A stretch of DNA of 64,000 nt from Endomicrobiales bacterium (GTDB lineage Bacteria > Elusimicrobiota > Endomicrobiia > Endomicrobiales > CAWCFT01). The position numbers and the translations under genes were made by a program. The stretch's first letter is position 1. Every line of letters begins with the position of its first letter. This document shows, piece by piece, positions 1 through 64,000 of the stretch. The notes beneath the pieces were generated by a model. The model had not been told where the DNA came from. It saw nothing but the letters and a program-made list of their open reading frames with translations, and did no database searches. Where the stretch lies: NCBI GenBank assembly GCA_963794945.1, contig CAWCFT010000001.1, positions 320,001 to 384,000 of the forward strand, given 5' to 3'.

Positions 1-1377
1 GATTTTCTTGTAATTCTAAATGACAACGAAATGTTCATATCTCACAGGGTTGGCGCTCTTGCCGGGTACCTGGCGAAACTGCTTACGGCCGGCACGCTGA
101 AACGCCTTGAAAAAGAAGTCGAAGTATTTTTTAAACGCATACATTTCTGGGGAAGCCAGATACTGCGCGTGGCTAAACGTTTCAAGGTGCTTCTTTTTCC
201 CGGAATGCTTTTCGAAGAAATGGGCTTCGCATATCTGGGCCCGGTCGACGGGCATAACGTTTTTGAACTGATAGATATACTGTCCAAGGTAAAAGAACTC
301 AAAGGGCCCGTACTCTTGCACGTAATAACAAAAAAAGGAAAAGGGTATGCACCGGCGGAGAGCCAGCCGACTAAATTTCACGGTGTCGGAAGGTTCAATA
401 TAATTACCGGCGAAATAGAAAAGAACGGCGGCAACCCGTCCTACACGCAGGTTTTTGGTGAAACAATAGTTAAACTGGCAAGGGAAGACTCGAGAATAGT
501 AGGCATAACAGCAGCGATGACCGAAGGCAGCGGGCTGGAAGATTTCGCAAAAGAATTTCCAGAACGTTTCTTTGACGTAGGTATTGCCGAAGAACACGCG
601 CTTACATTCGCGGCTGGGCTTGCCTGCGACGGGCTGCGGCCGGTTTGCAGCATCTACTCTACTTTCATGCAGAGGGGGATAGATCAGATAATACATGATA
701 TTGCCCTGCAGAAACTGCCGGTTATAATGTCGCTTGACAGGGCCGGACTGGTAGGTGAAGATGGTGCCACTCATCACGGTAGCTTTGATCTCTCATACCT
801 GCGGTATATCCCTAACCTTACTATAATGGCGCCATGTGATGAGAACGAGTTGCAGCACATGTTAAAGACCGCGATCGAGTTGAACGGGCCTGTGGCCATA
901 AGATATCCTAGAGGGGCCGGTGTCGGTGTGTCCATGGATAAGCAGCCAAAGGTATTGGAAACAGGCAAAGCAAAAGTTTTTTCGGAAGGCAAAGACGTGA
1001 TATTGGCAGCTATAGGCAACACTGTTCATACGGCTTCAACGGCTGTGAAAATACTTGAAAATAACGGCATCAGCGCCGGTTTAGTGAATATGAGGTTCCT
1101 TAAACCTCTTGATCGCGGAGTTCTTGATTCTTTGTCCAGGAATGTAAGGCACTTTGTTGTAATCGAAGAGAATTCTGTAATTGGAGGCCTTAACAGCGCA
1201 GTGTGCGAACATTTCGCCGGTTCCGGAGTCAAGATACTTAAAATAGGGCTCCCGGACAGCTTTATAGAGCATGGCAGCCAGAAGATACTCAGGGATAAAT
1301 ACGGACTTAGTGCAGAGAAGATAGCTGACAAAGTGGCCAAATGGATAAAACTGGAAACAGGCATGGACGCGATTTGA
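1..1377 (+). CDS. dxs: 1-deoxy-D-xylulose-5-phosphate synthase (5'-truncated by window edge)
   Basis: Frame is open from base 1 (DFLVILNDNEM...). DXS motifs GPVDGH, HVITKKGKGY, DVGIAEEHA, DRAGLVGEDGATHHG and IRYPRG are present. Confidence 0.96.
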   Translation, partial: DFLVILNDNEMFISHRVGALAGYLAKLLTAGTLKRLEKEVEVFFKRIHFWGSQILRVAKRFKVLLFPGMLFEEMGFAYLGPVDGHNVFELIDILSKVKELKGPVLLHVITKKGKGYAPAESQPTKFHGVGRFNIITGEIEKNGGNPSYTQVFGETIVKLAREDSRIVGITAAMTEGSGLEDFAKEFPERFFDVGIAEEHALTFAAGLACDGLRPVCSIYSTFMQRGIDQIIHDIALQKLPVIMSLDRAGLVGEDGATHHGSFDLSYLRYIPNLTIMAPCDENELQHMLKTAIELNGPVAIRYPRGAGVGVSMDKQPKVLETGKAKVFSEGKDVILAAIGNTVHTASTAVKILENNGISAGLVNMRFLKPLDRGVLDSLSRNVRHFVVIEENSVIGGLNSAVCEHFAGSGVKILKIGLPDSFIEHGSQKILRDKYGLSAEKIADKVAKWIKLETGMDAI

Positions 1378-1410
1378 ACGCCAGGATCATAGAGGCAGCG
1401 CCAGAAGTTC

Positions 1411-2178
1411 ATGAAAAAGAAAGCTAAGGTCAGGCTAGATGAACTAATAGTTGAACTTAAACTCGCGCCTACAAAGGCCATAGCTCAGGCGCTGATAATC
1501 GCCGGCGGCATCGAAACAAAAACCCCTATCAACTTAAAACCCGGAACCCTTGTAGATGCTGGAGAACGAGTATCACTGAAAAGAACCAACCCTTATGTGT
1601 CCCGCGGCGGATTAAAGCTTGAAGCAGCAATGAAGGTTTTCGGGCCACTCTGTAAGGACAAGGTTTGCATGGATATAGGCGCTTCCACAGGTGGCTTCAC
1701 AGATTATATGCTTAAGCATGGCGCCGCAAAAGTTTACGCGGTAGATGTTGGGAAGAGCCTTCTGGATTTCAAGCTGACAAAGGATTCAAGGGTAGTAAAT
1801 ATTGAAAATGTGAATTTCCGCTATTTTTCAGACCAAACCTTGAAAGAGAAAATTGAATTTGTTACAATTGACGTATCTTTCATATCATTGGATAAAGTAT
1901 TACCGAATGCAGTTGATGTCCTCAAGCCAGGTGGTCATATTGTTTCCATGGTTAAACCGCAGTTTGAAGTAGAACCGAGAGAACTTCGTAAAGGCGTTGT
2001 TTTTAATGCGAAATCAAGGCTTGCTGCAATAGAAAGAATTAAGGCGCTGTCACTTAACTTGGGGCTTGAAATATCGGGTGAAGCGGATTCCGAAGTTAAG
2101 GGGCCTGCGGGTAACGTTGAATATTTTCTTTTAATGAGGAAACCTAATGCAGATCAAATTGCCAAAATCTCTTTTTAA
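1411..2178 (+). CDS. tlyA: TlyA family rRNA (cytidine-2'-O)-methyltransferase
   Basis: S4-like N-terminus, YVSRGGLKL, DIGASTGGFTD, DVSFISL, KPQFE, GPAGNVEY; usual dxs-tlyA synteny. Confidence 0.95.
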   Translation: MKKKAKVRLDELIVELKLAPTKAIAQALIIAGGIETKTPINLKPGTLVDAGERVSLKRTNPYVSRGGLKLEAAMKVFGPLCKDKVCMDIGASTGGFTDYMLKHGAAKVYAVDVGKSLLDFKLTKDSRVVNIENVNFRYFSDQTLKEKIEFVTIDVSFISLDKVLPNAVDVLKPGGHIVSMVKPQFEVEPRELRKGVVFNAKSRLAAIERIKALSLNLGLEISGEADSEVKGPAGNVEYFLLMRKPNADQIAKISF

Positions 2179-2822
2179 GAAAGGCACGAAGATCAGGATC
2201 GCACCTAAACCTATTTACGAGCCCAGCGATGTCCCAAGAACACCCGAAACCGTTGTCCTGGATGTAATAAAGAAAAAAACAATACCCGCGCTGATCGAAT
2301 CCCTTGGCGACGCCGACCCCTATCTCCGATCGGTATCCGCAGAAGTCCTTGGAAGGCTGAAAGAAAAGAAAGCCGTCCAAAGCCTCGCCGCACTGCTTTC
2401 CGACCATTCAAAGTACGTCCGTGAAAAGGCCGCGATATCACTGGGCCATATAGGCGATAAATCATCTGTTCCTGCGCTGATCAAGGCATTAAACGACGAG
2501 TCGGAAGAGGTAAGGGTAACCGTGGCCGGTGTTTTAGGCCATCTGCGCGACCGCCTGGCAGTTCCAGCCCTTATAGTGTCATTAGCCGACCCAAGCGCAC
2601 ACACGAGAATGAAAGCCTGCGATCTCGCTGGGTATTATCGGAGACCCTTCCGCTGTCAAACCTTTATTCGGATTGCTTAAGGATGAGAACGAATTCGTCA
2701 GAAAATATGCCTGTGAAGCCATGGGAGCTATCGGATATCAGGCGATCCCTGCTCTGCTACTGGCGCTAAAAGATGAGAAAATACGCGCTCATGCAGCTCA
2801 GGCGCTGATGAAAATACGTTAA
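2147..2822 (+). CDS. HEAT/PBS-lyase repeat protein (one frameshift near 2617)
   Basis: Repeats of the type [25 protein letters not shown]. After a shift near 2617 the frame continues AAISLGIIGD...[11 protein letters not shown] to TAA at 2820-2822, matching the neighbouring paralogue. Confidence 0.85.
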
Positions 2823-2839
2823 ACAGTGAGGGTTTAGCC

Positions 2840-3473
2840 ATGAATATATTCTCGAAGCTGAAATCATTCCTGGGGCTAAAATCAGAAGCTAACGCTGATA
2901 ACGATCCTCTTTCCACATCAGACGAGAACATAGTCGCTTCCATAATAGCTTCCCTTCGTGAGCCCGACCCTCTGATAAGGGCGATAAGCATAGGACTTGC
3001 CGGTCACCTTAAAGACAAGGCGTTCGTTGACCACCTGATAGAAATGCTTTCCGACCCGTTGGAAATAGTAAGGCAGAAAGCGGCTCAGGCGCTGGGTAAC
3101 ATCGCAAGCAAAAAGGCCGTTCCAGCGCTCATAAAAGCGCTTGAAGACCCTTCGGAAGACGTCAAGGTGACAGTAGCGGGAGTGCTCGGTTTCCTAAAGG
3201 ATAAGACAGCTGTTCCGGCTTTAATGAACACTCTTGCCGATAAAAGCGCACATACAAGGATGAAAGCCGCGATATCTCTCGGATATATCCGTGACGAAAA
3301 AGCTATACCAGCTTTAAGCAAGGCCACTAAAGACGATAACGAGTTCGTAAGGAAATACGCCTGCGAAGCCCTGGGAAATATAGGAAGGGACGCCGTGCCG
3401 GCGCTTCTTGAAGCTATGAAGGACAGCCGGCCTGAGAGAAACCGCGACAGCCGCTCTACTTAAAATCAAATAA
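2840..3473 (+). CDS. HEAT/PBS-lyase repeat protein, tandem paralogue
   Basis: Repeats [23 protein letters not shown] and [12 protein letters not shown] probable indel near 3427 gives an end at 3473 rather than 3463. Confidence 0.85.
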
Positions 3474-3474
3474 A

Positions 3475-5947
3475 ATGACAAACTATAATCCGTCGGATAT
3501 CGAACCCAAGTGGCAGAATACCTGGGACGAGAAAATAATATTTAAAGCTTTGGACGACAGCCCGGCAAAGAAATATTACTGCCTTGTCATGTTCCCGTAC
3601 CCTTCCGGCAAACTTCATATGGGGCACGTGCGCAACTATAGTATCGGCGACGTGTTCGCCAGGTTCTACAGGATGAAGGGTTTTAATGTCATACACCCTA
3701 TCGGATGGGATTCGTTCGGATTGCCGGCAGAGAATGCCGCGATAAAGAACAAAACTAATCCGCGTGACTGGACAATAGAGAACATCAAGCAGATGGGTGT
3801 TCAGCTTAAAAGGCTTGGCATCTCTTACGACTGGGACAGGGAGATCGCTACATGCGACCCTAGATACTACAAATGGAACCAGTGGTTCTTCATAAAGATG
3901 TGGGAAAAGGGCTCGCTTTCAAGAAGAAAGCTCGCGTCAACTGGTGTCCTTCGTGCAAAACAGTGCTGGCCAACGAGCAGGTAAACCAAGGACTATGCTG
4001 GAGGTGTGATTCTAAAGTAGAAGATAAAGACCTCGAACAGTGGTTCGTTAAGATAACGGATTACGCGGAGGAGCTTCTGAGCGGGCACAAGCAGCTTGAA
4101 AAAGGCTGGCCGCAGGAAGTCCTCGCGATGCAAAAGAATTGGATAGGAAAATCTACGGGCGCTGAGCTGGATTTTGAAATAGAATCGGAAGATAAGGCAT
4201 TCAAGAGCAAAGTCCGGGTGTTCACAACCCGCCCAGATACGCTTTTCGGCGCCACATTTATGGTTTTTGCGCCGGAACATAAAATAGTGGAACGGCGGCG
4301 CCGAAAATTAAAAATATTGAACAGGCAAAGAGCTATATATCGCAAAGCAGAAAAAAATCAACTATCGAAAGGACATCTGAAAAGAAAAAAACAGGCCTTA
4401 AGCTTGAAGGCATATATGCTGTAAACCCGGCCGGCGGCAAAAAGATACCGGTTTTTATTGCAGATTACGTTTTGGCCGATTACGGGACAGGGGCGATAAT
4501 GGCTGTTCCGGCTCACGACCAGAGAGACTGGGATTTTGCGAAAAAGTTCGGGGCTGAAATTATAGAAGTCATTCATGGTGAAGGCGCAAACGTCTCGGCC
4601 TGCGCTTATGAAGGCGAAGGCGTAATGGTCAACTCCGGCGAGTTTAACGGGACAGATTCGCGGACAGGCGTAGAGAAAGTAACTAAGTGGATCGAGAGCA
4701 AAGGCCTTGGCAAAGGCGCGATTAACTTCAAGCTTAAAGAATGGCTGATCTCAAGACAGAGATACTGGGGCACGCCTATTCCCATGGTTTACTGCAAGGA
4801 GTGCGGTATAGTGCCAGTTAAAGAGGACGAACTTCCGGTCCTTCTGCCGGCAAACGTCGAACTGACAGGCCAGGGCGAATCTCCTCTTGCTTCAAATACG
4901 AAATTCCTGGAAACAACCTGCCCCAAGTGCGGCAAAACCGCGCGGCGGGAAACTGACACGATGGATACATTTGTTGATTCATCCTGGTATTTCTCTAGAT
5001 ATTGCGACCCGCAAAACAGCAAGGCGCCTTTTTCAAGCGCGCTCGCCGATAAATGGCTTCCAGTGGACCAGTACATTGGCGGCATAGAACACGCCTGCAT
5101 GCACCTTATATATTCAAGGTTCTGGCACAAGTTCATGAGGGACCTGGGTTTAGTCAAGTGCGACGAACCTTACACTAACCTTCTTACTCAGGGAATGGTC
5201 ACGCTTGGCGGCAGTGCAATGTCAAAATCACGCGGCAATGTCGTCTCGCCTGATGAGATAATAGTCAAATATGGGGCCGATACTGCCAGGCTGTTCATAC
5301 TTTTCGCGGCGCCACCGGAAAAGCAGCTCGACTGGTCGCAGGACGGGCTTGAAGGCTGCTGGAGGTTCCTTAACAGGGTTTGGCGTTTGCAGGAACTGGC
5401 GGGTTCCAAAGAAAAAAAAGTGGTGATTACCGGCGATGAAGCCGCGGCAGCAGAAAAGAAGCTGTTGTCTAAAACAAGCAAAACTATCAATAAAGTTGAA
5501 CGTGACATAAATACGGAACACCAGCTCAACACAGCCATATCTTCAGTTATGGAACTAGTCAACGAATTATATTCCTATCCGCTTTTAGGCTGTGAAACAG
5601 GGTTTGAAACGGCGGCCAGGGCATACGAGGCTGTCATCCTTCTTCTTGCTCCTTATACGCCGCATATTTGCGAAGAGATATGGCAGAAACTAGGGCACAA
5701 TGACAGTATTGCTTTCGCCGAATGGCCCTTAGCAGATCCTAAATATCTGGCAGACGATGAGATTGAACTTCCTATCCAGATAAACGGAAAACTGCGCGGG
5801 AAAGTGTGCGTTCCTGCCGAAATAACTGAAAACGAGCTTAAAGATTTATGCGCGAAAGATGAAAAGGTGGCGAAATTATTAGAGAACAGAAGTATTGTTA
5901 AATTTATTTATGTGCCAAAACGGATAGTAAATATCATTTTAGTGTAA
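3475..5947 (+). CDS. leuS: Leucyl-tRNA synthetase (split over three frames by two indels)
   Basis: [13 protein letters not shown] (HIGH), editing-domain [10 protein letters not shown] and [19 protein letters not shown] (KMSKS), C-terminal QINGKLRG. Shifts near 3910 and 4295. Confidence 0.96.
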
Positions 5948-5983
5948 TGCCAAAAGAAAGACGTGTGCAAGATATTGAGATAA

Positions 5984-6142
5984 TCAAATATCAAGAATCA
6001 AAAATCAAAATGACAAATCAAAATTTAGAGATAGATTCAAAATAATAATTAGTAAAAAATATTTTTAAGCGGTAGTTTGTATGATTCATGTTGTTAACCT
6101 TAATTTTGGTATTTGATATTTAATTTTTGACATTAAGATTTT
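5984..6142. repeat. Intergenic heptamer-repeat hairpin, family A ((TCAAAAA)n ... (TTTTTGA)n)
   Basis: Left arm tcaaata-tcaagaa-tcaaaaa-tcaaaat; right arm ttttgg-tatttga-tatttaa-tttttga. Confidence 0.8.
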
Positions 6143-6159
6143 AAAATAAAGGAGGATTT

Positions 6160-6714
6160 ATGAATGCAGCAAAAATGATCAAGTATCTTTTGTTGACAGG
6201 CATTATCGCTGTGATGGGGTGCGCATCGCCGTATACTCCGGCTCCGCAGCTGTTACCCGCGCACATAAAGAACATTTACATCCGTCCGTTCGTCAACAAT
6301 ACAAATCAGTACGGTTTGGAAGAAAAATTGACCCTGGCCGTTACAGATGAATTCATCAGGGATGGAAGAATGAAGATAGTTAATTCCGAAGCTGAAGCTG
6401 ACGGTGTTGTGGTAGGGGAGATAAGCAAATATATTCTTCAGCCGCTGACATACGATGCCAATATGGTCACGCAACAGTATAAATTGTGGGTACTGCTGAA
6501 TATACATTTCGTTGACAGGGTAAAAAATGTCACTATGTGGTCAGAACCGAACATGGAAGGCATACAGGTGTATTACGATGCCACAAGAGGCGGACCTACA
6601 GAAGTTGAAGTTCAGCAGACCATGTGGGGGAACTTCGCGCAGGACATAGTTAAACGCACAATGGAAGGGTTTGGTTCTGTTTCAGGCGCAGAACAATACA
6701 AAGTGCCGCAATAA
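6160..6714 (+). CDS. lptE: LptE-family LPS assembly lipoprotein
   Basis: Lipobox VMG-C, IYIRPFVNNT...GLEEKLT motif, conserved leuS-lptE-holA order, GGAGG RBS. Confidence 0.8.
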   Translation: MNAAKMIKYLLLTGIIAVMGCASPYTPAPQLLPAHIKNIYIRPFVNNTNQYGLEEKLTLAVTDEFIRDGRMKIVNSEAEADGVVVGEISKYILQPLTYDANMVTQQYKLWVLLNIHFVDRVKNVTMWSEPNMEGIQVYYDATRGGPTEVEVQQTMWGNFAQDIVKRTMEGFGSVSGAEQYKVPQ

Positions 6715-6720
6715 ACGGGT

Positions 6721-6830
6721 TCAAATTTCAAATATTAAAGATTAAATATGCAGGGTTCAAGTAAGTGAACATCTTTTGTTTCAATGATTTTAATTGGACA
6801 TATTTTTGATGTTTAATTTTTGATTTTTGA
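6721..6830. repeat. Intergenic heptamer-repeat hairpin, family A
   Basis: tcaaatt-tcaaata-ttaaaga-ttaaata ... tttttga-tgtttaa-tttttga-tttttga. Confidence 0.8.
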
Positions 6831-6842
6831 GTGCTTAAAACT

Positions 6843-7850
6843 ATGGCATATTTAAAACCTAAAGAATTTTATATTCGTATCAGGGAACAAAAATACAGGC
6901 CCGTTTATCTCTTCGCCGGCGAGGACGTATACCAGCAGGAAGAGGCGTGCCGTTTTATAGTAAAAAAGCTGGATGTAGATTCGCTGAATATGGAGATCTT
7001 CTATTGCGGCGACATGAACATAAACGATCTGATGCTTGCCGCGCAGACCCATCCATTTATGGCCGAAAGGCGTCTCCTAGTTGTTAAAGACGCGCACAAA
7101 CTAAAGAGCGCCGATGTAGCGGCGCTTTCGGTGTTTTTAAAGAACCCTCTTGAAACAGTATGCCTGCTGTTCATGTGGCCTGAGAAAGTCAGAAAGGAGA
7201 ACAAAAGCAGCGCTCTGTTCAAGGCTATTGAAGCGGCTGGAGAAGTGGTGGAGTTCAAGGCGCTTTACGAGAACGAATTGCCGGCATGGGTAAAGATTAA
7301 AATCAAAGAACAATCTAAAACTATATCTGATGAAGCGGTTGGGGTGCTGATCGCTGAAACAGGGACTAATCTTCTTGACCTGGACAACGAGATCGAAAAA
7401 CTGGCCCTTTACTGCGCGAAAAAGAATGAAATAGCAGTTGCCGACGTTGAAAAGGTGAGCGGACACGCGCGCCAGGCGAACCTCAATAACCTTGCTGAGT
7501 CTGTAGAAAGCGGCAGGATTGGAACCGCGCTTGAGATTACAGAGAAACTCTTGAGTGAAGGCGAGATACCGCTGAAGATGCTCACCACAATCTACAGGGT
7601 GCTCCGGAGGCTGCTCATTGCCAGGAGCATGATGGACGAAAAGAAGAGTTCCCGCATGGAAATCCAGCAGGAACTTAACCTTAACGCGTATTTTGACAGG
7701 AACTTTTTCAATAACCTCTCGAAATACAGCCTCGAAAGGCTTAAGAAAGGGATCAGTCAGGTGTTGTCTGCGGACATTGATCTTAAATCATCTTCAAAAC
7801 CTGAGAACATGGTCTTTGAGGAACTGATCCTGTCTTTGTCAGGCAATTGA
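6843..7850 (+). CDS. holA: DNA polymerase III delta subunit
   Basis: PVYLFAGED, HPFMAERRLLVVK, NEIEKLALY, ADIDLKS; lies between lptE and rpsT. ATG at 6843 preferred over GTG at 6831. Confidence 0.92.
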   Translation: MAYLKPKEFYIRIREQKYRPVYLFAGEDVYQQEEACRFIVKKLDVDSLNMEIFYCGDMNINDLMLAAQTHPFMAERRLLVVKDAHKLKSADVAALSVFLKNPLETVCLLFMWPEKVRKENKSSALFKAIEAAGEVVEFKALYENELPAWVKIKIKEQSKTISDEAVGVLIAETGTNLLDLDNEIEKLALYCAKKNEIAVADVEKVSGHARQANLNNLAESVESGRIGTALEITEKLLSEGEIPLKMLTTIYRVLRRLLIARSMMDEKKSSRMEIQQELNLNAYFDRNFFNNLSKYSLERLKKGISQVLSADIDLKSSSKPENMVFEELILSLSGN

Positions 7851-8117
7851 TTTAACGAGTTTTGCGAGGCGTGCTTTCTGGTTAGCCGCGGCGTTATCGT
7901 GGATAATATCTTTCTTTGATGCCTTGTCCCATTCTGAAAAGGCGAGTTTTAGAAGGCTCGAAGCGGCGGTTTTGTCCTTAGCGGTGACTGCGGCTTCAAC
8001 TTTTCTTACAATGTTGCTGATCTTGCTTCTAACTGCTTTGTTCCTTGTTGCGCGTTTTATAGCCGAACGGTTTTCTTTTAACGCTGATGTGTGACGTCCT
8101 GTCTTTAGTTTTGCCAT
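7839..8117 (-). CDS. rpsT: 30S ribosomal protein S20
   Basis: SALKENRSAIKRATRNKAVRSKI...DKASKKDIIHDNAAANQKARL; GGAGG RBS on the minus strand. Confidence 0.95.
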   Translation of the reverse strand: MAKLKTGRHTSALKENRSAIKRATRNKAVRSKISNIVRKVEAAVTAKDKTAASSLLKLAFSEWDKASKKDIIHDNAAANQKARLAKLVKSIA

Positions 8118-8149
8118 TTAATTCCTCCAGAGCTTTTTAAGATTGACGT

Positions 8150-8178
8150 ATTTTACAAATTTCGGTGCTAGAAGTCAA
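8150..8178 (-). promoter_or_regulatory. sigma70-type promoter of rpsT
   Basis: Minus strand TTGACT-17 nt-TAAAAT. Confidence 0.6.
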
Positions 8179-8194
8179 ATTTGGATCAGAACCG

Positions 8195-8270
8195 ATTAAA
8201 AATTGAAGATTTTGAAAAATTTAAAATTGTTCAACCTTTAATCTTCAAAATTTTCAATCTTCTAAATCTT
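8195..8270. repeat. Intergenic heptamer-like hairpin, family B (TTGAAAA/TTTAAGA ... ATCTTAA/TTTTCAA)
   Basis: attgaagattttgaaaaat is inverted to aatcttcaaaattttcaat (16/19 by hand). Confidence 0.75.
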
Positions 8271-8279
8271 TTATTAATT

Positions 8280-9902
8280 ATGACAGAACACCACAAAATA
8301 GCAAGATCTGTTTCAATAATAAGCATCGCCACCATGACAAGCAGGGTGCTCGGGTATGTCCGCGACGGGCTTTTCGCCGGGCTCTTCGGCGCCGGGGTAA
8401 TATCCGACGCTTTCCTTGTGGCTTACCGTATCCCGAACCTGTTAAGGGACCTGCTGGCTGAAGGGGCTTTAAGCTCAGCGTTCATACCGGTGTTTACCGA
8501 GCATCTTACGAAAGACGGCAAAGAATCGGCATGGCGGCTAGCCAACCTGCTGATAAATTTAATGCTGATCCTTCTTTCGGTTATAGTAATAGCCGGTATA
8601 ATCCTTTCTCCGTACCTTGTGCATCTTCTTCAATGGAACCTTTCAGGACAGGCGTTCGACCTTACAGTAAGGCTCACGCGCACCGTGTTCCCTTTCATCG
8701 CGTTCATGGCGCTGGCAGCTCTTCTGATGGGTATCCTGAACTCTCACCAGGATTTTACGGTGTCAGCGTTCGCCCCGGCTTTGCTGAATGTCATGATGAT
8801 AATAACCGGCATATTCATCTGCCCTCTGTTCGGCACTTTGCCGGAAAAACAGGTTGTCGGGTGGGCCATAGGAGCCCTGGCAGGGGGGCTGGCTCAGTTC
8901 GTCGTTCAAATACCGGCCGTAATAAAGAAAGGATGGATATACAAACCTATCCTTAATCTCAAGGACAAAGGCGTCAGAAAGATATTGAAATTAATGACAC
9001 CAGCCGTATTCGCCCAGTCTGTCACCCAAATTAATATTATAGTTGTTAACACAATAATGGCAGGCCTTTTGGGGAAAGCGGCTATAACATACCTCTACTA
9101 CGGCAACAGGCTGATGCAGCTGCCGCTGGGCGTTTTCGCTGTGGCTATAGCCACGGCGACACTTCCCGTAATTTCACGGAACATAGCGAAAGGCGAGCAT
9201 GCTGAGGCCATCAAGAACTACTCATTCGCCTTGCGCTTGGCTTTTTTTATAGCCATTCCCGCTACCGTGGGCATGATAGTCCTCAGCTTGCCCATAAACT
9301 GCCTGCTGTTTCAGTATGGGAAATTCGCTCTGGCGGACGCGCAGGCAACCGCGAAGACCGCGGTACTGTTTAGCCTCGGTTTGTTCGCTTTCTCCGGAGT
9401 TAAGATAACCGTGCCTATATTTTACGCGCTGAACGATTCAAAAACACCCGTGAAGATCGGCATTGTAACAGTAGCGTCGAACATACTGCTCGGCCTGTTA
9501 TTGATGTCAAAGATGAGCTATTTCGGGTTGGCTCTATCAACCTCACTTTCCGCAACGCTCAACTTTTTCCTGCTTACATGGTTCCTTAGGAAAAAATTAG
9601 GAAGTATTAAGGGTTCGGAAGTTCTCAATTCGGTACTGCGGATATCGGTCGCAGCTGCCGTAATGGCCGTTGTCTGCTGGCTGGTTTACCATGCTGTCCA
9701 TAACCATATTAACTTCGGCAGCGGACATCTTTCGGCGAAACTCAACCAGTTGGCTGAGGTATCAGCAGGTATATTTATCAGCATAGCGGCCTTCCTGGCC
9801 GCCTGCTGGCTCCTTAAGGTTCGAGAACTACAGCTTCTGTTTCAGATGATATCATCGGGAAGGACACCTGATTCAGCCGAAGCGGAAGCGTGGAAAGAAT
9901 AG
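8280..9902 (+). CDS. murJ: Lipid II flippase MurJ (MviN)
   Basis: SRVLGYVRD, AYRIPNLLRDLLAEGALSSAFIP, RLMQLPLGVF. Start moved to ATG 8280 because the upstream extension is the repeat element. Confidence 0.95.
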   Translation: MTEHHKIARSVSIISIATMTSRVLGYVRDGLFAGLFGAGVISDAFLVAYRIPNLLRDLLAEGALSSAFIPVFTEHLTKDGKESAWRLANLLINLMLILLSVIVIAGIILSPYLVHLLQWNLSGQAFDLTVRLTRTVFPFIAFMALAALLMGILNSHQDFTVSAFAPALLNVMMIITGIFICPLFGTLPEKQVVGWAIGALAGGLAQFVVQIPAVIKKGWIYKPILNLKDKGVRKILKLMTPAVFAQSVTQINIIVVNTIMAGLLGKAAITYLYYGNRLMQLPLGVFAVAIATATLPVISRNIAKGEHAEAIKNYSFALRLAFFIAIPATVGMIVLSLPINCLLFQYGKFALADAQATAKTAVLFSLGLFAFSGVKITVPIFYALNDSKTPVKIGIVTVASNILLGLLLMSKMSYFGLALSTSLSATLNFFLLTWFLRKKLGSIKGSEVLNSVLRISVAAAVMAVVCWLVYHAVHNHINFGSGHLSAKLNQLAEVSAGIFISIAAFLAACWLLKVRELQLLFQMISSGRTPDSAEAEAWKE

Positions 9903-9910
9903 CAGAAAAT

Positions 9911-10029
9911 TCAAAAATCAAGAATCAAAAATCAAAAATGAAAAGCAATCAATAAACCTCTGACAGGCAGTTTTAAAAAGGCCGCCAATGGCGGCACCTC
10001 ATATTTGACATTTAATTTTTGATATTTGA
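9911..10029. repeat. Intergenic heptamer-repeat hairpin, family A, with nested GCCGCCAATGGCGGC palindrome
   Basis: tcaaaaa-tcaagaa-tcaaaaa-tcaaaaa ... tatttga-catttaa-tttttga-tatttga; palindrome at 9981-9995. Confidence 0.85.
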
Positions 10030-10040
10030 TTTAATATAAA

Positions 10041-11345
10041 ATGGAACACAAAATCGACCTCTCTTCTTTGCCTGACGCGCCGGGCGTCTATATAATGCGG
10101 GATTCTGCCGCAAAGATCATATACATCGGCAAAGCCATATCCCTCAAAAAAAGGGTCTCTTCGTACTTCAACAAATCGCCGGACATGAAAACGGTGGGGA
10201 TATTATCGTCCCTGCGGCACATAGACTTCGTGCTTTGCGCTTCCGAGCGGGACGCCCTTGTGTTCGAGCGGCTCCTTATCAATCAGCACAAACCTTTCTT
10301 TAACGCGATGTGGAAAGACGACAAATCTTACCCATACCTCAAGCTCACCCTAAAAGAAGATTTTCCAAGGCTGATACTCACCAGAAAAAAGTTAAATGAC
10401 GGCGGCGAATATTTCGGCCCGTACCCGCACGTCATACAGATCAAGAAACTTCAATTGTGGCTGTCAAGGATATTCAAGCTCAGGCTGTGCAAGATAGATA
10501 TTTATAAAAACAGCCTGCCGAAAGCTTCCAAAGTAAAGTCGTGCCTTTACCTGCACACTGGAAGATGCTCCGGGCCCTGCGTTGGCAGGATAAACGCGGA
10601 AGAATACGGAAAACTTATCAAAGAAGTAAGGCTTTTTCTGAAAGCAAGATACGTGCAGTTAAAAGAAGTTTGGGAAAAAGAAATGAGCGAAGCAAGCAAG
10701 GCCCTGCAATACGAAAAGGCGGCCGACATCCGCGACAGGCTTGGGGCTCTGGGCCAGATGCAGGAAAAGATCATAGTAAGGGAGATGAAAAGCGAGGACC
10801 TTGAACTTTCGCTCCAAAGCACGGACGCTCTAAAGGAACTAAAAGATGTATTGAAGCTTAAGTCGTGGCCCATAGTCATAGAGGGGTTCGATATATCAAA
10901 CATTTCAGGCACCCTCGCGGTTGGTTCAATGGTCAGTTTCCGCAACGCCCAGCCGGATAAATCTTCGTACAGAAAATACAAGATAAGAACGGTTGAAGGC
11001 TCGGATGATTTCGCGATGATAAGTGAAGTTGTTTACCGCAGGTATAAGAGGCTTTCCACTGAGAAAGCCGCGCTGCCTGACCTTGTGCTTATAGATGGAG
11101 GCAAAGGGCAGCTGGCGGCCGCGATGGAGGCTATGAAAAAACTCGGATTAAATAAAGTTCCTCTGGCGTCGCTTGCAAAGAGAAACGAAGAGATATTCCT
11201 GCCGCTGAACCCCAACCCGGTATTGCTTCCAAAAGGCTCACCTGCGCTTCATGTCCTGCAGCGCGTCCGCGATGAGGCGCACCGTTTCGCGCTTGCTTAC
11301 CACCATAACCGCAGGAAAAGCTTATTACTTTCAAATAAGAGATAG
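10041..11345 (+). CDS. uvrC: Excinuclease ABC subunit C (short form, no C-terminal HhH2)
   Basis: GIY-YIG PGVYIM...IYIGKA, Cys-rich region, UVR domain, RNase H-like FDISN, LIDGGKGQL, RDEAHRFA. Confidence 0.93.
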   Translation: MEHKIDLSSLPDAPGVYIMRDSAAKIIYIGKAISLKKRVSSYFNKSPDMKTVGILSSLRHIDFVLCASERDALVFERLLINQHKPFFNAMWKDDKSYPYLKLTLKEDFPRLILTRKKLNDGGEYFGPYPHVIQIKKLQLWLSRIFKLRLCKIDIYKNSLPKASKVKSCLYLHTGRCSGPCVGRINAEEYGKLIKEVRLFLKARYVQLKEVWEKEMSEASKALQYEKAADIRDRLGALGQMQEKIIVREMKSEDLELSLQSTDALKELKDVLKLKSWPIVIEGFDISNISGTLAVGSMVSFRNAQPDKSSYRKYKIRTVEGSDDFAMISEVVYRRYKRLSTEKAALPDLVLIDGGKGQLAAAMEAMKKLGLNKVPLASLAKRNEEIFLPLNPNPVLLPKGSPALHVLQRVRDEAHRFALAYHHNRRKSLLLSNKR

Positions 11346-11366
11346 TTGAAAAAGCTATCAACTATC
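11341..11366. terminator. Hairpin at the uvrC stop (possible terminator)
   Basis: gatagttga-N8-tcaactatc, a 9-bp inverted repeat; weak U-tract. Confidence 0.4.
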
Positions 11367-11368
11367 TT

Positions 11369-11476
11369 GATTACGGTGATTATCCGCCAATGGCGGACTT
11401 CGATTACAGTGATTGGAATCTTGATATCACCGTAATCTTCCATTCTTGTCGCTGTAATCAGTCCCGCCTTGGCGGG
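11369..11476. repeat. Empty GATTAC-arm hairpin element with two CCGCC-N-GGCGG palindromes
   Basis: gattacggtgatt (11369) and gattacagtgatt (11402) are inverted to atcaccgtaatc (11426) and gtcgctgtaatc (11448). Palindromes at 11383-11397 and 11463-11476. Confidence 0.8.
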
Positions 11477-11519
11477 TTCGATAAGTAAAAATCCTTCATA
11501 AAACAGCGTTAATTACTGC

Positions 11520-11548
11520 TTGACATCAAAGTTCATCTGTGTTATAAT
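11520..11548 (+). promoter_or_regulatory. Consensus sigma70 promoter upstream of the KS cluster
   Basis: TTGACA-17 nt-TATAAT with extended -10 TG. Confidence 0.8.
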
Positions 11549-11757
11549 TAGGCTCAAATGAGGGGCGTTACCTTTACAACACCAATTCCAGAGTTTTTTC
11601 CAACCAGGCTACACAGTGAAAGGCCCTCAGCCTTTTTCCATAATTATTTCAATTTTACTAAAAATATTGTTCAGTATTCACTTGTTATTATTAATAAGAA
11701 GTCTTTTTTCATTTAAATAGATCTTCATACTTGGGGCCGTGGTTCAAAAAGGGGAAA

Positions 11758-12976
11758 ATGCAAAAAAATCATATGTTGATCACCGGGATCGGTGTAGTAT
11801 CGCCCTGCGGCGCTAGGCAAAGATATTTTTTTTAACTGCCTTGAGTCCTCTAAAAACTTACTGGCAAAGCCCAAGAATATTTCGTATTCAGGAGCTGCAG
11901 GCGAAGTCAATGATAAAGCGGTTCTAAAGTATCTCGGCGAAAAAGGCGTGCGTAACCTTGACAGAAGCGCGCTGGTACTGCTGGCTGCTGTCGGTATGGC
12001 TATCAAAGAAGCAAAACTTGTGATAGACGCCTCGAATACCGACAGGATCGGTATAGCCACCGGTACAACGTTCTCTCACCTTCAGCCTATAGTAGATTTT
12101 GATAGAGAAGTATTCAAAGAAAGCATCAACTTCGCAAGCCCGGTATTGTTCCCTTCTACCGTTCTTAATGCCGCTTCCTCCCAGGCTTCCATCAGATACA
12201 ACATACAGGGTTTCAACACTACTATCAGCACGGGATTTACATCCAGCCTTGAAGCCGTAAAATACGCTATCAACAGCCTTGAAAACGGCCACGCGGACAT
12301 CGTATTTTCAGCGGGCCTTGAACCGCTTTCGCGGTCGTTATTGTTCGGCCTAAAGAAACTGAGATACATCGCGGGCATCAGCGGGCCGGATATTTCATGC
12401 CCGTTCGACGCGAGAAGGAACGGCCCTGTCCCGGCGGAGGGCGCTGGCGTGCTGTGTTTGGAAACTGAGAGCTCAGCCAAAAAAAGAAAGGTGAAACCTT
12501 ACGCGAAAATATTAAGCGTAGAGAGCTGTTTTGACCCGAGAGGAACAGCCAAGGTTTATCCTACAGGAGAAAGCATCGCCCAGGCCGTCATTAGCGCCAT
12601 AGGTGAAGCCGGGGTCAAGCCTGGAGACATTGATTACATCTCTTCCTGCGCGAATTCGACCCGGGACCTTGACCGCATAGAAGTTAAGGCCCTGAAAAAA
12701 GTGTTCGGCGCAAATGTAGGCAAAATACCCGTAAGCTCAATTAAATCCATGATAGGCGAGACCTTTTCCGCTTCCGGCGCCATGCAGATGATATCCTGCG
12801 TGGGCGCGATGGAACACGGCATCATCCCTCCCACGATCAATTACAAATTAAGCGATCCTCAATGCGATATAAACTGCGTACCAAACAAGCCCATTAAAAA
12901 GAAAGTGAACCTGGCGCTGGTAGTCTCTTCCGGGCCCGGCGGCTATAACAGCGCCTGCGTTATTGAAAAAGCATGA
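11758..12976 (+). CDS. Non-catalytic ketosynthase (chain-length-factor-like KS-beta); frameshift near 11805
   Basis: N-terminus MQKNHMLITGIGVVSP joins LGKDIFF...GVRNLDR after one indel. KS fold, but the catalytic positions read STGFTSS (Cys absent), SSCANST (His absent) and KSMIGET (His absent). Confidence 0.85.
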
Positions 12977-12980
12977 AAGC

Positions 12981-13067
12981 AATTGAAAATTGAAAAATTT
13001 AAGATTTAAAATTAGCGTCGTAAATATTTAATCTTAAATCTTTAATTTTAAATTCTCAATATTAAAT
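12981..13067. repeat. Intergenic heptamer hairpin, family B
   Basis: ttgaaaa-ttgaaaaa-tttaaga-tttaaaa ... atcttaa-atcttta-attttaa-attctca. Confidence 0.8.
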
Positions 13068-13081
13068 CAAAGGGTAATATC

Positions 13082-13816
13082 ATGAAAGAATTTAGAGGCA
13101 AAACGGTAATAATAACAGGCGGGTCGCGAGGCATTGGTAACGCGTGCGTTAAGGCGTTCTTCTCCGCGGGCGCGAACGTTGTTTTTACTTACAACAATAG
13201 CAAGGAAGAAGCCGGCAAACTTAAAAAACTAGGCAAAAGCGTTATAGCGGTAAAAGCTGATATCAAAGATTACGAACAATGCCGGTCAGTCGTGGGGGCT
13301 GCGCTGAAACATTTCAAGAAAGTAGACATTGTTATAAATAACGCAGGCAAAACTAACGACAAGGCTCTTGTTATGATGAAGAACGATGACTGGAAAGATG
13401 TCATAGACACAAACCTCGGCGGCACGTACAATATGACCAGGGCTATTATCACTACTTTCATGAAACAAAAAAGCGGCTGTATTATCAATATGAGTTCAGT
13501 AAGCGGTATAGTCGGGCTGCCGCGGCAGACCAATTACAGCGCATCTAAGGCCGGAATAATAGGTTTTACCAAAGCTTTGGCAAAGGAAGTCACCGCTTAC
13601 GGTATAAGGGTCAACGCGGTGTGCCCGGGCTATATAAGCACGGACATGATAAGCACGCTTAACGCCGAAATGATGAAGAACATAATAAATACCATACCGG
13701 TAAGGCGAATTGGCGAGCCGGAAGAGGTTGCTGAACTTTGCGTATATCTGGCATCGGATAAAGCAAAATATATAACCGGGGAATCGATAAAGATAGACGG
13801 CGGATTGGCTATATAG
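13082..13816 (+). CDS. fabG: 3-oxoacyl-ACP reductase (ketoreductase)
   Basis: TGGSRGIG, NNAG, YSASKAG (YxxxK), CPGYIST, IDGGL. Confidence 0.92.
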   Translation: MKEFRGKTVIITGGSRGIGNACVKAFFSAGANVVFTYNNSKEEAGKLKKLGKSVIAVKADIKDYEQCRSVVGAALKHFKKVDIVINNAGKTNDKALVMMKNDDWKDVIDTNLGGTYNMTRAIITTFMKQKSGCIINMSSVSGIVGLPRQTNYSASKAGIIGFTKALAKEVTAYGIRVNAVCPGYISTDMISTLNAEMMKNIINTIPVRRIGEPEEVAELCVYLASDKAKYITGESIKIDGGLAI

Positions 13817-13817
13817 T

Positions 13818-13936
13818 AAACCCCGTTAGAGACAACGGGCATTTCGCGAATATAAAGATGGCAGCATTTCACCGCCATCTAACAGCATGGATTTAAACTG
13901 CCAGCGGGAGTCGGCGGCAGTTTCAAACTGGGTAAA
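13818..13936. repeat. Multi-hairpin intergenic element
   Basis: Stems cccgtt/aacggg, agatggc/gccatct and aaactgcc/ggcagttt; imperfect termini accccgttaga / tcaaactgggt. Confidence 0.55.
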
Positions 13937-13996
13937 ATAATATAATATTAACACTGGCTTAACAAGCAACTGATAAAATAGTTTACCGGAGGAAGT

Positions 13997-15325
13997 ATGG
14001 CATGCTTGGCCGTTATCTGTTTTTCATTGATGTTGATGTTATCATCAGTTGTCTCCTGCTGGTCAAAAGGTATTTTTATCCAGCCGGGCGCGAGGGATGG
14101 CGCGATGGGCTCCGCGATGACGGCGGTAGCTGATGAAGCCACCGCGGTATATTATAACCCGGCAGGCCTTGCCCAGCAAACAGGTTCAGAGGTTGAAGCG
14201 TCGTTATTCAGCCTGTCGGCCAACGCGACGAGCAACAAGTCCCTGGCCAACGCAGCCGCTCCAAATGTTATTAACGGAGACTTCCCGCTGCCGAACCTAT
14301 CTGCCATCCCAGGCGCTCTTCCGCCGATGCTTGCTAACTCAGAACCTACGGAATATCAAAGCAAACAATTCTCAACAAACGCAGAGATTCCGTTCATAGG
14401 GGCATACAAGAACGTTAACGGTGTAACTTACGCGTTGAGCGTTTATGGAATAGGCGGTGGAGGAGGAACATGGAGTGATTCAGTGCCGGCTTTAGGCGGC
14501 GCTGCCAAAATAACCGCCAGCCTTGCCGGTACTTATGCTTTCATGGTATACAATATTTCAGCCGCAACAAAATTAACTTCAAAGCTGATGCTGGGGCTAG
14601 GCATAGATATTGTCAATATGATCAACGAAACAAACGCTCAAAAATACTTTGATACCGCCGCGGGAAATTCCATTTACGGCATGGCTGTAAACCAGAGCGC
14701 GACAGGCTACGGAGTTCAGGTAAACGGCGGTTTGCTTTATAAATTCAACGAACAATGGAAAGCCGGGCTTGTTCTGCGCAGCGGCACGGACATTAAATTA
14801 AACGGGCAGGCGAACGGCTACGACAGCGTCAGCGGCCAGACTGATTATACTGATGACTACACATACCCTTTAACCGGGTCTGTTGGCGTGTCCTATGAGC
14901 CTAAAAATAATTTAACTTTAGCTTTGTCGGTTGACCAAACCCAGTATTCAGAGATGCATGAAACGATCAATTATAACAAGCAAATGCCTGGTGTGTTTGA
15001 CAATAGCGCCGGGCCGCTTGAAGGCAGGGATTGGAAAGATTCCACACAGTTTCATGTTGGCGCGGAATACCGCTGTGCCGATAAACTGGCTTTGAGGGCA
15101 GGTATTGAGAACGACCCCGCTCCGTTCTCTACTGATCAGTTAACGCTTACTGAGATAAACCAATATAATTTCATTTACTATTCGATAGGCGCCGGATACA
15201 AGATCGGGCAAGTGAACGTTGATCTATGTTACGCGTATTGCCCTTCGGATTCGCCTTCTATTGGCGACAGAAGTTATCAGTATAATTTGAACGTATTCAG
15301 GCTTGGGGCGAGCTACAGGTTCTAA
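13997..15325 (+). CDS. FadL/OmpP1/TodX-family outer-membrane hydrophobic-compound channel
   Basis: Signal peptide, GARDGAMG...ADEATAVYYNPAGL hatch motif, alternating beta-strands, C-terminal YRF. Confidence 0.85.
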   Translation: MACLAVICFSLMLMLSSVVSCWSKGIFIQPGARDGAMGSAMTAVADEATAVYYNPAGLAQQTGSEVEASLFSLSANATSNKSLANAAAPNVINGDFPLPNLSAIPGALPPMLANSEPTEYQSKQFSTNAEIPFIGAYKNVNGVTYALSVYGIGGGGGTWSDSVPALGGAAKITASLAGTYAFMVYNISAATKLTSKLMLGLGIDIVNMINETNAQKYFDTAAGNSIYGMAVNQSATGYGVQVNGGLLYKFNEQWKAGLVLRSGTDIKLNGQANGYDSVSGQTDYTDDYTYPLTGSVGVSYEPKNNLTLALSVDQTQYSEMHETINYNKQMPGVFDNSAGPLEGRDWKDSTQFHVGAEYRCADKLALRAGIENDPAPFSTDQLTLTEINQYNFIYYSIGAGYKIGQVNVDLCYAYCPSDSPSIGDRSYQYNLNVFRLGASYRF

Positions 15326-15387
15326 AATCTGAATAGTTCATCTCATTTAGGCGGAATTTGCACGTTAATTAACAAAGGGGGTAAATC

Positions 15388-15645
15388 GTGGCGAAGAAGT
15401 TAGACGCGGCAAGTATGATCAAGGAAGCGAAAAAACTGATATCTGAGATATCGGAGATACCAGCGGCTGACCTCAAAGACGGAGCAAAATTCACGGAAGA
15501 TCTCGGTGTGGACAGTATGAAAGCACTGGAAATTGTGGCTGCCATAGAAAAGAAATTCAAGGTTACTATACCTGAGGAGAAGATACCTACTATACGCTCT
15601 CCAAAGGATGTTTATGACCTTGTACAAAAACTCTTGAAATTATAA
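15388..15645 (+). CDS. Acyl carrier protein
   Basis: EDLGVDSMKALE with the phosphopantetheine Ser; 85 aa; AAAGGGG RBS. Confidence 0.92.
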   Translation: MAKKLDAASMIKEAKKLISEISEIPAADLKDGAKFTEDLGVDSMKALEIVAAIEKKFKVTIPEEKIPTIRSPKDVYDLVQKLLKL

Positions 15646-15712
15646 CGTTATTCGATTAAAATATTCCTACGTTCAGCTTTATCCGGGTGGCTGTGGCAAA
15701 GAGGATAGTTTA

Positions 15713-16204
15713 ATGTCGGAAAACTGTGATAATATGGGCAGTGCCAATAAAGACGGCAATCAGGCTATTACGGGCCCGGTGTTTGACGTGCGGAAGATAC
15801 TGCCTCAGAAATACCCTTTCCTTTTCATAGATAAAGTTGTTCACGCCGATAAAGTAAAACAGCAGATCACCTGCCTTAAAAATATTTCAGGGAATGAAGG
15901 CTTTTTTCAGGGCCATTTCGCGGGAAACCCTATACTGCCCGGCGTAATAATAATAGAAGCTATGGCGCAGGCGAGCATACTTCTCTACGCGTGCGTAAAG
16001 CCCGCCAGCCTTGAGCGAAAGCCCGTATTTTTCCTTGGCAAAGTAGATGCCAGTTTCAAAAAACCCGTAATTCCCGGAGACATACTAATACTTCAGGCTA
16101 ACGCGGAAAAGATCATCGATACGGGCGGGATAGTGAAAGTAACCGCAAAAGTTGGTGAAAACACCGTAGCCGAAGCCACTTTACATTTTGGAGTAAAATT
16201 TTAA
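15713..16204 (+). CDS. 3-hydroxyacyl-ACP dehydratase (FabZ-like)
   Basis: PQKYPFLFIDKV, FFQGHFAGNPILPGVIIIEAMAQ, FKKPVIPGD. Confidence 0.9.
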   Translation: MSENCDNMGSANKDGNQAITGPVFDVRKILPQKYPFLFIDKVVHADKVKQQITCLKNISGNEGFFQGHFAGNPILPGVIIIEAMAQASILLYACVKPASLERKPVFFLGKVDASFKKPVIPGDILILQANAEKIIDTGGIVKVTAKVGENTVAEATLHFGVKF

Positions 16205-16208
16205 TATC

Positions 16209-17423
16209 ATGAAAAATACAAGGGTAGTGGTCACAGGGCTTGGGCTGGTAACATCGATAGGGATCGGCAAAGATGAATTCTGGAAGAATCTTACCGCGGG
16301 CATGTCTGGCATAAGTGAAGTCAAACAGTTCGATACCAAAAGGTTTAAACGCCATTTTGGCGGGGAGATACAACATTTTAACCCTGCCGAATACCTGCAT
16401 AGGAAGTCCGCAAACTACATAGGCAGGGCGTCACAGCTTGGGCTTACCGCGGCAAAACTGGCGTTAAAAGACGCCTCAATATCAGATAAAGCTATAAAGA
16501 ACCAGAAAACCGCGGTTATCGTAGGCGTTACTATACCTGAAAGCGGTTTGATCGACCAGTTTTCGGAGGAGATGTATTTTAAGAGGACAAAGAATATACA
16601 TAAAAGGTCCATACTGAATATCAACGCGCCTTCAATATCGAGGGATATCGGCCATTTCCTTGGCGCTAAACCGGTTAACATGCTTATCCCAAACGCCTGC
16701 GGAGCGGGTAATTTCTCCATAGCCTACGGTTACGACCTCATTAAGCAGGGCAAAGTGCAAACCGCCCTGGTTGGCGGGGCGGAGGCTTTTTCACGCGTGG
16801 CGTTCCAGGGGTTCCAAACCTTACGCGCGATGGCCGAGAATAAATGCTCTCCCTTTGACAAGAACAGGCAGGGAATGTTGTTGGGTGAAGGGGCAAGTAT
16901 ACTGATCCTGGAAGATTATGAATCTGCCATAGCCAGGAAAGCCCGTATTTATTGCGAGGTGCTTGGTTATGGTTACTCCTGCGACGCTCACAGCATGACT
17001 ATCCCTAAGAAGGAAGGCGTATTTAAGGCCATGAAAAAGGCCTTGGATAATTCCGGAATAAAGGCAGATGAGATCGATTATATAAGCGCTCATGGGACCG
17101 GCACCATCGCTAACGATAAAAATGAAACCGCCGCTATCAAGGATCTGTTCGGTGAAAGGTTCAGCAGAATGCCCATAAGTTCTATGAAATCGATGCTCGG
17201 CCACTCTATGGGCGCCGCTTCAGCCATAGAGGCAGCGTCATGCTGCCTGTCAATCGAAAAAAATGTTGCGCCTGCCACCATGAATTACACCACGCCTGAC
17301 CCGGATTGCGATATTGACTGCGTGCCTAATTTCGCCAGAAAAACAAAAGTTGATGCCGCCTTGAACAACGGTTTTGCCTTTGGCGGAAACAATTGCTGCG
17401 TGGTGTTCAAAAGGTGCGCTTAG
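16209..17423 (+). CDS. Active beta-ketoacyl-ACP synthase (FabF-like/KS-alpha)
   Basis: Cys-His-His triad intact: PNACGAG, SAHGTGT, KSMLGHSMGA; also NNGFAFGGNN. Confidence 0.92.
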   Translation: MKNTRVVVTGLGLVTSIGIGKDEFWKNLTAGMSGISEVKQFDTKRFKRHFGGEIQHFNPAEYLHRKSANYIGRASQLGLTAAKLALKDASISDKAIKNQKTAVIVGVTIPESGLIDQFSEEMYFKRTKNIHKRSILNINAPSISRDIGHFLGAKPVNMLIPNACGAGNFSIAYGYDLIKQGKVQTALVGGAEAFSRVAFQGFQTLRAMAENKCSPFDKNRQGMLLGEGASILILEDYESAIARKARIYCEVLGYGYSCDAHSMTIPKKEGVFKAMKKALDNSGIKADEIDYISAHGTGTIANDKNETAAIKDLFGERFSRMPISSMKSMLGHSMGAASAIEAASCCLSIEKNVAPATMNYTTPDPDCDIDCVPNFARKTKVDAALNNGFAFGGNNCCVVFKRCA

Positions 17424-17454
17424 TGGAAATGCCTGTAATTTAACACTTGATCAG

Positions 17455-17477
17455 AACCGCACACCGTGCGGTTTTTT
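17455..17477 (+). terminator. Rho-independent terminator after the KS operon
   Basis: AACCGCAC-acc-GTGCGGTT followed by a T-run. Confidence 0.75.
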
Positions 17478-17512
17478 GCTAAAATATTTGAAAATAGTGC
17501 TGAAACTCGATA

Positions 17513-17541
17513 TTGCCACGTTAACATATTGAATTTACAAT
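17513..17541 (+). promoter_or_regulatory. sigma70-type promoter for the ParB-like/oxidoreductase/kinase unit
   Basis: TTGCCA-17 nt-TACAAT. Confidence 0.6.
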
Positions 17542-17639
17542 ATAAACAGCGCGCATGGTGCCAGGTGCGGGGTGGTTGGTAAATGCCTTGAACCCGGCAC
17601 AAAGAACCTTGCACCAAGCAGGGCCATTGAGGAGGGACA

Positions 17640-18392
17640 ATGTTCAACTTGGAGAAGTATCCTGAGCAGTGGGTGGAGTTAAGCAGGATCGAAATTGAAG
17701 GCACGCAGTTCCAGTCAAGAGCAGCAAAGGACCAAAAAAAGATAAAGGCCCTGGCTGAGCAGATCAAGAAAGACAGCCTGCTGGAAGCTGCTATCCTTTA
17801 CGAATTCAACGACCGGTCAAGGCTAATGGCTATAATCAGCGGGCACAACAGGCTGCCGGCGCTGCAATTGCTCGGCTGGGACAAGGTGCGCTGCCGTGTG
17901 ATACCTGAATCGGAAATGGACCAGAAAACAGCGTTCCGGTTAAGCATAAAGGAAAACCTCAGCAACGATTCGCTTAAGAACAAAGACATAATATTTTCAG
18001 CAAAGAGAATGCGAGATGACGGAGCAACACAGGCGGAGATAGCGGAGTGTCTAGGCATAGCTGAGTCAACAGTAAGGAAATACCTTGCCGCGGCTGATTC
18101 GCCTAATGCCAAACAGGTAGCCGCAGGCGAGGAGTCAATAAATCACGCGCTTGACAATAAAAAAATGTATTTCAGGCCTCTCGGCGGCAAGGGTTTTAAC
18201 TACGCCATCAAGTTCAAGTCAAAAAGCGATGACCCGCAGGAACTGAAACATTTTCTTGATAAGACGGTTCCGGAACTTTATAAAATTGCAGGGGCCCTGC
18301 TTGACGCAAGAACGGTGCCTGCCTCTGTGCCTTCGACAGGCAAGCCCGACTCAGATAGAGGGGCGGAAAACGCCCCGGCGCCTGAACAATAA
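17640..18392 (+). CDS. Orphan ParB/Srx-domain protein with HTH
   Basis: FQSR, IKALAEQIKKDSLL, IISGHNRL (GxxR), SIKENL; HTH GATQAEIAECLGIAESTVRKYL; GAGGAGG RBS. Confidence 0.8.
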   Translation: MFNLEKYPEQWVELSRIEIEGTQFQSRAAKDQKKIKALAEQIKKDSLLEAAILYEFNDRSRLMAIISGHNRLPALQLLGWDKVRCRVIPESEMDQKTAFRLSIKENLSNDSLKNKDIIFSAKRMRDDGATQAEIAECLGIAESTVRKYLAAADSPNAKQVAAGEESINHALDNKKMYFRPLGGKGFNYAIKFKSKSDDPQELKHFLDKTVPELYKIAGALLDARTVPASVPSTGKPDSDRGAENAPAPEQ

Positions 18393-18437
18393 TGAACTCA
18401 ATTGCGTTTCAAGGTTCTTATATAGAGGTTTTCTAAT

Positions 18438-19865
18438 ATGTCTGAAAAATATGATGCGATCATTATAGGTTCTGGGATAGGAGGATTGGTATGCGGCTGT
18501 TATTTGGCTAAAGCCGGGCAGAAAGTCTTAATAGTTGAACAACATGATAAACCGGGCGGGTATTGCGGTTCTTTTAAAAGAAATGGCACCGTGTATGACA
18601 CCGGAGTGCACTATTTAGGCGGCATACGCAAAGGTATCTTAGGGACAATATTAAAAGAACTTGATATACTTGACCGCATGAAACTTCGTCAATTCGATAC
18701 GGCGGAGAAAATAGTTCTTCCAAATGTCACTTTCTATATAAAATCAAATATGGATGAGACGATACAAGGGCTTAAAACACTTTTTCCTAAAGAAAGTATC
18801 AATATCGATAGATTTTTTGAGCATATTCTCCAGCAGAGTTTTTACAGCATTTATAAAAATGCCGCAAATAGAAGTTTTAAAAACGTTTTAAGACATTTTT
18901 TTACAAATGAAGACCTGCTGTCAATATTTGACGCTATCTGTTTAATGAATAAAGGATTAAATGCTTCCCAGGTGTCAGCGATATCGACTATAATATTATT
19001 GCGGGATTATATTTCAAACCCGGGTTATTACCCGGTCGGCGGAATGTGCCAATTCCCGAATTTATTGGTCCAAAGATTTAAGGAATACGGCGGGACTATG
19101 ATATATTCTGAAAAAGTATCTAAGATAATTATCTCAAAAGAAATTAAAGTGAAAGGCGTTGAGGCCGCAAGTAATAAGTATTTATCCGATACGGTCATAT
19201 CTAACTGCGACGCTAAATACACTTTTCAGGAGTTAATTGATGTAAAAATCAAAGAAAAAAATAAAATTGATTCTTTAGTGCCTTCTGCTTCATTTTTTAC
19301 AGTATACTTACAAATAACAAAAGATAATTACTATAAATCACTAACGAAAGATTCTCATGCAATATCATACTTCTTCACTCAAAAACCATCGTATAATACA
19401 AAATATGAAATTGCTGATGGGCAAGAAATCAGGTATCTGAATTATGCTATCCCTGCTGAATACGACAATACTAGTAAAATGGGAATTAGAGTTATTACTT
19501 TAGCCAAGTATTACACACCTAAATTTTGGGATAGATATAAAGCTGCTTACGCACAAACGATTCTAAATAAGACAAAACAACTATTCCCGAAAATAGTCGA
19601 TAACGTAACAAATAAATTTATTGCTACACCTGTAACTTTTAATAAGTTTACACGTAACGATTGCGGTGCCGGGTTTGGATGGGCGCCTACGGTGAAGCAG
19701 GAAAGCACATCATTATGCCCTTCGAAGACCAGTATTAAAGGTCTTTATCTAAGCGGGCACTGGTCAACTACTGCGATAGCCAAAAGCGGGGCGCCTGTTG
19801 TTGCATTTTGCGGGATGAACACAGCAAAATCGGTTTTAGAACAGAAATTATCATTGAGAAATTAA
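18438..19865 (+). CDS. FAD-dependent oxidoreductase, phytoene desaturase/retinol saturase (COG1233) family
   Basis: YDAIIIGSGIGGL...VEQHDKPGGYCGSF, YDTGVHYL, YPVGG, ATPVTF, IKGLYLSGHW. Confidence 0.88.
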   Translation: MSEKYDAIIIGSGIGGLVCGCYLAKAGQKVLIVEQHDKPGGYCGSFKRNGTVYDTGVHYLGGIRKGILGTILKELDILDRMKLRQFDTAEKIVLPNVTFYIKSNMDETIQGLKTLFPKESINIDRFFEHILQQSFYSIYKNAANRSFKNVLRHFFTNEDLLSIFDAICLMNKGLNASQVSAISTIILLRDYISNPGYYPVGGMCQFPNLLVQRFKEYGGTMIYSEKVSKIIISKEIKVKGVEAASNKYLSDTVISNCDAKYTFQELIDVKIKEKNKIDSLVPSASFFTVYLQITKDNYYKSLTKDSHAISYFFTQKPSYNTKYEIADGQEIRYLNYAIPAEYDNTSKMGIRVITLAKYYTPKFWDRYKAAYAQTILNKTKQLFPKIVDNVTNKFIATPVTFNKFTRNDCGAGFGWAPTVKQESTSLCPSKTSIKGLYLSGHWSTTAIAKSGAPVVAFCGMNTAKSVLEQKLSLRN

Positions 19866-19925
19866 TCGTGAATTTAAAAAAGGCTTTAAGCGGCAGAAAC
19901 AAGAGTGGACGGAGAAATAAGATAT

Positions 19926-21011
19926 ATGAGTAAAAAAACTGTCTTCTTAACCGGGCCTACGGGTTTTGTAGGGTCATATCTTTTAAAGATATTTATCGAG
20001 AATGGATACAAAGTATATGCGCTCGCAAGAGATAAAAACGAACGGTCAGGCAAAGAAAGAGCGATAAATGCCGTAAGATTTTGGGATAAAAATACTGCAA
20101 AAAGAACAGGCGGCAATCTTGTTGTGCTTAATGGCGATATAATAAAGAATAACCTGGGCCTTTCAAATAATAATGTAAAGCAGTTGGTTGATGAAGTGGA
20201 AGAAATATATCATTGTGCGGCCAATACGGGTTTTAATCTGCCTATCAAAACTGCAAGGCTTGTAAATGTTAAAGGAACAGAAAATGTTTTGAAACTGGGG
20301 TACGCGTGCAGCAATAAAGGGAAATTGCAGAAGATCAATTATATAAGCACAATATACGTATGTGGCGACCATAAAGGTGTATTTGATGAAAATTGCCTTA
20401 ATGTAGGACAGCAGTTCAATACTACGTACGAAAAAAGTAAATATGAAGCTGAACTGCTTGTAGAGAAGTATAGGAAAATGGGGTTATGGATAAATGTATT
20501 CAGGCCGCCGATCATTATAGGTGAGTCAAAAACCGGGAAAGTGCCGGCATTTAATCAAGCCTTGTATCAAACATTGCATATTTGGGATTCAGAACTGCTT
20601 AAATATTTTCCGAATGATAATAAACTTCGTGCAAATATGGTTTGTGTTGATGAGCTCTGTGAAAGTATATTTAAGATCGCCGGCAATGTGTCTTTGAAGG
20701 ATAAAAATTACCATACTTTTCACATGAAAGGGGTCACTCCTGTTGAGCTTTTGAATATTTCACAAAAAATACTAAAATTCAAGAAACCTATAATAGTTAG
20801 TGAAATCGAGTTCGTGAAAAGATCTACCTCCGTGCAGAAGATGCTTTTAAAATACAATATATTATTTATTAATTCCAAGGTAAAACTGCGGTCTTTTAAA
20901 ACAAATGATGTTCTAAATAAACTTAATTTCAAATACTCGGTTATAGGCGAAAAATTATTGAATAGAATCGTATTATATTCAAAACGTGAGAAGTTCGGAA
21001 ATAATAATTAA
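19926..21011 (+). CDS. Extended SDR, thioester-reductase/fatty acyl reductase (NAD_binding_4) type
   Basis: VFLTGPTGFVG, HCAANT, VNVKGT, YIST, YEKSKYEAE, RPPIIIG. Confidence 0.85.
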   Translation: MSKKTVFLTGPTGFVGSYLLKIFIENGYKVYALARDKNERSGKERAINAVRFWDKNTAKRTGGNLVVLNGDIIKNNLGLSNNNVKQLVDEVEEIYHCAANTGFNLPIKTARLVNVKGTENVLKLGYACSNKGKLQKINYISTIYVCGDHKGVFDENCLNVGQQFNTTYEKSKYEAELLVEKYRKMGLWINVFRPPIIIGESKTGKVPAFNQALYQTLHIWDSELLKYFPNDNKLRANMVCVDELCESIFKIAGNVSLKDKNYHTFHMKGVTPVELLNISQKILKFKKPIIVSEIEFVKRSTSVQKMLLKYNILFINSKVKLRSFKTNDVLNKLNFKYSVIGEKLLNRIVLYSKREKFGNNN

Positions 21012-21026
21012 ACAGCCGGTCAAAAC

Positions 21027-23195
21027 ATGAATATGACTAAATTATATCCTATACCCACTTTTATTGTTTCTGCCATGCTGTTGTTTTTGGGCATATTTGT
21101 CTATAGGAACAGCAAACAACAGTATATCAATAAAGTGTTCATGGGATTGTGCTTTACTAGTAGTTGTTGGCTGCTATTCTTTTCAATTACATATACTGTT
21201 AGAAATGAATATATCGCGTTTATGCTAGAAAAAATCGGATATTGCGGTATCACGTTTATACCAATAACTGTATTTCATTATATAATTGAATTTTTAAATA
21301 TCAAGAGAATTAAAAGGTTTGCGCTTTATAACTATATTGTTGGTTTAATATTTGTCGTATTGATATGGACAACGCCATTTATTGTAGGAGGTGTAAAAAA
21401 CTATTTTTGGGGCTATTATCCTGTGGCGGGAATTTTGCATCCGCTGTTCCTTGCGTATTTTATTTTTATTGGTGTTATATTATCATCTTTGTTTTTATTG
21501 TTCAAATATTATTATAGACAAAAGCAGCTTACATATTTAAAGAAAGAGCAGATCAAATATGTGATCTTGGCTTTTTTTATATATTATTTTGCCGCGGCAG
21601 ACTTTTTTCCAAACTATGGGATTTCAATTTATCCATTTGGATACTTGCCAACATTATTCTTTATCATCATTATCAGTTATACTATTGTCAGATTCAGGTT
21701 AATGGATGTAAATGTCGCTATTACCCGCGCTGGAATATTTCTAGTGCTTTATTCATTGGTCCTTGGCATCCCTTTTTTAATAGGGCACTATACAGAATCC
21801 TGGATATTATCAACGATATTCGCTGTTATTCTTGCATCAATAGGCCCTCTGGTATACCGTTCGATACAGCGGAAAGCTGAAGACCTGCTGCTCGCCGAGC
21901 AGAGGCGCTACCAGAAAATATTAGTGCAAGCCGCTAGCGGAATGGCCGGCGAGCATAATCTTGAACGGCTGCTTAAATTGATCGTGAGGGTTGTGAAAAA
22001 AGCCGTTAAAATGGAATACACCGCTATATTCCTTGAAGATAGAGAGAAAGAAGCATATATATTGAGGGCCATTCGCACCGATACTAATATACCGATAGAT
22101 ATATCGTTTGGGTTCAAAGACCCTCTTATAGAGTTCATGAAGAAACACAAGGAACCATTCCTTTTTGAAGAGATACCTGAATTTATCAAAGGGACGCTAA
22201 ACTTTCCTCTGAATATTTCACTAATAGTACCTTCATTTTTTGATGAAAGCTCAATAGGCTTTTTAGTATTGGGAGAAAAAAATAATAAGAAGGCTTACTC
22301 GACTGATGATATCAACGTTTTTAAGATATTATCCAGACGAACATCGATGTCTATAGAGAACTGTATTTTCGTTGAGGAATTCAAGAAAGCTCAGGAAAGG
22401 GTGTTCGCGGCGGAGAAACTTGCTTCTATCGGCGGCCTCGCGGAAGGAGTGGCCCACCAGATCAACAACCGGTTAAACCACTTCTCTATGGTTTCGGGAG
22501 AACTTAAATATGAAGTTGACAGCTATTTGTCGGCCCATGCAGAAGCGATAGTTCAAAATCCGGACCTGAAGAAGACGTTTGATTATTTTATCAAGATATC
22601 AAACTCACTGCTGTCGAACGTTAAGAGAACGGACGGCATCTTGAAGGGGATACTTAACTTTGCCAGAGTAGAAGCCAAAGAAACCTTGTTCTCGAACTTT
22701 TTCCTGCAGGAAGTTGTCGATCTGGCGATCGACCTACTCAGGGTCAAACATAGCGTACAGGAATTTCCAATCAAGGTGAACAAATTGTCATCCGATGTAA
22801 TATATGGGGTTAAGTCACAGATCATGGAATCCGTATATAATCTTATCGACAACGCTTACGAGGCAACACTTGATAAAGCAAACACGCTTAACCCAGGTGA
22901 TGCCGCGTTGTATAAACCCAACATAGAAATATCTATTTCTCAAAATCCTGAAAAGACGGTTATTCAATTCACCGACAACGGCATCGGCATAAAAAGCACC
23001 GACAGGCACAAAATATTCGCTCCTTTTTTTACTACTAAATCATCTTCAAAATCCGGCACAGGTATCGGCATGTATGTGGTCAGAAGGATGATAGAAGAGA
23101 ATCACAAAGGCAAGATATGGTTCGAATCCGAGTACGGCAAAGGCACAAAAATAACTATCGAACTGCCTAAGAAGTATACTTCTGGCAGTAACTAG
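21027..23195 (+). CDS. Membrane sensor histidine kinase (multi-TM HisKA_7TM-like + GAF + HisKA + HATPase)
   Basis: About 7-9 hydrophobic helices in the first 280 aa, GAF-like middle region, GVAHQINN H-box, NLIDNA, DNGIGI, PFFTTK, GTGIGM. Confidence 0.92.
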   Translation: MNMTKLYPIPTFIVSAMLLFLGIFVYRNSKQQYINKVFMGLCFTSSCWLLFFSITYTVRNEYIAFMLEKIGYCGITFIPITVFHYIIEFLNIKRIKRFALYNYIVGLIFVVLIWTTPFIVGGVKNYFWGYYPVAGILHPLFLAYFIFIGVILSSLFLLFKYYYRQKQLTYLKKEQIKYVILAFFIYYFAAADFFPNYGISIYPFGYLPTLFFIIIISYTIVRFRLMDVNVAITRAGIFLVLYSLVLGIPFLIGHYTESWILSTIFAVILASIGPLVYRSIQRKAEDLLLAEQRRYQKILVQAASGMAGEHNLERLLKLIVRVVKKAVKMEYTAIFLEDREKEAYILRAIRTDTNIPIDISFGFKDPLIEFMKKHKEPFLFEEIPEFIKGTLNFPLNISLIVPSFFDESSIGFLVLGEKNNKKAYSTDDINVFKILSRRTSMSIENCIFVEEFKKAQERVFAAEKLASIGGLAEGVAHQINNRLNHFSMVSGELKYEVDSYLSAHAEAIVQNPDLKKTFDYFIKISNSLLSNVKRTDGILKGILNFARVEAKETLFSNFFLQEVVDLAIDLLRVKHSVQEFPIKVNKLSSDVIYGVKSQIMESVYNLIDNAYEATLDKANTLNPGDAALYKPNIEISISQNPEKTVIQFTDNGIGIKSTDRHKIFAPFFTTKSSSKSGTGIGMYVVRRMIEENHKGKIWFESEYGKGTKITIELPKKYTSGSN

Positions 23196-23204
23196 GGGTT
23201 GGCC

Positions 23205-23582
23205 ATGGCTGAGAACAAGCATATACTGTTAGTCGACGACGAAGAAGAGATAGTCGTCTTTATGGCTAACTTTTTAAAGCGTTTCAAGATCGCGAGCACC
23301 AAGGCTACTTCAGGCGAAGAAGCAATTAGAGTTTACGATCCAAAGAGTATGGGGTTTGTTTTTCTTGACCTTCACCTTAAAACAATGGATGGTTTTTCTG
23401 TGCTGAACATATTAAAAGAAAAGAATCCGGATGTTAAAGTTATAATTATAGCGGGCAGTCCCGACAAGGTGTCGATAGAAAAAGCATACGGCCTTGGCGC
23501 GGTAGATTACATTACAAAACCGCTAGACTTAAGCGAGTTTAAAAAGAAAATAGATAAATACATCCTCAAAGAGGGTGAATGA
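23205..23582 (+). CDS. Stand-alone CheY-like response regulator
   Basis: ILLVDDE, FLDL (phospho-Asp), DGF, GAVDYITKP; no output domain. Confidence 0.92.
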   Translation: MAENKHILLVDDEEEIVVFMANFLKRFKIASTKATSGEEAIRVYDPKSMGFVFLDLHLKTMDGFSVLNILKEKNPDVKVIIIAGSPDKVSIEKAYGLGAVDYITKPLDLSEFKKKIDKYILKEGE

Positions 23583-24139
23583 TTACGGAGATTAAACATA
23601 AACAAATTGATTACAACGATTTTAATCATAATTAAGGTATAATCCAGATCATTGTAATAGTGCAGTAGTAACAAATAATCGTTTTAATCTCGTATCTACA
23701 GGATATAAACGATGTTAAAAGAAAAAGATAGCTTGACCGAACAAATTATAGGGAGTTGTTTTAAGGTACACAAAAAACTGGGGCCCGGCTATAATGAAAA
23801 GATATACCAAAATGCATTGAAATTGCAATTAGAGTGTGATGGTTTGATCTGTGAGTGCGAAAAAGAATATAAAGTTAATTATCTTGATAAATTTGTAGGT
23901 ACTTTGAGAATTGATCTCATTATTGAGAAGAGAGTGATTGTAGAAATCAAGGCAATCTCGACTTTTGTTCCTAAAGTATTTGAGAATCAGGTGATTTCTT
24001 ATTTGAAATCGTCGCAACTTGATGTTGGATTGTTGGTAAATTTTGGAAATAACAGTTGTCAAATCAGACGTCTAATGAAATCGCATAATTCGCATTGTAA
24101 ATCGTTGTAATCGTTGTTAGTAATCGCTGTAATCAATTT
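23581..24139. mobile_element. GxxExxY cassette bounded by GATTAC-type inverted repeats
   Basis: GATTACAACGATTT (23609-23622) is the exact reverse complement of 24099-24112. 23604-23621 versus 24122-24139 match 17/18. Mobility is inferred. Confidence 0.6.
23712..24110 (+). CDS. GxxExxY family protein (PD-(D/E)XK nuclease-like)
   Basis: VHKKLGPGYNEKIYQNAL, RIDLIIEKRVIVEIKA, QVISYLK, GLLVNFG; 132 aa. Confidence 0.93.
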   Translation: MLKEKDSLTEQIIGSCFKVHKKLGPGYNEKIYQNALKLQLECDGLICECEKEYKVNYLDKFVGTLRIDLIIEKRVIVEIKAISTFVPKVFENQVISYLKSSQLDVGLLVNFGNNSCQIRRLMKSHNSHCKSL

Positions 24140-24156
24140 ATCCATAGGATAATTAA

Positions 24157-25437
24157 ATGAAAAAATACTACCATAAAGACCTTGAAAAAGCAGCACGGCA
24201 GATGATACTTGTTCGCAAGGTAGATACCCTTGCTAAACTTATCGTGCGCACTATAATCAGGAATATACATGTAAGGCACGCGGGGATCTTTCTTTTTGAC
24301 AAAACAAAAAATGAATACATAGTCAAAGTGTCGAAAGGAAAATTAGGCATAAAGATCCCAGTAGGTTTTACTAAAGTAAAGAGCGATAATGCAATAATCA
24401 GGTTCTTTACGGATAAGACCGTAGGAAAATACTTCAAACAAGACTTCCTTCTGTACAATAAAATTAATTACCGCTTCAAATGTAAAACACATTCGGAAGA
24501 TAAAAATCTTCAAGATTTCCTTAAGAAATTGAAAAGCGAGTTCTCTTTATACCAGGCTAAAGCTTTTATCCCGGGATTTTATACGAACAATCTGGTTGGC
24601 GTGTTATTCCTTGGCGCAAAGGATGATAACAGCAGTTTTAAGGCTGATGAACTTGGATTTTTGTTTGTTCTTGCTTCGGATGTGGTAATGGCTATTCAGA
24701 ACGCCTGGCTTTTCGAAGACCTCAACAGCCAGCTCGATATCAACAAGAAATTATTTTTAAGCACTGTTACGGCACTGGCAACAGCTATAGAAGCAAAGGA
24801 TAAGTATACGCTAGGGCACACCGAGCGGGTAGTAAAATATTCAACTGCCATAGCCAGGAACTTGCCAGGGATAACCATACCCAACAACAAGGATTTTGAG
24901 GAAAATCTTAAGATCGCGGCTTTATTGCATGACATAGGAAAGATAGGTATATCAGAAAACTTGCTCAACAAGAGCGATGCCTTGTCACCGAAAGAAATAA
25001 AGGCCATTAATGAGCATCCTTTGATGGGTGTGGAGATACTTAACCCTATCAGCGAGTTCAAGGATGTTCTGCTGGGTGTAAAATATCATCACGAGAGATA
25101 TGACGGCAAAGGCTATCCTTTCGGGCTTAAAGGCGATCAGATACCTTTAGCCGCGGCAATTATTGCCGTAGCCGACGCTTACGACGCCATGACAAGCGAC
25201 AGGCCGTACAGAAAAGCATTAAGTGACGCTGAAGCGTGCAATCAGATACTGCTCAACCGCGAGAAGCAGTTTAACCCCGTTGTAGTTGATGCGTTCTTAA
25301 AGGTTTATAAGAATAAGGATGTAATTGAGGATAGTATCGGCAGTGCCGAAACAGTATCTGCGAAGACTAAAGAAAAAAATGCCTCCAATAGTTCCGAACT
25401 GAACCCGGTACAGGACCTCTCCGTTAGAGCCAATTAA
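24157..25437 (+). CDS. GAF + HD-GYP cyclic-di-nucleotide phosphodiesterase
   Basis: AKDKYTLGHTERV, ALLHDIGKIG, HHERYDGKGYPFGL, ADAYDAMTSDRPYR. Confidence 0.93.
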   Translation: MKKYYHKDLEKAARQMILVRKVDTLAKLIVRTIIRNIHVRHAGIFLFDKTKNEYIVKVSKGKLGIKIPVGFTKVKSDNAIIRFFTDKTVGKYFKQDFLLYNKINYRFKCKTHSEDKNLQDFLKKLKSEFSLYQAKAFIPGFYTNNLVGVLFLGAKDDNSSFKADELGFLFVLASDVVMAIQNAWLFEDLNSQLDINKKLFLSTVTALATAIEAKDKYTLGHTERVVKYSTAIARNLPGITIPNNKDFEENLKIAALLHDIGKIGISENLLNKSDALSPKEIKAINEHPLMGVEILNPISEFKDVLLGVKYHHERYDGKGYPFGLKGDQIPLAAAIIAVADAYDAMTSDRPYRKALSDAEACNQILLNREKQFNPVVVDAFLKVYKNKDVIEDSIGSAETVSAKTKEKNASNSSELNPVQDLSVRAN

Positions 25438-26171
25438 TGTTAAAGTTATTACTGACTCTCGCCACATTGCTGCTAAATTCCAGCGCGGTACATGCCATGT
25501 ACGGAAAGCTTGTCATGTGCAACGGCCACTCTTTTACTGGGGATGTCAGGAAATTAGAGAACGGGAATTACTGGGTATCCACTAAAATAGGTTCCATTGA
25601 GATCGAGAAAAACGAAGTAAAATATGTTAAAATATACTCAACAAAAGACCCTGTTTCTGAAAGTTTTATAGGCGCGATGAAGATCACGCCGGGCCAAACC
25701 GGTTCGCAAAATAGCGTCCGTCAAACGGGAAGTTACGACAATCTCATTTCAAGGGAATCTTCTAAAAATAATATAGACCCTGCGCTTGTGAAGGCCGTGA
25801 TAAAAGCGGAATCTAATTACAACAAGAACGACGTGTCTTCAAAAGGCGCCTGCGGTCTTATGCAGCTTATGCCGGGCACGGCAAAGCTGCTTGGAGTAAA
25901 AAAGATCTTTTCTCCGGAAGAGAACATACGAGCCGGGACCAGGTTCCTTAAATATATGTTAGATGCTTTCGATGGCGATATAGAGATGGGCCTCGCTGCC
26001 TATAACGCGGGCCCATCGAAGGTTAAGAAATACGGTAAAGTCCCTCCGTATAAAGAAACAAAGAACTATATTGTAAATGTCATCAGATATTACCGCGCAT
26101 ACGGGAGCTCAGGTTCAATAACAAGCTACACGGATGAGAAAGGATGCCTGAACCTTTATAATGCAAAATAA
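25437..26171 (+). CDS. Lytic transglycosylase (SLT domain)
   Basis: Signal peptide; KAESNY, SSKGACGLMQLMP, AAYNAGP, PPYKETKNY. Confidence 0.92.
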   Translation: MLKLLLTLATLLLNSSAVHAMYGKLVMCNGHSFTGDVRKLENGNYWVSTKIGSIEIEKNEVKYVKIYSTKDPVSESFIGAMKITPGQTGSQNSVRQTGSYDNLISRESSKNNIDPALVKAVIKAESNYNKNDVSSKGACGLMQLMPGTAKLLGVKKIFSPEENIRAGTRFLKYMLDAFDGDIEMGLAAYNAGPSKVKKYGKVPPYKETKNYIVNVIRYYRAYGSSGSITSYTDEKGCLNLYNAK

Positions 26172-26467
26172 CACGATTTCTAAAAAATTAATGTCAAAAA
26201 TAAACAAATACCCTGTGTTCTACCGAAAGGTATGGCTTGCCTGTTTGTTGATACCCAGTGGCAAGACCAGAAGCTATGGAGAAATAGCAAAAATAATAGG
26301 CCACCCCGGAGTGGCGCGGCGCTGTGGGTCAGGCTCTCGCTAAGAATCCATTCGCTCCAATAGTCCCTTGTCACAGGGTAGTGCGAGGAGACGGTAAACC
26401 CGGAGGGTATTCAGGCCCGGGCGGCGTGAAAAGAAAACTTGAACTCCTAAATAAGGAAAAACAATGA
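26161..26467 (+). CDS. ogt: O6-methylguanine-DNA methyltransferase (frameshift near 26315)
   Basis: IPSGKTRSYGEIA, then the alternate frame gives ARAVGQALAKNPFAPIVPCHRVV with the active-site PCHR. Confidence 0.85.
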
Positions 26468-27156
26468 GTCAGTTGCGATTAATAATCTCTCAACCCTCAA
26501 ACGGCCCGACGAATATGGCCATTGATGAGGCGTTGTTCAACAGCAAGCTGAGAAATCCGGGGCCGGCGACAGTCAGGATATACACATGGGAGCGCGCTTG
26601 TATAACAATTGGATATTTTCAGAAATATAATGAATTTGCGGCATACGGTTTACCGGTGACAAGGCGCATGACAGGCGGCTTATCGGTTGTTCACGGCAAA
26701 GATGTCTCATTTTCCTTTGTTTTAGATGACTCTACATGGGAGCATATTTATGACCAGGAGAAAACATACCATGTCATACACTCGGGTATAAAGGACGCAT
26801 TGGATATCTGCGGCATAAAAACAGAGTTTGTGAAGACTGATGTATCGGCAAGAAACAATCCCAATAAAGGAAATATTTGCGTTCAAACCCTTTATCCTTA
26901 TGACCTTCAGTACAACAATAAGAAGATAGTCGGTTCGTGTCAGAGAAGAAGGGGGAAAACGATGCTGGTCCAGGGTTCGATCCACCTGCCTAAATCCGTA
27001 GATCGTACCAAGTTCTATGAAGCCTGGGAAACTAGCCTAATTGACCAGTTCATTGCAAAACTTAATAAGACTGGACTAACTGAAGAAGAACTGTCATACG
27101 CCGAATCGAATGAAAAAACCAGGTATTCTGACAGGTCATGGAACGAGAAATATTGA
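26464..27156 (+). CDS. Lipoate-protein ligase A/LipM family
   Basis: NMAIDEAL, RIYTW, RRMTGGLSVVH, KKIVGSCQRR, VQGSI. Confidence 0.88.
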   Translation: MSQLRLIISQPSNGPTNMAIDEALFNSKLRNPGPATVRIYTWERACITIGYFQKYNEFAAYGLPVTRRMTGGLSVVHGKDVSFSFVLDDSTWEHIYDQEKTYHVIHSGIKDALDICGIKTEFVKTDVSARNNPNKGNICVQTLYPYDLQYNNKKIVGSCQRRRGKTMLVQGSIHLPKSVDRTKFYEAWETSLIDQFIAKLNKTGLTEEELSYAESNEKTRYSDRSWNEKY

Positions 27157-27200
27157 CTAAAGCCCGCAGGAATTAGCTGATAGCCTGGGAGAACCTACTT

Positions 27201-27785
27201 ATGGAAAATAACAACCTTACAAAAGGCGCCAGAGTCGCCGGGACTATTGTTTACGGCGTAGTGCAGGTAATAATACAAACATATGGCCTGGAAGGCTATA
27301 TTAATGTGCTCAAGAGAATGACGCCTGAACACAAGAGCTTGCTGGAGTCAACCCACAGCGCGAGCCGCAGTTTTACGAGCGAATTTACGCGTGACTATTT
27401 GGATGCAATAACAAGGGCTCTGCCGTCAAAAAGTTCACAGTCTGTTATCACCGAAATTGTGCGCGAGCTGGCGCACAACCATCTTAGCACAGTGATGACA
27501 ATATTTTTGAAATTAGGAACGCCTCATTTCATACTTCAGCGTTTTCCGAACATCTGGAGATTGTTTTTCACTCACGGAACTATGGTCGTCGAAAATGAAT
27601 TTGAGAAGTCCGCTGACGTTATGCTTTTGGACAATATTGACTATGGAGAAGGCGTTTGCATGGGATCCTTAGGCTGGATGCAGGGGGCTATGGAAAAATC
27701 CGGCGCAAAAGATGTAATTGTCATACATCCGAAATGTATATTCCGCGGGGACACTAAGTGTATATTCAAGTTTGCATGGAGTTAG
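27201..27785 (+). CDS. Hypothetical protein with V4R/H-NOX-like C-terminus (DUF2378-like)
   Basis: C-terminal C...GWMQGAME...HPKCIFRGDTKCIFKFAW resembles V4R motifs. Confidence 0.55.
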   Translation: MENNNLTKGARVAGTIVYGVVQVIIQTYGLEGYINVLKRMTPEHKSLLESTHSASRSFTSEFTRDYLDAITRALPSKSSQSVITEIVRELAHNHLSTVMTIFLKLGTPHFILQRFPNIWRLFFTHGTMVVENEFEKSADVMLLDNIDYGEGVCMGSLGWMQGAMEKSGAKDVIVIHPKCIFRGDTKCIFKFAWS

Positions 27786-27807
27786 GACAGGTTATTTCAA
27801 ACACGAT

Positions 27808-28302
27808 ATGGCTATTATCAAAAGTTTTCGACCGCTGATCGGAAACGATGCAGAAATTCTCATCCTCGGCACAATGCCTGGAAATACATCTCTTCAACAA
27901 CATGAATATTATGCCTACAAACATAACCATTTTTGGAAACTGATCTACGCTGTGTTCGATCAACCTCCGCAAGCCGGATACCCAGCCAAAGTCAAATACA
28001 TAAAGGATAATAAGATAGCCTTGTGGGACGTACTTAGCAAATGTAGGCGTGATAATACCAGTGCTGATACAGCTATAAGGCGCGAGATACCGAACAACAT
28101 TACAAAATTACTGGCGGAACATAGTTCTATACGCGATATATTTTTCAACGGCAAACAAGCCGAGAAATATTTCCACAAGTATTTTAAAGGGCCGTTTAAA
28201 CAACGCCTGCACTTGCTGCCATCAACCAGCCCGGCAAATGCACAGTATACTTTTGAACAGAAACTTCGATCCTGGAGAATAATACTAAAGAATATTTATT
28301 GA
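27808..28302 (+). CDS. Uracil-DNA glycosylase superfamily (DNA-deoxyinosine glycosylase/Mug-like)
   Basis: ILILGTMPG, YYAYKHNHFW, IALWDVL, FFNG, LPSTSPAN. Confidence 0.9.
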   Translation: MAIIKSFRPLIGNDAEILILGTMPGNTSLQQHEYYAYKHNHFWKLIYAVFDQPPQAGYPAKVKYIKDNKIALWDVLSKCRRDNTSADTAIRREIPNNITKLLAEHSSIRDIFFNGKQAEKYFHKYFKGPFKQRLHLLPSTSPANAQYTFEQKLRSWRIILKNIY

Positions 28303-28372
28303 GAGTAATGGAATATTTTATAAATTCAGAACTAGAATTAAATATTTTTATCCTTCCTCACATTATCGTATT

Positions 28373-28400
28373 TTGCAAAACACCTCAAATTTGATATAAT
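28373..28400 (+). promoter_or_regulatory. sigma70-type promoter of secA
   Basis: TTGCAA-16 nt-TATAAT with extended TG. Confidence 0.6.
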
Positions 28401-28426
28401 CTTTTAATTCATAATCGGAGCAGATA

Positions 28427-31061
28427 ATGATAAAAAAATTTATCAATTCAATTTTTGGTTCTCAGAACGAGAGGACCATGAAACAACTTCAGCCAACGAT
28501 TGACGCTATAAACGCTCTTGAGCCTGAAATGGTTAAACTCACGGACGATGAGCTGAAAGCTAAAACGGTTGAGTTCAGAAAAAGGCTTGCTGAAGGTGAA
28601 AAGCTGGATGATTTAATCGCGGAAGCTTTTGCCTGCGTGAGAGAGGCTTCGAAGAGGACCATCGGCCTAAGGCATTTTGATGTTCAGATGCTGGGCGGAT
28701 GTGTTCTGCACCAGGGAAAGATAGCTGAAATGAAAACGGGTGAAGGTAAAACACTCGTGGCCACGCTGCCCGTATACCTCAACGCCCTGGAAGGCAAAGG
28801 CGTCCATCTTGTCACGGTAAACGACTACCTTGCAAAACGCGATATGACATGGATGGGGCCGGTCTATAATTTCCTCGGGCTTACTGTAGGTTACGTGGCC
28901 CATGACATGCCTAACAGCGAGCGCCAGAAATCATATGCCTGCGATGTCACATACGTCACCAATAACGAGATAGGGTTCGATTACCTGCGCGACAACATGA
29001 TAATCGCCAAAGAAGACCGAGTCCTTGGAGAGCTGAATTTTGCCATAGTTGACGAAGTGGACTCGATACTTATAGACGAAGCCCGCACTCCGCTCATTAT
29101 ATCCGGCCCCGCGGAAGAATCTACCGACAAATATTATATATGCAACCGCATAATTCCGCACATGAAGGGCAGGAAGATCACCGAGGCAGAAGAGATAAAT
29201 GCCAAATACACCGGAGAGGACCTTACAAAAGGGTTCGATTACATTGTTGACGAAAAAAACCATACTGTTGTTCTTTCCGAACCGGGCGTAACCAAGGCGG
29301 AACAATTGCTCGGCGTAAAGAATATCTACGATGACATGCAGGCTGAGTGGGTGCACCACCTCACGCAGGCTCTGCGCGCCCATAACCTCTATTCAAGAGA
29401 TGTTGATTATGTTGTAAAGGAAGGCCAGGTAATAATAGTTGACGAGTTCACGGGCCGGCTCATGCCGGGCCGCAGGTGGTCAGAAGGGCTTCACCAGGCG
29501 ATAGAAGCGAAAGAAGGCTTAAGGATAGCAGAAGAGAACCAGAACGCTTGCAACTATAACGTTCCAGAACTTTTTCAGGATGTACAAAAAACTCGGCGGT
29601 ATGACAGGCACGGCGCTGACCGAAGCCGCGGAGTTTTGGGAGATATACAAGCTCGACACTGTCGAGATACCCACTAACCGCTCGATGGTCAGGATCGACA
29701 GCCCCGACATGATCTACAGGACCGAACGCGAAAAGAATGATGCTATTGTTAAAGAGATAGAAGAGCTGTGGAAGAAAGGCCAGCCGGTGCTTGTTGGAAC
29801 AAAATCAATAGAGAAATCCGAGAAAATATCGGCGCATCTTAGAAGGAAAGGCGTTCCGCACCAGGTATTGAACGCGAAATACCATGAAATGGAAGCGCAG
29901 ATAATAGCTCAAGCGGGAAAGAAGGGTTCGGTAACGATAGCCACGAACATGGCCGGCCGCGGAACGGACATCGTGCTAGGCGGTAACCCGGCTACTCCTG
30001 AAGAAGCAGCTTTCGTAAAAAGCATAGGCGGCCTTCACATACTCGGCACCGAAAGGAACGAGGCTCGCCGCATAGATAACCAGATCCGCGGCCGTTCAGG
30101 CAGGCAAGGCGACCCCGGTTCGTCCCGTTTTTATCTTTCACTGGAAGACGAGCTGATGAGGCTTTTCGGTTCGGAGCGTATTTCAGTGCTCATGGAAAAA
30201 CTGGGCATGAAAGAAGGTGAGGAAATTCAACACCCCTGGATATCCAAGGCGATAGAGAATGCACAGCGCAAAGTGGAAGGAATGAACTTCGACATAAGAA
30301 AACAGCTCCTTGACTATGATAACGTGATGAACAAACAGCGCGAGGCTGTTTACAGGCTGCGCAACGAGATACTCGAAGGTGAAGATATTTCAGTTACGAT
30401 AAAAGACATGCTCGAAGAATCCATAGAAGAAAAAGTCAACCAATGGGCACCGCCTAAAGCCTACCCGGAACAATGGGATTTTGTTAGCCTAAACGCGTGG
30501 CTTCTCAGGGTATTCAACTTTAAAGTTGAATACACTCAGGAAGAAATGATGAACTTAAGACAGGAAAACCTCCGCGCACAGATAGGCGAAAAAGTTGACG
30601 AGGCGTATAAAAAGAGGGAAAGCGAGATGACGACCCCGCTAATCCGCCACGTCGAACGCATGATACTCCTTCAGATGATAGATACGGCATGGAAAGAACA
30701 CCTTTACGACCTCGACCAGATAAAAAAAGGTATCGGCCTAAGGGCTTATGGACAGAAAGACCCAAAGATAGAGTATCAGAAAGAATCATTCTCGATGTTT
30801 GAGAACATGATGCACCGCATCAGGGAAGCGACTCTTGATTACCTGTTCAAGATACAGATAGCCCCTCCGCCTGTGCGTCGAGAACGCGTTGCGGTTAATG
30901 AGCCAACCAATAAAGAACCGGCATCATTGGCAGCCCCAAAACCTGAAAATCATAAACACAAAGAACTAGACGATATCAAACCGCTGTACAAGCTGGGCCG
31001 AAACGACCCATGTCCGTGCGGCAGCGGTAAAAAATACAAGAAGTGCTGCGGAGCGAAATAA
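28427..31061 (+). CDS. secA: Preprotein translocase ATPase SecA (frameshift near 29543)
   Basis: [70 protein letters not shown]. Confidence 0.97.
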
Positions 31062-32301
31062 ATGGAATCAACCAAGAAAATAGTTTCTTGCCAAAAAGAT
31101 CTTAAGACAGAAATCAATCTTCTTCACGGTATAATTGAGATACTAGGGTCATCAGATGACCTTGACAGCCTGCTGCAGCAGATAGCGAAGATTTTAGCTG
31201 ACAGCCTAAAGGGCGACAGTTGCCTGATATACTTGCTTGAAAACAACAAAAAAACGCTTGTACTGCAGGGTGCCTGGCCTCCTCACCCGTACCAAATCGG
31301 AAAACTGAAGCTTGATCCCGGTGAAGGCATAACCGGCTGGGTGCTTGAACACAAAAAACCCGTTGCTATATCAAAGAATGCGTTTAAAGACCCGCGCTTC
31401 AAATTGTTTTCGAACCTACCTGAAGACAAATACGAGGCTTTCCTTTCGGTGCCTATCATAATGGACAACGAAACGATAGGCGCGATAAACATACAGAACA
31501 GAAAGAAAAGGGTCTTTACTGAAAGCCACATCAAACTTTTTAAGAGCATCGCAAGCCAGATATCAGGGGCAATTGAAAGAACAAAGCTCCTTCAGTTCAT
31601 GGAGAACAAGGAAAAACAGCTAAAAACTCTCGCTAGGCTTTCCAGCAGACATCGTTTCCAGCGCCTATCTCCAAGAGATACTTCAGCTTATTGTCACGAT
31701 GACGGCCCAGATGATGAACTCGAAGATATGCTCGCTGATGCTGCTAGATGATGAAAAACAGGAACTAAAGATAGTCGCGACCCAGAGCCTTTCAGATGAT
31801 TATAAGAAGAAACCGCCATTAAAAGTTGGGGAATCCGTGTCCGGGAGGGCGATAAAATTCAGAAAACCAGTAGCCGTACTAGATGTCACAAGAGAGCAGG
31901 GCTACAGCTATCCTAAAATTGCCAAACAGGAAGCTCTTGTTTCAATGCTTGCCGTGCCTATGCTTGTTAAAGAAAAACCCATAGGTGTTATAAACTGCTA
32001 CACATCTACTGAACATGTTTTCACAGAAGACGAGATATTCATCATGCAGGCCATCGCCAATCAGTCAGCTGTTGCTATAGAGAATACAAGGCTTTTTGAT
32101 GAATCTAAATCTGCCACTGACGCCCTTGAAACAAGAAAGATCGTGGAAAGGGCAAAAGGAATGCTTATGAAAGAGCGCGGGTACAGCGAAGAAGAAGCAT
32201 TCCAGTTCCTTCAGAAACAGGCGATGAACATGCGCAGAACAATGAAAGAGATAGCCGAAGCCATATTGCTCTCTGAAGGTCTTAAGATCCCACGCCGTTG
32301 A
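31062..32301 (+). CDS. GAF-GAF-ANTAR RNA-binding antiterminator (frameshift near 31645)
   Basis: Two GAF domains (GEGITGWV...; GESVSGRA...) and ANTAR LETRKIVERAKGMLM...EEEAFQFLQKQAMNMRRTMKEIA. Confidence 0.88.
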
Positions 32302-32453
32302 TAATCCAGTTGTTTGGGTACGCGCGCGGGCGCTTAACATAATAATAATGAAGTCTGATCCTGATCCAGCCGCTTCCCGCCGCTGTCCATGCGGCTTAAA
32401 TTGCTACCAAAAACCGCTATATTTTTAAGTATCTTGAAAACTAATTAAATATT

Positions 32454-34093
32454 ATGGATATAAGAATACAATCGTTCATAAAGCTAATCGGTTGGGCCGC
32501 ACTAAGCGGGGTCCTCCTACTTTTATCCTACCCGGGTTTTAACCTTTTTTATTTCGCATGGGTGGCTTTTATACCGCTGATAGCCGCTATAGAAACAACA
32601 AGCATAACCGGTTCTTTCATGCTAGGGTTTACTGCGGGGTTATCGGCGAATATAGGGATGCTTTATTGGATATATCCAATGATACTTTTTAATACGGGGT
32701 CCCGTTTACAGGCGCTCATTTGTATTGTCGCTATAAGCAGTTATATGGCTATCTATTATGGTATTTGGGCTGCCGACAATTCGATTTGTTTCTGTATCTT
32801 CAGCAAAATATAACAAAGGTTTTTCTGAAACCGGATCTTATGGAACTGCTAAACCAAAAACATACATATTAACCTTATTAATTAAGACATGGAGCAAAGT
32901 TTACGCTTACGTGTCGCAATTTTCAATGCTCCGGTTCTCGGTTTTTGCTGCAACATTATGGGTATCGCTGGAATATCTGCGTGCGCACTTTCTTACAGGG
33001 TTCCCATGGCTGCTTCTTGGTATGTCGCAATGGAAGTTCACATCACTCATACAAATAAGCGAGTTTACTGGAGTTTATGGAGTGTCATTTCTAATAATTA
33101 TCATCAATGTTAGCCTTGCGCGCTTAATAAGAACAAAGAAAATAGCTTCTTTCATACTGCTTATAGCTGCGGTTGCTTGTGTAACGGCAGTCAGCTACAT
33201 AATAAGGCTTCGGAACGATGTATCTTCGCCGCCATATATGACTGTCGCTGTCCTGCAGGGCAATATAGACCAGTACAAGAAATGGGACAATGCTTATGAG
33301 TCAGAACATTATGCGTACCTACACCGACCTGGCGCGTGAAGCCTCCCAATATCATCCGGACCTGATAATATGGCCCGAAACCGCTGTGCCGGGATATCTG
33401 CCATCGAACATGTTCCTTTATGATTGGGTAAGGACTGTTTCAAGAATGACCAAAACATACAACCTGATAGGCTCACCATACAACAATGGCACGTCAAATT
33501 ATTTCAACTCAGTATTATTGTTCGGCCCAGAAGGGGAAATGCTCGGTGTTCACAGAAAAACGCACCTTGTGCCTTTCGGGGAGTTCGTCCCTTTCAGAAA
33601 GTTCCTTGAACCATTCTTCGGGGTACTTAACTCGCTGGGTGATTTTACAAGAGGGAACGATTACAACGTTTTTCCGGTAAAATCCATCATATGCGCGAGC
33701 TCCATATGCTCAGAGAATTTCTTTGGGGGAACTATCAGGCGTTTCGTGTTAAACGGCGCAGAGGTTATAGTTAACCAAACCAACGACGCGTGGTTCTTCA
33801 AAACTTCAGCGGCCGATCAGCACTTCATAATGAACGTTTTCCGCGCTATCGAGAACAGAAGGACAATTGTGGTATCAGGAAATACCGGTATTTCAGGTAT
33901 CGTGAGCCCAGCAGGTGTTATTAAATTCAGGACGAAACTTTTCGAAAGGACTTATTTCTTAAGCAAGATATCGCCTTCAAGGTATATAACGTTCTATACA
34001 AAATATGGCGACGTTTTTGCACAGGCGTGTATCGTTATCATGCTGATCATGCTTTTTGTTTCCAATAAAATGCAGTTCAAAAAACCGGATTAA
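32454..34093 (+). CDS. lnt: Apolipoprotein N-acyltransferase (two frameshifts)
   Basis: TM N-terminus, EYLRAHFLTGFPW, QGNI, WPETA, KTHLVPFGEF, ICSE, TNDAWF, RAIENRR, NTGIS. Confidence 0.92.
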
Positions 34094-34106
34094 CCGGAGG
34101 GTTAAT

Positions 34107-35198
34107 ATGCTGGAAGAAATGAAAGAAAGACTTAAAATCCTTTGGAGGTCCCTTTGAAATAGAAAAAAAATCAAAGGATATAGTGGAACTGGAAAATAAG
34201 GTCTCCGAGCCTTCATTTTGGCAAGACAACACTCACGCAAAAAGCGTAATGACAAAGCTCAACGACCTTAAAAAGACTGTCAAGCTGTGGGAAAAGCTCA
34301 ATAAAGAAGTGGAAGAAACGGAATCGCTTGGAACGTTATTTAAAGAAGAGCGCGATGAAACATCTTTAAAAGAGATCGAGAGGACCGTGGCTGTGCTCGC
34401 AAAACAGATCGAAGAGCTGGAAACCAAGACAAAGCTTTCCGGAGAGTTCGACAGAAATAACGCAATAGTTTCAATACACGCCGGTGCTGGCGGAACGGAA
34501 TCTTGCGATTGGGCAGAAATGCTGTTGCGCCTGTATACACGCTGGGCTGAGAAAAAAGGGTTCGGCTACGAAGTTATAGACGTTCTAGCAGGCGAAGAAG
34601 CAGGGATAAAGAGCGTAACGATGATTATTAGCGGCGAATACGCATACGGCCTTCTGCAGTCCGAGATCGGTGTTCACAGGCTTGTCCGCATCTCGCCATT
34701 TGACGCCAATAAACGCAGGCACACATCGTTTTCATCGGTAGATGTTATTCCCGAAATTGATGATGATATAGATATTAAAATTGATGATAAAGACATACGC
34801 ATAGATACTTACAGAGCTTCAGGGCATGGCGCCAGTACCTGAATAAAACTGATTCCGCGGTCAGGATAACTCACATGGCGTCTGGAATAGTTGTTCAATC
34901 TCAGAACGAACGCTCCCAGCTTAAGAACAGGGTCACCGCAATGAAACTTATGAAGGCGAAACTCTATGAGCTTGAACAGGAGAAGAAGAGGCAGGTTGTT
35001 GAAAAACATTACGATGATAAAGGCGACATAGCCTGGGGCAACCAAATAAGATCGTACGTATTTATGCCCTACCAGCTCGTGAAAGATCATAGGACAGGCA
35101 AAGAAGTACCGCAGGTGGATAAGGTGATGGATGGAGAGATCGAGCCTTTCATTTCTGAATACCTAAACTGGAAAGCCCGGAATAAACTCACTAAATAA
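34107..35198 (+). CDS. prfB: Peptide chain release factor 2 (programmed +1 frameshift; plus an indel near 34830)
   Basis: [20 protein letters not shown] (SPF), RHTSF, SGHG[G][23 protein letters not shown]. 5' mini-ORF starts at ATG 34107. Confidence 0.95.
34144..34158 (+). promoter_or_regulatory. prfB programmed +1 frameshift site
   Basis: GGAGG-tcc-CTT-TGA-A. The +1 frame reads GAA ATA GAA... in frame with the main ORF. Confidence 0.9.
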
Positions 35199-35223
35199 AG
35201 CGTTTTTATATCTTTCAACACTT

Positions 35224-35265
35224 AAATCCTAAGATACAGCGCGCGCTGTATTTTGGGATTTCTTT
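35224..35265 (+). terminator. Terminator hairpin after prfB
   Basis: aaatcctaagatacagcg-cg-cgctgtattttgggattt followed by a T-rich tail. Confidence 0.7.
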
Positions 35266-35294
35266 ATCCGTATTCACTCCGACAATATTATCGA

Positions 35295-35323
35295 TTGACA
35301 AATCTTCGTAAAATCGCTATAAT
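35295..35323 (+). promoter_or_regulatory. Consensus sigma70 promoter of the RR-lysS operon
   Basis: TTGACA-17 nt-TATAAT. Confidence 0.8.
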
Positions 35324-35371
35324 TTCATTATATTTTGAATGTAAAGTTAGTGGTTTTACAGGGGTTAAATT

Positions 35372-35759
35372 ATGCCTAAGATCATGGTTGTAGATGATGA
35401 AAGGGACGTTGTTGAATTGATAACCTTCATTCTCTCTAAAGAGAACTACGAGGTTATACAAGCCTACAATGGTAGAGAGGCTATGGAAAAGATTGGCCTG
35501 CTGCCGTTCGATGAGCCTCCTGTCAAGCCTGACCTCGTTATACTCGATATAATGATGCCGGATATCGATGGGTACACGGTGCAAAGCAAAATGCTGGAAT
35601 CGGAGAACACGCGTTCGATACCGATAATAATACTCACGGCGAAGGGACAGATGAAGGACCTTTTCGGAATGGCTTCCAATGTCGCAGCTTATATAGAAAA
35701 ACCTTTTGACCCAAAAGATGTTAAGGGACAAGGTAAACGGGATAATAAACAAAAAATGA
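35372..35759 (+). CDS. Stand-alone response regulator (apparent fusion to lysS caused by an indel near 35715)
   Basis: IMVVDDE, LDIMMPDIDG, LTAK, EKPFDP. The shifted frame ends LRDKVNGIINKK-TGA, overlapping the lysS ATG (ATGA). Confidence 0.85.
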
Positions 35760-37210
35760 GCGAGATAACCACGCCAATCGAAAGCATTATAGCTGTAAGG
35801 AAGGAAAAACTAGAGAAACTGAAAAGTTTCGGAATAAATCCTTACCCCACGATCTTTAAAGCAGACGCGCATATAAGGTTGGTTAAAGACAAGTTCGCGA
35901 ATGTCAATGTCGGCGAAGAATCAACCGAAACAGTTTCCGTTTGCGGAAGGCTCGTCTCGCGCAGGGAGATGGGAAAGGCATCGTTCGCCGATATAACCGA
36001 CTACACCGGCAAGTTTCAGATATACGTCAAATCTAACGTTGTCGGTGAAGACACTTACAAGATATTCAAGGACCTTATAGACCTGTCAGATTTTATAGGG
36101 GTAACAGGCAAGCCGTTCAAGACAAGAACCGGCGAACTAAGCGTAAAGGTTGAGAGCCTCACGCTCTTATCAAAAGCGCTGCGCCCGTTACCGGAAAAAT
36201 GGCACGGACTCAAGGATACGGAAACGAGGTACAGGCAGCGATACCTCGACCTCATAGCGAACCCGGAAGTAAAAGATGTTTTCGTTAAGCGCGCCAGGAT
36301 AATATCTACAATACGAAAAGAGCTCGATTCCAATGGTTTTGTTGAAGTCGAGACGCCTATGATGCAGTCGATAGCCGGAGGGGCAGCCGCAAAACCGTTC
36401 ATTACTCATCACAACACGCTCGGAATGGATCTATTTCTCAGGATAGCACCGGAGTTGTTCCTAAAACGGCTCGTTACAGGCGGGATAGATAGGGTCTTCG
36501 AGATCGGCAGGAATTTCAGGAACGAGGGTATTGATAGGAATCATAACCCGGAGTTCACTATGCTTGAGCTCTACCAGGCTTACGCCGATTATACAAACAT
36601 GATGGATCTCTGCGAGAAATTAATAGTTATGAGCGCGCAGGCACTGGGTACGGAAATACAGCAGCCTTTCAAGCGCGAGACAATGTTCGGCCTCATGGAA
36701 AAATATACCGGCAAAAACCTGCGCGAGGCGCTTAACAACGGCCAGCTTAGAGCCATAGCCAAAGAGATGCACATAGATATGGGAGACGACACTTCCGACA
36801 AGAAGATACTGGACCGTATATTTGACGAGAAAGTCATACCGGAACTGAAAGATCCGACATTCGTAACGGATTATCCTACGCTCTTCTCTCCGCTGGCAAA
36901 ATCGAAACCCGACCAGCCGGACATCGCGGAACGGTTCGAGCTGTACATTAACGGTATGGAGATAGCAAATGCCTATTCGGAGCTCAACGACCCTACGGAA
37001 CAGAAAAAAAGGTTCCTCGAACAGGTAGAGGCAAAGAAGCAGGGCGATGACGAAGCCCAGCCTTACGATGAAGATTTCATAACGGCTCTTGAGCACGGTA
37101 TGCCTCCATGCGGCGGGCTCGGCATTGGCATAGACAGGCTTGTCATGATACTTACAAAAGTTGATTCGATAAGGGAAGTTATCTTATTCCCTCTGTTAAG
37201 AACGGAATAA
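35756..37210 (+). CDS. lysS: Lysyl-tRNA synthetase (class II)
   Basis: LRPLPEKWHGL, RYRQRYLDL, EVETPMM, FRNEG, HNPEFT, HGMPPCGGLGIGIDRL. Confidence 0.97.
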   Translation: MSEITTPIESIIAVRKEKLEKLKSFGINPYPTIFKADAHIRLVKDKFANVNVGEESTETVSVCGRLVSRREMGKASFADITDYTGKFQIYVKSNVVGEDTYKIFKDLIDLSDFIGVTGKPFKTRTGELSVKVESLTLLSKALRPLPEKWHGLKDTETRYRQRYLDLIANPEVKDVFVKRARIISTIRKELDSNGFVEVETPMMQSIAGGAAAKPFITHHNTLGMDLFLRIAPELFLKRLVTGGIDRVFEIGRNFRNEGIDRNHNPEFTMLELYQAYADYTNMMDLCEKLIVMSAQALGTEIQQPFKRETMFGLMEKYTGKNLREALNNGQLRAIAKEMHIDMGDDTSDKKILDRIFDEKVIPELKDPTFVTDYPTLFSPLAKSKPDQPDIAERFELYINGMEIANAYSELNDPTEQKKRFLEQVEAKKQGDDEAQPYDEDFITALEHGMPPCGGLGIGIDRLVMILTKVDSIREVILFPLLRTE

Positions 37211-37216
37211 TCGCCT

Positions 37217-38425
37217 ATGCCGCTGGAACTATTTATCGCTTTAAGGTATTTGAAAGCCCGCAGAAGAGGAGTATTCACGCTTCTTACGAGCCTTATTGCC
37301 ATAGGAGGCATAACGCTGGGTGTGGCGGCACTGATAATAACCCTGGGAGTAATGAGCGGCTTTCAGGCTGATATAAAAGAAAAAATGCTTGGGGTTCAAC
37401 CGCATATTATTGTTCTAAAAAATAATTATGAGCCTTTTGGGGACTATCAGAGAATAATTGAGCGCATTGATGCCAATAAGCACGTTAAGACTTCAGCTCC
37501 TTTTATCTATGGACAAGCAATAATAAGGCATGGACAACAAGCGACGGGCGCGGCGGTTAAGGGGATCGACCCTGTCGCGGAAGATAGGCTCGTATCTTTG
37601 AAAAAGATAGTATTGACCAGAAAACCCTGGGTACCCTCGATAGGGCAAGGCGAGATATTGCTAGGCATGGAGCTCGCGCAAACAATCGGAGTTACCGCAG
37701 GCGAAGATGTTGTGCTTATGACACCCGGCCTTTATGCAATGGTGCCTCATATGCAGAAGTTTAGGGTCAACATGTTCTTTCATTCAGGCATGTACGAATA
37801 CGATGCTAACCTCGCTTATATCAATCTCGCTGACGCCAGGGGGCTATTCGGCATGGATGACAGCGTCACTGGCATAGGTGTATCTGTGGACAACTGGGAA
37901 AACTCGGACGCCATCAGCGCGGATATCCAGAAAAGTATCGGCACTGAGTTTTGGGCTAGGTCATGGCAGAAGATGAACCGCAACCTGTTTTCGGCTTTAA
38001 AGCTTGAGAAAATAATGATGTTTATTATACTCGCTCTGATAATAATCGTTGCTGCTTTTAACATAATCTCGAACCTTTTACTTCTTACAGTAGAGAAAAC
38101 AAAAGAGATAGGCATACTGTCAGCTTTGGGATTCGACAAGGGCAGAATAGCAAAGATATTTTTCTTTGAAGGCCTCATAATGGGGGTTACAGGTATAGCC
38201 TCCGGTTTAGTGGTTGGCTGTGGTCTGAGCCTGCTTTTAAAGAAATACCAGTTCATTTCGCTGCCGGCCGATGTTTATTATCTCGATAAACTGCCGGTCA
38301 AAATCCTAACGGGCGACGTAGTAAGCATTGTGTGCGCCACGCTGGCCATATCGCTCATCGCAGGCATTTATCCTGCTTACCAGGTTACTAAATTAGATCC
38401 TTTGGAAGCAATACGCTACGGATAG
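37217..38425 (+). CDS. lolC: Lipoprotein-releasing ABC transporter permease LolC/E
   Basis: FIALRYL, GITLGVAALIITLGVMSGF, ALKLEK, EKTKEIGIL, VYYLDKLP, PLEAIRY. Confidence 0.9.
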   Translation: MPLELFIALRYLKARRRGVFTLLTSLIAIGGITLGVAALIITLGVMSGFQADIKEKMLGVQPHIIVLKNNYEPFGDYQRIIERIDANKHVKTSAPFIYGQAIIRHGQQATGAAVKGIDPVAEDRLVSLKKIVLTRKPWVPSIGQGEILLGMELAQTIGVTAGEDVVLMTPGLYAMVPHMQKFRVNMFFHSGMYEYDANLAYINLADARGLFGMDDSVTGIGVSVDNWENSDAISADIQKSIGTEFWARSWQKMNRNLFSALKLEKIMMFIILALIIIVAAFNIISNLLLLTVEKTKEIGILSALGFDKGRIAKIFFFEGLIMGVTGIASGLVVGCGLSLLLKKYQFISLPADVYYLDKLPVKILTGDVVSIVCATLAISLIAGIYPAYQVTKLDPLEAIRYG

Positions 38426-38426
38426 T

Positions 38427-39086
38427 ATGAATATAACAGCCGAGAATTTGCAAAAAAGCTATTTTTTGGACCACGGCCTTGAAGTAAAAGCGCTAAGAAA
38501 GGTCAGCCTCGAAATTAAGTCAGGCGAGACAGCCGCGATCATGGGCCCGTCCGGAGCAGGTAAGAGTACTTTGCTTCATCTTATGGGCCTAATGGACAGG
38601 CCAACGGGCGGAAAGATATTGATAGACGGCATTGATTATTCGGTTTTAACTGACAAGGAGCATTCACTCGCCAAACGCGATAAGGTCGGATTCCTGTTTC
38701 AGATGCATTATCTACTGCCGGATTTTACGGTGCTTGAAAATGTGCTTCTACCCGTTTGGGACCAGAAAGCGAACATGCTGGACAAAGCATTATCACTTTT
38801 AGAAAAACTTGGGCTTTCCGGAAGATTGGAGCACATGCCGGGCGAACTTTCTGGAGGAGAACAGCAAAGGGCGGCGATGGCTAGGGCCTTGATAAAAGAC
38901 CCGTCTGTTCTCATGGCGGACGAACCTACGGGGAACCTTGACAGAGAAACCGGTGAGAAGGTTGAACAACTGCTATTTAGTGAATGCATGAGCAGAGGAA
39001 TAGCACTTTTGCTTGTAACGCATAATCCGGACCTCGCCTCGAAGGCCGGCAGGATAATAAGAATGCGTGATGGGCTTATAGAATAA
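38427..39086 (+). CDS. lolD: Lipoprotein-releasing ABC transporter ATPase
   Basis: GPSGAGKST, GFLFQMHYLL, LSGGEQQR, ADEPTGNLD. Confidence 0.92.
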   Translation: MNITAENLQKSYFLDHGLEVKALRKVSLEIKSGETAAIMGPSGAGKSTLLHLMGLMDRPTGGKILIDGIDYSVLTDKEHSLAKRDKVGFLFQMHYLLPDFTVLENVLLPVWDQKANMLDKALSLLEKLGLSGRLEHMPGELSGGEQQRAAMARALIKDPSVLMADEPTGNLDRETGEKVEQLLFSECMSRGIALLLVTHNPDLASKAGRIIRMRDGLIE

Positions 39087-39145
39087 ACAAATGCTTTAAC
39101 ATTATTTACACAACCTGAAATAGGCAAATTTAACTGGAGCGACAA

Positions 39146-40024
39146 ATGAAGATCTACCTAGATGGAAAGCTTGTTGAGAAAGAAGACGCTAAAGTCTCAG
39201 TTTTCGACCATGGTTTGCTGTACGGTGATGGCGTGTTCGAAGGCATACGCGCGTACAACGGCCGCGTGTTCAGGCTGAGAGAACATCTCGATAGGTTCTG
39301 TAATTCAGCTAAGGCCATTATGCTGGACATAATGATGACAAAAAAAGAGCTGGAAACCGCGATGCTCATTACTTTATCAGCGAACAAATTGAAAGACGCG
39401 TATATAAGGCTTGTTGTGACCAGAGGACATGGTGACCTTGGGCTTGATCCTAAAAACTGCCCGAAGCCGACCGTATTCATAATAGCGGATAAAATTAAAC
39501 TTTATCCTGAAGAATTCTATACTAACGGGCTAAAGCTTATAACAGCAGCTACGAGAAGGATGATACCGGACGCTTTAAACCCCTGCATAAAGTCGCTTAA
39601 TTATTTAAATAATATCATGGCGAAAATGGAAGCGACGCGCGCTGGAGTCCCTGAGGCTATACTGCTAAATTCAATGGGATATGTGGCCGAATGCTCGGGC
39701 GACAATATTTTCATAATAAAAGATAACGCTTTGATAACGCCTCCTTCAAGCGCGGGCGCGCTAGAGGGAATAACCCGCGGCGCGGTCATGGAACTTGCCA
39801 AGAATAAGCTCAAACTTCTGGTTAAAGAAGAACTACTTACTACTTACCACCTCTATACTGCTGAGGAGTGTTTTTTGACAGGCACCGCGGCTGAAGTAGT
39901 GCCTGTATCAAATATTGACGGGCGTGTTATAGGCGATGGTAAGCCAGGCAAGGTAACCAATAAATTAGTAAAGGAATTCAGGGAACTGACTAGGCTTACC
40001 GGGGTTCCAATTTACGAGAAGTAA
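39146..40024 (+). CDS. ilvE: Branched-chain amino acid aminotransferase
   Basis: DHGLLYGDGVFEGIR, KSLNYLNN, ECSGDNIF, LEGITR, TGTAAEV. Confidence 0.95.
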   Translation: MKIYLDGKLVEKEDAKVSVFDHGLLYGDGVFEGIRAYNGRVFRLREHLDRFCNSAKAIMLDIMMTKKELETAMLITLSANKLKDAYIRLVVTRGHGDLGLDPKNCPKPTVFIIADKIKLYPEEFYTNGLKLITAATRRMIPDALNPCIKSLNYLNNIMAKMEATRAGVPEAILLNSMGYVAECSGDNIFIIKDNALITPPSSAGALEGITRGAVMELAKNKLKLLVKEELLTTYHLYTAEECFLTGTAAEVVPVSNIDGRVIGDGKPGKVTNKLVKEFRELTRLTGVPIYEK

Positions 40025-40082
40025 AATACAGGTCGTTCGTGGAACTATTCTTAGCCCTTTATTGTCTAATATGTAATGTGAG

Positions 40083-41252
40083 ATGATAAATAATATGAAG
40101 ATAAAAGGCGTCAATCTTGGCGGATGGCTGTTGATGGAGGGTTATATTCTTGGAGGAAGGAATATTGCCGAGTTTGCGTTCAAAAGATCGTTCAGAGAAC
40201 AGAACGGCAATTCTGCTCTTGTTGAATTCGAGAAGCTTTTCAGAAACAATTTCATTACGAAAACTGATTTTGCGAACATCAGGCTGATGGGAGCAAACGC
40301 CGTCAGAGTGCCGTTCAACCATAAACTTATTGAATCACAAGCGTACAAATATTCAGAGAAGGGTTTTAGGTATTTAGACAACGTGATGTCCTGGGCGAAA
40401 TACAATAAGCTCGGGGTCATTCTAGATCTGCACGCAGCATGCGGTTCACAGAATCATGATTGGCATAGCGATTCGACCGGGAAGGCGCTTTTGTGGTTAC
40501 AACCTGATTTTCGCAAAAGAACTTATGCTCTTTGGTCAGCAATAGCTGCCCGTTATAAAGATTGTCCCAGCCTTATAGGCTATGATGTGCTCAACGAGCC
40601 GGTTATTGATAAGTCAAAAGTCGGAATGATAAATGATCTCTATATTGGTATAATTAAAGCTATCCGCGCCCATGATAAAGAACACACTATATTTCTCGAA
40701 GGCAATATATGGGCACAGCAAATAGATTTTCTCTCAAAATTGATAAGCGAGAATGTCACGATTAGTATTCACACGTATTGCCCTTTGAATTTCACGTTCA
40801 ATTTCGTACCGTGCCTTAATTTTCCGGGTAAAATTGAAGGTGATCTCTGGAACCAGCAGAAATTGTTCAGATATCTAGAACCTTACAGGAAATTTGCTGA
40901 AAAATACGATGTGAGGCTTCTTGTAGGCGAATTCGGTATCAACTGGCGCGGCGGACATTTCGGTGAGCTAAAATGGCTCGATGGCATTCTCAAGTCTTTT
41001 GACAAGTTCGGATTTGATTATACATATTGGACCTATAAAGCTATAGCGAACTCGGCCTTTCCCGACGGTATATATCAATACCTTGGCAACAACGCTTATG
41101 TAAGGCGTGAGGGCCCGGTGTATGGATTCGAAAATTACGTGAATTTGTGGAAAAGAGAAAATACTAAAATAGTCGATTTCTGGAAAACAGATAATTTCGC
41201 ACCGAATAAAAAGCTGATATCAGTGCTAAAAAAACATTTTTCCAAAAATTAA
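40083..41252 (+). CDS. Glycoside hydrolase family 5
   Basis: GVNLGGWL, VRVPF, LDLHAA, VLNEP (acid/base), HTY, VGEFG (nucleophile), YWTYK; no signal peptide. Confidence 0.9.
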   Translation: MINNMKIKGVNLGGWLLMEGYILGGRNIAEFAFKRSFREQNGNSALVEFEKLFRNNFITKTDFANIRLMGANAVRVPFNHKLIESQAYKYSEKGFRYLDNVMSWAKYNKLGVILDLHAACGSQNHDWHSDSTGKALLWLQPDFRKRTYALWSAIAARYKDCPSLIGYDVLNEPVIDKSKVGMINDLYIGIIKAIRAHDKEHTIFLEGNIWAQQIDFLSKLISENVTISIHTYCPLNFTFNFVPCLNFPGKIEGDLWNQQKLFRYLEPYRKFAEKYDVRLLVGEFGINWRGGHFGELKWLDGILKSFDKFGFDYTYWTYKAIANSAFPDGIYQYLGNNAYVRREGPVYGFENYVNLWKRENTKIVDFWKTDNFAPNKKLISVLKKHFSKN

Positions 41253-41304
41253 AACTTGTGATAAGTCGCGCCGAAGCACGAGATGTGACTGAAGGAGAAA
41301 TACC

Positions 41305-43784
41305 ATGTCAAATAGATTTACTGAAAGGGTTCAGCGGGTAATAATCATCGCCCAGGAAGAAGCTAAGAGACTCAACCACGACTATGTGGGCACTGAACAT
41401 ATACTGCTCGGCCTCGTTGCGCTTGGAGAAGGAGTACGCCGCGAAGATACTGGCCAACATAGGCGTTGACCTTAGAAAAGTCAGGACGGAAGTAGAGAAG
41501 CTGGTCGGCACCGGTGACAATGTTATGCTGCTTGGCGAGATACCTTTCACCCCGCGCGCCAAAAAGGTCCTTGAACTCGCAGTAGAAGAGGCTCAAAACC
41601 TCGGCCATACATATGTAGGCACCGAACATCTTCTCCTAGGCCTTCTGAGAGAAGAAGAGGGCATCGCGGCAAGGGTACTTGAAAATCTTGGAGTTAAGCT
41701 TAGTGACGTAAGGGAAGAAGTTATTAATCTTCTCGGTGAAGGCGGCGACGGACAACCGGCGCACGGCACACAGAACAAAGTCAAAGACAAAAACTCCCAA
41801 CCTCGATGAATTCGGCCGCGACCTTACGGCCATGGCCAGAGAGAACAAACTTGATCCCGTCATAGGCAGAAATGACGAAATAGAGCGCCTAATACAAATC
41901 CTTTCTAGGCGCACGAAGAACAATCCAGTTCTGATCGGCGACCCCGGCGTGGGAAAGACCGCGATAGTAGAAGGCCTTGCGCAGAAAATAGCATCCGGAG
42001 AAGCGCCGGAGATCTTGCTCTCCAAACGAGTTCTCACTCTTGATCTTGCCGGTGTTGTCGCTGGCACAAAATACCGTGGCGAGTTCGAAGCAAGACTCAA
42101 GAACATAATGGAAGAGATCAGGCGGTCAAAGAATCAAGTAATAATATTCATTGATGAGCTTCATACCGTAATAGGCGCGGGAGCTGCCGAAGGCGCTATT
42201 GATGCATCGAACATGCTTAAACCTGCGCTATCCAGGGGAGAGCTTCAGTGTATAGGAGCAACAACTCTTGACGAGTACCGTAAGCACATAGAACACGACG
42301 CGGCGCTTGAGCGCAGATTTCAACCTATAGTTGTTGAACCGCCAAGCGTAGAAGAAACTATTTCTATAATCGAGGGTTTAAAAGAAAGATACGAGATCCA
42401 CCACAAAGTTATATATACAGCGGGAGCCGTAAGGGCCGCGGCAGAGATGTCGGACAGGTATATCACAGATAGATTCCTTCCTGACAAGGCAATTGACCTT
42501 ATCGATGAAGCAGGGGCCAAAGCCAAACTTCAATCAACACAAACGCCTGATTATCTTAAAGCGAAAGAGGAAGAAGTCGCAAAACTCACAGCTGACAAAG
42601 AAGCCTCCATAGCGAAACAAGAATATGAGAAGGCTGCTAGGATGCGCGACAAAGAAAGGGAGCTCCGAAAAGCTCTTGAAGAAGCCAAGAAAAAATGGCG
42701 CTCAAGCCGCGAAGAAACGAAACCGCAGATCACAGCCGACGATATCGCACATCTTATAGCAAAATGGACGAGGATACCTGTAACGAAACTTACAGAGAAA
42801 GAATCCGAAAAGCTCCTTCATATGGAAGATGAACTAAAAAAAAGGGTTTTGGGACAGGACGAGGCTATAAAAGCCATCTCTCATGCTATCAGGCGTTCAA
42901 GGACAGGCCTTAAAGACCCAAAGAAACCGATCGGAAGTTTTATTTTTCTGGGCCCGACAGGTGTCGGAAAAACTGAGCTGGCCAGAACACTGGCAGAATA
43001 CCTTTTTGGTGACGAAAGCTCACTTATACGCATAGATATGTCCGAATTCATGGAGAAATATTCTGTTTCCAGGTTAATCGGTGCACCTCCCGGCTATGTA
43101 GGATACGAAGAAGGCGGCCAGCTTACTGAACAGGTTCGCCGCAGGCCATATTCGGTCGTTTTATTAGACGAGATTGAAAAAGCCAGCCCTGAAGTGTTCA
43201 ATATACTTCTGCAAATACTAGACGACGGCATACTCAGTGACAACCTAGGACATAAGGTTAATTTCAAAAATACTATAATTATTCTGACCTCAAATGTTGG
43301 CGCCAGGATGATATCTAGAGGTAAATCCTTGGGCTTTCTGGTGCAGGATAACTCTAATTCGGACTATATGAATATAAAAGAGACTGTAATGGAAGAACTC
43401 AAGAAAGCTTTTAACCCTGAATTCCTCAACAGGATCGATGATATACTCGTTTTCCATCCGCTTGACAAACCAGAGATGAAGAAGATACTTGACCTCATAC
43501 TCGAACGTGGAAAGGGCAAGCATATACCCCAAGGTTTCAGCATAGAACTCACAGATAAGGCAAAAGAGTTCCTTCTGGAAAAGGGTTTCGACCCGAATTT
43601 CGGCGCAAGGCCGCTCCACAGGACCATACAGAAATATCTCGATGATATTGTCGCAGAAGAGATCCTAGCCAACCATATTGTCAAAAGCACCACCGGACAA
43701 CCTACGAAAATAATAGCAGACCTTGCTTCTGACGGCAAAAAACTGGAGCTTACGCTTAGAGAAAAACCTAAAGTCGTTTCATAA
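41305..43784 (+). CDS. clpC: ATP-dependent Clp protease ATPase ClpC (two frameshifts)
   Basis: [12 protein letters not shown]...[11 protein letters not shown]lp-N repeats, [11 protein letters not shown] region, [21 protein letters not shown] loop. Confidence 0.95.
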
Positions 43785-46700
43785 TGTTTAAAAAACTGCT
43801 GTATCCGTCATTACTACTGATACCAGCGATAATCATCGGCGCGTATTTCTCGTGGCGTGTGCAATTCATAGAAGGACCAATCCGTGCAGCCCTCCACAAC
43901 CTGACCGGCAGAAATGTAACGTTCACAAGGGTTGTTTACCGTCCTTTCACACAGATATCCATCGAAAACCTCAATATTGACGGTATCATATCGGCGCCTA
44001 TCGTTACATTCTATATTAACCCTCTGAAGCTTGTTAAAACGCATAACATCCCGTATTCCATAAGGAAAGTGATACTATATACACCTGATATAAATTTATC
44101 GGGGGCTTCCAGCTCAGCACTGCCATTTAACACTTACACTGCATCAGGCACTAAATCTCTAAAAACACCTACCGACTTAGTCCTTATTTGGAATAACGGC
44201 AAAATATCTTTAAATGACGTATCTCTCTCGGCATGTTCAGGTCGTGCGATCATTAACGATGTCGTTAACGCACGCATAAATGGAAAAATGCTTGGCGGTA
44301 AAATTGACTGTGAAGTAATATCAGCTAACAGAAAAGGCGAACAGGTTGTAAATATCGTTGGCGGCTACAATGGATTAGGGCTAGATGTGGGCGTCAAGAT
44401 TTTCGGTAAGCTTAAGGATTCAGGTTCTATTGAAGCTTACTGTGAAATACCTAAAATCAGAGCGGGTAATTACTCTTTGAACGATTCAAGTGGAAATTTC
44501 ACGTTCGACAACAGAGCTGTGTCGGGTAGGCTATATACCAAGACCGGAGTTCTGATGTTCGACGGCTCAGATTTTAACCATTTTACTTCGTCCGGCAGTT
44601 TCAAGCTTAAAAATATTTCCGGCATCGGAAGCGGTATAGTCGATGTCCATACTTATAAAAACGATGACGAGTTCAGCGGCCATATTTATGTGTCATCCGT
44701 ATCAGCAGGATCGTTCATGCTTGATAGCGCAAATGTTTATTTGAAGAGCGACCCGAGCGGCGCTTGGAGCCTTAAAGGCAAGCTGATGCCGTCAAAATAC
44801 ACTATTGAAGGATTGCTAACTAAAGACTTAAATCTTACAGTAGCTATAAAGTCTATCAACAATGGCTCGGCAAACATCTCCGGCAGCCTGGCTCCTTTAT
44901 CCATTAAAGTTTCAGTCAATAACTGGGGCCTCTCTGGTACGCCTTTCATCGAATCATTTTATCCGGGCATTACCGGCAGACCTTTCAATTGATGGAGATA
45001 TCAAGCCATACTACCAAAAGTATTCAGTTTTTATCAGCGGCCTGAAATACATAACTATGCCGGCAGATTCGCTTACCGGAACTGTGATAAGGAAAAACGG
45101 CAAATGGTTCGTTAACGCTAAGTCGTTATCAAACAGCTGGGATTTTAAATCTAAGTACGCGGATAATAATGTATGGGACGCTGACATTTCATTCGATAAA
45201 TGCCCGCTAAATAATATATCGGGTTGGCTTAATGACGGACATGTCCTAAGCGGAACACTAACCGGAACGGCTAACTATTCATCAACAAAGGATGGCAACA
45301 TTAAGTTGTCCGCGACAGGCTTGGCTTACGACAATCAACCTATCGGTGATACAAAGTTGAGTATTTCTTTGACAAAGGAAGCAATCAAAGTTGACAGTAT
45401 TACCGTTTACTTAAAAGAAGGCAAGGCAATTATATGGGGGCAAGTAGGCCTTTCTAAAACCGTAAGCGATACAAACCTTAACTTTGACATTCACCAGCTG
45501 CCCGCTGGGAGCTTACTTATTGATGGTAAGCTGATTTTAACCGGCAAGACACGGAGTGACGGATTTACAGATTTCTCCGGCAACATTAAAAGCGATAATT
45601 TCAGTATAAACAAATGGTCTACAAAAGAAATATACGCTTCTATAAAGTTATATGGTGACACGCTTTCCATAAACGATTTTATATGCGCCCCATATTTCAA
45701 GGGCGATTTGAACCTTACCTTTCCACAAAAGACATTAAAAGGCAAATTTCTACTGCAAGATATTCCTCTTAAGAAAATTAATCCTCTTATGAGTGGAATT
45801 GCGAAAGGTGTTCTTAATATTAAAGGTAATATTCTTTTTCCTGAACTTGAACTGAAGTATTCGGCTTCGGGAACTGTCTTCAATGATGTCTCTTTTGACC
45901 ACGCCGGCGATCTTAAGTATTTCAATGGTTTACTTAATATAAATAATATAAGATTATCATGCGGTAAAAGTTTCGCAGATGTTAGTGGGGTGATTTTTCC
46001 GAAAATCAGTTTAAAAGCTGCTTTTTCAAATGTTACCGGAGATATCATAAAACAAATATCTAACATGAAGAGCGCGTTTGGCGGCACATTCTCAGGTGAA
46101 ATGGAAGTTAAAGGAAGTGTTTCAAGGCCGGAAATATCAATCGGTGCAGTCGGCAACAACGTTTCATACGGAGATATTCATCTAAGCGAACTAAAAGGGC
46201 ATGCCTTTTATAGTAATAACATAATCAAATTGAACGCACTTGACGCTAAATATTCAGACAGCGAATTAAAGTTATTGCCCGCCAGCTCTATAGATCTTAA
46301 AAAATCACAATTCGTTATCAAGACCGAGTGTCGGAACGTGCATGTTGGCCCATTCGATGTATTTGGCGGAATTAATGCCACGGGTAAATATGACATATCG
46401 TCAAAAGGGAAAATAGGAGTATTGGCTGACATTTTTGCCAAGAATGTATGGATAAATCAGTATAATCTTACAGATTTCAAAACCGAACTAAAATTAAAGG
46501 ATGGAGTTGTAGAATTCCAACCTAAAGATAAATCCGAACTTAAACTAATAGGGCGGGTTGATCTTAACCAAATGCCGCAAATTAGTGTTCATCATTTAAG
46601 AATTAACTACGAAAATATAAAAGAACTCGCAATCGAAGGCGAGATAGGAAATGATAAATGGGATTTCACGGTATCCGGGAAGAATATTGAAGTATCCGCC

Positions 46701-48479
46701 GCGAGCGAGCTGGCAGGACTTACTTTCCCATGTGACGGCAGCATGGATATTAATATTACGGGCAAAGGTTCCCTAGAAAAACCCCAGTTGGAAGCCAGCA
46801 TAGACCTTTATAAAGGCCAGATATCAAGCATTCCTTATGATAATATCTATTTTTTATTAAGCGCAAAGAAGGATGTTATCACAATACTTAAATCCAGGGT
46901 AACAAGTAAGGGAAAATACTCTATATTGGCAAGCGGCTATTTCGCCTTTCTGCGTCACACAAGAAGGTTATAAAAAGGTGAAGAATAATTCCATCGACCT
47001 CAATGTTACGGCAGAACAAGGATCATTGTCTATTCTTAATGGGCTTACCAGCGAGATAGAAGATGCAAAAGGAAGTTTCAAGGCTCAAGCCCACATAACG
47101 GGAACATTGGCAAAACCAATCGCAAATGGTTATTTCAGCACAAAAGACGGCGAAGTCAGGTCAAACCGCTATTTCAAAAAACTAAAATCACTTAATATAG
47201 ACCTTTTTTGGAGGAACAACCTGCTTGCCGTTAAAGAATTCTCTGGCAGGATAGGGGATGGCATCGTAAAAATCAAAGGTAAGGTATTTTTTAACGGTAT
47301 AACCCCTCAAAAATATGACCTTACCTTTTTTAGCGACGGAAAAAACGGTATACCAATATCTGTGCCTGAGTTGCCTATCCCGTCACCGCTTTTTAAATCC
47401 GAAGACTGGCAGTTCCTGTCGAATCTTTCGCAGGGAGAGCCGCGTTTTTCGGTTCATTTCAGCGGTCCGAGTGATAACCCGCTTCTGTCCGGGTGGGTAA
47501 TACTTGAGAAAACCCATTTTACATATCCGTCACTTGCCAAAGGCACTGGCAGGGAGTCGATCTTTGACGATCTTTGGCCGAAACTTAATTGGAATATAGA
47601 ACTGATCTCAGCTAAAAATACATGGTATGACAACGAACTTGTCAGCGCCAATATTACTGGGAGTATCAAATTTACAGGAAGAGGGCTGCGCCAAATGTTA
47701 ATGGGCACATAGAATGTGTAAATGGAAGCGCAATGTATTTCGGGACGGAATTCAAGATTACGCAAGCGATACTTGATATAAGTAAAGAAGGCGTATTTTT
47801 GCAAGGTGAGGCGGAAAGTGAGGTTTACAATAATTCCCCGGGCACCCCGGGAACTCCAGACAATAATGATACAATACAGATGTTCATAGACAAAGCGGAT
47901 ATAACAAAGATACAGCCTCGTTTCGTGTCCAAGAATGACCCAACCATAACCCCGACAAGGGCTATGGCTATCGCAACTGGAGTAGACCCGGAATCGACAT
48001 CGACAACAGATATGTCGCTGATGATGAGAAAATCTATAATTAGATTAATGGATTCCTCTCTTACTACGCCGTTAGCTAAGAATCTTCTAAGGAGAAGTGG
48101 GATGGTAGACACTTTCAAGGTGCAGTACGTGCCTCAGGAAGCTGTAATACCTGCTGACGCTTCGAACCCGACTATTCCTGAGCTGCTTTCCGGAACAAAA
48201 TATTCTCTTGAAAAGTATATCACGGACAGAATGCTATTCGGATACTCTATGACTTTGGACGAAATGCAGAATAAAATCTTGCCGCGTCACGCGCTGGAAC
48301 TTTCCTATAATATGTTAAAAAACATGCTCCTTAAAGGCACATACGAATTAGAATCAGAAAATCCTCTGCATCAGACGGAAAGACGCATAACCATCGAGAA
48401 ACAATGGAGGTTTGGGTCTATTAATAAAAAAGATGTGTCAAAACCCGCAGATGATCTAAAAAACTACAACCCCAAATAG
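43784..48479 (+). CDS. tamB: TamB/AsmA-like large periplasmic beta-taco protein (four fragments from about three indels)
   Basis: N-terminal TM anchor, long Gly/beta-strand-rich repeats (GSVSRPEI, GSLEKPQL, GTLAKP), DUF490-like C-terminus; directly upstream of bamA. Confidence 0.75.
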
Positions 48480-48609
48480 ATAAATATATGCTTGAATAAT
48501 GAATAAATATATACAACAGAAAGTGTCACTATCTGCCTATTATTAATCATAATAATCCCATCCTGAACGACTTTTGCCCGGCATAATTCATTATTGAATA
48601 ACCATATAT

Positions 48610-48638
48610 TTGATTATTTTTCATTATTTTAATATAAT
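48610..48638 (+). promoter_or_regulatory. sigma70-type promoter of the bamA-lpx operon
   Basis: TTGATT-17 nt-TATAAT. Confidence 0.55.
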
Positions 48639-48745
48639 ACTGAAGTATTTTGCATATTTTACCTGATTTTCAAACTGCTTTTGATTTGCAATTATGTTTA
48701 AGATGTTGTTTAACCGGGCTATCCAAATACACGGGAGTATATTTC

Positions 48746-51037
48746 ATGAAGAAAGCAGTATTAATATTAGTTGTTGCGGGACTTTTTTTGTCAGCTGGCG
48801 AGGCGCAAGCAAAAAAAGCCTTAAACACTATAAAATATTCAAAAACCATAAGTGCCGTTGCGGTAGAAGGCTTGATCAATGTAAAAGAAAAACTTGTTAG
48901 AAATCAGCTAAAACTGCAAAAAGGGAAAGCATATCAGGATGATGCCGCAAAATCAGACATGCAATCAATACTGGAGCTTGGTTATTTCGATAATGTCGAA
49001 GTAGCTGTTGATACATCTACCTGGAAGGTAACATACAAAGTTAAGGAAAAACCCTATATCAAGAAAATTAGTTTCAAGGGTAATAAAGTCTTCTCCCTAG
49101 GAAAGCTAAAGGGTGAGATGACGCTAAAGGAAAAGGAATTCTACGATCTGGCAAAGTTTGAAGAATCCAAGACAAAGGTCATTACGTTATATAAAGACAA
49201 AGGATATGCGGACGTAAAGCTTGAAACCGTCCCAACTATAGATGATGTCACAAACTTAATGGTGCTTACTTTTATTATCACGGAAGGGAACCGCATTCTT
49301 ATTGGCGATATTAAAATCGAAGGCGCGACAGCTTACAAATCCAAAAAAATCCTAGGACTGATGAAAACAAAGCCGAAGAAGGTTTATAAAGAAGAGACCC
49401 TTCAAGAAGACAGAAGAGAAATAGAAAAATTTTACAAAAATAACGGTTATATTAAAGCGGAAACTTACACTCCTGTGATCACATACAATAAGGACCGTAC
49501 ACTAATGAGCATACTAATAACGATGAAGGAAGGCGCAAAGTATAAGATTGGCAAGATCGCTTTTCAGGGTAACACTGTGTTTTCAGTGAAGGATCTCGAA
49601 AAGGTTCTTTCTATAAAAACAGGGAAGTTGTTCAGTGACGAAAAGCTTCAAGATAGCCTTCAATCCATGCAAGAGATGTATTCGGACAAAGGATATTTGC
49701 ACGCGAGGATAAGGCCAGATTTTAACCCCGATGAACCAAATGGCATCATGAATATTACTTTTGATATAACGGAAAACGATATAGTTTATCTTGGCACCCT
49801 TTATGTCGACGGTTTGACCAATACCAAAGAATACGTGATCCGAAGGGAAGTATTACTTAAAGAGGGCGATGTATTTTCAGCGGCAAAGGTGCGTAGAAGC
49901 CTCGAAAAGATTAACAACCTGGGTTTTATAGAATCTGTCGACCCTCAGCTCCAGCCAACTGAAAAACGCGATGTAACAGATCTTGTGCTCAACGTTACCG
50001 AAGGAAAACCGGGAATGCTGACTGCCGGTGGTGGTTATTCCTCAGTTCAAGGCTTGGTAGGCACATTGCAGCTCCAGCATATTAATCTTTTTGGAAGGGG
50101 AGAAAGATTGAACCTGCAATATCAGTTCGGCTCTCTGCAGAATAGTTATCAGGTCACATGGACCGAACCATGGTTAATGCAGAAACCTACTGCCTTAAGT
50201 TTAAGTTTATTCAATACACAGACAATACTTGCATATGCAACCACGATCAGCGCATACCAGGAAAACAGAAAAGGTACATCCGTGACAGTAAGTCCCAGGC
50301 TTAGTGATTTTCTTAGCTTATCGTTCATGTACACATATGAAGATATCGCCATATCTAATATTGACGCCTCGGTCGCTTACAGTTCTTCATACCCTACGGG
50401 TATATCGCCGTCTAACGCTATAACCTCAAGTTTACAAACTTCGATAATTTGGGATACAAGAGATAATATTTTTGACGCCTCAAGGGGCGGCAAAAAATCA
50501 CTTTCATTGCAGTATGCCGGCGGCCCGCTTGGAGGGGACATTAACTTTATTAGGGCCGTTGCCGCGAGTTCGTGGTACTTCCCGACGTTTTGGAAATTCG
50601 TTCTGTCGGTGAACCTCCAGGCCGGTGCGATAGATAAGTTCAATACTGATCAGGATGTTCCAATTTATGAGAGGTTCTATGTCGGCGGCGCGGATACTGT
50701 AAGAGGTTATCAATACAGGACAGAGATAGGGCCTCTTCAGGGTGGAAAAGCTATGGGTGTGGCAAATATAGAGTATAAATTCCCTATTGTTTCCGAAAAG
50801 AACCACACAGTTCTTCAAGGAGCATGTTTTTATGACATTGGCGGTACCTGGTTAAGTGCGGACGATATCGACCTTTCGCTAGGTGAAGAAAGGACAAAAC
50901 TCAAGGCCGGTATCGGTTTTGGGATACGTTTTACAACACCCGTCTTTCCGCTAAGGCTTGATTGGGGGTACGGTCTTAATCATGCTCCTGGAGAAGCCCT
51001 AACTCAATTCTACTTTACTATAGGGAACATTTTTTAA
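48746..51037 (+). CDS. bamA: Outer membrane protein assembly factor BamA
   Basis: Signal peptide, POTRA repeats, NLFGRG, GGADTVRGY, C-terminal FTIGNIF. Start at ATG 48746. Confidence 0.95.
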   Translation: MKKAVLILVVAGLFLSAGEAQAKKALNTIKYSKTISAVAVEGLINVKEKLVRNQLKLQKGKAYQDDAAKSDMQSILELGYFDNVEVAVDTSTWKVTYKVKEKPYIKKISFKGNKVFSLGKLKGEMTLKEKEFYDLAKFEESKTKVITLYKDKGYADVKLETVPTIDDVTNLMVLTFIITEGNRILIGDIKIEGATAYKSKKILGLMKTKPKKVYKEETLQEDRREIEKFYKNNGYIKAETYTPVITYNKDRTLMSILITMKEGAKYKIGKIAFQGNTVFSVKDLEKVLSIKTGKLFSDEKLQDSLQSMQEMYSDKGYLHARIRPDFNPDEPNGIMNITFDITENDIVYLGTLYVDGLTNTKEYVIRREVLLKEGDVFSAAKVRRSLEKINNLGFIESVDPQLQPTEKRDVTDLVLNVTEGKPGMLTAGGGYSSVQGLVGTLQLQHINLFGRGERLNLQYQFGSLQNSYQVTWTEPWLMQKPTALSLSLFNTQTILAYATTISAYQENRKGTSVTVSPRLSDFLSLSFMYTYEDIAISNIDASVAYSSSYPTGISPSNAITSSLQTSIIWDTRDNIFDASRGGKKSLSLQYAGGPLGGDINFIRAVAASSWYFPTFWKFVLSVNLQAGAIDKFNTDQDVPIYERFYVGGADTVRGYQYRTEIGPLQGGKAMGVANIEYKFPIVSEKNHTVLQGACFYDIGGTWLSADDIDLSLGEERTKLKAGIGFGIRFTTPVFPLRLDWGYGLNHAPGEALTQFYFTIGNIF

Positions 51038-51055
51038 CTTGCAGGAGAGTATTAA

Positions 51056-51829
51056 ATGAAAGTTTTTAAATTAACCTTTTCAGCCGCTTTGATTATTGCA
51101 GCATCTGCGCTGTTATTGAGCGAGCGTTTATTGGCTGTTACGATACCGCTGGATAATGCGGTAATCAATAGTTCCAGCCAGAACCAGGAGAATAACTCTA
51201 AAGGTTCATCATCGGGCGGAATAGCATACGTTGATATAGAGTTTATCTTCAACCAGCACCCGATGACCGCGCGTCTTAAAACCGAATTTGAAGCTGAAGT
51301 CGATAAACGCAAAAAAGAATTCATGCTCATCGAAAGCTCAATGACCAGCATACAGGATGTTATAGTTTCAAGCACAGCTGAGATAAGCAAACTTAAGGCA
51401 GAAATAGACCAAGTGAAGAAGGCCATCGAAGAAAAGAATCAGCCTCCAAAAACCATGGTTCTGCCGGGCACGACTAACGTTATTTTAGTTACACCGGCTG
51501 TCAGCTCAACAACCTTGAAGGCTGACCCGTCTATTATTGATGCTGACGAAAAAATAATTAAAGAAAGAGAGGCAACAATCGCCTCGTTGAAAGAAATATA
51601 TTCGAAAGACAAACATGAGATCGATGTAAAGACAAAAACAAATAAAAGCGATCTAGTTAAGCTTGAGGCCGACAATACTCAGGAAGTGCTTTCGGATATA
51701 TATAAGATCCTAGGCAAGATAGCTACGGAAGAAGGTATAACGATAGTTGTCGATAAGAACAATGTTCTTTACGGACAAGCTTCTCAAGATCTAACACAAA
51801 AGGTACTGGAACGAATGAGAGGCCATTAG
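51056..51829 (+). CDS. skp: OmpH/Skp-family periplasmic chaperone (extended)
   Basis: IAYVDIEFIF, long coiled coil, IVVDKNNVLYG...DLTQKVL; lies between bamA and lpxD. Confidence 0.8.
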   Translation: MKVFKLTFSAALIIAASALLLSERLLAVTIPLDNAVINSSSQNQENNSKGSSSGGIAYVDIEFIFNQHPMTARLKTEFEAEVDKRKKEFMLIESSMTSIQDVIVSSTAEISKLKAEIDQVKKAIEEKNQPPKTMVLPGTTNVILVTPAVSSTTLKADPSIIDADEKIIKEREATIASLKEIYSKDKHEIDVKTKTNKSDLVKLEADNTQEVLSDIYKILGKIATEEGITIVVDKNNVLYGQASQDLTQKVLERMRGH

Positions 51830-51849
51830 AGCCGGGTTTAGATACGACC

Positions 51850-52885
51850 ATGAAGATACAGTTAACTGAACTAACCAAACTAATTGAAGGCAGCCTTGAA
51901 GGAGACGGAGCGGTCGTTATAACCGGAGCCGCCGGACTTGAAGAAGCCGGGCCTGGAGATATAACGTTTCTGGGCAACCAAAAATATCTCCCGCTTGTTG
52001 CAAAGACAAAAGCTGCAGCTGTAATAGTCCCTGAAAATTACAAAGGCGATTCGAAGGCTGTTATAAGAGCAAAAAACCCGCAGCTTTTCTTTTGCCAAGG
52101 TGCTGGTGTTGATAGACAGGGATCGGCTGTCATCGCTTCAACCTGGTATAGATGCTAAGTCTTCTGTGTCAAAAAACGCTTCACTCGGAAGGTCCGTTCA
52201 CATCGGGCCTTTTGTTGTAATAGAGGAAGGAGCAGTTATCGGAGACAACACCGTAATTACTGCCAATTGCTACATAGGAAAGAATACCAAGATCGGTAGC
52301 GGTTCACTGTTATACGCGAACGTAAGTATACGCGAGAATATTACTATAGGCAGGAACGCCATAATCCATTCCGGAACAGTTATCGGGTCCGACGGCTTTG
52401 GTTTTGTCCCGCTAGGAACTATGAATTTCAAGATACCGCAGATCGGGGTCGTCATGATCGGCGACGATGTGGAGATCGGCGCGAACTGCGCTATTGATCG
52501 CGCGACCACTGGCGCCACGCGGATCGGCAACGGTACCAAGATCGACAACCTGGTACACATTGCTCACAACATACAGATAGGCGAGAACTGCTGCATCGCG
52601 GGTCAAACAGGTTTCGCTGGTTCCGCAAAGCTTGGCAACAACGTCATGATAGCCGGCCAGGCCGGTATTAACGGTCATATTACGGTAGGAAACGGCGTTG
52701 TTATTGGCGGGAAAGCTGTAGTTATAGGAGATGTACCTGACAATACAATGATATCAGGCTACCCAGCCAGGCCACACAGAGAGAATATGAAGATCCAGGC
52801 GCTTATAGGTAAACTGCCTGAGTTTTATGAAACCTTAAAGAACATAAAAAAGAAGCTGGAAGATAAATCTAATAACCAGGCATAG
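51850..52885 (+). CDS. lpxD: UDP-3-O-acyl-glucosamine N-acyltransferase (frameshift near 52090)
   Basis: GDITFL, hexapeptide repeats, [27 protein letters not shown]. Confidence 0.95.
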
Positions 52886-52937
52886 TGATTTAATTTTTTG
52901 CGGACTTAAAATACCAACCTTGGGAAACGAGAGGATA

Positions 52938-54311
52938 ATGAGCGAAAATCAGAGGACGATCGCACAGGCAGTTCATATCGAAGGCGTTGGGCTCCATACG
53001 GGAAACCTCAGCAAGATCACTTTCAAGCCGGCCCAAGAGAATACAGGCATCAGGTTCATACGGGTTGACCTTAAAGATAAACCCTGCATGACTGCCGGTT
53101 TTAACCATGTCATGGGCACGCCGGTCCGGGGGACCAGCATCGGAAACGAATCAGCCCCTGTCCACACTATAGAACACATAATGGCAACGTGCCTGGGCCT
53201 GGGCATTGATAATCTCGAAATAGATATAACCAACAATGAACCTCCCATACTGGACGGGAGCGCTAAAATTTTCGCTGAACTGCTTAACTCTGCCGGCATC
53301 AAGGAATTGAACGCCAAACGCACATACATGACACTTAAGGGGCCTGTGACCTACGAATCAGGTAAAACAAAGATCACGGCGGTCCCTGCTGACGACCTAA
53401 AGATAGAGTGCAGTATAGCATACGACCACCCGTACCTTCAAGACCAGAGCATGACTTTTGTCCTTTCCCGCGACGGTTTTCTTAATGAGATCGCGCCATC
53501 GAGGACTTTTTGTTTTGACTACGAGATCGAAGCGCTTAAAAACAACGGACTTGGCAAGGGTGGGGACTTCTCAAACGCTCTTGTAGTAGGCATTCACGGC
53601 ATAAGGAACCCTGACAACAAGCTGCGTTTCAGCGACGAGTTCGTGCGCCATAAACTTTTAGACTTTTTGGGAGACCTTTACCTGCTTCAAAAACCTCTCA
53701 AGGCTCATATAACCGCGGTAAGGTGTGGGCATAACCACAACATTAAATTTGTAAAAATGATAGCAGACTCGCTCGTGGAATACAGCTCAGAGAAATTTAG
53801 ACCGGAGGAAACCAAAATGCAAGAACAGCAGCCTATGGCCGGTAAGGTGTTCGACATCAACGCCATACAGAGAACAATACCTCACCGCTATCCATTCCTT
53901 ATGGTAGACAGGGTTGTTATCACGGAAGAAATGAAAAAAGCTGTCGGTTATAAGAACGTTAGCGGCAATGAGAACCATTTTCAGGGCCATTTTCCCGGAA
54001 ATCCTATTATGCCCGGAGTACTGATAGTCGAAGCCATGGCGCAGACGGCATGCGTTATGCTTCTTTCTCAACCTGCATTCAAGAATAAATACGCATACTT
54101 TTTAGCTATAGACGCCGTTAAGTTCAGAAAGCTGGTCATACCCGGTGATGTGCTCGAGCTCAGGATAGAAGCGCTGAGGCTTCGCGAGAGAGGCGGCAAA
54201 GTCAGAGGCGAAGCTTACGTCAATAATATCCTAGTCACAGAAGCCGAATTCATGTTTGCTATAGCAGACAAAGAGGTGTCCGATGATACATCAAACAGCG
54301 ATAGTAAGTAA
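52938..54311 (+). CDS. lpxC: Bifunctional LpxC-FabZ
   Basis: QRTI...[37 protein letters not shown], fused in frame to [10 protein letters not shown]...[20 protein letters not shown]. Confidence 0.93.
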
Positions 54312-55075
54312 AAAGGCTGAAATTGCCACTGAAGTTGAAATCGGCCCATACGCAATAATAAATGACGGCGCTAAAATAGCCAAAGGTTCCAAGATCGGAG
54401 CGTATACGATAGTCGAGGATGCCGAGATCGGAGAAAATTGCACGATATTTAGCCACTGTTCCATTGGCCTTGCGCCGCAAGATCTCAAATATAACAACGA
54501 ACCAACGAAACTTATAATGGGTTCTAACAATACCGTGCGTGAATTCGCCACGCTTAACAGAGGCACTGCCGCCTCTGGCAAGACGGTTATAGGCTCTAAT
54601 AACCTTTTCATGGCGTACGCACACGTTGCGCACGACTGCATAGTCGGCAACGGTATAGTGATAGCTAATTCAGTCGGACTAGCAGGGCACGCTGAGGTAG
54701 GGGACTACGCGGTAATAGGCGGCTGACGCAGCCGTGCACCAGTACAACCGCGTAGGTAAGATGGCCATGATAGGCGGAGGTTCTATGGTCACCCTTGATG
54801 TTATGCCTTTTGCCCAGGCACAGGGCGACAGGGCCAGGCTGGTTGGGCTTAACCTGGTCGGCCTTAAAAGAAGGAACATCCCGAAAGAATCCATAGAAGA
54901 GATAAGGCTCGCATATAGAACGCTATTTTTATCCGGCCTGCCGATGGAAGATGCCCTGGACCAGCTCGAAGCGTCATCGCCAGGACAGGAAGTCCGCGAG
55001 ATTATTGAGTTTATCCACTCGTCAAAGAGGGGCATAGCCCGCTCCGGCAGAAAAGATGAACAGGAAGAGATATAA
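54283..55075 (+). CDS. lpxA: UDP-N-acetylglucosamine O-acyltransferase (frameshift near 54723)
   Basis: [41 protein letters not shown]. Confidence 0.95.
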
Positions 55076-55078
55076 CTG

Positions 55079-55891
55079 ATGGCCAACAAGATCGGTTTGA
55101 TAGCCGGCAACGGACGCTTTCCTTTTCTTGTCGCTGACGAGATAAAGAAAAACGGCGAGGAAACCATAGTAATCGGCCTTAACGAAGAGACCGATCGTGA
55201 GATTGAGGCCCACGCTGGAAAAATATTCTGGTTGCCGCTCGGCCAGTTCCAGAAGATCATCGATATTTTCAGATCGGAGAACGTTACTACGGCCATCATG
55301 GCAGGGCAGGTAAAACACTCACAGCTTTTTGCGAACCTGAAACTTGACTGGCGCGCGATAAAACTGCTTGGCAGGATAGTAAATAAAAAGACCGACACGA
55401 TCCTCGGCGCTGTTTGCGACGAATTCCAGAAAGAAGGCATTAAGCTTCTGCCGTCTCACATGTACCTAAAACACCTTATGCCAAAACCCGGCCTATTATG
55501 CGGCACTAAACTGTCGGGTAAGGAAAAGGATGACGTAGAGTTCGGTTACAGGCTGGCAAAGCAGATAGCAGGCCTTGATATAGGGCAAACTATAGTCGTA
55601 AAAGATAAGGCCGTAGTAGCAGTAGAGTCTATTGAAGGCACTGACGAGTGCATAAAAAGAGCCTCCAAGTACGCGGGAGAAGGCGTTGTCGTAGTAAAGG
55701 TGTCAAAACCAAACCAGGATTTCCGCTTCGATATACCCGTGATAGGGACGAGAACGGTCAAGGTTCTTAGTGACAACAAAGTAAGAGTTATGGCGATAGA
55801 AGCGGAAAGCACGCTCATGATAGATAAAGAGAACCTGCTTCGTGAAGCAAACGAGCACAACGTAACGATACTCGCCATGAAGCAGTCCTGA
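55079..55891 (+). CDS. lpxI: UDP-2,3-diacylglucosamine pyrophosphatase LpxI
   Basis: IGLIAGNGRFP, MAGQV, DIGQTIVV, AVESIEGTD, KPNQDFRFDIPVIG. Confidence 0.92.
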   Translation: MANKIGLIAGNGRFPFLVADEIKKNGEETIVIGLNEETDREIEAHAGKIFWLPLGQFQKIIDIFRSENVTTAIMAGQVKHSQLFANLKLDWRAIKLLGRIVNKKTDTILGAVCDEFQKEGIKLLPSHMYLKHLMPKPGLLCGTKLSGKEKDDVEFGYRLAKQIAGLDIGQTIVVKDKAVVAVESIEGTDECIKRASKYAGEGVVVVKVSKPNQDFRFDIPVIGTRTVKVLSDNKVRVMAIEAESTLMIDKENLLREANEHNVTILAMKQS

Positions 55892-55941
55892 TATCATAAA
55901 CGCAGCATTAAAGACAGTTTTGTTATAAGGGAGCAATTTAA

Positions 55942-57042
55942 ATGATACCATTAGTCCATCCGATCTTCGGACAGAATGAAAAGAAAGTACTTGGCGAGAT
56001 CATCGATTCAATGATGCTCGCGAGCGGGAAATACGTAGAGAAATTCGAGAACATATCTGCCGGGCTTTTCGGCGCCAAACACGCTGTAGCCGTAGCCAAC
56101 GGCACCGCGGCGCTGCACGCTGCCCTGCTTGCGTGCGGAATTAAGCCCGGCGATAAGGTGCTTACCACACCCTTCAGCTTCATAGCCACGGCTAACGCGA
56201 TCTTGTATTGCGGCGCCAAACCTGTCTTTGCCGATATTGACCCTAAAACTTTCAATCTCTCTCCCGCAGAAACAGAAAAAGCCCTCAAACACGACAAGGG
56301 AATAAAAGCAGTTATAATCGTCCACCTTTACGGCCAGCCCTGCGACATGGAAGCTTTCATGAAGCTAAAAAAGAAATACAAGTTCATCCTGATCGAAGAC
56401 TGCGCGCAGGCCCACGGCGCAAGGTTCAAAAGCAAGGTTGTAGGAAGCTACGGCGACGCTTCCGCCTTCTCTTTCTACGCCACAAAGAACGTAACTACGG
56501 GCGAGGGCGGCCTGATACTTACGAGCAACCCGAAAATTGACGGGCTCGCGAGGCAGATTATCAATCACGGAAGGGACGGGCATTCCAACCACACAATCCT
56601 GGGATATAACTTCAGGCTGACCAACCTAGCCGCGGCTATAGGGATAGAGCAGCTCAAATCCCTGGACGATTGGAGCAGGACCCGCAGGGAGAACGCGGCT
56701 TATCTTTCATCACATTTGTCGGACATCAAATTCATCAAAACCCCGTACACACCTAAGGATACTACGCCAGTGTTCCACCAGTACACGATCAGGGTGCGTA
56801 AGGACCTTAGAGAGAACCTTATAGACCACCTGAAGGGCCGCGGGATAGGGTACGGTATCTATTACCCTTACACAATCTATCAGCAGCCGCTCTACCAGAA
56901 GATGGGGTTCAAGCAGGGGATATGCCCTGAAGCGGAAAAGGCTGCAAGCGAGGTTCTGTCGCTGCCGGTCCATCCGGCTTTAAAAAGGCCTGAGCTTGAT
57001 GCTGTCGTTAACGCAGTAAGGGAATTCTTTTCGAAAATATGA
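55942..57042 (+). CDS. DegT/DnrJ-family PLP aminotransferase, GnnB-like
   Basis: NGTAALH, FSFIATAN, VHLYGQ, EDCAQAHG, SFYATKNVTTGEGG, GYNFRL; located inside the lpx operon. Confidence 0.9.
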   Translation: MIPLVHPIFGQNEKKVLGEIIDSMMLASGKYVEKFENISAGLFGAKHAVAVANGTAALHAALLACGIKPGDKVLTTPFSFIATANAILYCGAKPVFADIDPKTFNLSPAETEKALKHDKGIKAVIIVHLYGQPCDMEAFMKLKKKYKFILIEDCAQAHGARFKSKVVGSYGDASAFSFYATKNVTTGEGGLILTSNPKIDGLARQIINHGRDGHSNHTILGYNFRLTNLAAAIGIEQLKSLDDWSRTRRENAAYLSSHLSDIKFIKTPYTPKDTTPVFHQYTIRVRKDLRENLIDHLKGRGIGYGIYYPYTIYQQPLYQKMGFKQGICPEAEKAASEVLSLPVHPALKRPELDAVVNAVREFFSKI

Positions 57043-57972
57043 GAAAGATAAGTACAGCTGTCATAGGCGTAGGCTCCCTGGGCCAGCACCACGCTAGAAT
57101 TCTGGCAACGCACGAGCGATCCTCGCTTAAAGCCGTTGTTGACTCAGAACTTAAAGCGCGTTGACAAAATAGCGTCTCTCTACAATACAAACCCGTTTGA
57201 AGACCACTCTAAGCTTCCGGGGCTTGTGGAAGCTGCAGTTATATCTGTGCCAACGCCTTTTCACCACGCGATCGCTAAAGACCTCCTTAACAGCGGCATT
57301 CACTGCCTCGTCGAAAAACCGTTCACTTCGACAGTCGAAGAAGCTCAGGAACTGATATCCATAGCCCGGGACAAAGATCTTGTCCTTCAGGTAGGCCATA
57401 TTGAGCGTTTTAACCCTGCTGTTGTAGCGGCAAGGCCTTTCATAAAAAACCCGAAATTCATTGAAGTAAACAGGCTTGGGCCGTATGACCCAAGGACCAG
57501 CCACATCGGCGTTGTGCTGGACCTTATGATCCATGACCTGGATATTCTGCTAGATCTCGTGCAGGACAAAGTGGTTGGGCTTGAATCTTTCGGTGCGAAG
57601 ATATTGTCCCAACACGAGGACATCGTAAAAGCGAGGCTTAAATTCTCTAAAGGCTGCGTAGCAGATGTTTCAGCCAGCAGGATATCGCTTGAAAGATACC
57701 GAAAAATAAGAATATTCCAGGATGACAGCTACATATCGGTAGACTACGCCGGCAAAAGCCTCAAGATATACAAAAAGAAAACAGAGACTGTAAAAAGCCT
57801 TACTGATATTGAGGTCATTAAACCAAAACTCAAGGACGCGGAACCTCTGTTCTTTGAGCTCAGCCATTTCCTTGCCTGTGTTGCGGAAGGGAAAAGGCCG
57901 CTTGTCACGGGTGAACACGGCAGGGACGCGCTGGAACTTGCTTTTGAAATATTGAAAAGCATGAAGCTGTAA
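57039..57972 (+). CDS. Gfo/Idh/MocA oxidoreductase, GnnA-like (frameshift near 57150)
   Basis: MRKISTAVIGVGSLGQHHARIL joined to VEKP, QVGHIERFNPA and VVLDLMIHDLD. Confidence 0.9.
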
Positions 57973-57980
57973 GCCTCATA

Positions 57981-58099
57981 TCAAATATCAAAAATTAAAT
58001 GTTAAAATTAAGGTGTCGCCTTTGGCGACATAATGAATTTGTTCGCCTATGCTTTAACGGCGAACTCCATAATTTTGATTTTTGATATTTGATTTTTGA
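57981..58099. repeat. Intergenic heptamer hairpin, family A, with nested TGTCGCC-TTT-GGCGACA
   Basis: tcaaata-tcaaaaa-ttaaatg-ttaaaat ... attttga-tttttga-tatttga-tttttga. Palindrome at 58014-58030; second stem gttcgcc/ggcgaac. Confidence 0.85.
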
Positions 58100-58110
58100 A
58101 TTTCATTATT

Positions 58111-59178
58111 ATGAACATATTAATAAGCGCAGGCGACCCTTCAGGCGACATACACGCCGCAAATCTGGTAAAGGCTTTAAAGAAGGCTGACCGGAATGTG
58201 TCAATAACAGCGTTAGGCGGGCAGCAACTTAGCCATGTAAGTGATAAGTTCGTTTACAATTTGGTAAATCTCGGCGGTTTCGGTTTCTGGCAGCCGGTAA
58301 ACCTCTACTTTAAGCTTAAGAAAGTGTTGGTTGATATTGTAATAAGATTTTATTCCGAGCATAAACCTGACAAGGTCATAGTTGTAGATTATTACGGGTT
58401 TAATATACATGTGGCTAGAGAAGCTTTTAAACGGGGAATACCAGTATATTATTATATTAGCCCTCAGGTGTGGGCGTCAAGGCCTGGAAGGATCCGCAAA
58501 ATAGCAAAGTACGTTAAAAAGATGTTGGTCATACTTCCTTTTGAAGAAGAGTTATACAAGAAATCAGGTGTGGATACCGTATTCGTTGGGCATCCTTTGA
58601 TTGACGCTGTCATGGCGCCTCCGGAAATTGTAGAAACGGTAAACAACAAGATAACTATCGGCCTTTTCCCCGGCAGCAGGCCTAACGTATTCAAGCGCCA
58701 TATTGGCCTTTTAATGGAAACTGCTGAAAAAATTAAGGCTTCTATTGCCGCAGATTTTAAAATATTTTGCGTCCCGGAGCTTGCCAAAAACTGTTCAGGG
58801 CTGCCGTATCCCGTAGTAGTTGAGGACAGCTATTCCGAAAGGAAAGACATAACGCTTGCTATAACGACATCAGGCACTGTGAGCCTCGAGAACGCTTTAC
58901 TTGGCATACCGATGATAGTCTATTACAAGCTGTCAAAATTTAACTACTTTATAGCTAAAATGCTGGTTAAAATACCTTATATAACAATGGTAAACATACT
59001 GCTTAACAGGATGCTTGTCCCCGAGTTTATACAGGATGACGCAACTGGGGAAACGATATCGCAAAAAGCCTTGTCTTTGCTGAAAGACAGCGCTTCTCTT
59101 AAGTCATACAGAAATGAGCTTCTCGCTCTCCGGAAAGTACTTGGAGAAAATGGCGTCAGCGACCGCGCGCGGCTATAA
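58111..59178 (+). CDS. lpxB: Lipid-A-disaccharide synthase
   Basis: ISAGDPSGD, VDYYGFN, YYISPQVWASR, LPFE, FVGHPL, FPGSR, SGTVSLE. Confidence 0.95.
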   Translation: MNILISAGDPSGDIHAANLVKALKKADRNVSITALGGQQLSHVSDKFVYNLVNLGGFGFWQPVNLYFKLKKVLVDIVIRFYSEHKPDKVIVVDYYGFNIHVAREAFKRGIPVYYYISPQVWASRPGRIRKIAKYVKKMLVILPFEEELYKKSGVDTVFVGHPLIDAVMAPPEIVETVNNKITIGLFPGSRPNVFKRHIGLLMETAEKIKASIAADFKIFCVPELAKNCSGLPYPVVVEDSYSERKDITLAITTSGTVSLENALLGIPMIVYYKLSKFNYFIAKMLVKIPYITMVNILLNRMLVPEFIQDDATGETISQKALSLLKDSASLKSYRNELLALRKVLGENGVSDRARL

Positions 59179-59194
59179 TTCTAAAATAATTACT

Positions 59195-59268
59195 AATTGA
59201 AAATTAGAAGATTTAAGATTAACGCCTTTAATCTTCGAAATCTTAAATTTTAAATCTTGAATTAATCT
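59195..59268. repeat. Intergenic heptamer-like hairpin, family B
   Basis: aattgaaaattagaagatttaagatt ... cctttaatcttcgaaatcttaaattttaaatctt; the right arm closely resembles 8236-8270. Confidence 0.75.
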
Positions 59269-59270
59269 TT

Positions 59271-60986
59271 ATGATCTACAAAAGACTGCTCAGTTACCTC
59301 AAACCCCATATGAAGCGCTTTTACGTTGCCATGGCCTGCATGGCGGTGTTCTCGGCTCTTACGGGCGCCACGATGTGGATAGTCAAGAATATTTTCGACA
59401 AGATATTCATAGCCCGCGACGTACACATGCTTTACATCATTACCTGCCTTATCCCTTTTTTCTTTATGATAAAAGGTCTCGCAGGATACGGGCAGAATTA
59501 CCTGCTTTCTTACATCGCCCAGCAGGTAGTGCTTAAGCTCCGCAACGAACTCTACGAAAAACTCATATCGCTTTCCCACGATTTTTACGCTAAAAACTCT
59601 ACGGCCCGCCTTATGGCGCGGGTCACCAACGACGTAAGCGCGCTTCAAAACGCGCTATTCCGGGTTCCGCCTAGCATTATACGGGACGGCCTCACCGTGA
59701 TAGTCATGGTGGTGATACTTTTTTACCTGCACTGGAAATTCGCCCTGATATCCCTGATAATATTCCCGATAGCGGCAGTACCGCTCGCGCAGTTCTCTAA
59801 CAAAATGAGGCAGGCATCTCGCGAGGGGCAGAAACAGATGGGCGAGATATATGCTTCTCTGCAGGAAACACTTTCCGGCATAAGCATCATCAAAGCTTAC
59901 ATGCAGGAAAAATCGGAGATCAAACGATTTGAGGCCGAGAACGATAAATTCTATTTTACCCAGCAGAAGTTCATACGTGTAGACGCGCGATCGAGCCCCA
60001 TAATGGAGTTCATCGGTTCTCTCGCGGTGGCTTTCGTTCTATGGTACGGCGGAAAGGACGTCATCAACGGGGTTTGGACGTCAGGCTCATTCGTGACCTT
60101 CCTTACGGCCGCGTTCTCGCTTTACCAGCCCCTTAAGAACTTCTCACAGACTAACTCGCTTATACAGCTCGCATATGCGGGTACCGAGAGGATATTCGAG
60201 ATACTGGACGAGAAGCCAACCATAACTGACCGCGAGTCTCCCAGAGAGCTCGCGAGCTTTAACTCCAGTATAGAGTTCCGTAACATATCGTTCCACTATC
60301 CTGAGAAAAAGAACATTCTTGCGAATATCAATCTGTCTATAAAGAAGGGTGAAATAATAGCAGTTGTCGGCCCTTCGGGCTCAGGAAAGACAACCCTTTC
60401 TAACTTACTGTTAAGGTTCTACGACCCGCAGGACGGCGGGGTATTCATTGACGGCACAGATATAAGGGAATATTCGCTTACCAGCATGCGTTCGCACATA
60501 GGCATAGTCCCGCAGGAAACAGTGCTCTTCAACGAGACTATCCGCTTCAATATCCTTTACGGCAGGAAAGACGCGTCCGAAGAAGAGCTGATAGCTGCCG
60601 CCAAAGCCGCGAACGCTTACCAGTTCATAAGCAGAATGCCGAAAGGGTTCGACACGATCATAGGCGAGCGCGGAGTCAGGATATCCGGCGGCGAACGCCA
60701 GCGGCTCGCTATCGCCCGCGCGATACTCAAGAACCCGCCCATACTTATGCTGGATGAGGCGACATCTTCTCTTGACGCGGAATCCGAGAAACTTGTTCAG
60801 GAAGCCATAGAGAACCTTATGGTCAACCGCACGGTGGTCATGATAGCCCACAGGCTCGCAACGGTCAAAAAGGCGGACAGGATAATAGTGCTGGACAAAG
60901 GTGTTATTGTGGAACAGGGAACGCATGAAAAGCTCTTGTCGGAAGAAGGCATATACAGCAGGCTGCATAATCTCCAACTCTTGTAA
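59271..60986 (+). CDS. msbA: Lipid A flippase MsbA-type ABC transporter
   Basis: 6-TM domain plus GPSGSGKT, ISGGERQR, LDEATSSLD, AHRL; follows lpxB. Confidence 0.88.
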   Translation: MIYKRLLSYLKPHMKRFYVAMACMAVFSALTGATMWIVKNIFDKIFIARDVHMLYIITCLIPFFFMIKGLAGYGQNYLLSYIAQQVVLKLRNELYEKLISLSHDFYAKNSTARLMARVTNDVSALQNALFRVPPSIIRDGLTVIVMVVILFYLHWKFALISLIIFPIAAVPLAQFSNKMRQASREGQKQMGEIYASLQETLSGISIIKAYMQEKSEIKRFEAENDKFYFTQQKFIRVDARSSPIMEFIGSLAVAFVLWYGGKDVINGVWTSGSFVTFLTAAFSLYQPLKNFSQTNSLIQLAYAGTERIFEILDEKPTITDRESPRELASFNSSIEFRNISFHYPEKKNILANINLSIKKGEIIAVVGPSGSGKTTLSNLLLRFYDPQDGGVFIDGTDIREYSLTSMRSHIGIVPQETVLFNETIRFNILYGRKDASEEELIAAAKAANAYQFISRMPKGFDTIIGERGVRISGGERQRLAIARAILKNPPILMLDEATSSLDAESEKLVQEAIENLMVNRTVVMIAHRLATVKKADRIIVLDKGVIVEQGTHEKLLSEEGIYSRLHNLQLL

Positions 60987-60998
60987 GGAAAGGCCTAA

Positions 60999-61988
60999 AT
61001 GAAATCAATATTTCTATCAGCGGCAATTTTAATTTTGCTTATGCTTAACGGCAGGCTGTACGCGGCCGACCCGGCGCCTACGCGCTACAACGCTTATGAC
61101 GGTTTTTCGCCTGGAGCGCGCGCTATCGGCATGGGCGGCGCGTTCTGCGCGTTAAGTGACGATGCTTCGGCAATTTATTACAATCCGGCAGGGCTGGCGG
61201 AAATATCCGGCAGTTCAGTTTTCGTTACCTATGAGCCCGCTAGACAGAGCGACCTTACACCTGACCAGATATTTTCTCAGGAGCCTTTAAATAACGGCGG
61301 TATCGAGCAGGTGGCATTTGTTACTTCAAAAGGCGCTGTTCAGTGGAGGCCTCTATCAAATTCAACGGTGCTGGTACAGAACGGAAATGACTGGGAGAGC
61401 GACCAGGTAAAGATAAACGCTTACACAGTATCCGCGGCTGACAAGGAAAACTCCGGAATTACCACCGGCATCAATTTAAGCTATTTAAGCGGCCTTATCG
61501 CGCAGTCAAAACTTACCGCCGGCGTCCCGTTCACGGGGCTCTCTAGCGGTTACGGTTTTTCTATGGACCTGGGGTTTCTTTATAGCGTTTCGAAACAGGT
61601 CAATATCGGGCTTAATTTAAGGAATCTCGCCGGATACATGTGGTGGGAGAACTTCGAAAAGGACCAATTGCCGTTCACTGCCGCTGCTGGGTTCGACTTT
61701 CATATACAGAACTCCACCCATTTTTCCATGGAATGGGAGAACAGGTATTACAGGCAGGTTTCCGAGCAGGACTTTACGCGTATAGGGCTTGAGCAAATGC
61801 TTGGCTCTATTGTGGCGCTTCGCGCCGGCATATCCGGCACGGATCTCAACGACAAACAAAACACTACTTTTTCAGCCGGGCTGGGTTTTACTACAAGCGG
61901 CATAGGCGTGTCGATTACGGCTGAAGATTACAAACTGAACCTTGAGGATGTCTACCGTTACATCATAAGCGCCAACTTCGCTATCTAA
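60999..61988 (+). CDS. PorV/UPF0164-like outer-membrane beta-barrel protein
   Basis: Signal peptide, GARAIGMGGAFCALSDDASAIYYNPAGLA, beta-strand pattern. Confidence 0.75.
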   Translation: MKSIFLSAAILILLMLNGRLYAADPAPTRYNAYDGFSPGARAIGMGGAFCALSDDASAIYYNPAGLAEISGSSVFVTYEPARQSDLTPDQIFSQEPLNNGGIEQVAFVTSKGAVQWRPLSNSTVLVQNGNDWESDQVKINAYTVSAADKENSGITTGINLSYLSGLIAQSKLTAGVPFTGLSSGYGFSMDLGFLYSVSKQVNIGLNLRNLAGYMWWENFEKDQLPFTAAAGFDFHIQNSTHFSMEWENRYYRQVSEQDFTRIGLEQMLGSIVALRAGISGTDLNDKQNTTFSAGLGFTTSGIGVSITAEDYKLNLEDVYRYIISANFAI

Positions 61989-62081
61989 TGACATAGTTCT
62001 CCAAATTGATATTGTTGAAAAAGTGTTTTAATGTTGTCTTTGCGGGGATTTCCGATCTCGCGGGACGACGCGTATGAGCTA

Positions 62082-63539
62082 ATGATAGAAATCTCTGAAC
62101 AGATAAAGGCATATCTTCCGGATGGGAATTTTGAGCTTCTTGAAAAAGCTTATGAGTTCTCAAAAAATGCCCACGCCGGCCAAAAGCGCGTTTCGGGCGA
62201 GGAATATTTCACGCACTGCGTCGCGGTCGCTTCGATCCTTACCGAACTCAAACTTGACATTGAGACCATCTCCGCGGCGCTCCTCCACGACGTCCTTGAA
62301 GACACTACCGTCAAAAGCAGCGAGCTACTTAACGCTTTCGGGCCAGAAATAACCGCCCTTGTCGAAGGAGTGACTAAGATCAGCTCCTACCATTTTGATA
62401 ACCAGGAAGTGGCTCAGGCTGAGAACTGGCGAAAGATGCTGCTTGCCGTGACCAGAGACATACGCGTAATACTGATAAAATTCGCTGACCGGCTTCACAA
62501 CCTGCGCACCATAAAATACCTGCCAAAAGAAAAACAGGAAAAGATCGCCAACGAATCCCTTTATCTCTACGCACCTTTCGCACAGAGGCTTGGGATATAC
62601 AGGTGGAAAAGCGAGTTTGAGGACCTTTCATTTGAGGTCTTAAATTCAACCGAACACGCCGTTCTGCTGGCAAAATGGACCGACCTCCAGAACAAGAGCA
62701 ACAAGACCGTAGACAACTGGAAGTCCAGCCTCCTCGACAAGCTGGCCCCGTATAATATACCGATGAGGATATCGGCCCGCCCGAAAAGCCTTTACGGCGT
62801 TTATAAAAAAATGGAAAGGCAGCACAAGGATTTTTCGGAGATACAGGACCTTCTGGGCTTGAGGCTCATCACGGACAACGTTGAAGATTGTTACGCTCTC
62901 CTGGGCCTCGTGCACACGCTTTTTAAACCGGTGCCGGATTCTTTTACCGATTACATCAGCCTTCCAAAGATAAATATGTACCAGTCGCTGCACACCTCCA
63001 TTTACGACGATAAAGGAAACATCGCGGAGATACAGATAAGGACCGAGGAGATGCACAAGCGTTCGGAGTACGGCATTGCTGCCCACTGGCGCTACAAGGA
63101 AGGTTCAAAAAAAGCGGGTTCCGAAGAGATAGAGGGCAAACTTGACTGGCTAAAAGAAGTGCTGGAGTGGCAGAGCGACGTAAAGGACCCGAAAGAGTTC
63201 CTTAACGCACTTAAAAGCGAGTGCAGGTTCGAGCAGGTCTTTGTTTTTACTCCGAAAGGAAAGGTTATAAAGCTGGCCGGCGGCGCGACACCGGTGGATT
63301 TCGCTTACGCCGTGCATTCCGACATCGGGAACCACATCTACGGCGCGAAGATCGGCGGAAAGCTTGTACCGCTTACTTATCAGCTAAAAAGCGGGCAAGT
63401 GTGCGATATACTAACAAGGAAGAGTTCCAAGCCGACTAAGGATTGGCTCGATTTCGCCATAACTGCGCGGGCGCGGTCAAAGATAAGGAAACACTTAAGG
63501 GCAGAAGATGAAAAAAAGGGACAGAAGTTAATTCCTTAA
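62082..63539 (+). CDS. rel: RelA/SpoT (p)ppGpp synthetase/hydrolase lacking the ZFD and ACT domains
   Basis: HAGQKRVSGEEY, LLHDVLED (hydrolase), ADRLHN, RPKS, YQSLHT, EIQIRT, AAHWRYK, TGS (FTPKG...DFAYAVH). Ends shortly after ARSKIR. Confidence 0.9.
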   Translation: MIEISEQIKAYLPDGNFELLEKAYEFSKNAHAGQKRVSGEEYFTHCVAVASILTELKLDIETISAALLHDVLEDTTVKSSELLNAFGPEITALVEGVTKISSYHFDNQEVAQAENWRKMLLAVTRDIRVILIKFADRLHNLRTIKYLPKEKQEKIANESLYLYAPFAQRLGIYRWKSEFEDLSFEVLNSTEHAVLLAKWTDLQNKSNKTVDNWKSSLLDKLAPYNIPMRISARPKSLYGVYKKMERQHKDFSEIQDLLGLRLITDNVEDCYALLGLVHTLFKPVPDSFTDYISLPKINMYQSLHTSIYDDKGNIAEIQIRTEEMHKRSEYGIAAHWRYKEGSKKAGSEEIEGKLDWLKEVLEWQSDVKDPKEFLNALKSECRFEQVFVFTPKGKVIKLAGGATPVDFAYAVHSDIGNHIYGAKIGGKLVPLTYQLKSGQVCDILTRKSSKPTKDWLDFAITARARSKIRKHLRAEDEKKGQKLIP

Positions 63540-63553
63540 CACCTGTCCCTTTT
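63514..63553. terminator. Bidirectional terminator-like hairpin between convergent rel and rpmB
   Basis: aaaagggacag ... ctgtccctttt. Confidence 0.6.
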
Positions 63554-63568
63554 CACTTTATAAAATAT

Positions 63569-63760
63569 TTAGGCGGGTTTTACTACTTTTCCCGAGCGGA
63601 TACAATCTGTGCAAACTAATTTCTTGCAGGTTTTTCCGTTAAGAACCATTTTCTGGAGTCTCAGGTTCGGCTTGAACGTACGGATAGTTTTCCTGTGAGA
63701 GTGGCTGATCGTCTTTCCTTTTACCGGTTTTTTGCCGCAAATTACGCACTTAAATGACAT
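63569..63760 (-). CDS. rpmB: 50S ribosomal protein L28 (Zn-binding type)
   Basis: CVICGK...SHSHRKTIRTFKPNL...VCTDCIRSG; GGAGG RBS. Confidence 0.95.
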   Translation of the reverse strand: MSFKCVICGKKPVKGKTISHSHRKTIRTFKPNLRLQKMVLNGKTCKKLVCTDCIRSGKVVKPA

Positions 63761-63827
63761 ATTAATGGCCTCCGAACTGTGTTGTATTGAAGTGAAAATA
63801 TACCATATTTCAGATAAAAAAGCAAAT

Positions 63828-63860
63828 TGACAGCGTTGAAAGGCTCTTTCAACGCTGTCA
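63828..63860. repeat. Perfect 15-bp inverted repeat
   Basis: TGACAGCGTTGAAAG-gct-CTTTCAACGCTGTCA. Confidence 0.8.
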
Positions 63861-63944
63861 TCCCGATCCGCCGGAGGCGGAGAGGGATCTGATGTCCGAC
63901 GAAAGACAAGATTTCTCTCCCGCTTTGGCGGGATCGAAGTGACA
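63856..63944. repeat. REP-like element TGTCATCCCGA...GGGATCT...AGATTTCTC...TCGAAGTGACA with nested CCGCC palindromes
   Basis: Imperfect terminal inverted repeats; internal TCCGCC-GGA-GGCGGA (63867-63881) and TCCCGC-TTTG-GCGGGA (63918-63933). Confidence 0.7.
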
Positions 63945-64000
63945 AAATGGCTGGTCGCTAAACAAAATATTTCAAAAACAGGACCTCATGCTTCAAGACA

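Follow-up and report, generated by a model that had tools for sequence, protein, structure and literature searches.

A candidate acyl-signal synthase and receptor cassette in an Endomicrobiales genome

We propose that a gene cluster in an Endomicrobiales bacterium is a synthase-receptor cassette for cell-to-cell signalling, in which the cell would make a fatty aldehyde or alcohol and perceive it through a cognate receptor whose output is c-di-GMP, a reading we consider probable. The cluster lies in a 64-kb stretch of DNA (the window), to which all coordinates refer. The domain scan of the locus covered 19 proteins, from 8181 to 28302, and the features are as follows.

11520..11548, +, sigma70-type promoter-like site ahead of the KS/CLF unit (12/12, extended -10; consensus match only)
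11758..12976, +, non-catalytic ketosynthase, chain-length-factor-like (CLF), frame broken; best PDB match 9s5h_C
13082..13816, +, FabG-type ketoreductase (KR)
13997..15325, +, FadL/OmpP1-type outer-membrane channel (PF03349, E 2e-27)
15388..15645, +, dedicated acyl carrier protein (ACP), DSM motif
15713..16204, +, FabZ-type dehydratase (DH)
16209..17423, +, active ketosynthase (KS), C164/H295/H332; PDB 9s5h_B (E 7e-119), then 6kxd (E 6e-98)
17453..17480, +, terminator-like 10-bp hairpin (17453-17475) and U run, z -3.0
17513..17541, +, promoter-like site (10/12, consensus match)
17640..18392, +, ParB-HTH protein, passenger
18438..19865, +, FAD oxidoreductase, CrtI/CrtISO (phytoene dehydrogenase-like) family; start of a low-GC3 cassette
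19905..21011, +, stand-alone thioester reductase (TR), NAD_binding_4, with TGxTGFxG and YxxxK intact
21027..23195, +, receptor HisKA_7TM-GAF-HATPase, whole gene
21027..21710, +, receptor 7TM sensor domain, residues 1-228, predicted GPCR-like fold
21711..23195, +, conserved part of the receptor: linker helices, GAF, DHp (H477-Q-I-N-N), HATPase
23199..23582, +, single-domain receiver (REC)
23604..24139, +, passenger insertion: GxxExxY gene (23712-24110) between 18-nt inverted repeats
24157..25437, +, GAF-HD-GYP c-di-GMP phosphodiesterase

The gene order of the original prediction, all on the + strand from the non-catalytic KS to the GAF-HD-GYP gene, agrees with this list, as do the 15 bp between reductase and receptor (21011 to 21027) and the terminator-like and promoter-like elements after KS, although the hairpin is absent from the terminator-scan list. 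The CLF frameshift, the GxxExxY gene and the receptor H-box had gone unmentioned.

Our model starts from the KS/CLF pair, which with its own ACP, KR and DH, enzymes identified above, would build a medium-to-long acyl chain, probably unsaturated because no enoyl reductase is encoded. Judging from family chemistry, the CrtI-like flavoenzyme would adjust its double bonds and the thioester reductase would release it as a fatty aldehyde or alcohol, which FadL may help across the outer membrane. The molecule would then bind the adjacent receptor at its 7TM domain, which has a predicted GPCR fold; co-inheritance shows that enzyme and sensor are paired. The receptor, acting perhaps chiefly as a phosphatase, would alter how far the single receiver is phosphorylated, and the receiver would control the GAF-HD-GYP enzyme and hence c-di-GMP; these genes are linked, and the wiring between them is inferred. 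Dialects would arise where the finishing enzyme or enzymes and the 7TM part are replaced jointly while the kinase half stays, a swap that the comparisons below show.

The original prediction depended on homologous clusters generally keeping the kinase, and they do. Among 121 Omnitrophota genomes forming the forward sample, a 7TM receptor lies within 10 kb of 16/19 close KS homologues (E<=1e-118) and of 0/5 weaker KS matches. An acyl- or small-molecule-modifying enzyme lies directly upstream of 49/60 receptor regions, with gaps of -56 to +49 nt, and the enzyme-library match rate is 49/59 at position -1, 2/56 at +1 and 43/2181 genome-wide; these upstream counts are lower bounds, because some genes under longer antisense ORFs are missed and some aldehyde dehydrogenases are labelled 'REC', and counts overstate independence because the genomes are related. 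The pairing of enzyme and receptor is not chance. One receptor family is paired with more than ten enzyme types; in other loci the partner enzymes serve release or capping (methyltransferase, LuxD-type enzyme plus methyltransferase, thioesterase, oxoamine synthase, PigE-like reductase plus aminotransferase). Some carry PilZ or REC domains, which fits what c-di-GMP feedback would need, and 13/270 sensors are fused straight to HD-GYP. The sensor is present in 96/121 sampled Omnitrophota and 45/151 sampled Elusimicrobiota genomes; a metagenome scan with the reductase as query gave no match.

Judged by its sequence, the receptor is a mosaic, its sensor exchanged together with the reductase in a manner matching an agr-type swap. 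The sensor has a predicted GPCR-like fold (Z 16); its sequence comparison with the PDB matched only a GAF domain, and a Foldseek comparison found nothing at E<=0.001. It groups with receptors adjoining thioester reductases, while the kinase half groups with the syntenic locus of the relative G011, whose sensor is unrelated and which carries a methyltransferase-like gene. Compared with the G011 orthologue, identity is 23% in the sensor and 64-65% in the kinase, and the enzyme is unrelated; compared with L085, it is 50% in the sensor, 52% in the reductase and 25% in the kinase. AU tests reject congruence (p 2e-5 and 0.005). GC3 is 0.52 in the kinase, against 0.33-0.34 in the FAD enzyme, TR and sensor (p 4e-5). 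The tandem receptors of L002 are 98% identical in the kinase and 23% in the sensor, and have different enzymes.

Across the family, the nearest neighbour has the same enzyme class in 43/59 cases when neighbours are chosen on the sensor, in 31 on the GAF, in 21 on the kinase and in 9 after shuffling, and enzyme class changes 17, 25 and 26 times on the sensor, GAF and kinase trees versus 38 when shuffled (four of the 92 'kinase' rows are 7TM-GAF-HD-GYP fusions, and the statistics were computed without them). When the sensor alone was used for searching, TR was directly upstream in 5/6 matches at >=45% identity (3/4 after removal of two training duplicates) versus 1/66 below. Synthase and sensor are variable and co-inherited while the kinase is conserved, the pattern of pherotypes, but independent-pair counts are weak: 3 of 19 kinase-tree sister pairs share a close enzyme, two of those three with divergent sensors (30% and 36%), so this test does not establish specificity. 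Two further points count against the signalling reading, namely that some sensors at 49-56% identity adjoin unrelated enzymes, and that an enzyme gene and the 5' part of its downstream neighbour will travel together through physical linkage alone.

The variable block of agr and com loci ends inside the kinase gene. In the accessible text of PMC10482373 and PMC4408185, a variable block of the locus underlies the specificity groups of staphylococcal agr and Bacillus comQXP. In the cassettes compared here, the block spans the enzyme genes and the N-terminal sensor of the receptor; in contrast, the predicted signal is a lipid rather than a peptide, and whole enzyme families are exchanged.

The receptor may be biased towards phosphatase activity. 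According to the accessible text of PMC3510030, the canonical HisKA autokinase motif is H-E/D-x-x-T/N. The receptor H-box (H477-Q-I-N-N) lacks the acidic residue and keeps the Asn, with ATP boxes intact; HQ, present in 38/92 aligned rows, may hint at such a bias. Similarity to PrsK (TIGR02916) spans the whole 7TM-GAF-kinase length (E 1.5e-21), but at 76.7 bits against a curated cut-off of 300 membership was rejected. For HisKA_7TM (PF16927), the accessible portion of the literature naming the domain yielded no ligand. Receiver residues D13, D57 and K107 are invariant in 20 aligned homologues. The GAF-HD-GYP protein is 65% identical to its G011 orthologue, and the receptor GAF is homologous to its GAF and similar to that of the GAF-HD-GYP protein PmGH (PDB 4MCW).

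Xanthomonas DSF (RpfF/RpfC/RpfG), Vibrio CqsA/CqsS, Legionella Lqs and Ralstonia PhcB/PhcS each place the gene for a fatty-acyl-derived signal's synthase beside that for a membrane sensor kinase. The window locus shares this adjacency and, with Rpf, the HD-GYP output, and other cassettes of the receptor family have oxoamine synthase, crotonase and methyltransferase partners as in Cqs-, Rpf- and Phc-type systems. In contrast, the window receptor is HisKA_7TM-GAF rather than a hybrid kinase. The expected RpfG likeness also failed, since the HD-GYP protein has an N-terminal GAF and no receiver, and HD-GYP follows only 23/71 receptors (REC, 39/71; both by tblastn). As predicted, LuxI and RpfF are absent from the window locus, and so is CqsA. 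We rejected an RpfF-type identity (no crotonase-fold synthase; kinase without REC or HPt match) and a CqsA/Lqs-type identity (no PLP oxoamine synthase in the window locus). Elsewhere, an oxoamine synthase adjoins the receptor in L121, L137, L271, L273 and L274; a CqsA-like L121 is unsupported, its enzyme being closer to serine palmitoyltransferase, as is an RpfF-like L146, whose enzyme is nearer ordinary crotonases. The window locus has no Phc-type SAM methyltransferase; G011 has a methyltransferase-like gene in that place.

The synthase half combines an active KS with a paralogue carrying F/C/E at the catalytic positions, clustered with ACP, KR and DH. This KS/CLF-KR-DH-ACP architecture is common to highly reducing type II polyketide synthases (ishigamide Iga11/Iga12; aryl polyene). 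Unlike these, the window locus lacks a starter ligase, condensation domain, glycosyltransferase and MMPL exporter, and has reductive release and a receptor instead. Aryl polyene clusters are marked by an aromatic starter ligase, glycosyl/acyltransferases and an MMPL exporter; the scanned proteins include none of these, and the identity was rejected. The core of the original prediction, that a tailored acyl product would be read by an adjacent receptor with c-di-GMP output, survives on the 16/19 clusters that keep the receptor and on a sensor that tracks the enzyme better than the kinase does, whereas its aryl polyene and RpfG likenesses fell away.

Both KS and CLF are instead closest to the anammox ladderane FabF2/FabFmut heterodimer. 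Their best PDB matches are chains of 9S5H, ahead of 6KXD as second-best solved KS; 9S5H is presumably that pair, since its residue numbers agree with the B. fulgida protein of bioRxiv 10.64898/2026.05.19.726425. According to the same preprint, anammox 'Cluster I' comprises amxACP, amxFabZ, amxFabF2/amxFabFmut, a phytoene dehydrogenase homologue and a B12 radical SAM, with a proposed role in membrane lipids. The window locus shares the KS with dead KS, ACP, DH and CrtI-like flavoenzyme, at 45, 33, 37, 49 and 33% identity to proteins of an anammox locus (33% for the FAD oxidoreductase). In contrast, it has additional KR, FadL, thioester reductase and signalling genes, and no B12-dependent radical SAM was found among its scanned proteins; one lies beside receptors in L094, L110 and L126. 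The anammox KS branches immediately outside the clade linked to receptors. KS/CLF, found in only 15/60 receptor regions, is optional across the receptor family.

Against the signalling reading we count this anammox-like KS/CLF/ACP/DH/FAD core, the incomplete retention of REC and HD-GYP, the terminator-like element between KS and reductase, the CLF frameshift, the Gln at H+1, and eight members of the KS clade that have enough flank and no receptor. The product could be a structural, storage or defensive lipid (e.g. a fatty alcohol for ether lipids) whose level in the cell's own membrane the receptor monitors, as homeostasis rather than communication. The anammox kinship favours this: an anammox genome has ACP-DH-KS-CLF-FAD in the same order with no receptor within the 20 kb examined. 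In addition, six of the KS loci without a receptor cluster in a single subclade, where they are accompanied by a hydrolase, a FAD enzyme of a distinct kind and, in many cases, a FemAB-like gene, and the PilZ-fused enzymes indicate that c-di-GMP can control synthesis. However, no acyltransferase or glycosyltransferase was found in the window locus, and a structural lipid leaves unexplained the constant replacement of enzyme and sensor between close kinases, the FadL channel, and arrays of extra enzyme-less 7TM receptors (four in L117). We regard it as unlikely.

Quite improbable, in our view, is that the receptor's cue comes from outside, such as lipids of a host, prey or neighbour, that the adjacent enzyme converts or clears this cue or is a mere hitchhiker, and that the KS module is a separately regulated response. 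The terminator and promoter-like site do divide the KS unit from the FAD-TR-receptor unit, and known FadL proteins work as importers. Some receptors are partnered by an aldehyde dehydrogenase, a GMC oxidase or a crotonase, and the window genome also has a solo receptor without an enzyme. A FadL gene recurs at the G011 locus (52% identity) and next to the receptors of L092, L094, L121 and L134. In contrast, TR, KS, oxoamine synthase and LuxD-type enzymes act biosynthetically on acyl-ACP or acyl-CoA, as is known for these families; ACP-TR-receptor and ACP-KS-receptor triplets were found; and the enzyme can be predicted from how similar the sensors are, even for kinases less than 40% alike.

The CLF frame, starting at ATG 11758, is broken in this assembly by one extra base near 11812, probably an assembly error; one DNA sequencing run contained 8% of words, and contigs from it do not span 11812. 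The ParB-HTH and GxxExxY genes are passengers. ParB-HTH has no match in homologous loci of the other genomes compared, and about nine paralogues, this one included, are scattered over its own genome, so a role as system regulator was rejected; the GxxExxY insertion, between REC and HD-GYP, is missing from the G011 locus. That the family signals as proposed while the KS/CLF half here decayed or became uncoupled after the swap, leaving the reductase on housekeeping acyl-ACP, is very improbable: the frameshift, the two insertions, a likewise frameshifted second receptor in the genome and the lone ACP of L085 (closest in reductase and sensor) point that way, but frameshifts affect 6/49 ORF matches in this assembly, secA included, CLF is about as similar to its intact G011 orthologue (56-59%) as KS is (60%), and the KS-TR-receptor order recurs in L002, L167 and L168.

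Returning to the signalling reading, its wider form could equally prove right or wrong: Omnitrophota and Elusimicrobiota would share an undescribed lipid pheromone family, in which a bacterial receptor with a GPCR fold recognises an acyl molecule of the cell's own making, any of over ten finishing chemistries (among them aldehyde or alcohol, methyl ester, amide, amine, aminoketone and free acid) is plugged in with a matching sensor to create a dialect, and c-di-GMP feeds back on the synthase. This would give a function to the 'ladderane-like' clusters of non-anammox bacteria, many of which would be signal synthases, with the window locus as the aldehyde/alcohol dialect. Such clusters are also simpler than their anammox counterparts, and because their KS/CLF and flavoenzyme come with a release enzyme, the product can be tested directly by expression in a heterologous host. 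Matched and mismatched pairs for assays and lipid biosensors already exist in the natural enzyme-sensor swaps. If true, HisKA_7TM receptors, which match GPCRs in fold, would gain their first class of ligand, and the cassettes would let members of two phyla with few cultured representatives communicate.

As originally predicted, thirteen ORFs lie between 11758 and 25437, all on the + strand and in the order described; they include the genes for a non-catalytic ketosynthase (CLF), ketoreductase (KR), FadL, ACP, dehydratase (DH), active ketosynthase (KS), ParB-HTH protein, CrtI-like FAD oxidoreductase (FAD), NAD_binding_4 thioester reductase (TR), 7TM-GAF receptor kinase, receiver protein (REC) and GAF-HD-GYP protein. 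The KS carries the Cys-His-His triad, all three residues of which are missing from the first gene, confirming one active and one dead ketosynthase, and the reductase stop is indeed 15 nt from the receptor start. Three features had been missed: an interruption of the CLF frame, a GxxExxY gene and the paralogues of the ParB-HTH gene.

11370-11460: GATTAC/GTAATC-rich sequence, related to the GxxExxY-flanking repeat
Near 11812: one extra base, interrupting the CLF frame
12987-13049: imperfect, AT-rich inverted repeat (27 nt) in the CLF-KR interval
17453: hairpin with U run, downstream of KS
17513: promoter-like site
17640-18392, + strand: ParB-HTH gene
23604-24139, + strand: GxxExxY gene between 18-nt inverted repeats, placed between REC and HD-GYP
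27201-27785: 194-aa ORF matching neither Pfam nor NCBIfam
28427-31061: secA, split by a frameshift

The hairpin and the promoter-like site suggest that the KS part and the FAD-TR-receptor part form two predicted transcription units. GxxExxY or four-helix-bundle (23S IVP-like) genes recur inside these operons (the window, L001, L079, L156, L007, L050 and L168). The ParB-HTH gene belongs to a dispersed, lineage-specific family of about nine members with variable low-complexity tails, about eight of them paralogues at other sites of the genome (contigs C2, C6, C15, C16, C17 and C19); it had no match in the homologous loci of other genomes. Look-alikes of ribosomal protein S20 give a lead that the host is probably a member of Elusimicrobiota.

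A scan with the KS returned 80 loci, the best mostly from Omnitrophota MAGs; 19 had a 7TM protein, and many of the remainder were short or distant. A less biased count came from a sample of 121 genomes of the Omnitrophota phylum, where the KS gave 24 matches in 23 genomes. Here the proposed co-occurrence of KS cluster and kinase was borne out: of 19 matches at E<=1e-118, 16 (including G001, picked beforehand as a known positive) had a 7TM protein within 10 kb, two did not and one was cut by a contig end, while none of the five weaker matches had one within that distance. The 66-row KS clade comprised 34 receptor-linked rows, some of them fetched via the receptor, eight receptor-less rows and 24 that were too short. 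Six of the eight fall in a single subclade whose gene content differs (L022, L024, L034, L038, L041, L042, L046, L049 and L053). There KS/CLF accompany an alpha/beta hydrolase, an FAD enzyme of a distinct type and, in many cases, a FemAB-like gene; the subclade may make another lipid. Closer to the window, 3/40 relatives of the same order carry its KS. The locus recurs in G011, a member of another family, where it is flanked by uvrC and by slt/lplA/secA and ordered CLF, KR, ACP, DH, FadL, KS, methyltransferase-like gene, receptor, REC and HD-GYP; the methyltransferase-like gene occupies the place of the window's ParB-FAD-TR.

The closest solved structures to KS and CLF are chains B and C, respectively, of 9S5H; from fitting residue numbers we infer that this entry holds the B. 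fulgida amxFabF2 of bioRxiv 10.64898/2026.05.19.726425. According to that preprint, the tunnels of this anammox heterodimer fit C12 and C16 chains, and its strongest reaction was with a C8 probe. An anammox locus shares ACP, DH, KS, CLF and a flavoenzyme with the window (33-49% identity) and also has a radical SAM enzyme, and no receptor was found within the fetched stretch; its KS falls just outside the receptor-linked clade. In one anammox genome (L277, G282:C37), a separate pair of methyltransferase and 7TM receptor lies at a distance from the ladderane cluster. The window's reductase resembles MxaA-type R domains. As product, we predict an aldehyde or alcohol with an unsaturated, medium-to-long chain. 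It is unlikely that the receptor monitors a lipid of the cell's own membrane; a self-made signal read by a cognate receptor is the probable reading.

The linkage was also seen starting from the receptor. Its 7TM-GAF region was matched in 96/121 Omnitrophota-phylum genomes, and a sensor profile in 45/151 genomes of the window's phylum. Sixty regions around high-ranking 7TM-GAF matches were fetched, leaving out G001 together with some matches that were partial or at contig ends; in 49 of them the gene immediately upstream of the receptor encodes an enzyme that modifies acyl groups or small molecules, with gaps of -56 to +49 nt. A single enzyme library, leaving each locus out in turn, matched 49/59 genes at position -1, 26/56 at -2, 2/56 at +1 and 43/2181 across the window's genome; as it was partly built from upstream genes, the -1 figure is favoured. 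Because only 15/60 regions had KS or CLF, that module is optional. Among the partners are thioester reductases, acyl-ACP-reductase/PigE-like proteins, SAM methyltransferases, LuxD-type fusions with methyltransferases, thioesterases, oxoamine synthases, an amidotransferase, formyl- and acetyltransferases, B12 radical SAM enzymes, and GMC and aldehyde dehydrogenases. In family f10 the sensor was found in none of 19 small genomes from genus g10 (those with a listed size are about 1.0-1.4 Mb) and in 22/25 others, many carriers having an aldehyde dehydrogenase-family gene immediately upstream; G032 has such a pair in a single-contig genome. Arrays of two to four GAF-less 540-aa 7TM kinases, their sensors all different, adjoin cassettes in L117, L003, L098, L127 and L141.

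The receptor itself is a mosaic. Identity to G011 is 23% in the sensor and 65% in the kinase; to L085, whose reductase is the closest (52%), it is 50% and 25%, with the switch at about residue 200-240. GC3 of FAD, TR and sensor is 0.33-0.34, that of the kinase 0.52 (p 4e-5, or p 0.014 at fourfold sites). Window and G011 form a clade on the kinase tree, and window, L085 and a further locus, L091, on the sensor tree; AU tests on a 24-row subset, with groups picked after the identities had been seen, rejected the former grouping on the sensor tree (p 2e-5) and the latter on the kinase tree (p 0.005). The co-phylogeny check proposed for kinase and reductase gives a split result: the sensor half follows the reductase, and the kinase half groups with G011. 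The tandem receptors of L002, each behind its own enzyme, have kinases that are 98% identical and sensors that share 23%. For 59 receptors whose enzyme class has at least three members, the class of the closest relative agreed in 43 cases on sensor sequence, 31 on GAF, 21 on kinase and nine after shuffling. In pairs with at least 60% kinase identity, which are not mutually independent, median sensor identity was 44% with close enzymes (38 pairs) versus 26% with unrelated ones (130 pairs). Against co-replacement, only 3/19 usable kinase-tree sister pairs share a close enzyme and two of these three still diverge in the sensor; some similar sensors also adjoin unrelated enzymes. In a metagenome search with the sensor alone, TR lay immediately upstream in 5/6 matches of at least 45% identity (3/4 without two duplicates of training loci) and in 1/66 lower-identity matches with an upstream gene, so the prediction of an upstream TR from sensor identity held.

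That the receptor senses an outside cue is improbable. The window's genome has a second, frameshifted 7TM-GAF kinase (L090, C16:35478-37593), enzyme-less behind nucleoside salvage genes, with at most 28% sensor identity to any other collected sensor; it is possibly a solo or eavesdropping receptor. Local uncoupling of the system in this genome is very improbable: the extra base in CLF, at a site not covered by reads, is likely an assembly error because frameshifts affect 6/49 ORFs matched between this assembly and relatives, one of them secA, and several neighbours of secA are likewise affected, marking the assembly as indel-rich.

The structure model of receptor residues 1-290 had a pLDDT of 94, and all 50 matches listed were GPCRs or designed GPCR-like folds (top match, Z 16.3, rmsd 4.3 over 219 residues); Foldseek also ranked GPCRs first, short of E 0.001. 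Helical bundles score highly by default, and a common fold does not prove function. Histidine kinases with a GPCR-like 7TM fold have been noted before, in PMC13581589. The H-box reads H477-Q-I-N-N, with intact ATP boxes, and HQ occurs in 38/92 alignment rows. Since kinase activity needs an acidic H+1 residue and phosphatase activity Thr/Asn, according to PMC3510030, the receptor is possibly phosphatase-biased.

Where flanks sufficed, REC followed the receptor in 39/71 cases and HD-GYP in 23/71. The sensor is fused to HD-GYP in 13/270, dropping a fourteenth motif match that was the window genome's solo kinase. PilZ-like domains occurred in 20/501 upstream genes, several near-duplicates (Pfam confirmed 7/21 scanned), and none lies in the window. 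The GAF regions of receptor and HD-GYP protein are homologous (24% identity), and one might speculate that they contact each other directly.

The available portion of 10.1101/2022.12.20.521206 describes ladderane-like clusters in Omnitrophota with no link to signalling; neither it nor those of PMC13641062 and PMC5847659 give an account of enzyme-7TM receptor pairing, and our literature search, its coverage largely outside subscription journals, found no description. The gene identities, their conserved linkage, the co-replacement of enzyme and sensor and the frequent c-di-GMP partners are established here. The locus would work like the Rpf, Cqs/Lqs and Phc systems, yet belongs to none of them. 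Its diversification resembles that of agr (PMC10482373) and comQXP (PMC4408185), although it is a member of neither. The organism probably makes a signal for its own cognate receptor: the product would be exported, bind the receptor and act through the wiring downstream, which may report cell density.

Follow-up and report, generated by a model that had tools for sequence, protein, structure and literature searches.

A block of about 560 bp, at positions 23581-24139 of the 64,000-nucleotide stretch analysed here (the window), lies between a response-regulator (RR) gene and an HD-GYP gene, filling the gap from the stop codon of the one to the start codon of the other, and consists of a gene for a small nuclease with inverted arrays of a short repeat on either side. 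This packaging of the gene, together with many gene-less hairpin copies across many phyla, makes the cassette look like mobile DNA. The explanation that we find best, and adopt tentatively, is that of a selfish mobile cassette with a REP/RAYT-like layout and a minimal Cas4/RecB-like nuclease, belonging to a cross-phylum family in which gene and arms would be inherited or transferred as a unit and which would include gene-less, MITE-like hairpins.

The insertion between two signalling genes

Both genes flanking the block are intact. The RR gene (23199..23582, + strand; PF00072, 2.7e-23), preceded by a histidine kinase gene in the profile search of the window, ends with the TGA at 23580-23582, which overlaps the first unit of the left arm. 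The HD-GYP-type gene (HD_5/HD; 24157..25437, + strand) has an intact N-terminus that aligns from residue 1 with relatives whose junction is empty. A reading of this DNA made from the sequence alone (hereafter the sequence-only reading) had proposed an insertion within an operon that left both neighbours undamaged, and the comparison with relatives bears this out. RR and HD-GYP genes normally overlap or abut: L105, the closest of the metagenomic relatives (RR 76% and HD-GYP 68% identity), has the junction TGA-AA-ATG, and an ATGA overlap joins the two genes in L109 and L101. An RR gene was found upstream in 56 of the 80 loci of relatives, with an alignment gap below 100 nt in 47 of these 56, a count that includes L105, whose aligned gap of 320 is an alignment artefact. 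From these empty junctions we deduced that the block is an insertion. The conserved junction is polymorphic, being empty in L105, L109, L101 and others and filled in the window, where the promoter-poor cassette is wedged exactly between the two genes. Elsewhere among the relatives it is occupied by a different GxxExxY cassette, by a gene-less hairpin or by a cassette carrying a PF05635 gene, the last in L138 and L139. Within the order, five related cassettes lie in five different gene contexts.

The arms are built from a 13-nt unit, GATTACNNYGATT, which stands forward on the 5' side of the gene and inverted on its 3' side. The unit word can also be written GATTACNNNGATT. The four units cited in the sequence-only reading were all recovered. 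On the left, the repeat search placed the forward units F1, GATTACGGAGATT, at 23581-23593 and F2, GATTACAACGATT, at 23609-23621 (both + strand). On the right (- strand), AATCGTTGTAATC at 24100-24112 is the perfect partner of F2 and contains the TAA stop codon of the ORF (24108-24110), and AATCGCTGTAATC lies at 24122-24134. The two inverted matches claimed for these flanks were found as a 14-nt pair at 100% (23609-23622 with 24099-24112) and an 18-nt pair at 94%, or 17/18 (23604-23621 with 24122-24139). The same search returned the degenerate reverse copies of the left flank, at 23648-23661 (86%) and 23677-23689 (92%), which together with F1 and F2 form a decayed ++-- hairpin. The right arm (24078..24134, - strand) comprises about 5 reverse units at a spacing of about 11 nt and overlaps the last codons and the stop of the ORF; as it begins inside the ORF, at about 24078, the last 10 or so codons are translated repeat.

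Allowing at most one mismatch, GATTACNNCGATT occurs 9 times in the window, compared with 1.37 +/- 1.19 times in 100 shuffles, none of which reached 9. Five of these matches lie in the cassette locus and two (11369-11414) in a gene-less member of the same repeat family at 11340..11459 (no strand assigned), in which an outer hairpin on the left (11340-11367) is followed by two forward units, at 11369 and 11402, and by two reverse units, whose ends are at 11437 and 11459. The window's cassette itself has no outer hairpins, its left flank is decayed and its ORF runs into the right arm, and it may no longer be mobile.

No target-site duplication was common to the five insertion sites of genome G001, and in the window the only such repeat is a 13-nt direct repeat, TATCYAYAGGATA, at 85%. 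It precedes both ATGs, as TATCTACAGGATA (23693..23705, + strand), ending 6 nt 5' of the cassette ATG, and as TATCCATAGGATA in a Shine-Dalgarno (SD)-like context (24139..24151, + strand), 6 nt 5' of the HD-GYP start codon, and may merely reflect a common ribosome-site context. Rfam gave no match at E <= 10 within 23300-24400, and its search of 15 related loci returned three tRNAs and nothing else. No RNA sequencing run was listed as containing 22800-24800, and three DNA runs yielded just four short contig pieces of low depth, of which none reaches across the cassette. No description of a gene-plus-arms unit was found in Rfam or in the literature searched, which covered main texts outside the subscription journals.

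The nuclease, its arms and the gene-less hairpins

The enclosed ORF (23712..24110, + strand; 132 aa) belongs to the GxxExxY / PDDEXK_3 nuclease family, as the sequence-only reading had recognised. It matches TIGR04256 (2e-35, 121.7 bits for a cut-off of 35) and PF13366 (3.2e-33, 115 bits for a cut-off of 22), the sole family matched in the Pfam search. GxxExxY (PF13366) is a widespread family, entered under 'function unknown' in a table of PMC3424549. All motifs are present (G26xxE29xxY32, D68, E78xK80 and Q93xxxY97), each of them conserved in 81 or more of 83 homologues, and the catalytic residues are intact, with D68 found in 83 of these homologues, E78 and K80 in 82 each, and Q93 and Y97 in 81 each. 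The AF2 model has a pLDDT of 86.9, falling below 50 for residues 125-132, and its top fold matches with Foldseek were Cas4 SSO0001 (4ic1, TM 0.60), lambda exonuclease and AdnAB, at E ~1e-3. A sequence search of the PDB gave only T7 endonuclease I (E = 0.77), a match too weak for use. Fold and motif set (D, ExK, QxxxY) are thus shared with the Cas4/RecB-family nuclease domains, but the cassette protein is only about 125 aa long, with neither Fe-S cluster module nor helicase partner, and, unlike Cas4, has no CRISPR context at the window locus. It matched 0 families in PADLOC and 0 in PHROGs; the gene is therefore not catalogued among known defence or phage proteins.

Inverted arms are a feature of the whole family. 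The sequence-only reading had suggested looking for them around other GxxExxY genes, and in 60 of 84 homologous loci, spanning more than 20 taxon labels, the inverted flanks exceed a score of 25, which marks the 99th percentile among 562 positional controls (58 of 82 when the window locus itself and a duplicated row are left out). Within the order, 8 of 9 GxxExxY genes have such arms. Their polarity is fixed: GATTAC stands forward upstream and inverted downstream in 41/84 loci, CACNGAT points toward the gene in 48/84, and the opposite sense was found in 0/84 for either word. Unit sequence and polarity are kept across phyla at about 55% protein identity, and on a quick tree unit types track protein clades, not host phyla (30 label changes versus a shuffled mean of 45.1, with 0/200 shuffles as low). 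The units are phased, with spacings mostly of 9-10 and 19-22 nt, and the arms adjoin the start and stop codons so closely that gene and arms look co-adapted.

The gene is variably present among relatives, in 7/41 genomes of the order and 30/301 of the phylum, and it co-occurs with gene-less hairpins. Among the 301 phylum genomes, counted with the reservation that related genomes are non-independent samples, GxxExxY was found in 17 of the 24 hairpin-positive ones versus 13 of the 277 hairpin-negative ones. The association has exceptions on both sides, namely these 13 genomes with the gene and without this hairpin pattern, and 7 hairpin-positive genomes without a GxxExxY match, such as G003 (16 hairpins) and G057 (19). 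The order's 41 genomes divide into 6 with both gene and hairpin, 1 with the hairpin only, 1 with the gene only and 33 with neither. The gene is single-copy in the window's genome; G048 has up to 7 matches, two of them with internal stops.

The window's genome contains 23 compact gene-less clusters of units, of which 20 are ordered forward-then-reverse; the hairpin pattern gave 13 exact matches there and its reversed control 0. A composite element about 150 bp long recurs in this genome in 8 further copies, at 85-91% identity. Most gene-less copies, like the cassettes of G001, have subterminal hairpins at their ends, with stems that vary from copy to copy yet remain complementary. In G001, an identical internal deletion, joining ORF codons 1-34 to the right outer hairpin, is present at three loci with different flanks (L010-L012), and a second kind of deletion at L013 brings the deleted copies to at least 4 loci. 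The L010-L012 derivatives keep both outer hairpins and have lost the right-hand units. Their spread suggests that the role of cis-acting ends may fall to the outer hairpins rather than to the units.

Five cassettes in the window's genome have the same design and hold, in place of the nuclease, a gene for PF05635, the four-helix-bundle protein of 23S rRNA intervening sequences (IVSs), each with its own units. The nuclease is consequently not needed for the architecture. The sequence-only reading had called the element minimal, and here it has to be corrected, the cassette being part of a larger system with gene-less hairpins, mostly bearing outer hairpins, and PF05635 sister cassettes. What that reading observed is confirmed, and its interpretation is supported in part. 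Of the two outcomes that it named as contradicting it, homologues lacking an enrichment of flanking arms and relatives all having the gene at this syntenic site, neither was observed.

Possible routes of spread

If the cassette is a selfish element of the kind that we favour, the phased units would be putative sequence-specific binding sites for a protein on DNA, and we infer that this protein is the encoded nuclease. It would bind or cut the units of its own arms in cis and those of the gene-less hairpins in trans, in the manner of a RAYT on REP/REPIN sequences, and would in this way have a role in the mobility of both. In favour of this explanation are the insertion, the family-wide arms of fixed polarity, the co-occurrence of gene and hairpins, the multi-copy deletion derivatives and the intact catalytic motifs. 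Against it speak the PF05635 cassettes of like design, the exceptions to the co-occurrence, the Y1 transposase genes of 23 of the 24 hairpin-positive genomes, the outer hairpins as possible ends and the decayed state of the window's own cassette. The host operon would be kept working by the stop codons on the left, the Shine-Dalgarno sequence on the right and the arms, which could close into a stem when co-transcribed.

Such a stem could also be the main function of the arms. An IVS-like element would act at the RNA level, its arms forming a long stem in the operon transcript that RNase III cuts, so that the cassette is removed or insulated; the nuclease would then be cargo, and DNA mobility would be compatible with this scheme. 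We regard this explanation as unlikely. It agrees with the predicted folding of 23570-24160, whose MFE and centroid structures both pair ~23573-23625 with ~24095-24145 and enclose the ORF (z = -3.98, with 0/100 shuffles as good). To this extent the giant stem-loop proposed in the sequence-only reading stands. The cassettes are moreover co-directional with their neighbours in tight junctions (same strand upstream in 72/81, downstream in 73/84, both in 57/76), the stretch from arm to ORF has no strong promoter (the best is a 9/12 match at 23652-23679), and the G001 elements run from the upstream stop codon to CCAGGAG, 5-8 nt before the next ATG. The sister cassettes also hold PF05635, the ORF of 23S rRNA IVSs whose terminal inverted repeats form an RNase III-cut stem, according to the passages of PMC4990558 on these sequences. 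However, two tests gave no indication that pairing in sense RNA is what maintains the arms. Arm mismatches show no sense-strand excess of G.U (86 sense versus 74 antisense, 22 versus 22 loci, with 335 of transversion type), and the hairpins of the window's genome fold at least equally well in antisense (summed -469.9 versus -435.8 kcal/mol in sense, with 45 versus 41 G.U pairs). Pairing alone would not require unit sequence and polarity to be conserved across phyla, and it leaves the arrival of copies at new sites unexplained.

Alternatively, a Y1 (HUH) transposase of the RAYT or IS200-IS605 kind could move hairpins and cassettes in trans through the outer hairpins, the GxxExxY and four-helix-bundle genes being passengers. 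Y1 transposases (PF01797) are present in 23 of the 24 hairpin-positive genomes of the phylum and in 7/7 of those of the order, and the complementary though variable subterminal hairpins, like the spread of L010-L012 in the absence of right-hand units, are what such an enzyme would predict. We nevertheless consider this improbable. PF01797 is unspecific, since it is also found in 128/277 hairpin-negative genomes, and G050 has 40 hairpins with no Y1 match, although this genome is only 78% complete. None of 20 Y1 genes from hairpin-rich genomes has GATTAC in both arms, while 15 of the 20 have exact inverted repeats of their own, 13-31 nt long and beginning with TAGGGACAG or GTGTCAGGCTT; the two RAYT-like genes of the window's genome lie elsewhere, wrapped in other repeats.

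PD-(D/E)XK homing endonucleases exist, and GxxExxY could be a free-standing homing endonuclease gene copied into the centre of a cut palindromic repeat, the arms being the two halves of the target. The position of the gene between forward and reverse halves, the nuclease fold and the gene-hairpin co-occurrence would all fit, as would the presence or absence of the cassette at a conserved junction and the excess of gene-less palindromes over gene-bearing ones (23 clusters versus 1 in the window's genome). Yet some gene-less or truncated forms of G001 derive from a full cassette by internal deletion and not the reverse, about twenty candidate empty targets in the window's genome stay unoccupied, and the layout is no different in the PF05635 cassettes, which lack a nuclease. 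The tight, apparently co-adapted fit of the arms to the start and stop codons also argues against it, and we judge homing to be a doubtful account. Finally, the empty junctions in relatives and the recurrence of the repeat genome-wide and across phyla led us to reject both chance and a role as operator of the two-component system.

Relation to known elements

A close parallel to the cassette as a selfish unit is provided by the REP/REPIN and RAYT pair (PMC3116915, PMC3337134). There too, a typically single-copy gene has inverted short-repeat flanks, the repeat is dispersed as gene-less palindromic doublets, and gene and repeats co-occur across genomes. The enzyme is different, being a PD-(D/E)XK (Cas4/RecB-like) nuclease of about 125 aa in the cassette and not an HUH Y1 transposase (PF01797). 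In place of a single REP hairpin, the cassette has phased arrays of 2-6 units as its arms, and many phyla share both the cassette and its unit word, with several gene copies in some genomes. MITEs with their autonomous transposons, and IS200/IS605 elements with their subterminal hairpins, are also comparable. The cassette family resembles them in its short non-autonomous copies, which include internal deletions at multiple loci, and in the hairpins that many of them carry at both ends. In contrast to MITE-type transposons, the cassette encodes none of the recognised transposase types (DDE, HUH, serine or tyrosine) and its insertions fit exactly into the interval from a stop codon to the following start.

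The 23S rRNA IVSs with an S23p / PF05635 ORF (Coxiella, Leptospira) are also similar in that, following the relevant passages of PMC4990558, a small ORF lies within terminal inverted repeats able to form a long stem, the host gene product still functions after insertion, the distribution is sporadic, and horizontal transfer has been proposed. The cassette nevertheless sits in a protein-coding operon (RR / HD-GYP) and not in an rRNA helix, its ORF is a PF13366 nuclease and not S23p / PF05635, its arms are periodic arrays of units, and the two strand-bias tests on cassette and hairpin arms give no support for selection at the RNA level.

A more far-reaching proposal, which we put forward as speculative, is that these cassettes are prokaryotic mobile elements of a new class, in which a Cas4/RecB-like PD-(D/E)XK nuclease of about 125 aa would recognise phased inverted arrays, mobilise itself and MITE-like hairpins, and insert seamlessly between stop and start codons in operons of a dozen or more phyla, the four-helix-bundle IVS cassettes being sister elements. 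If this were true, the sister-element status would explain the source of ORF-bearing 23S rRNA IVSs, whose origin is still called unclear in those passages of PMC4990558. The cross-phylum link between nuclease, array and hairpin, an analogue of the RAYT/REPIN pair, provides a testable hypothesis for both the function of GxxExxY and the origin of IVSs. For annotation, many 'intergenic repeats' in operons of uncultured phyla would turn out to be copies of such elements, and practical uses are conceivable for a nuclease that is small and sequence-specific and whose target is a simple repeat.

The GxxExxY cassette and its repeat family

On re-reading the sequence, we found all the motifs reported by the sequence-only reading in place. 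The cassette (23581-24139) carries two forward units (+ strand), GATTACGGAGATT at 23581-23593, overlapping the TGA stop codon (23580-23582) of the response-regulator (RR) gene, and GATTACAACGATT at 23609-23621, downstream of that gene. Two reverse units (- strand) follow, AATCGTTGTAATC at 24100-24112, overlapping the stop codon of the ORF 23712-24110, and AATCGCTGTAATC at 24122-24134, beyond that codon. A repeat search paired the arms through a 14-nt perfect match and a 17/18 match, and located degenerate reverse copies in the left flank at 23648-23661 and 23677-23689. Allowing one mismatch, the unit occurs 9 times in the window versus 1.37 +/- 1.19 expected, and none of 100 shuffles reached 9. 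The ORF belongs clearly to GxxExxY/PDDEXK_3. The receiver-domain gene and the HD_5/HD gene (HD-GYP) on either side of it are both intact, and a 7TM histidine kinase gene lies upstream of these. The right arm starts at about 24078, inside the ORF, so that the last ten residues of the protein are translated repeat; their pLDDT is below 50. A 13-nt direct repeat, TATCYAYAGGATA, lies 6 nt ahead of both the cassette ATG and the HD-GYP ATG (23693-23705 and 24139-24151), and represents either duplication of a ribosome-binding context or the leftover of the insertion event.

In the 2.9-Mb assembly, units with at most one mismatch form 29 clusters, a cluster being at least two units within 1.5 kb. Twenty-three are compact (34-134 bp), 20 of them in the forward-then-reverse order of a hairpin, and five wider pairs appear to be chance occurrences. 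Only at the window locus (span 554 bp) do the halves of a cluster enclose a gene. The exact pattern GATTACNNNGAT-N(4-30)-ATCNNNGTAATC was detected 13 times in the genome and the reversed control pattern never. Most copies bear an extra outer hairpin on both sides (GAGAnnnTTGA-loop-TCAAnnnTCTC), whose stems vary in sequence from copy to copy while complementarity is kept. A composite element some 150 bp long recurs in 8 additional copies (85-91% identity across 110-151 bp), and the GxxExxY gene is present once in this genome. Co-directional genes flank 18 of the 21 hairpins with two assignable neighbours. The window itself contains one gene-less member (11340-11459), with a left outer hairpin, two forward and two reverse units; a small GC-rich hairpin, CCGCCAATGGCGG, is found between its forward units.

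Inverted arms across the GxxExxY family

Counting the one in the window, 8 of the 9 GxxExxY genes of the order are preceded by forward units and followed by inverted ones; the sole exception is the most divergent gene, L007. The wider sample (one genome per species) comprised 80 loci under more than 20 taxon labels, including Omnitrophota, Planctomycetota, Nitrospirota, Nitrospinota, WOR-3, Elusimicrobiota, 'Deltaproteobacteria', Bacteroidota, Chloroflexota, Bacillota, a CPR phylum and one Methanosarcinaceae MAG. Arms were scored by comparing the upstream 200 nt with the reverse complement of the downstream 200 nt, leaving out five loci with too short a flank; the cut-off of 25 corresponded to the 99th percentile among 562 positional controls drawn from these loci. 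The arms expected around GxxExxY homologues proved to be enriched, 60 of 84 loci scoring above 25 (58/82 once a duplicate row, L003 = L026, and the window locus, L006, were removed). GATTAC was forward upstream and inverted downstream in 41/84 loci and CACNGAT in 48/84, the opposite orientation being found in none for either motif. The commonest spacings between units are 9-10 nt and 19-22 nt.

Unit types group with protein clade and not with host phylum: on a quick protein tree we counted 30 label changes, whereas 200 shuffles averaged 45.1 and never came down to 30; CAGGAT-unit rows, for example, span Armatimonadota, Bacteroidota and Chloroflexota. The two-paralogue genomes G012 and G008 each have two distinct arm types. 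A minority of loci, mostly from Planctomycetota and Chloroflexota, show direct instead of inverted repeats with scores of 45-85 (L071, 85; L074, 72; L075, L076, L085, L090). Three loci (L018, L034, L035) each hold a pair of GxxExxY genes about 1-2 kb apart, which hints at tandem cassettes.

Insertion at the RR and HD-GYP junction and signs of movement as DNA

The proposal of a selfish element is supported by comparative evidence, and the empty junctions sought in relatives were found. The RR gene lies directly upstream of HD-GYP in 56 of 80 loci of metagenomic relatives, with a gap below 100 nt in 47 of these 56. In the closest relative, L105 (RR 76%, HD-GYP 68%), the junction reads TGA-AA-ATG, and in L109 and L101 the genes overlap as ATGA; the gap in the window is 574 nt. 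The window cassette is an insertion, at a site struck more than once. Six differing insertions occupy the same stop/start junction in other lineages: a GxxExxY cassette with CACAGATG arms in L117 (34% identical to the window protein; PF13366, 8.6e-32), cassettes of PF05635 (23S rRNA intervening sequence, IVS, protein), each with its own inverted arrays, in L138 and L139, and gene-less inverted arrays built of other short units in L147, L149 and L157. The junction is either an insertion hot spot or unusually tolerant of insertions. Five related cassettes in the order occupy five different gene contexts.

In the relative G001, the left hairpin of the full cassette L001 (AGACATCC...GGATGTCT) stands right behind the upstream stop codon, and its right hairpin ends with ...CATTATACCAGGAG, 5-8 nt before the ATG of the next gene. 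Three further copies with unrelated flanks (L010-L012) share one internal deletion that fuses codons 1-34 to the right hairpin; L013 has a deletion of another kind. An identical deletion at several sites is typical of non-autonomous mobile-element copies. The right-hand units are missing from the spread derivative, which retains both outer hairpins; this counts against the units as the only cis-acting sites. In L010, L011 and L013, but not in L012 or L001, a further small element is nested within the first left-arm unit, seen as a GC-rich stretch some 60 nt long (…CAGCCCAAGGCTGATCCCTGCCCGCCGG…).

Level of action and candidate enzymes

The suggestion that gene and arms form a stem-loop in RNA agrees with fold prediction, in which a long stem closes around the ORF (z = -3.98). 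Cassettes are co-directional with the upstream neighbour in 72/81 cases and with the downstream one in 73/84, and offer little space for their own promoter. Arm mismatches, however, showed no sense-strand G.U excess (86 vs 74; 335 were transversion-type), the sense strand of this genome's hairpins folded no better than the other, and unit sequence and polarity are conserved well beyond pairing needs. For these reasons we favour recognition of phased sites at the DNA level over a role at the RNA level. On this view the stem in RNA, the stop codons carried by the units and the Shine-Dalgarno sequence at the element's end would be adaptations keeping the host operon functional.

The AF2 model of the cassette protein (pLDDT 86.9) best matched Cas4 SSO0001 (E ~1e-3, TM 0.60), followed by lambda exonuclease, Cas4 Pcal_0546, AdnAB, MGME1 and RecE, with Hjc resolvases scoring lower. 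G26xxE29xxY32, D68, E78xK80 and Q93xxxY97 are intact in it and kept by no fewer than 81 of the 83 homologues. Neither PADLOC nor PHROGs gave a match. The nuclease is a plausible, unproven agent of the element.

In the order, both hairpins and gene occur in 6 genomes, hairpins only in 1 (G003), the gene only in 1 (G005) and neither in 33, of which 26 belong to a single family. Across the phylum, 24 of 301 genomes have the hairpin pattern and none the control pattern. GxxExxY is present, by hand tally, in 17/24 hairpin-positive versus 13/277 hairpin-negative genomes. The Y1 transposase PF01797 is found in 23/24 but also in 128/277; these counts measure association, not cause, in genomes that are related and not independent. 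Among 20 Y1 genes from hairpin-rich genomes, none had GATTAC in both arms and 15 had exact inverted repeats of their own (13-31 nt). The two RAYT-like genes of the window's genome (C15:88762-89088 and C1:146034-146261) each lie inside their own, different inverted repeats. Together with L192-L211, these RAYT-like Y1 genes (210-340 aa) have long exact inverted repeats of two recurring types, TAGGGACAG... and GTGTCAGGCTT..., and appear to be classical REP/RAYT systems beside the GxxExxY cassettes. The GATTAC family is associated with GxxExxY.

Among known systems, the cassette most resembles REP/RAYT, which shares its layout but differs in enzyme and arm design, and the 23S rRNA IVSs that bear an ORF, which share the boxed-ORF design but differ in host site and ORF. 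No description of the cassette was found in Rfam, nor of a GxxExxY gene-plus-arms cassette in the literature searched. Three wrapped gene families are thus present here: GxxExxY, PF05635 and Y1, the last in the REP/RAYT layout already known. The window's genome encodes five PF05635 genes (L181-L185; IVS protein / four-helix bundle), all outside the window. Four are enclosed by inverted arrays of their own, built on a different 7-9-nt unit (AAGCTATA, TAAGATT, TTACAGA, ATCAAA), and the fifth (C2:164437) has weak arms.
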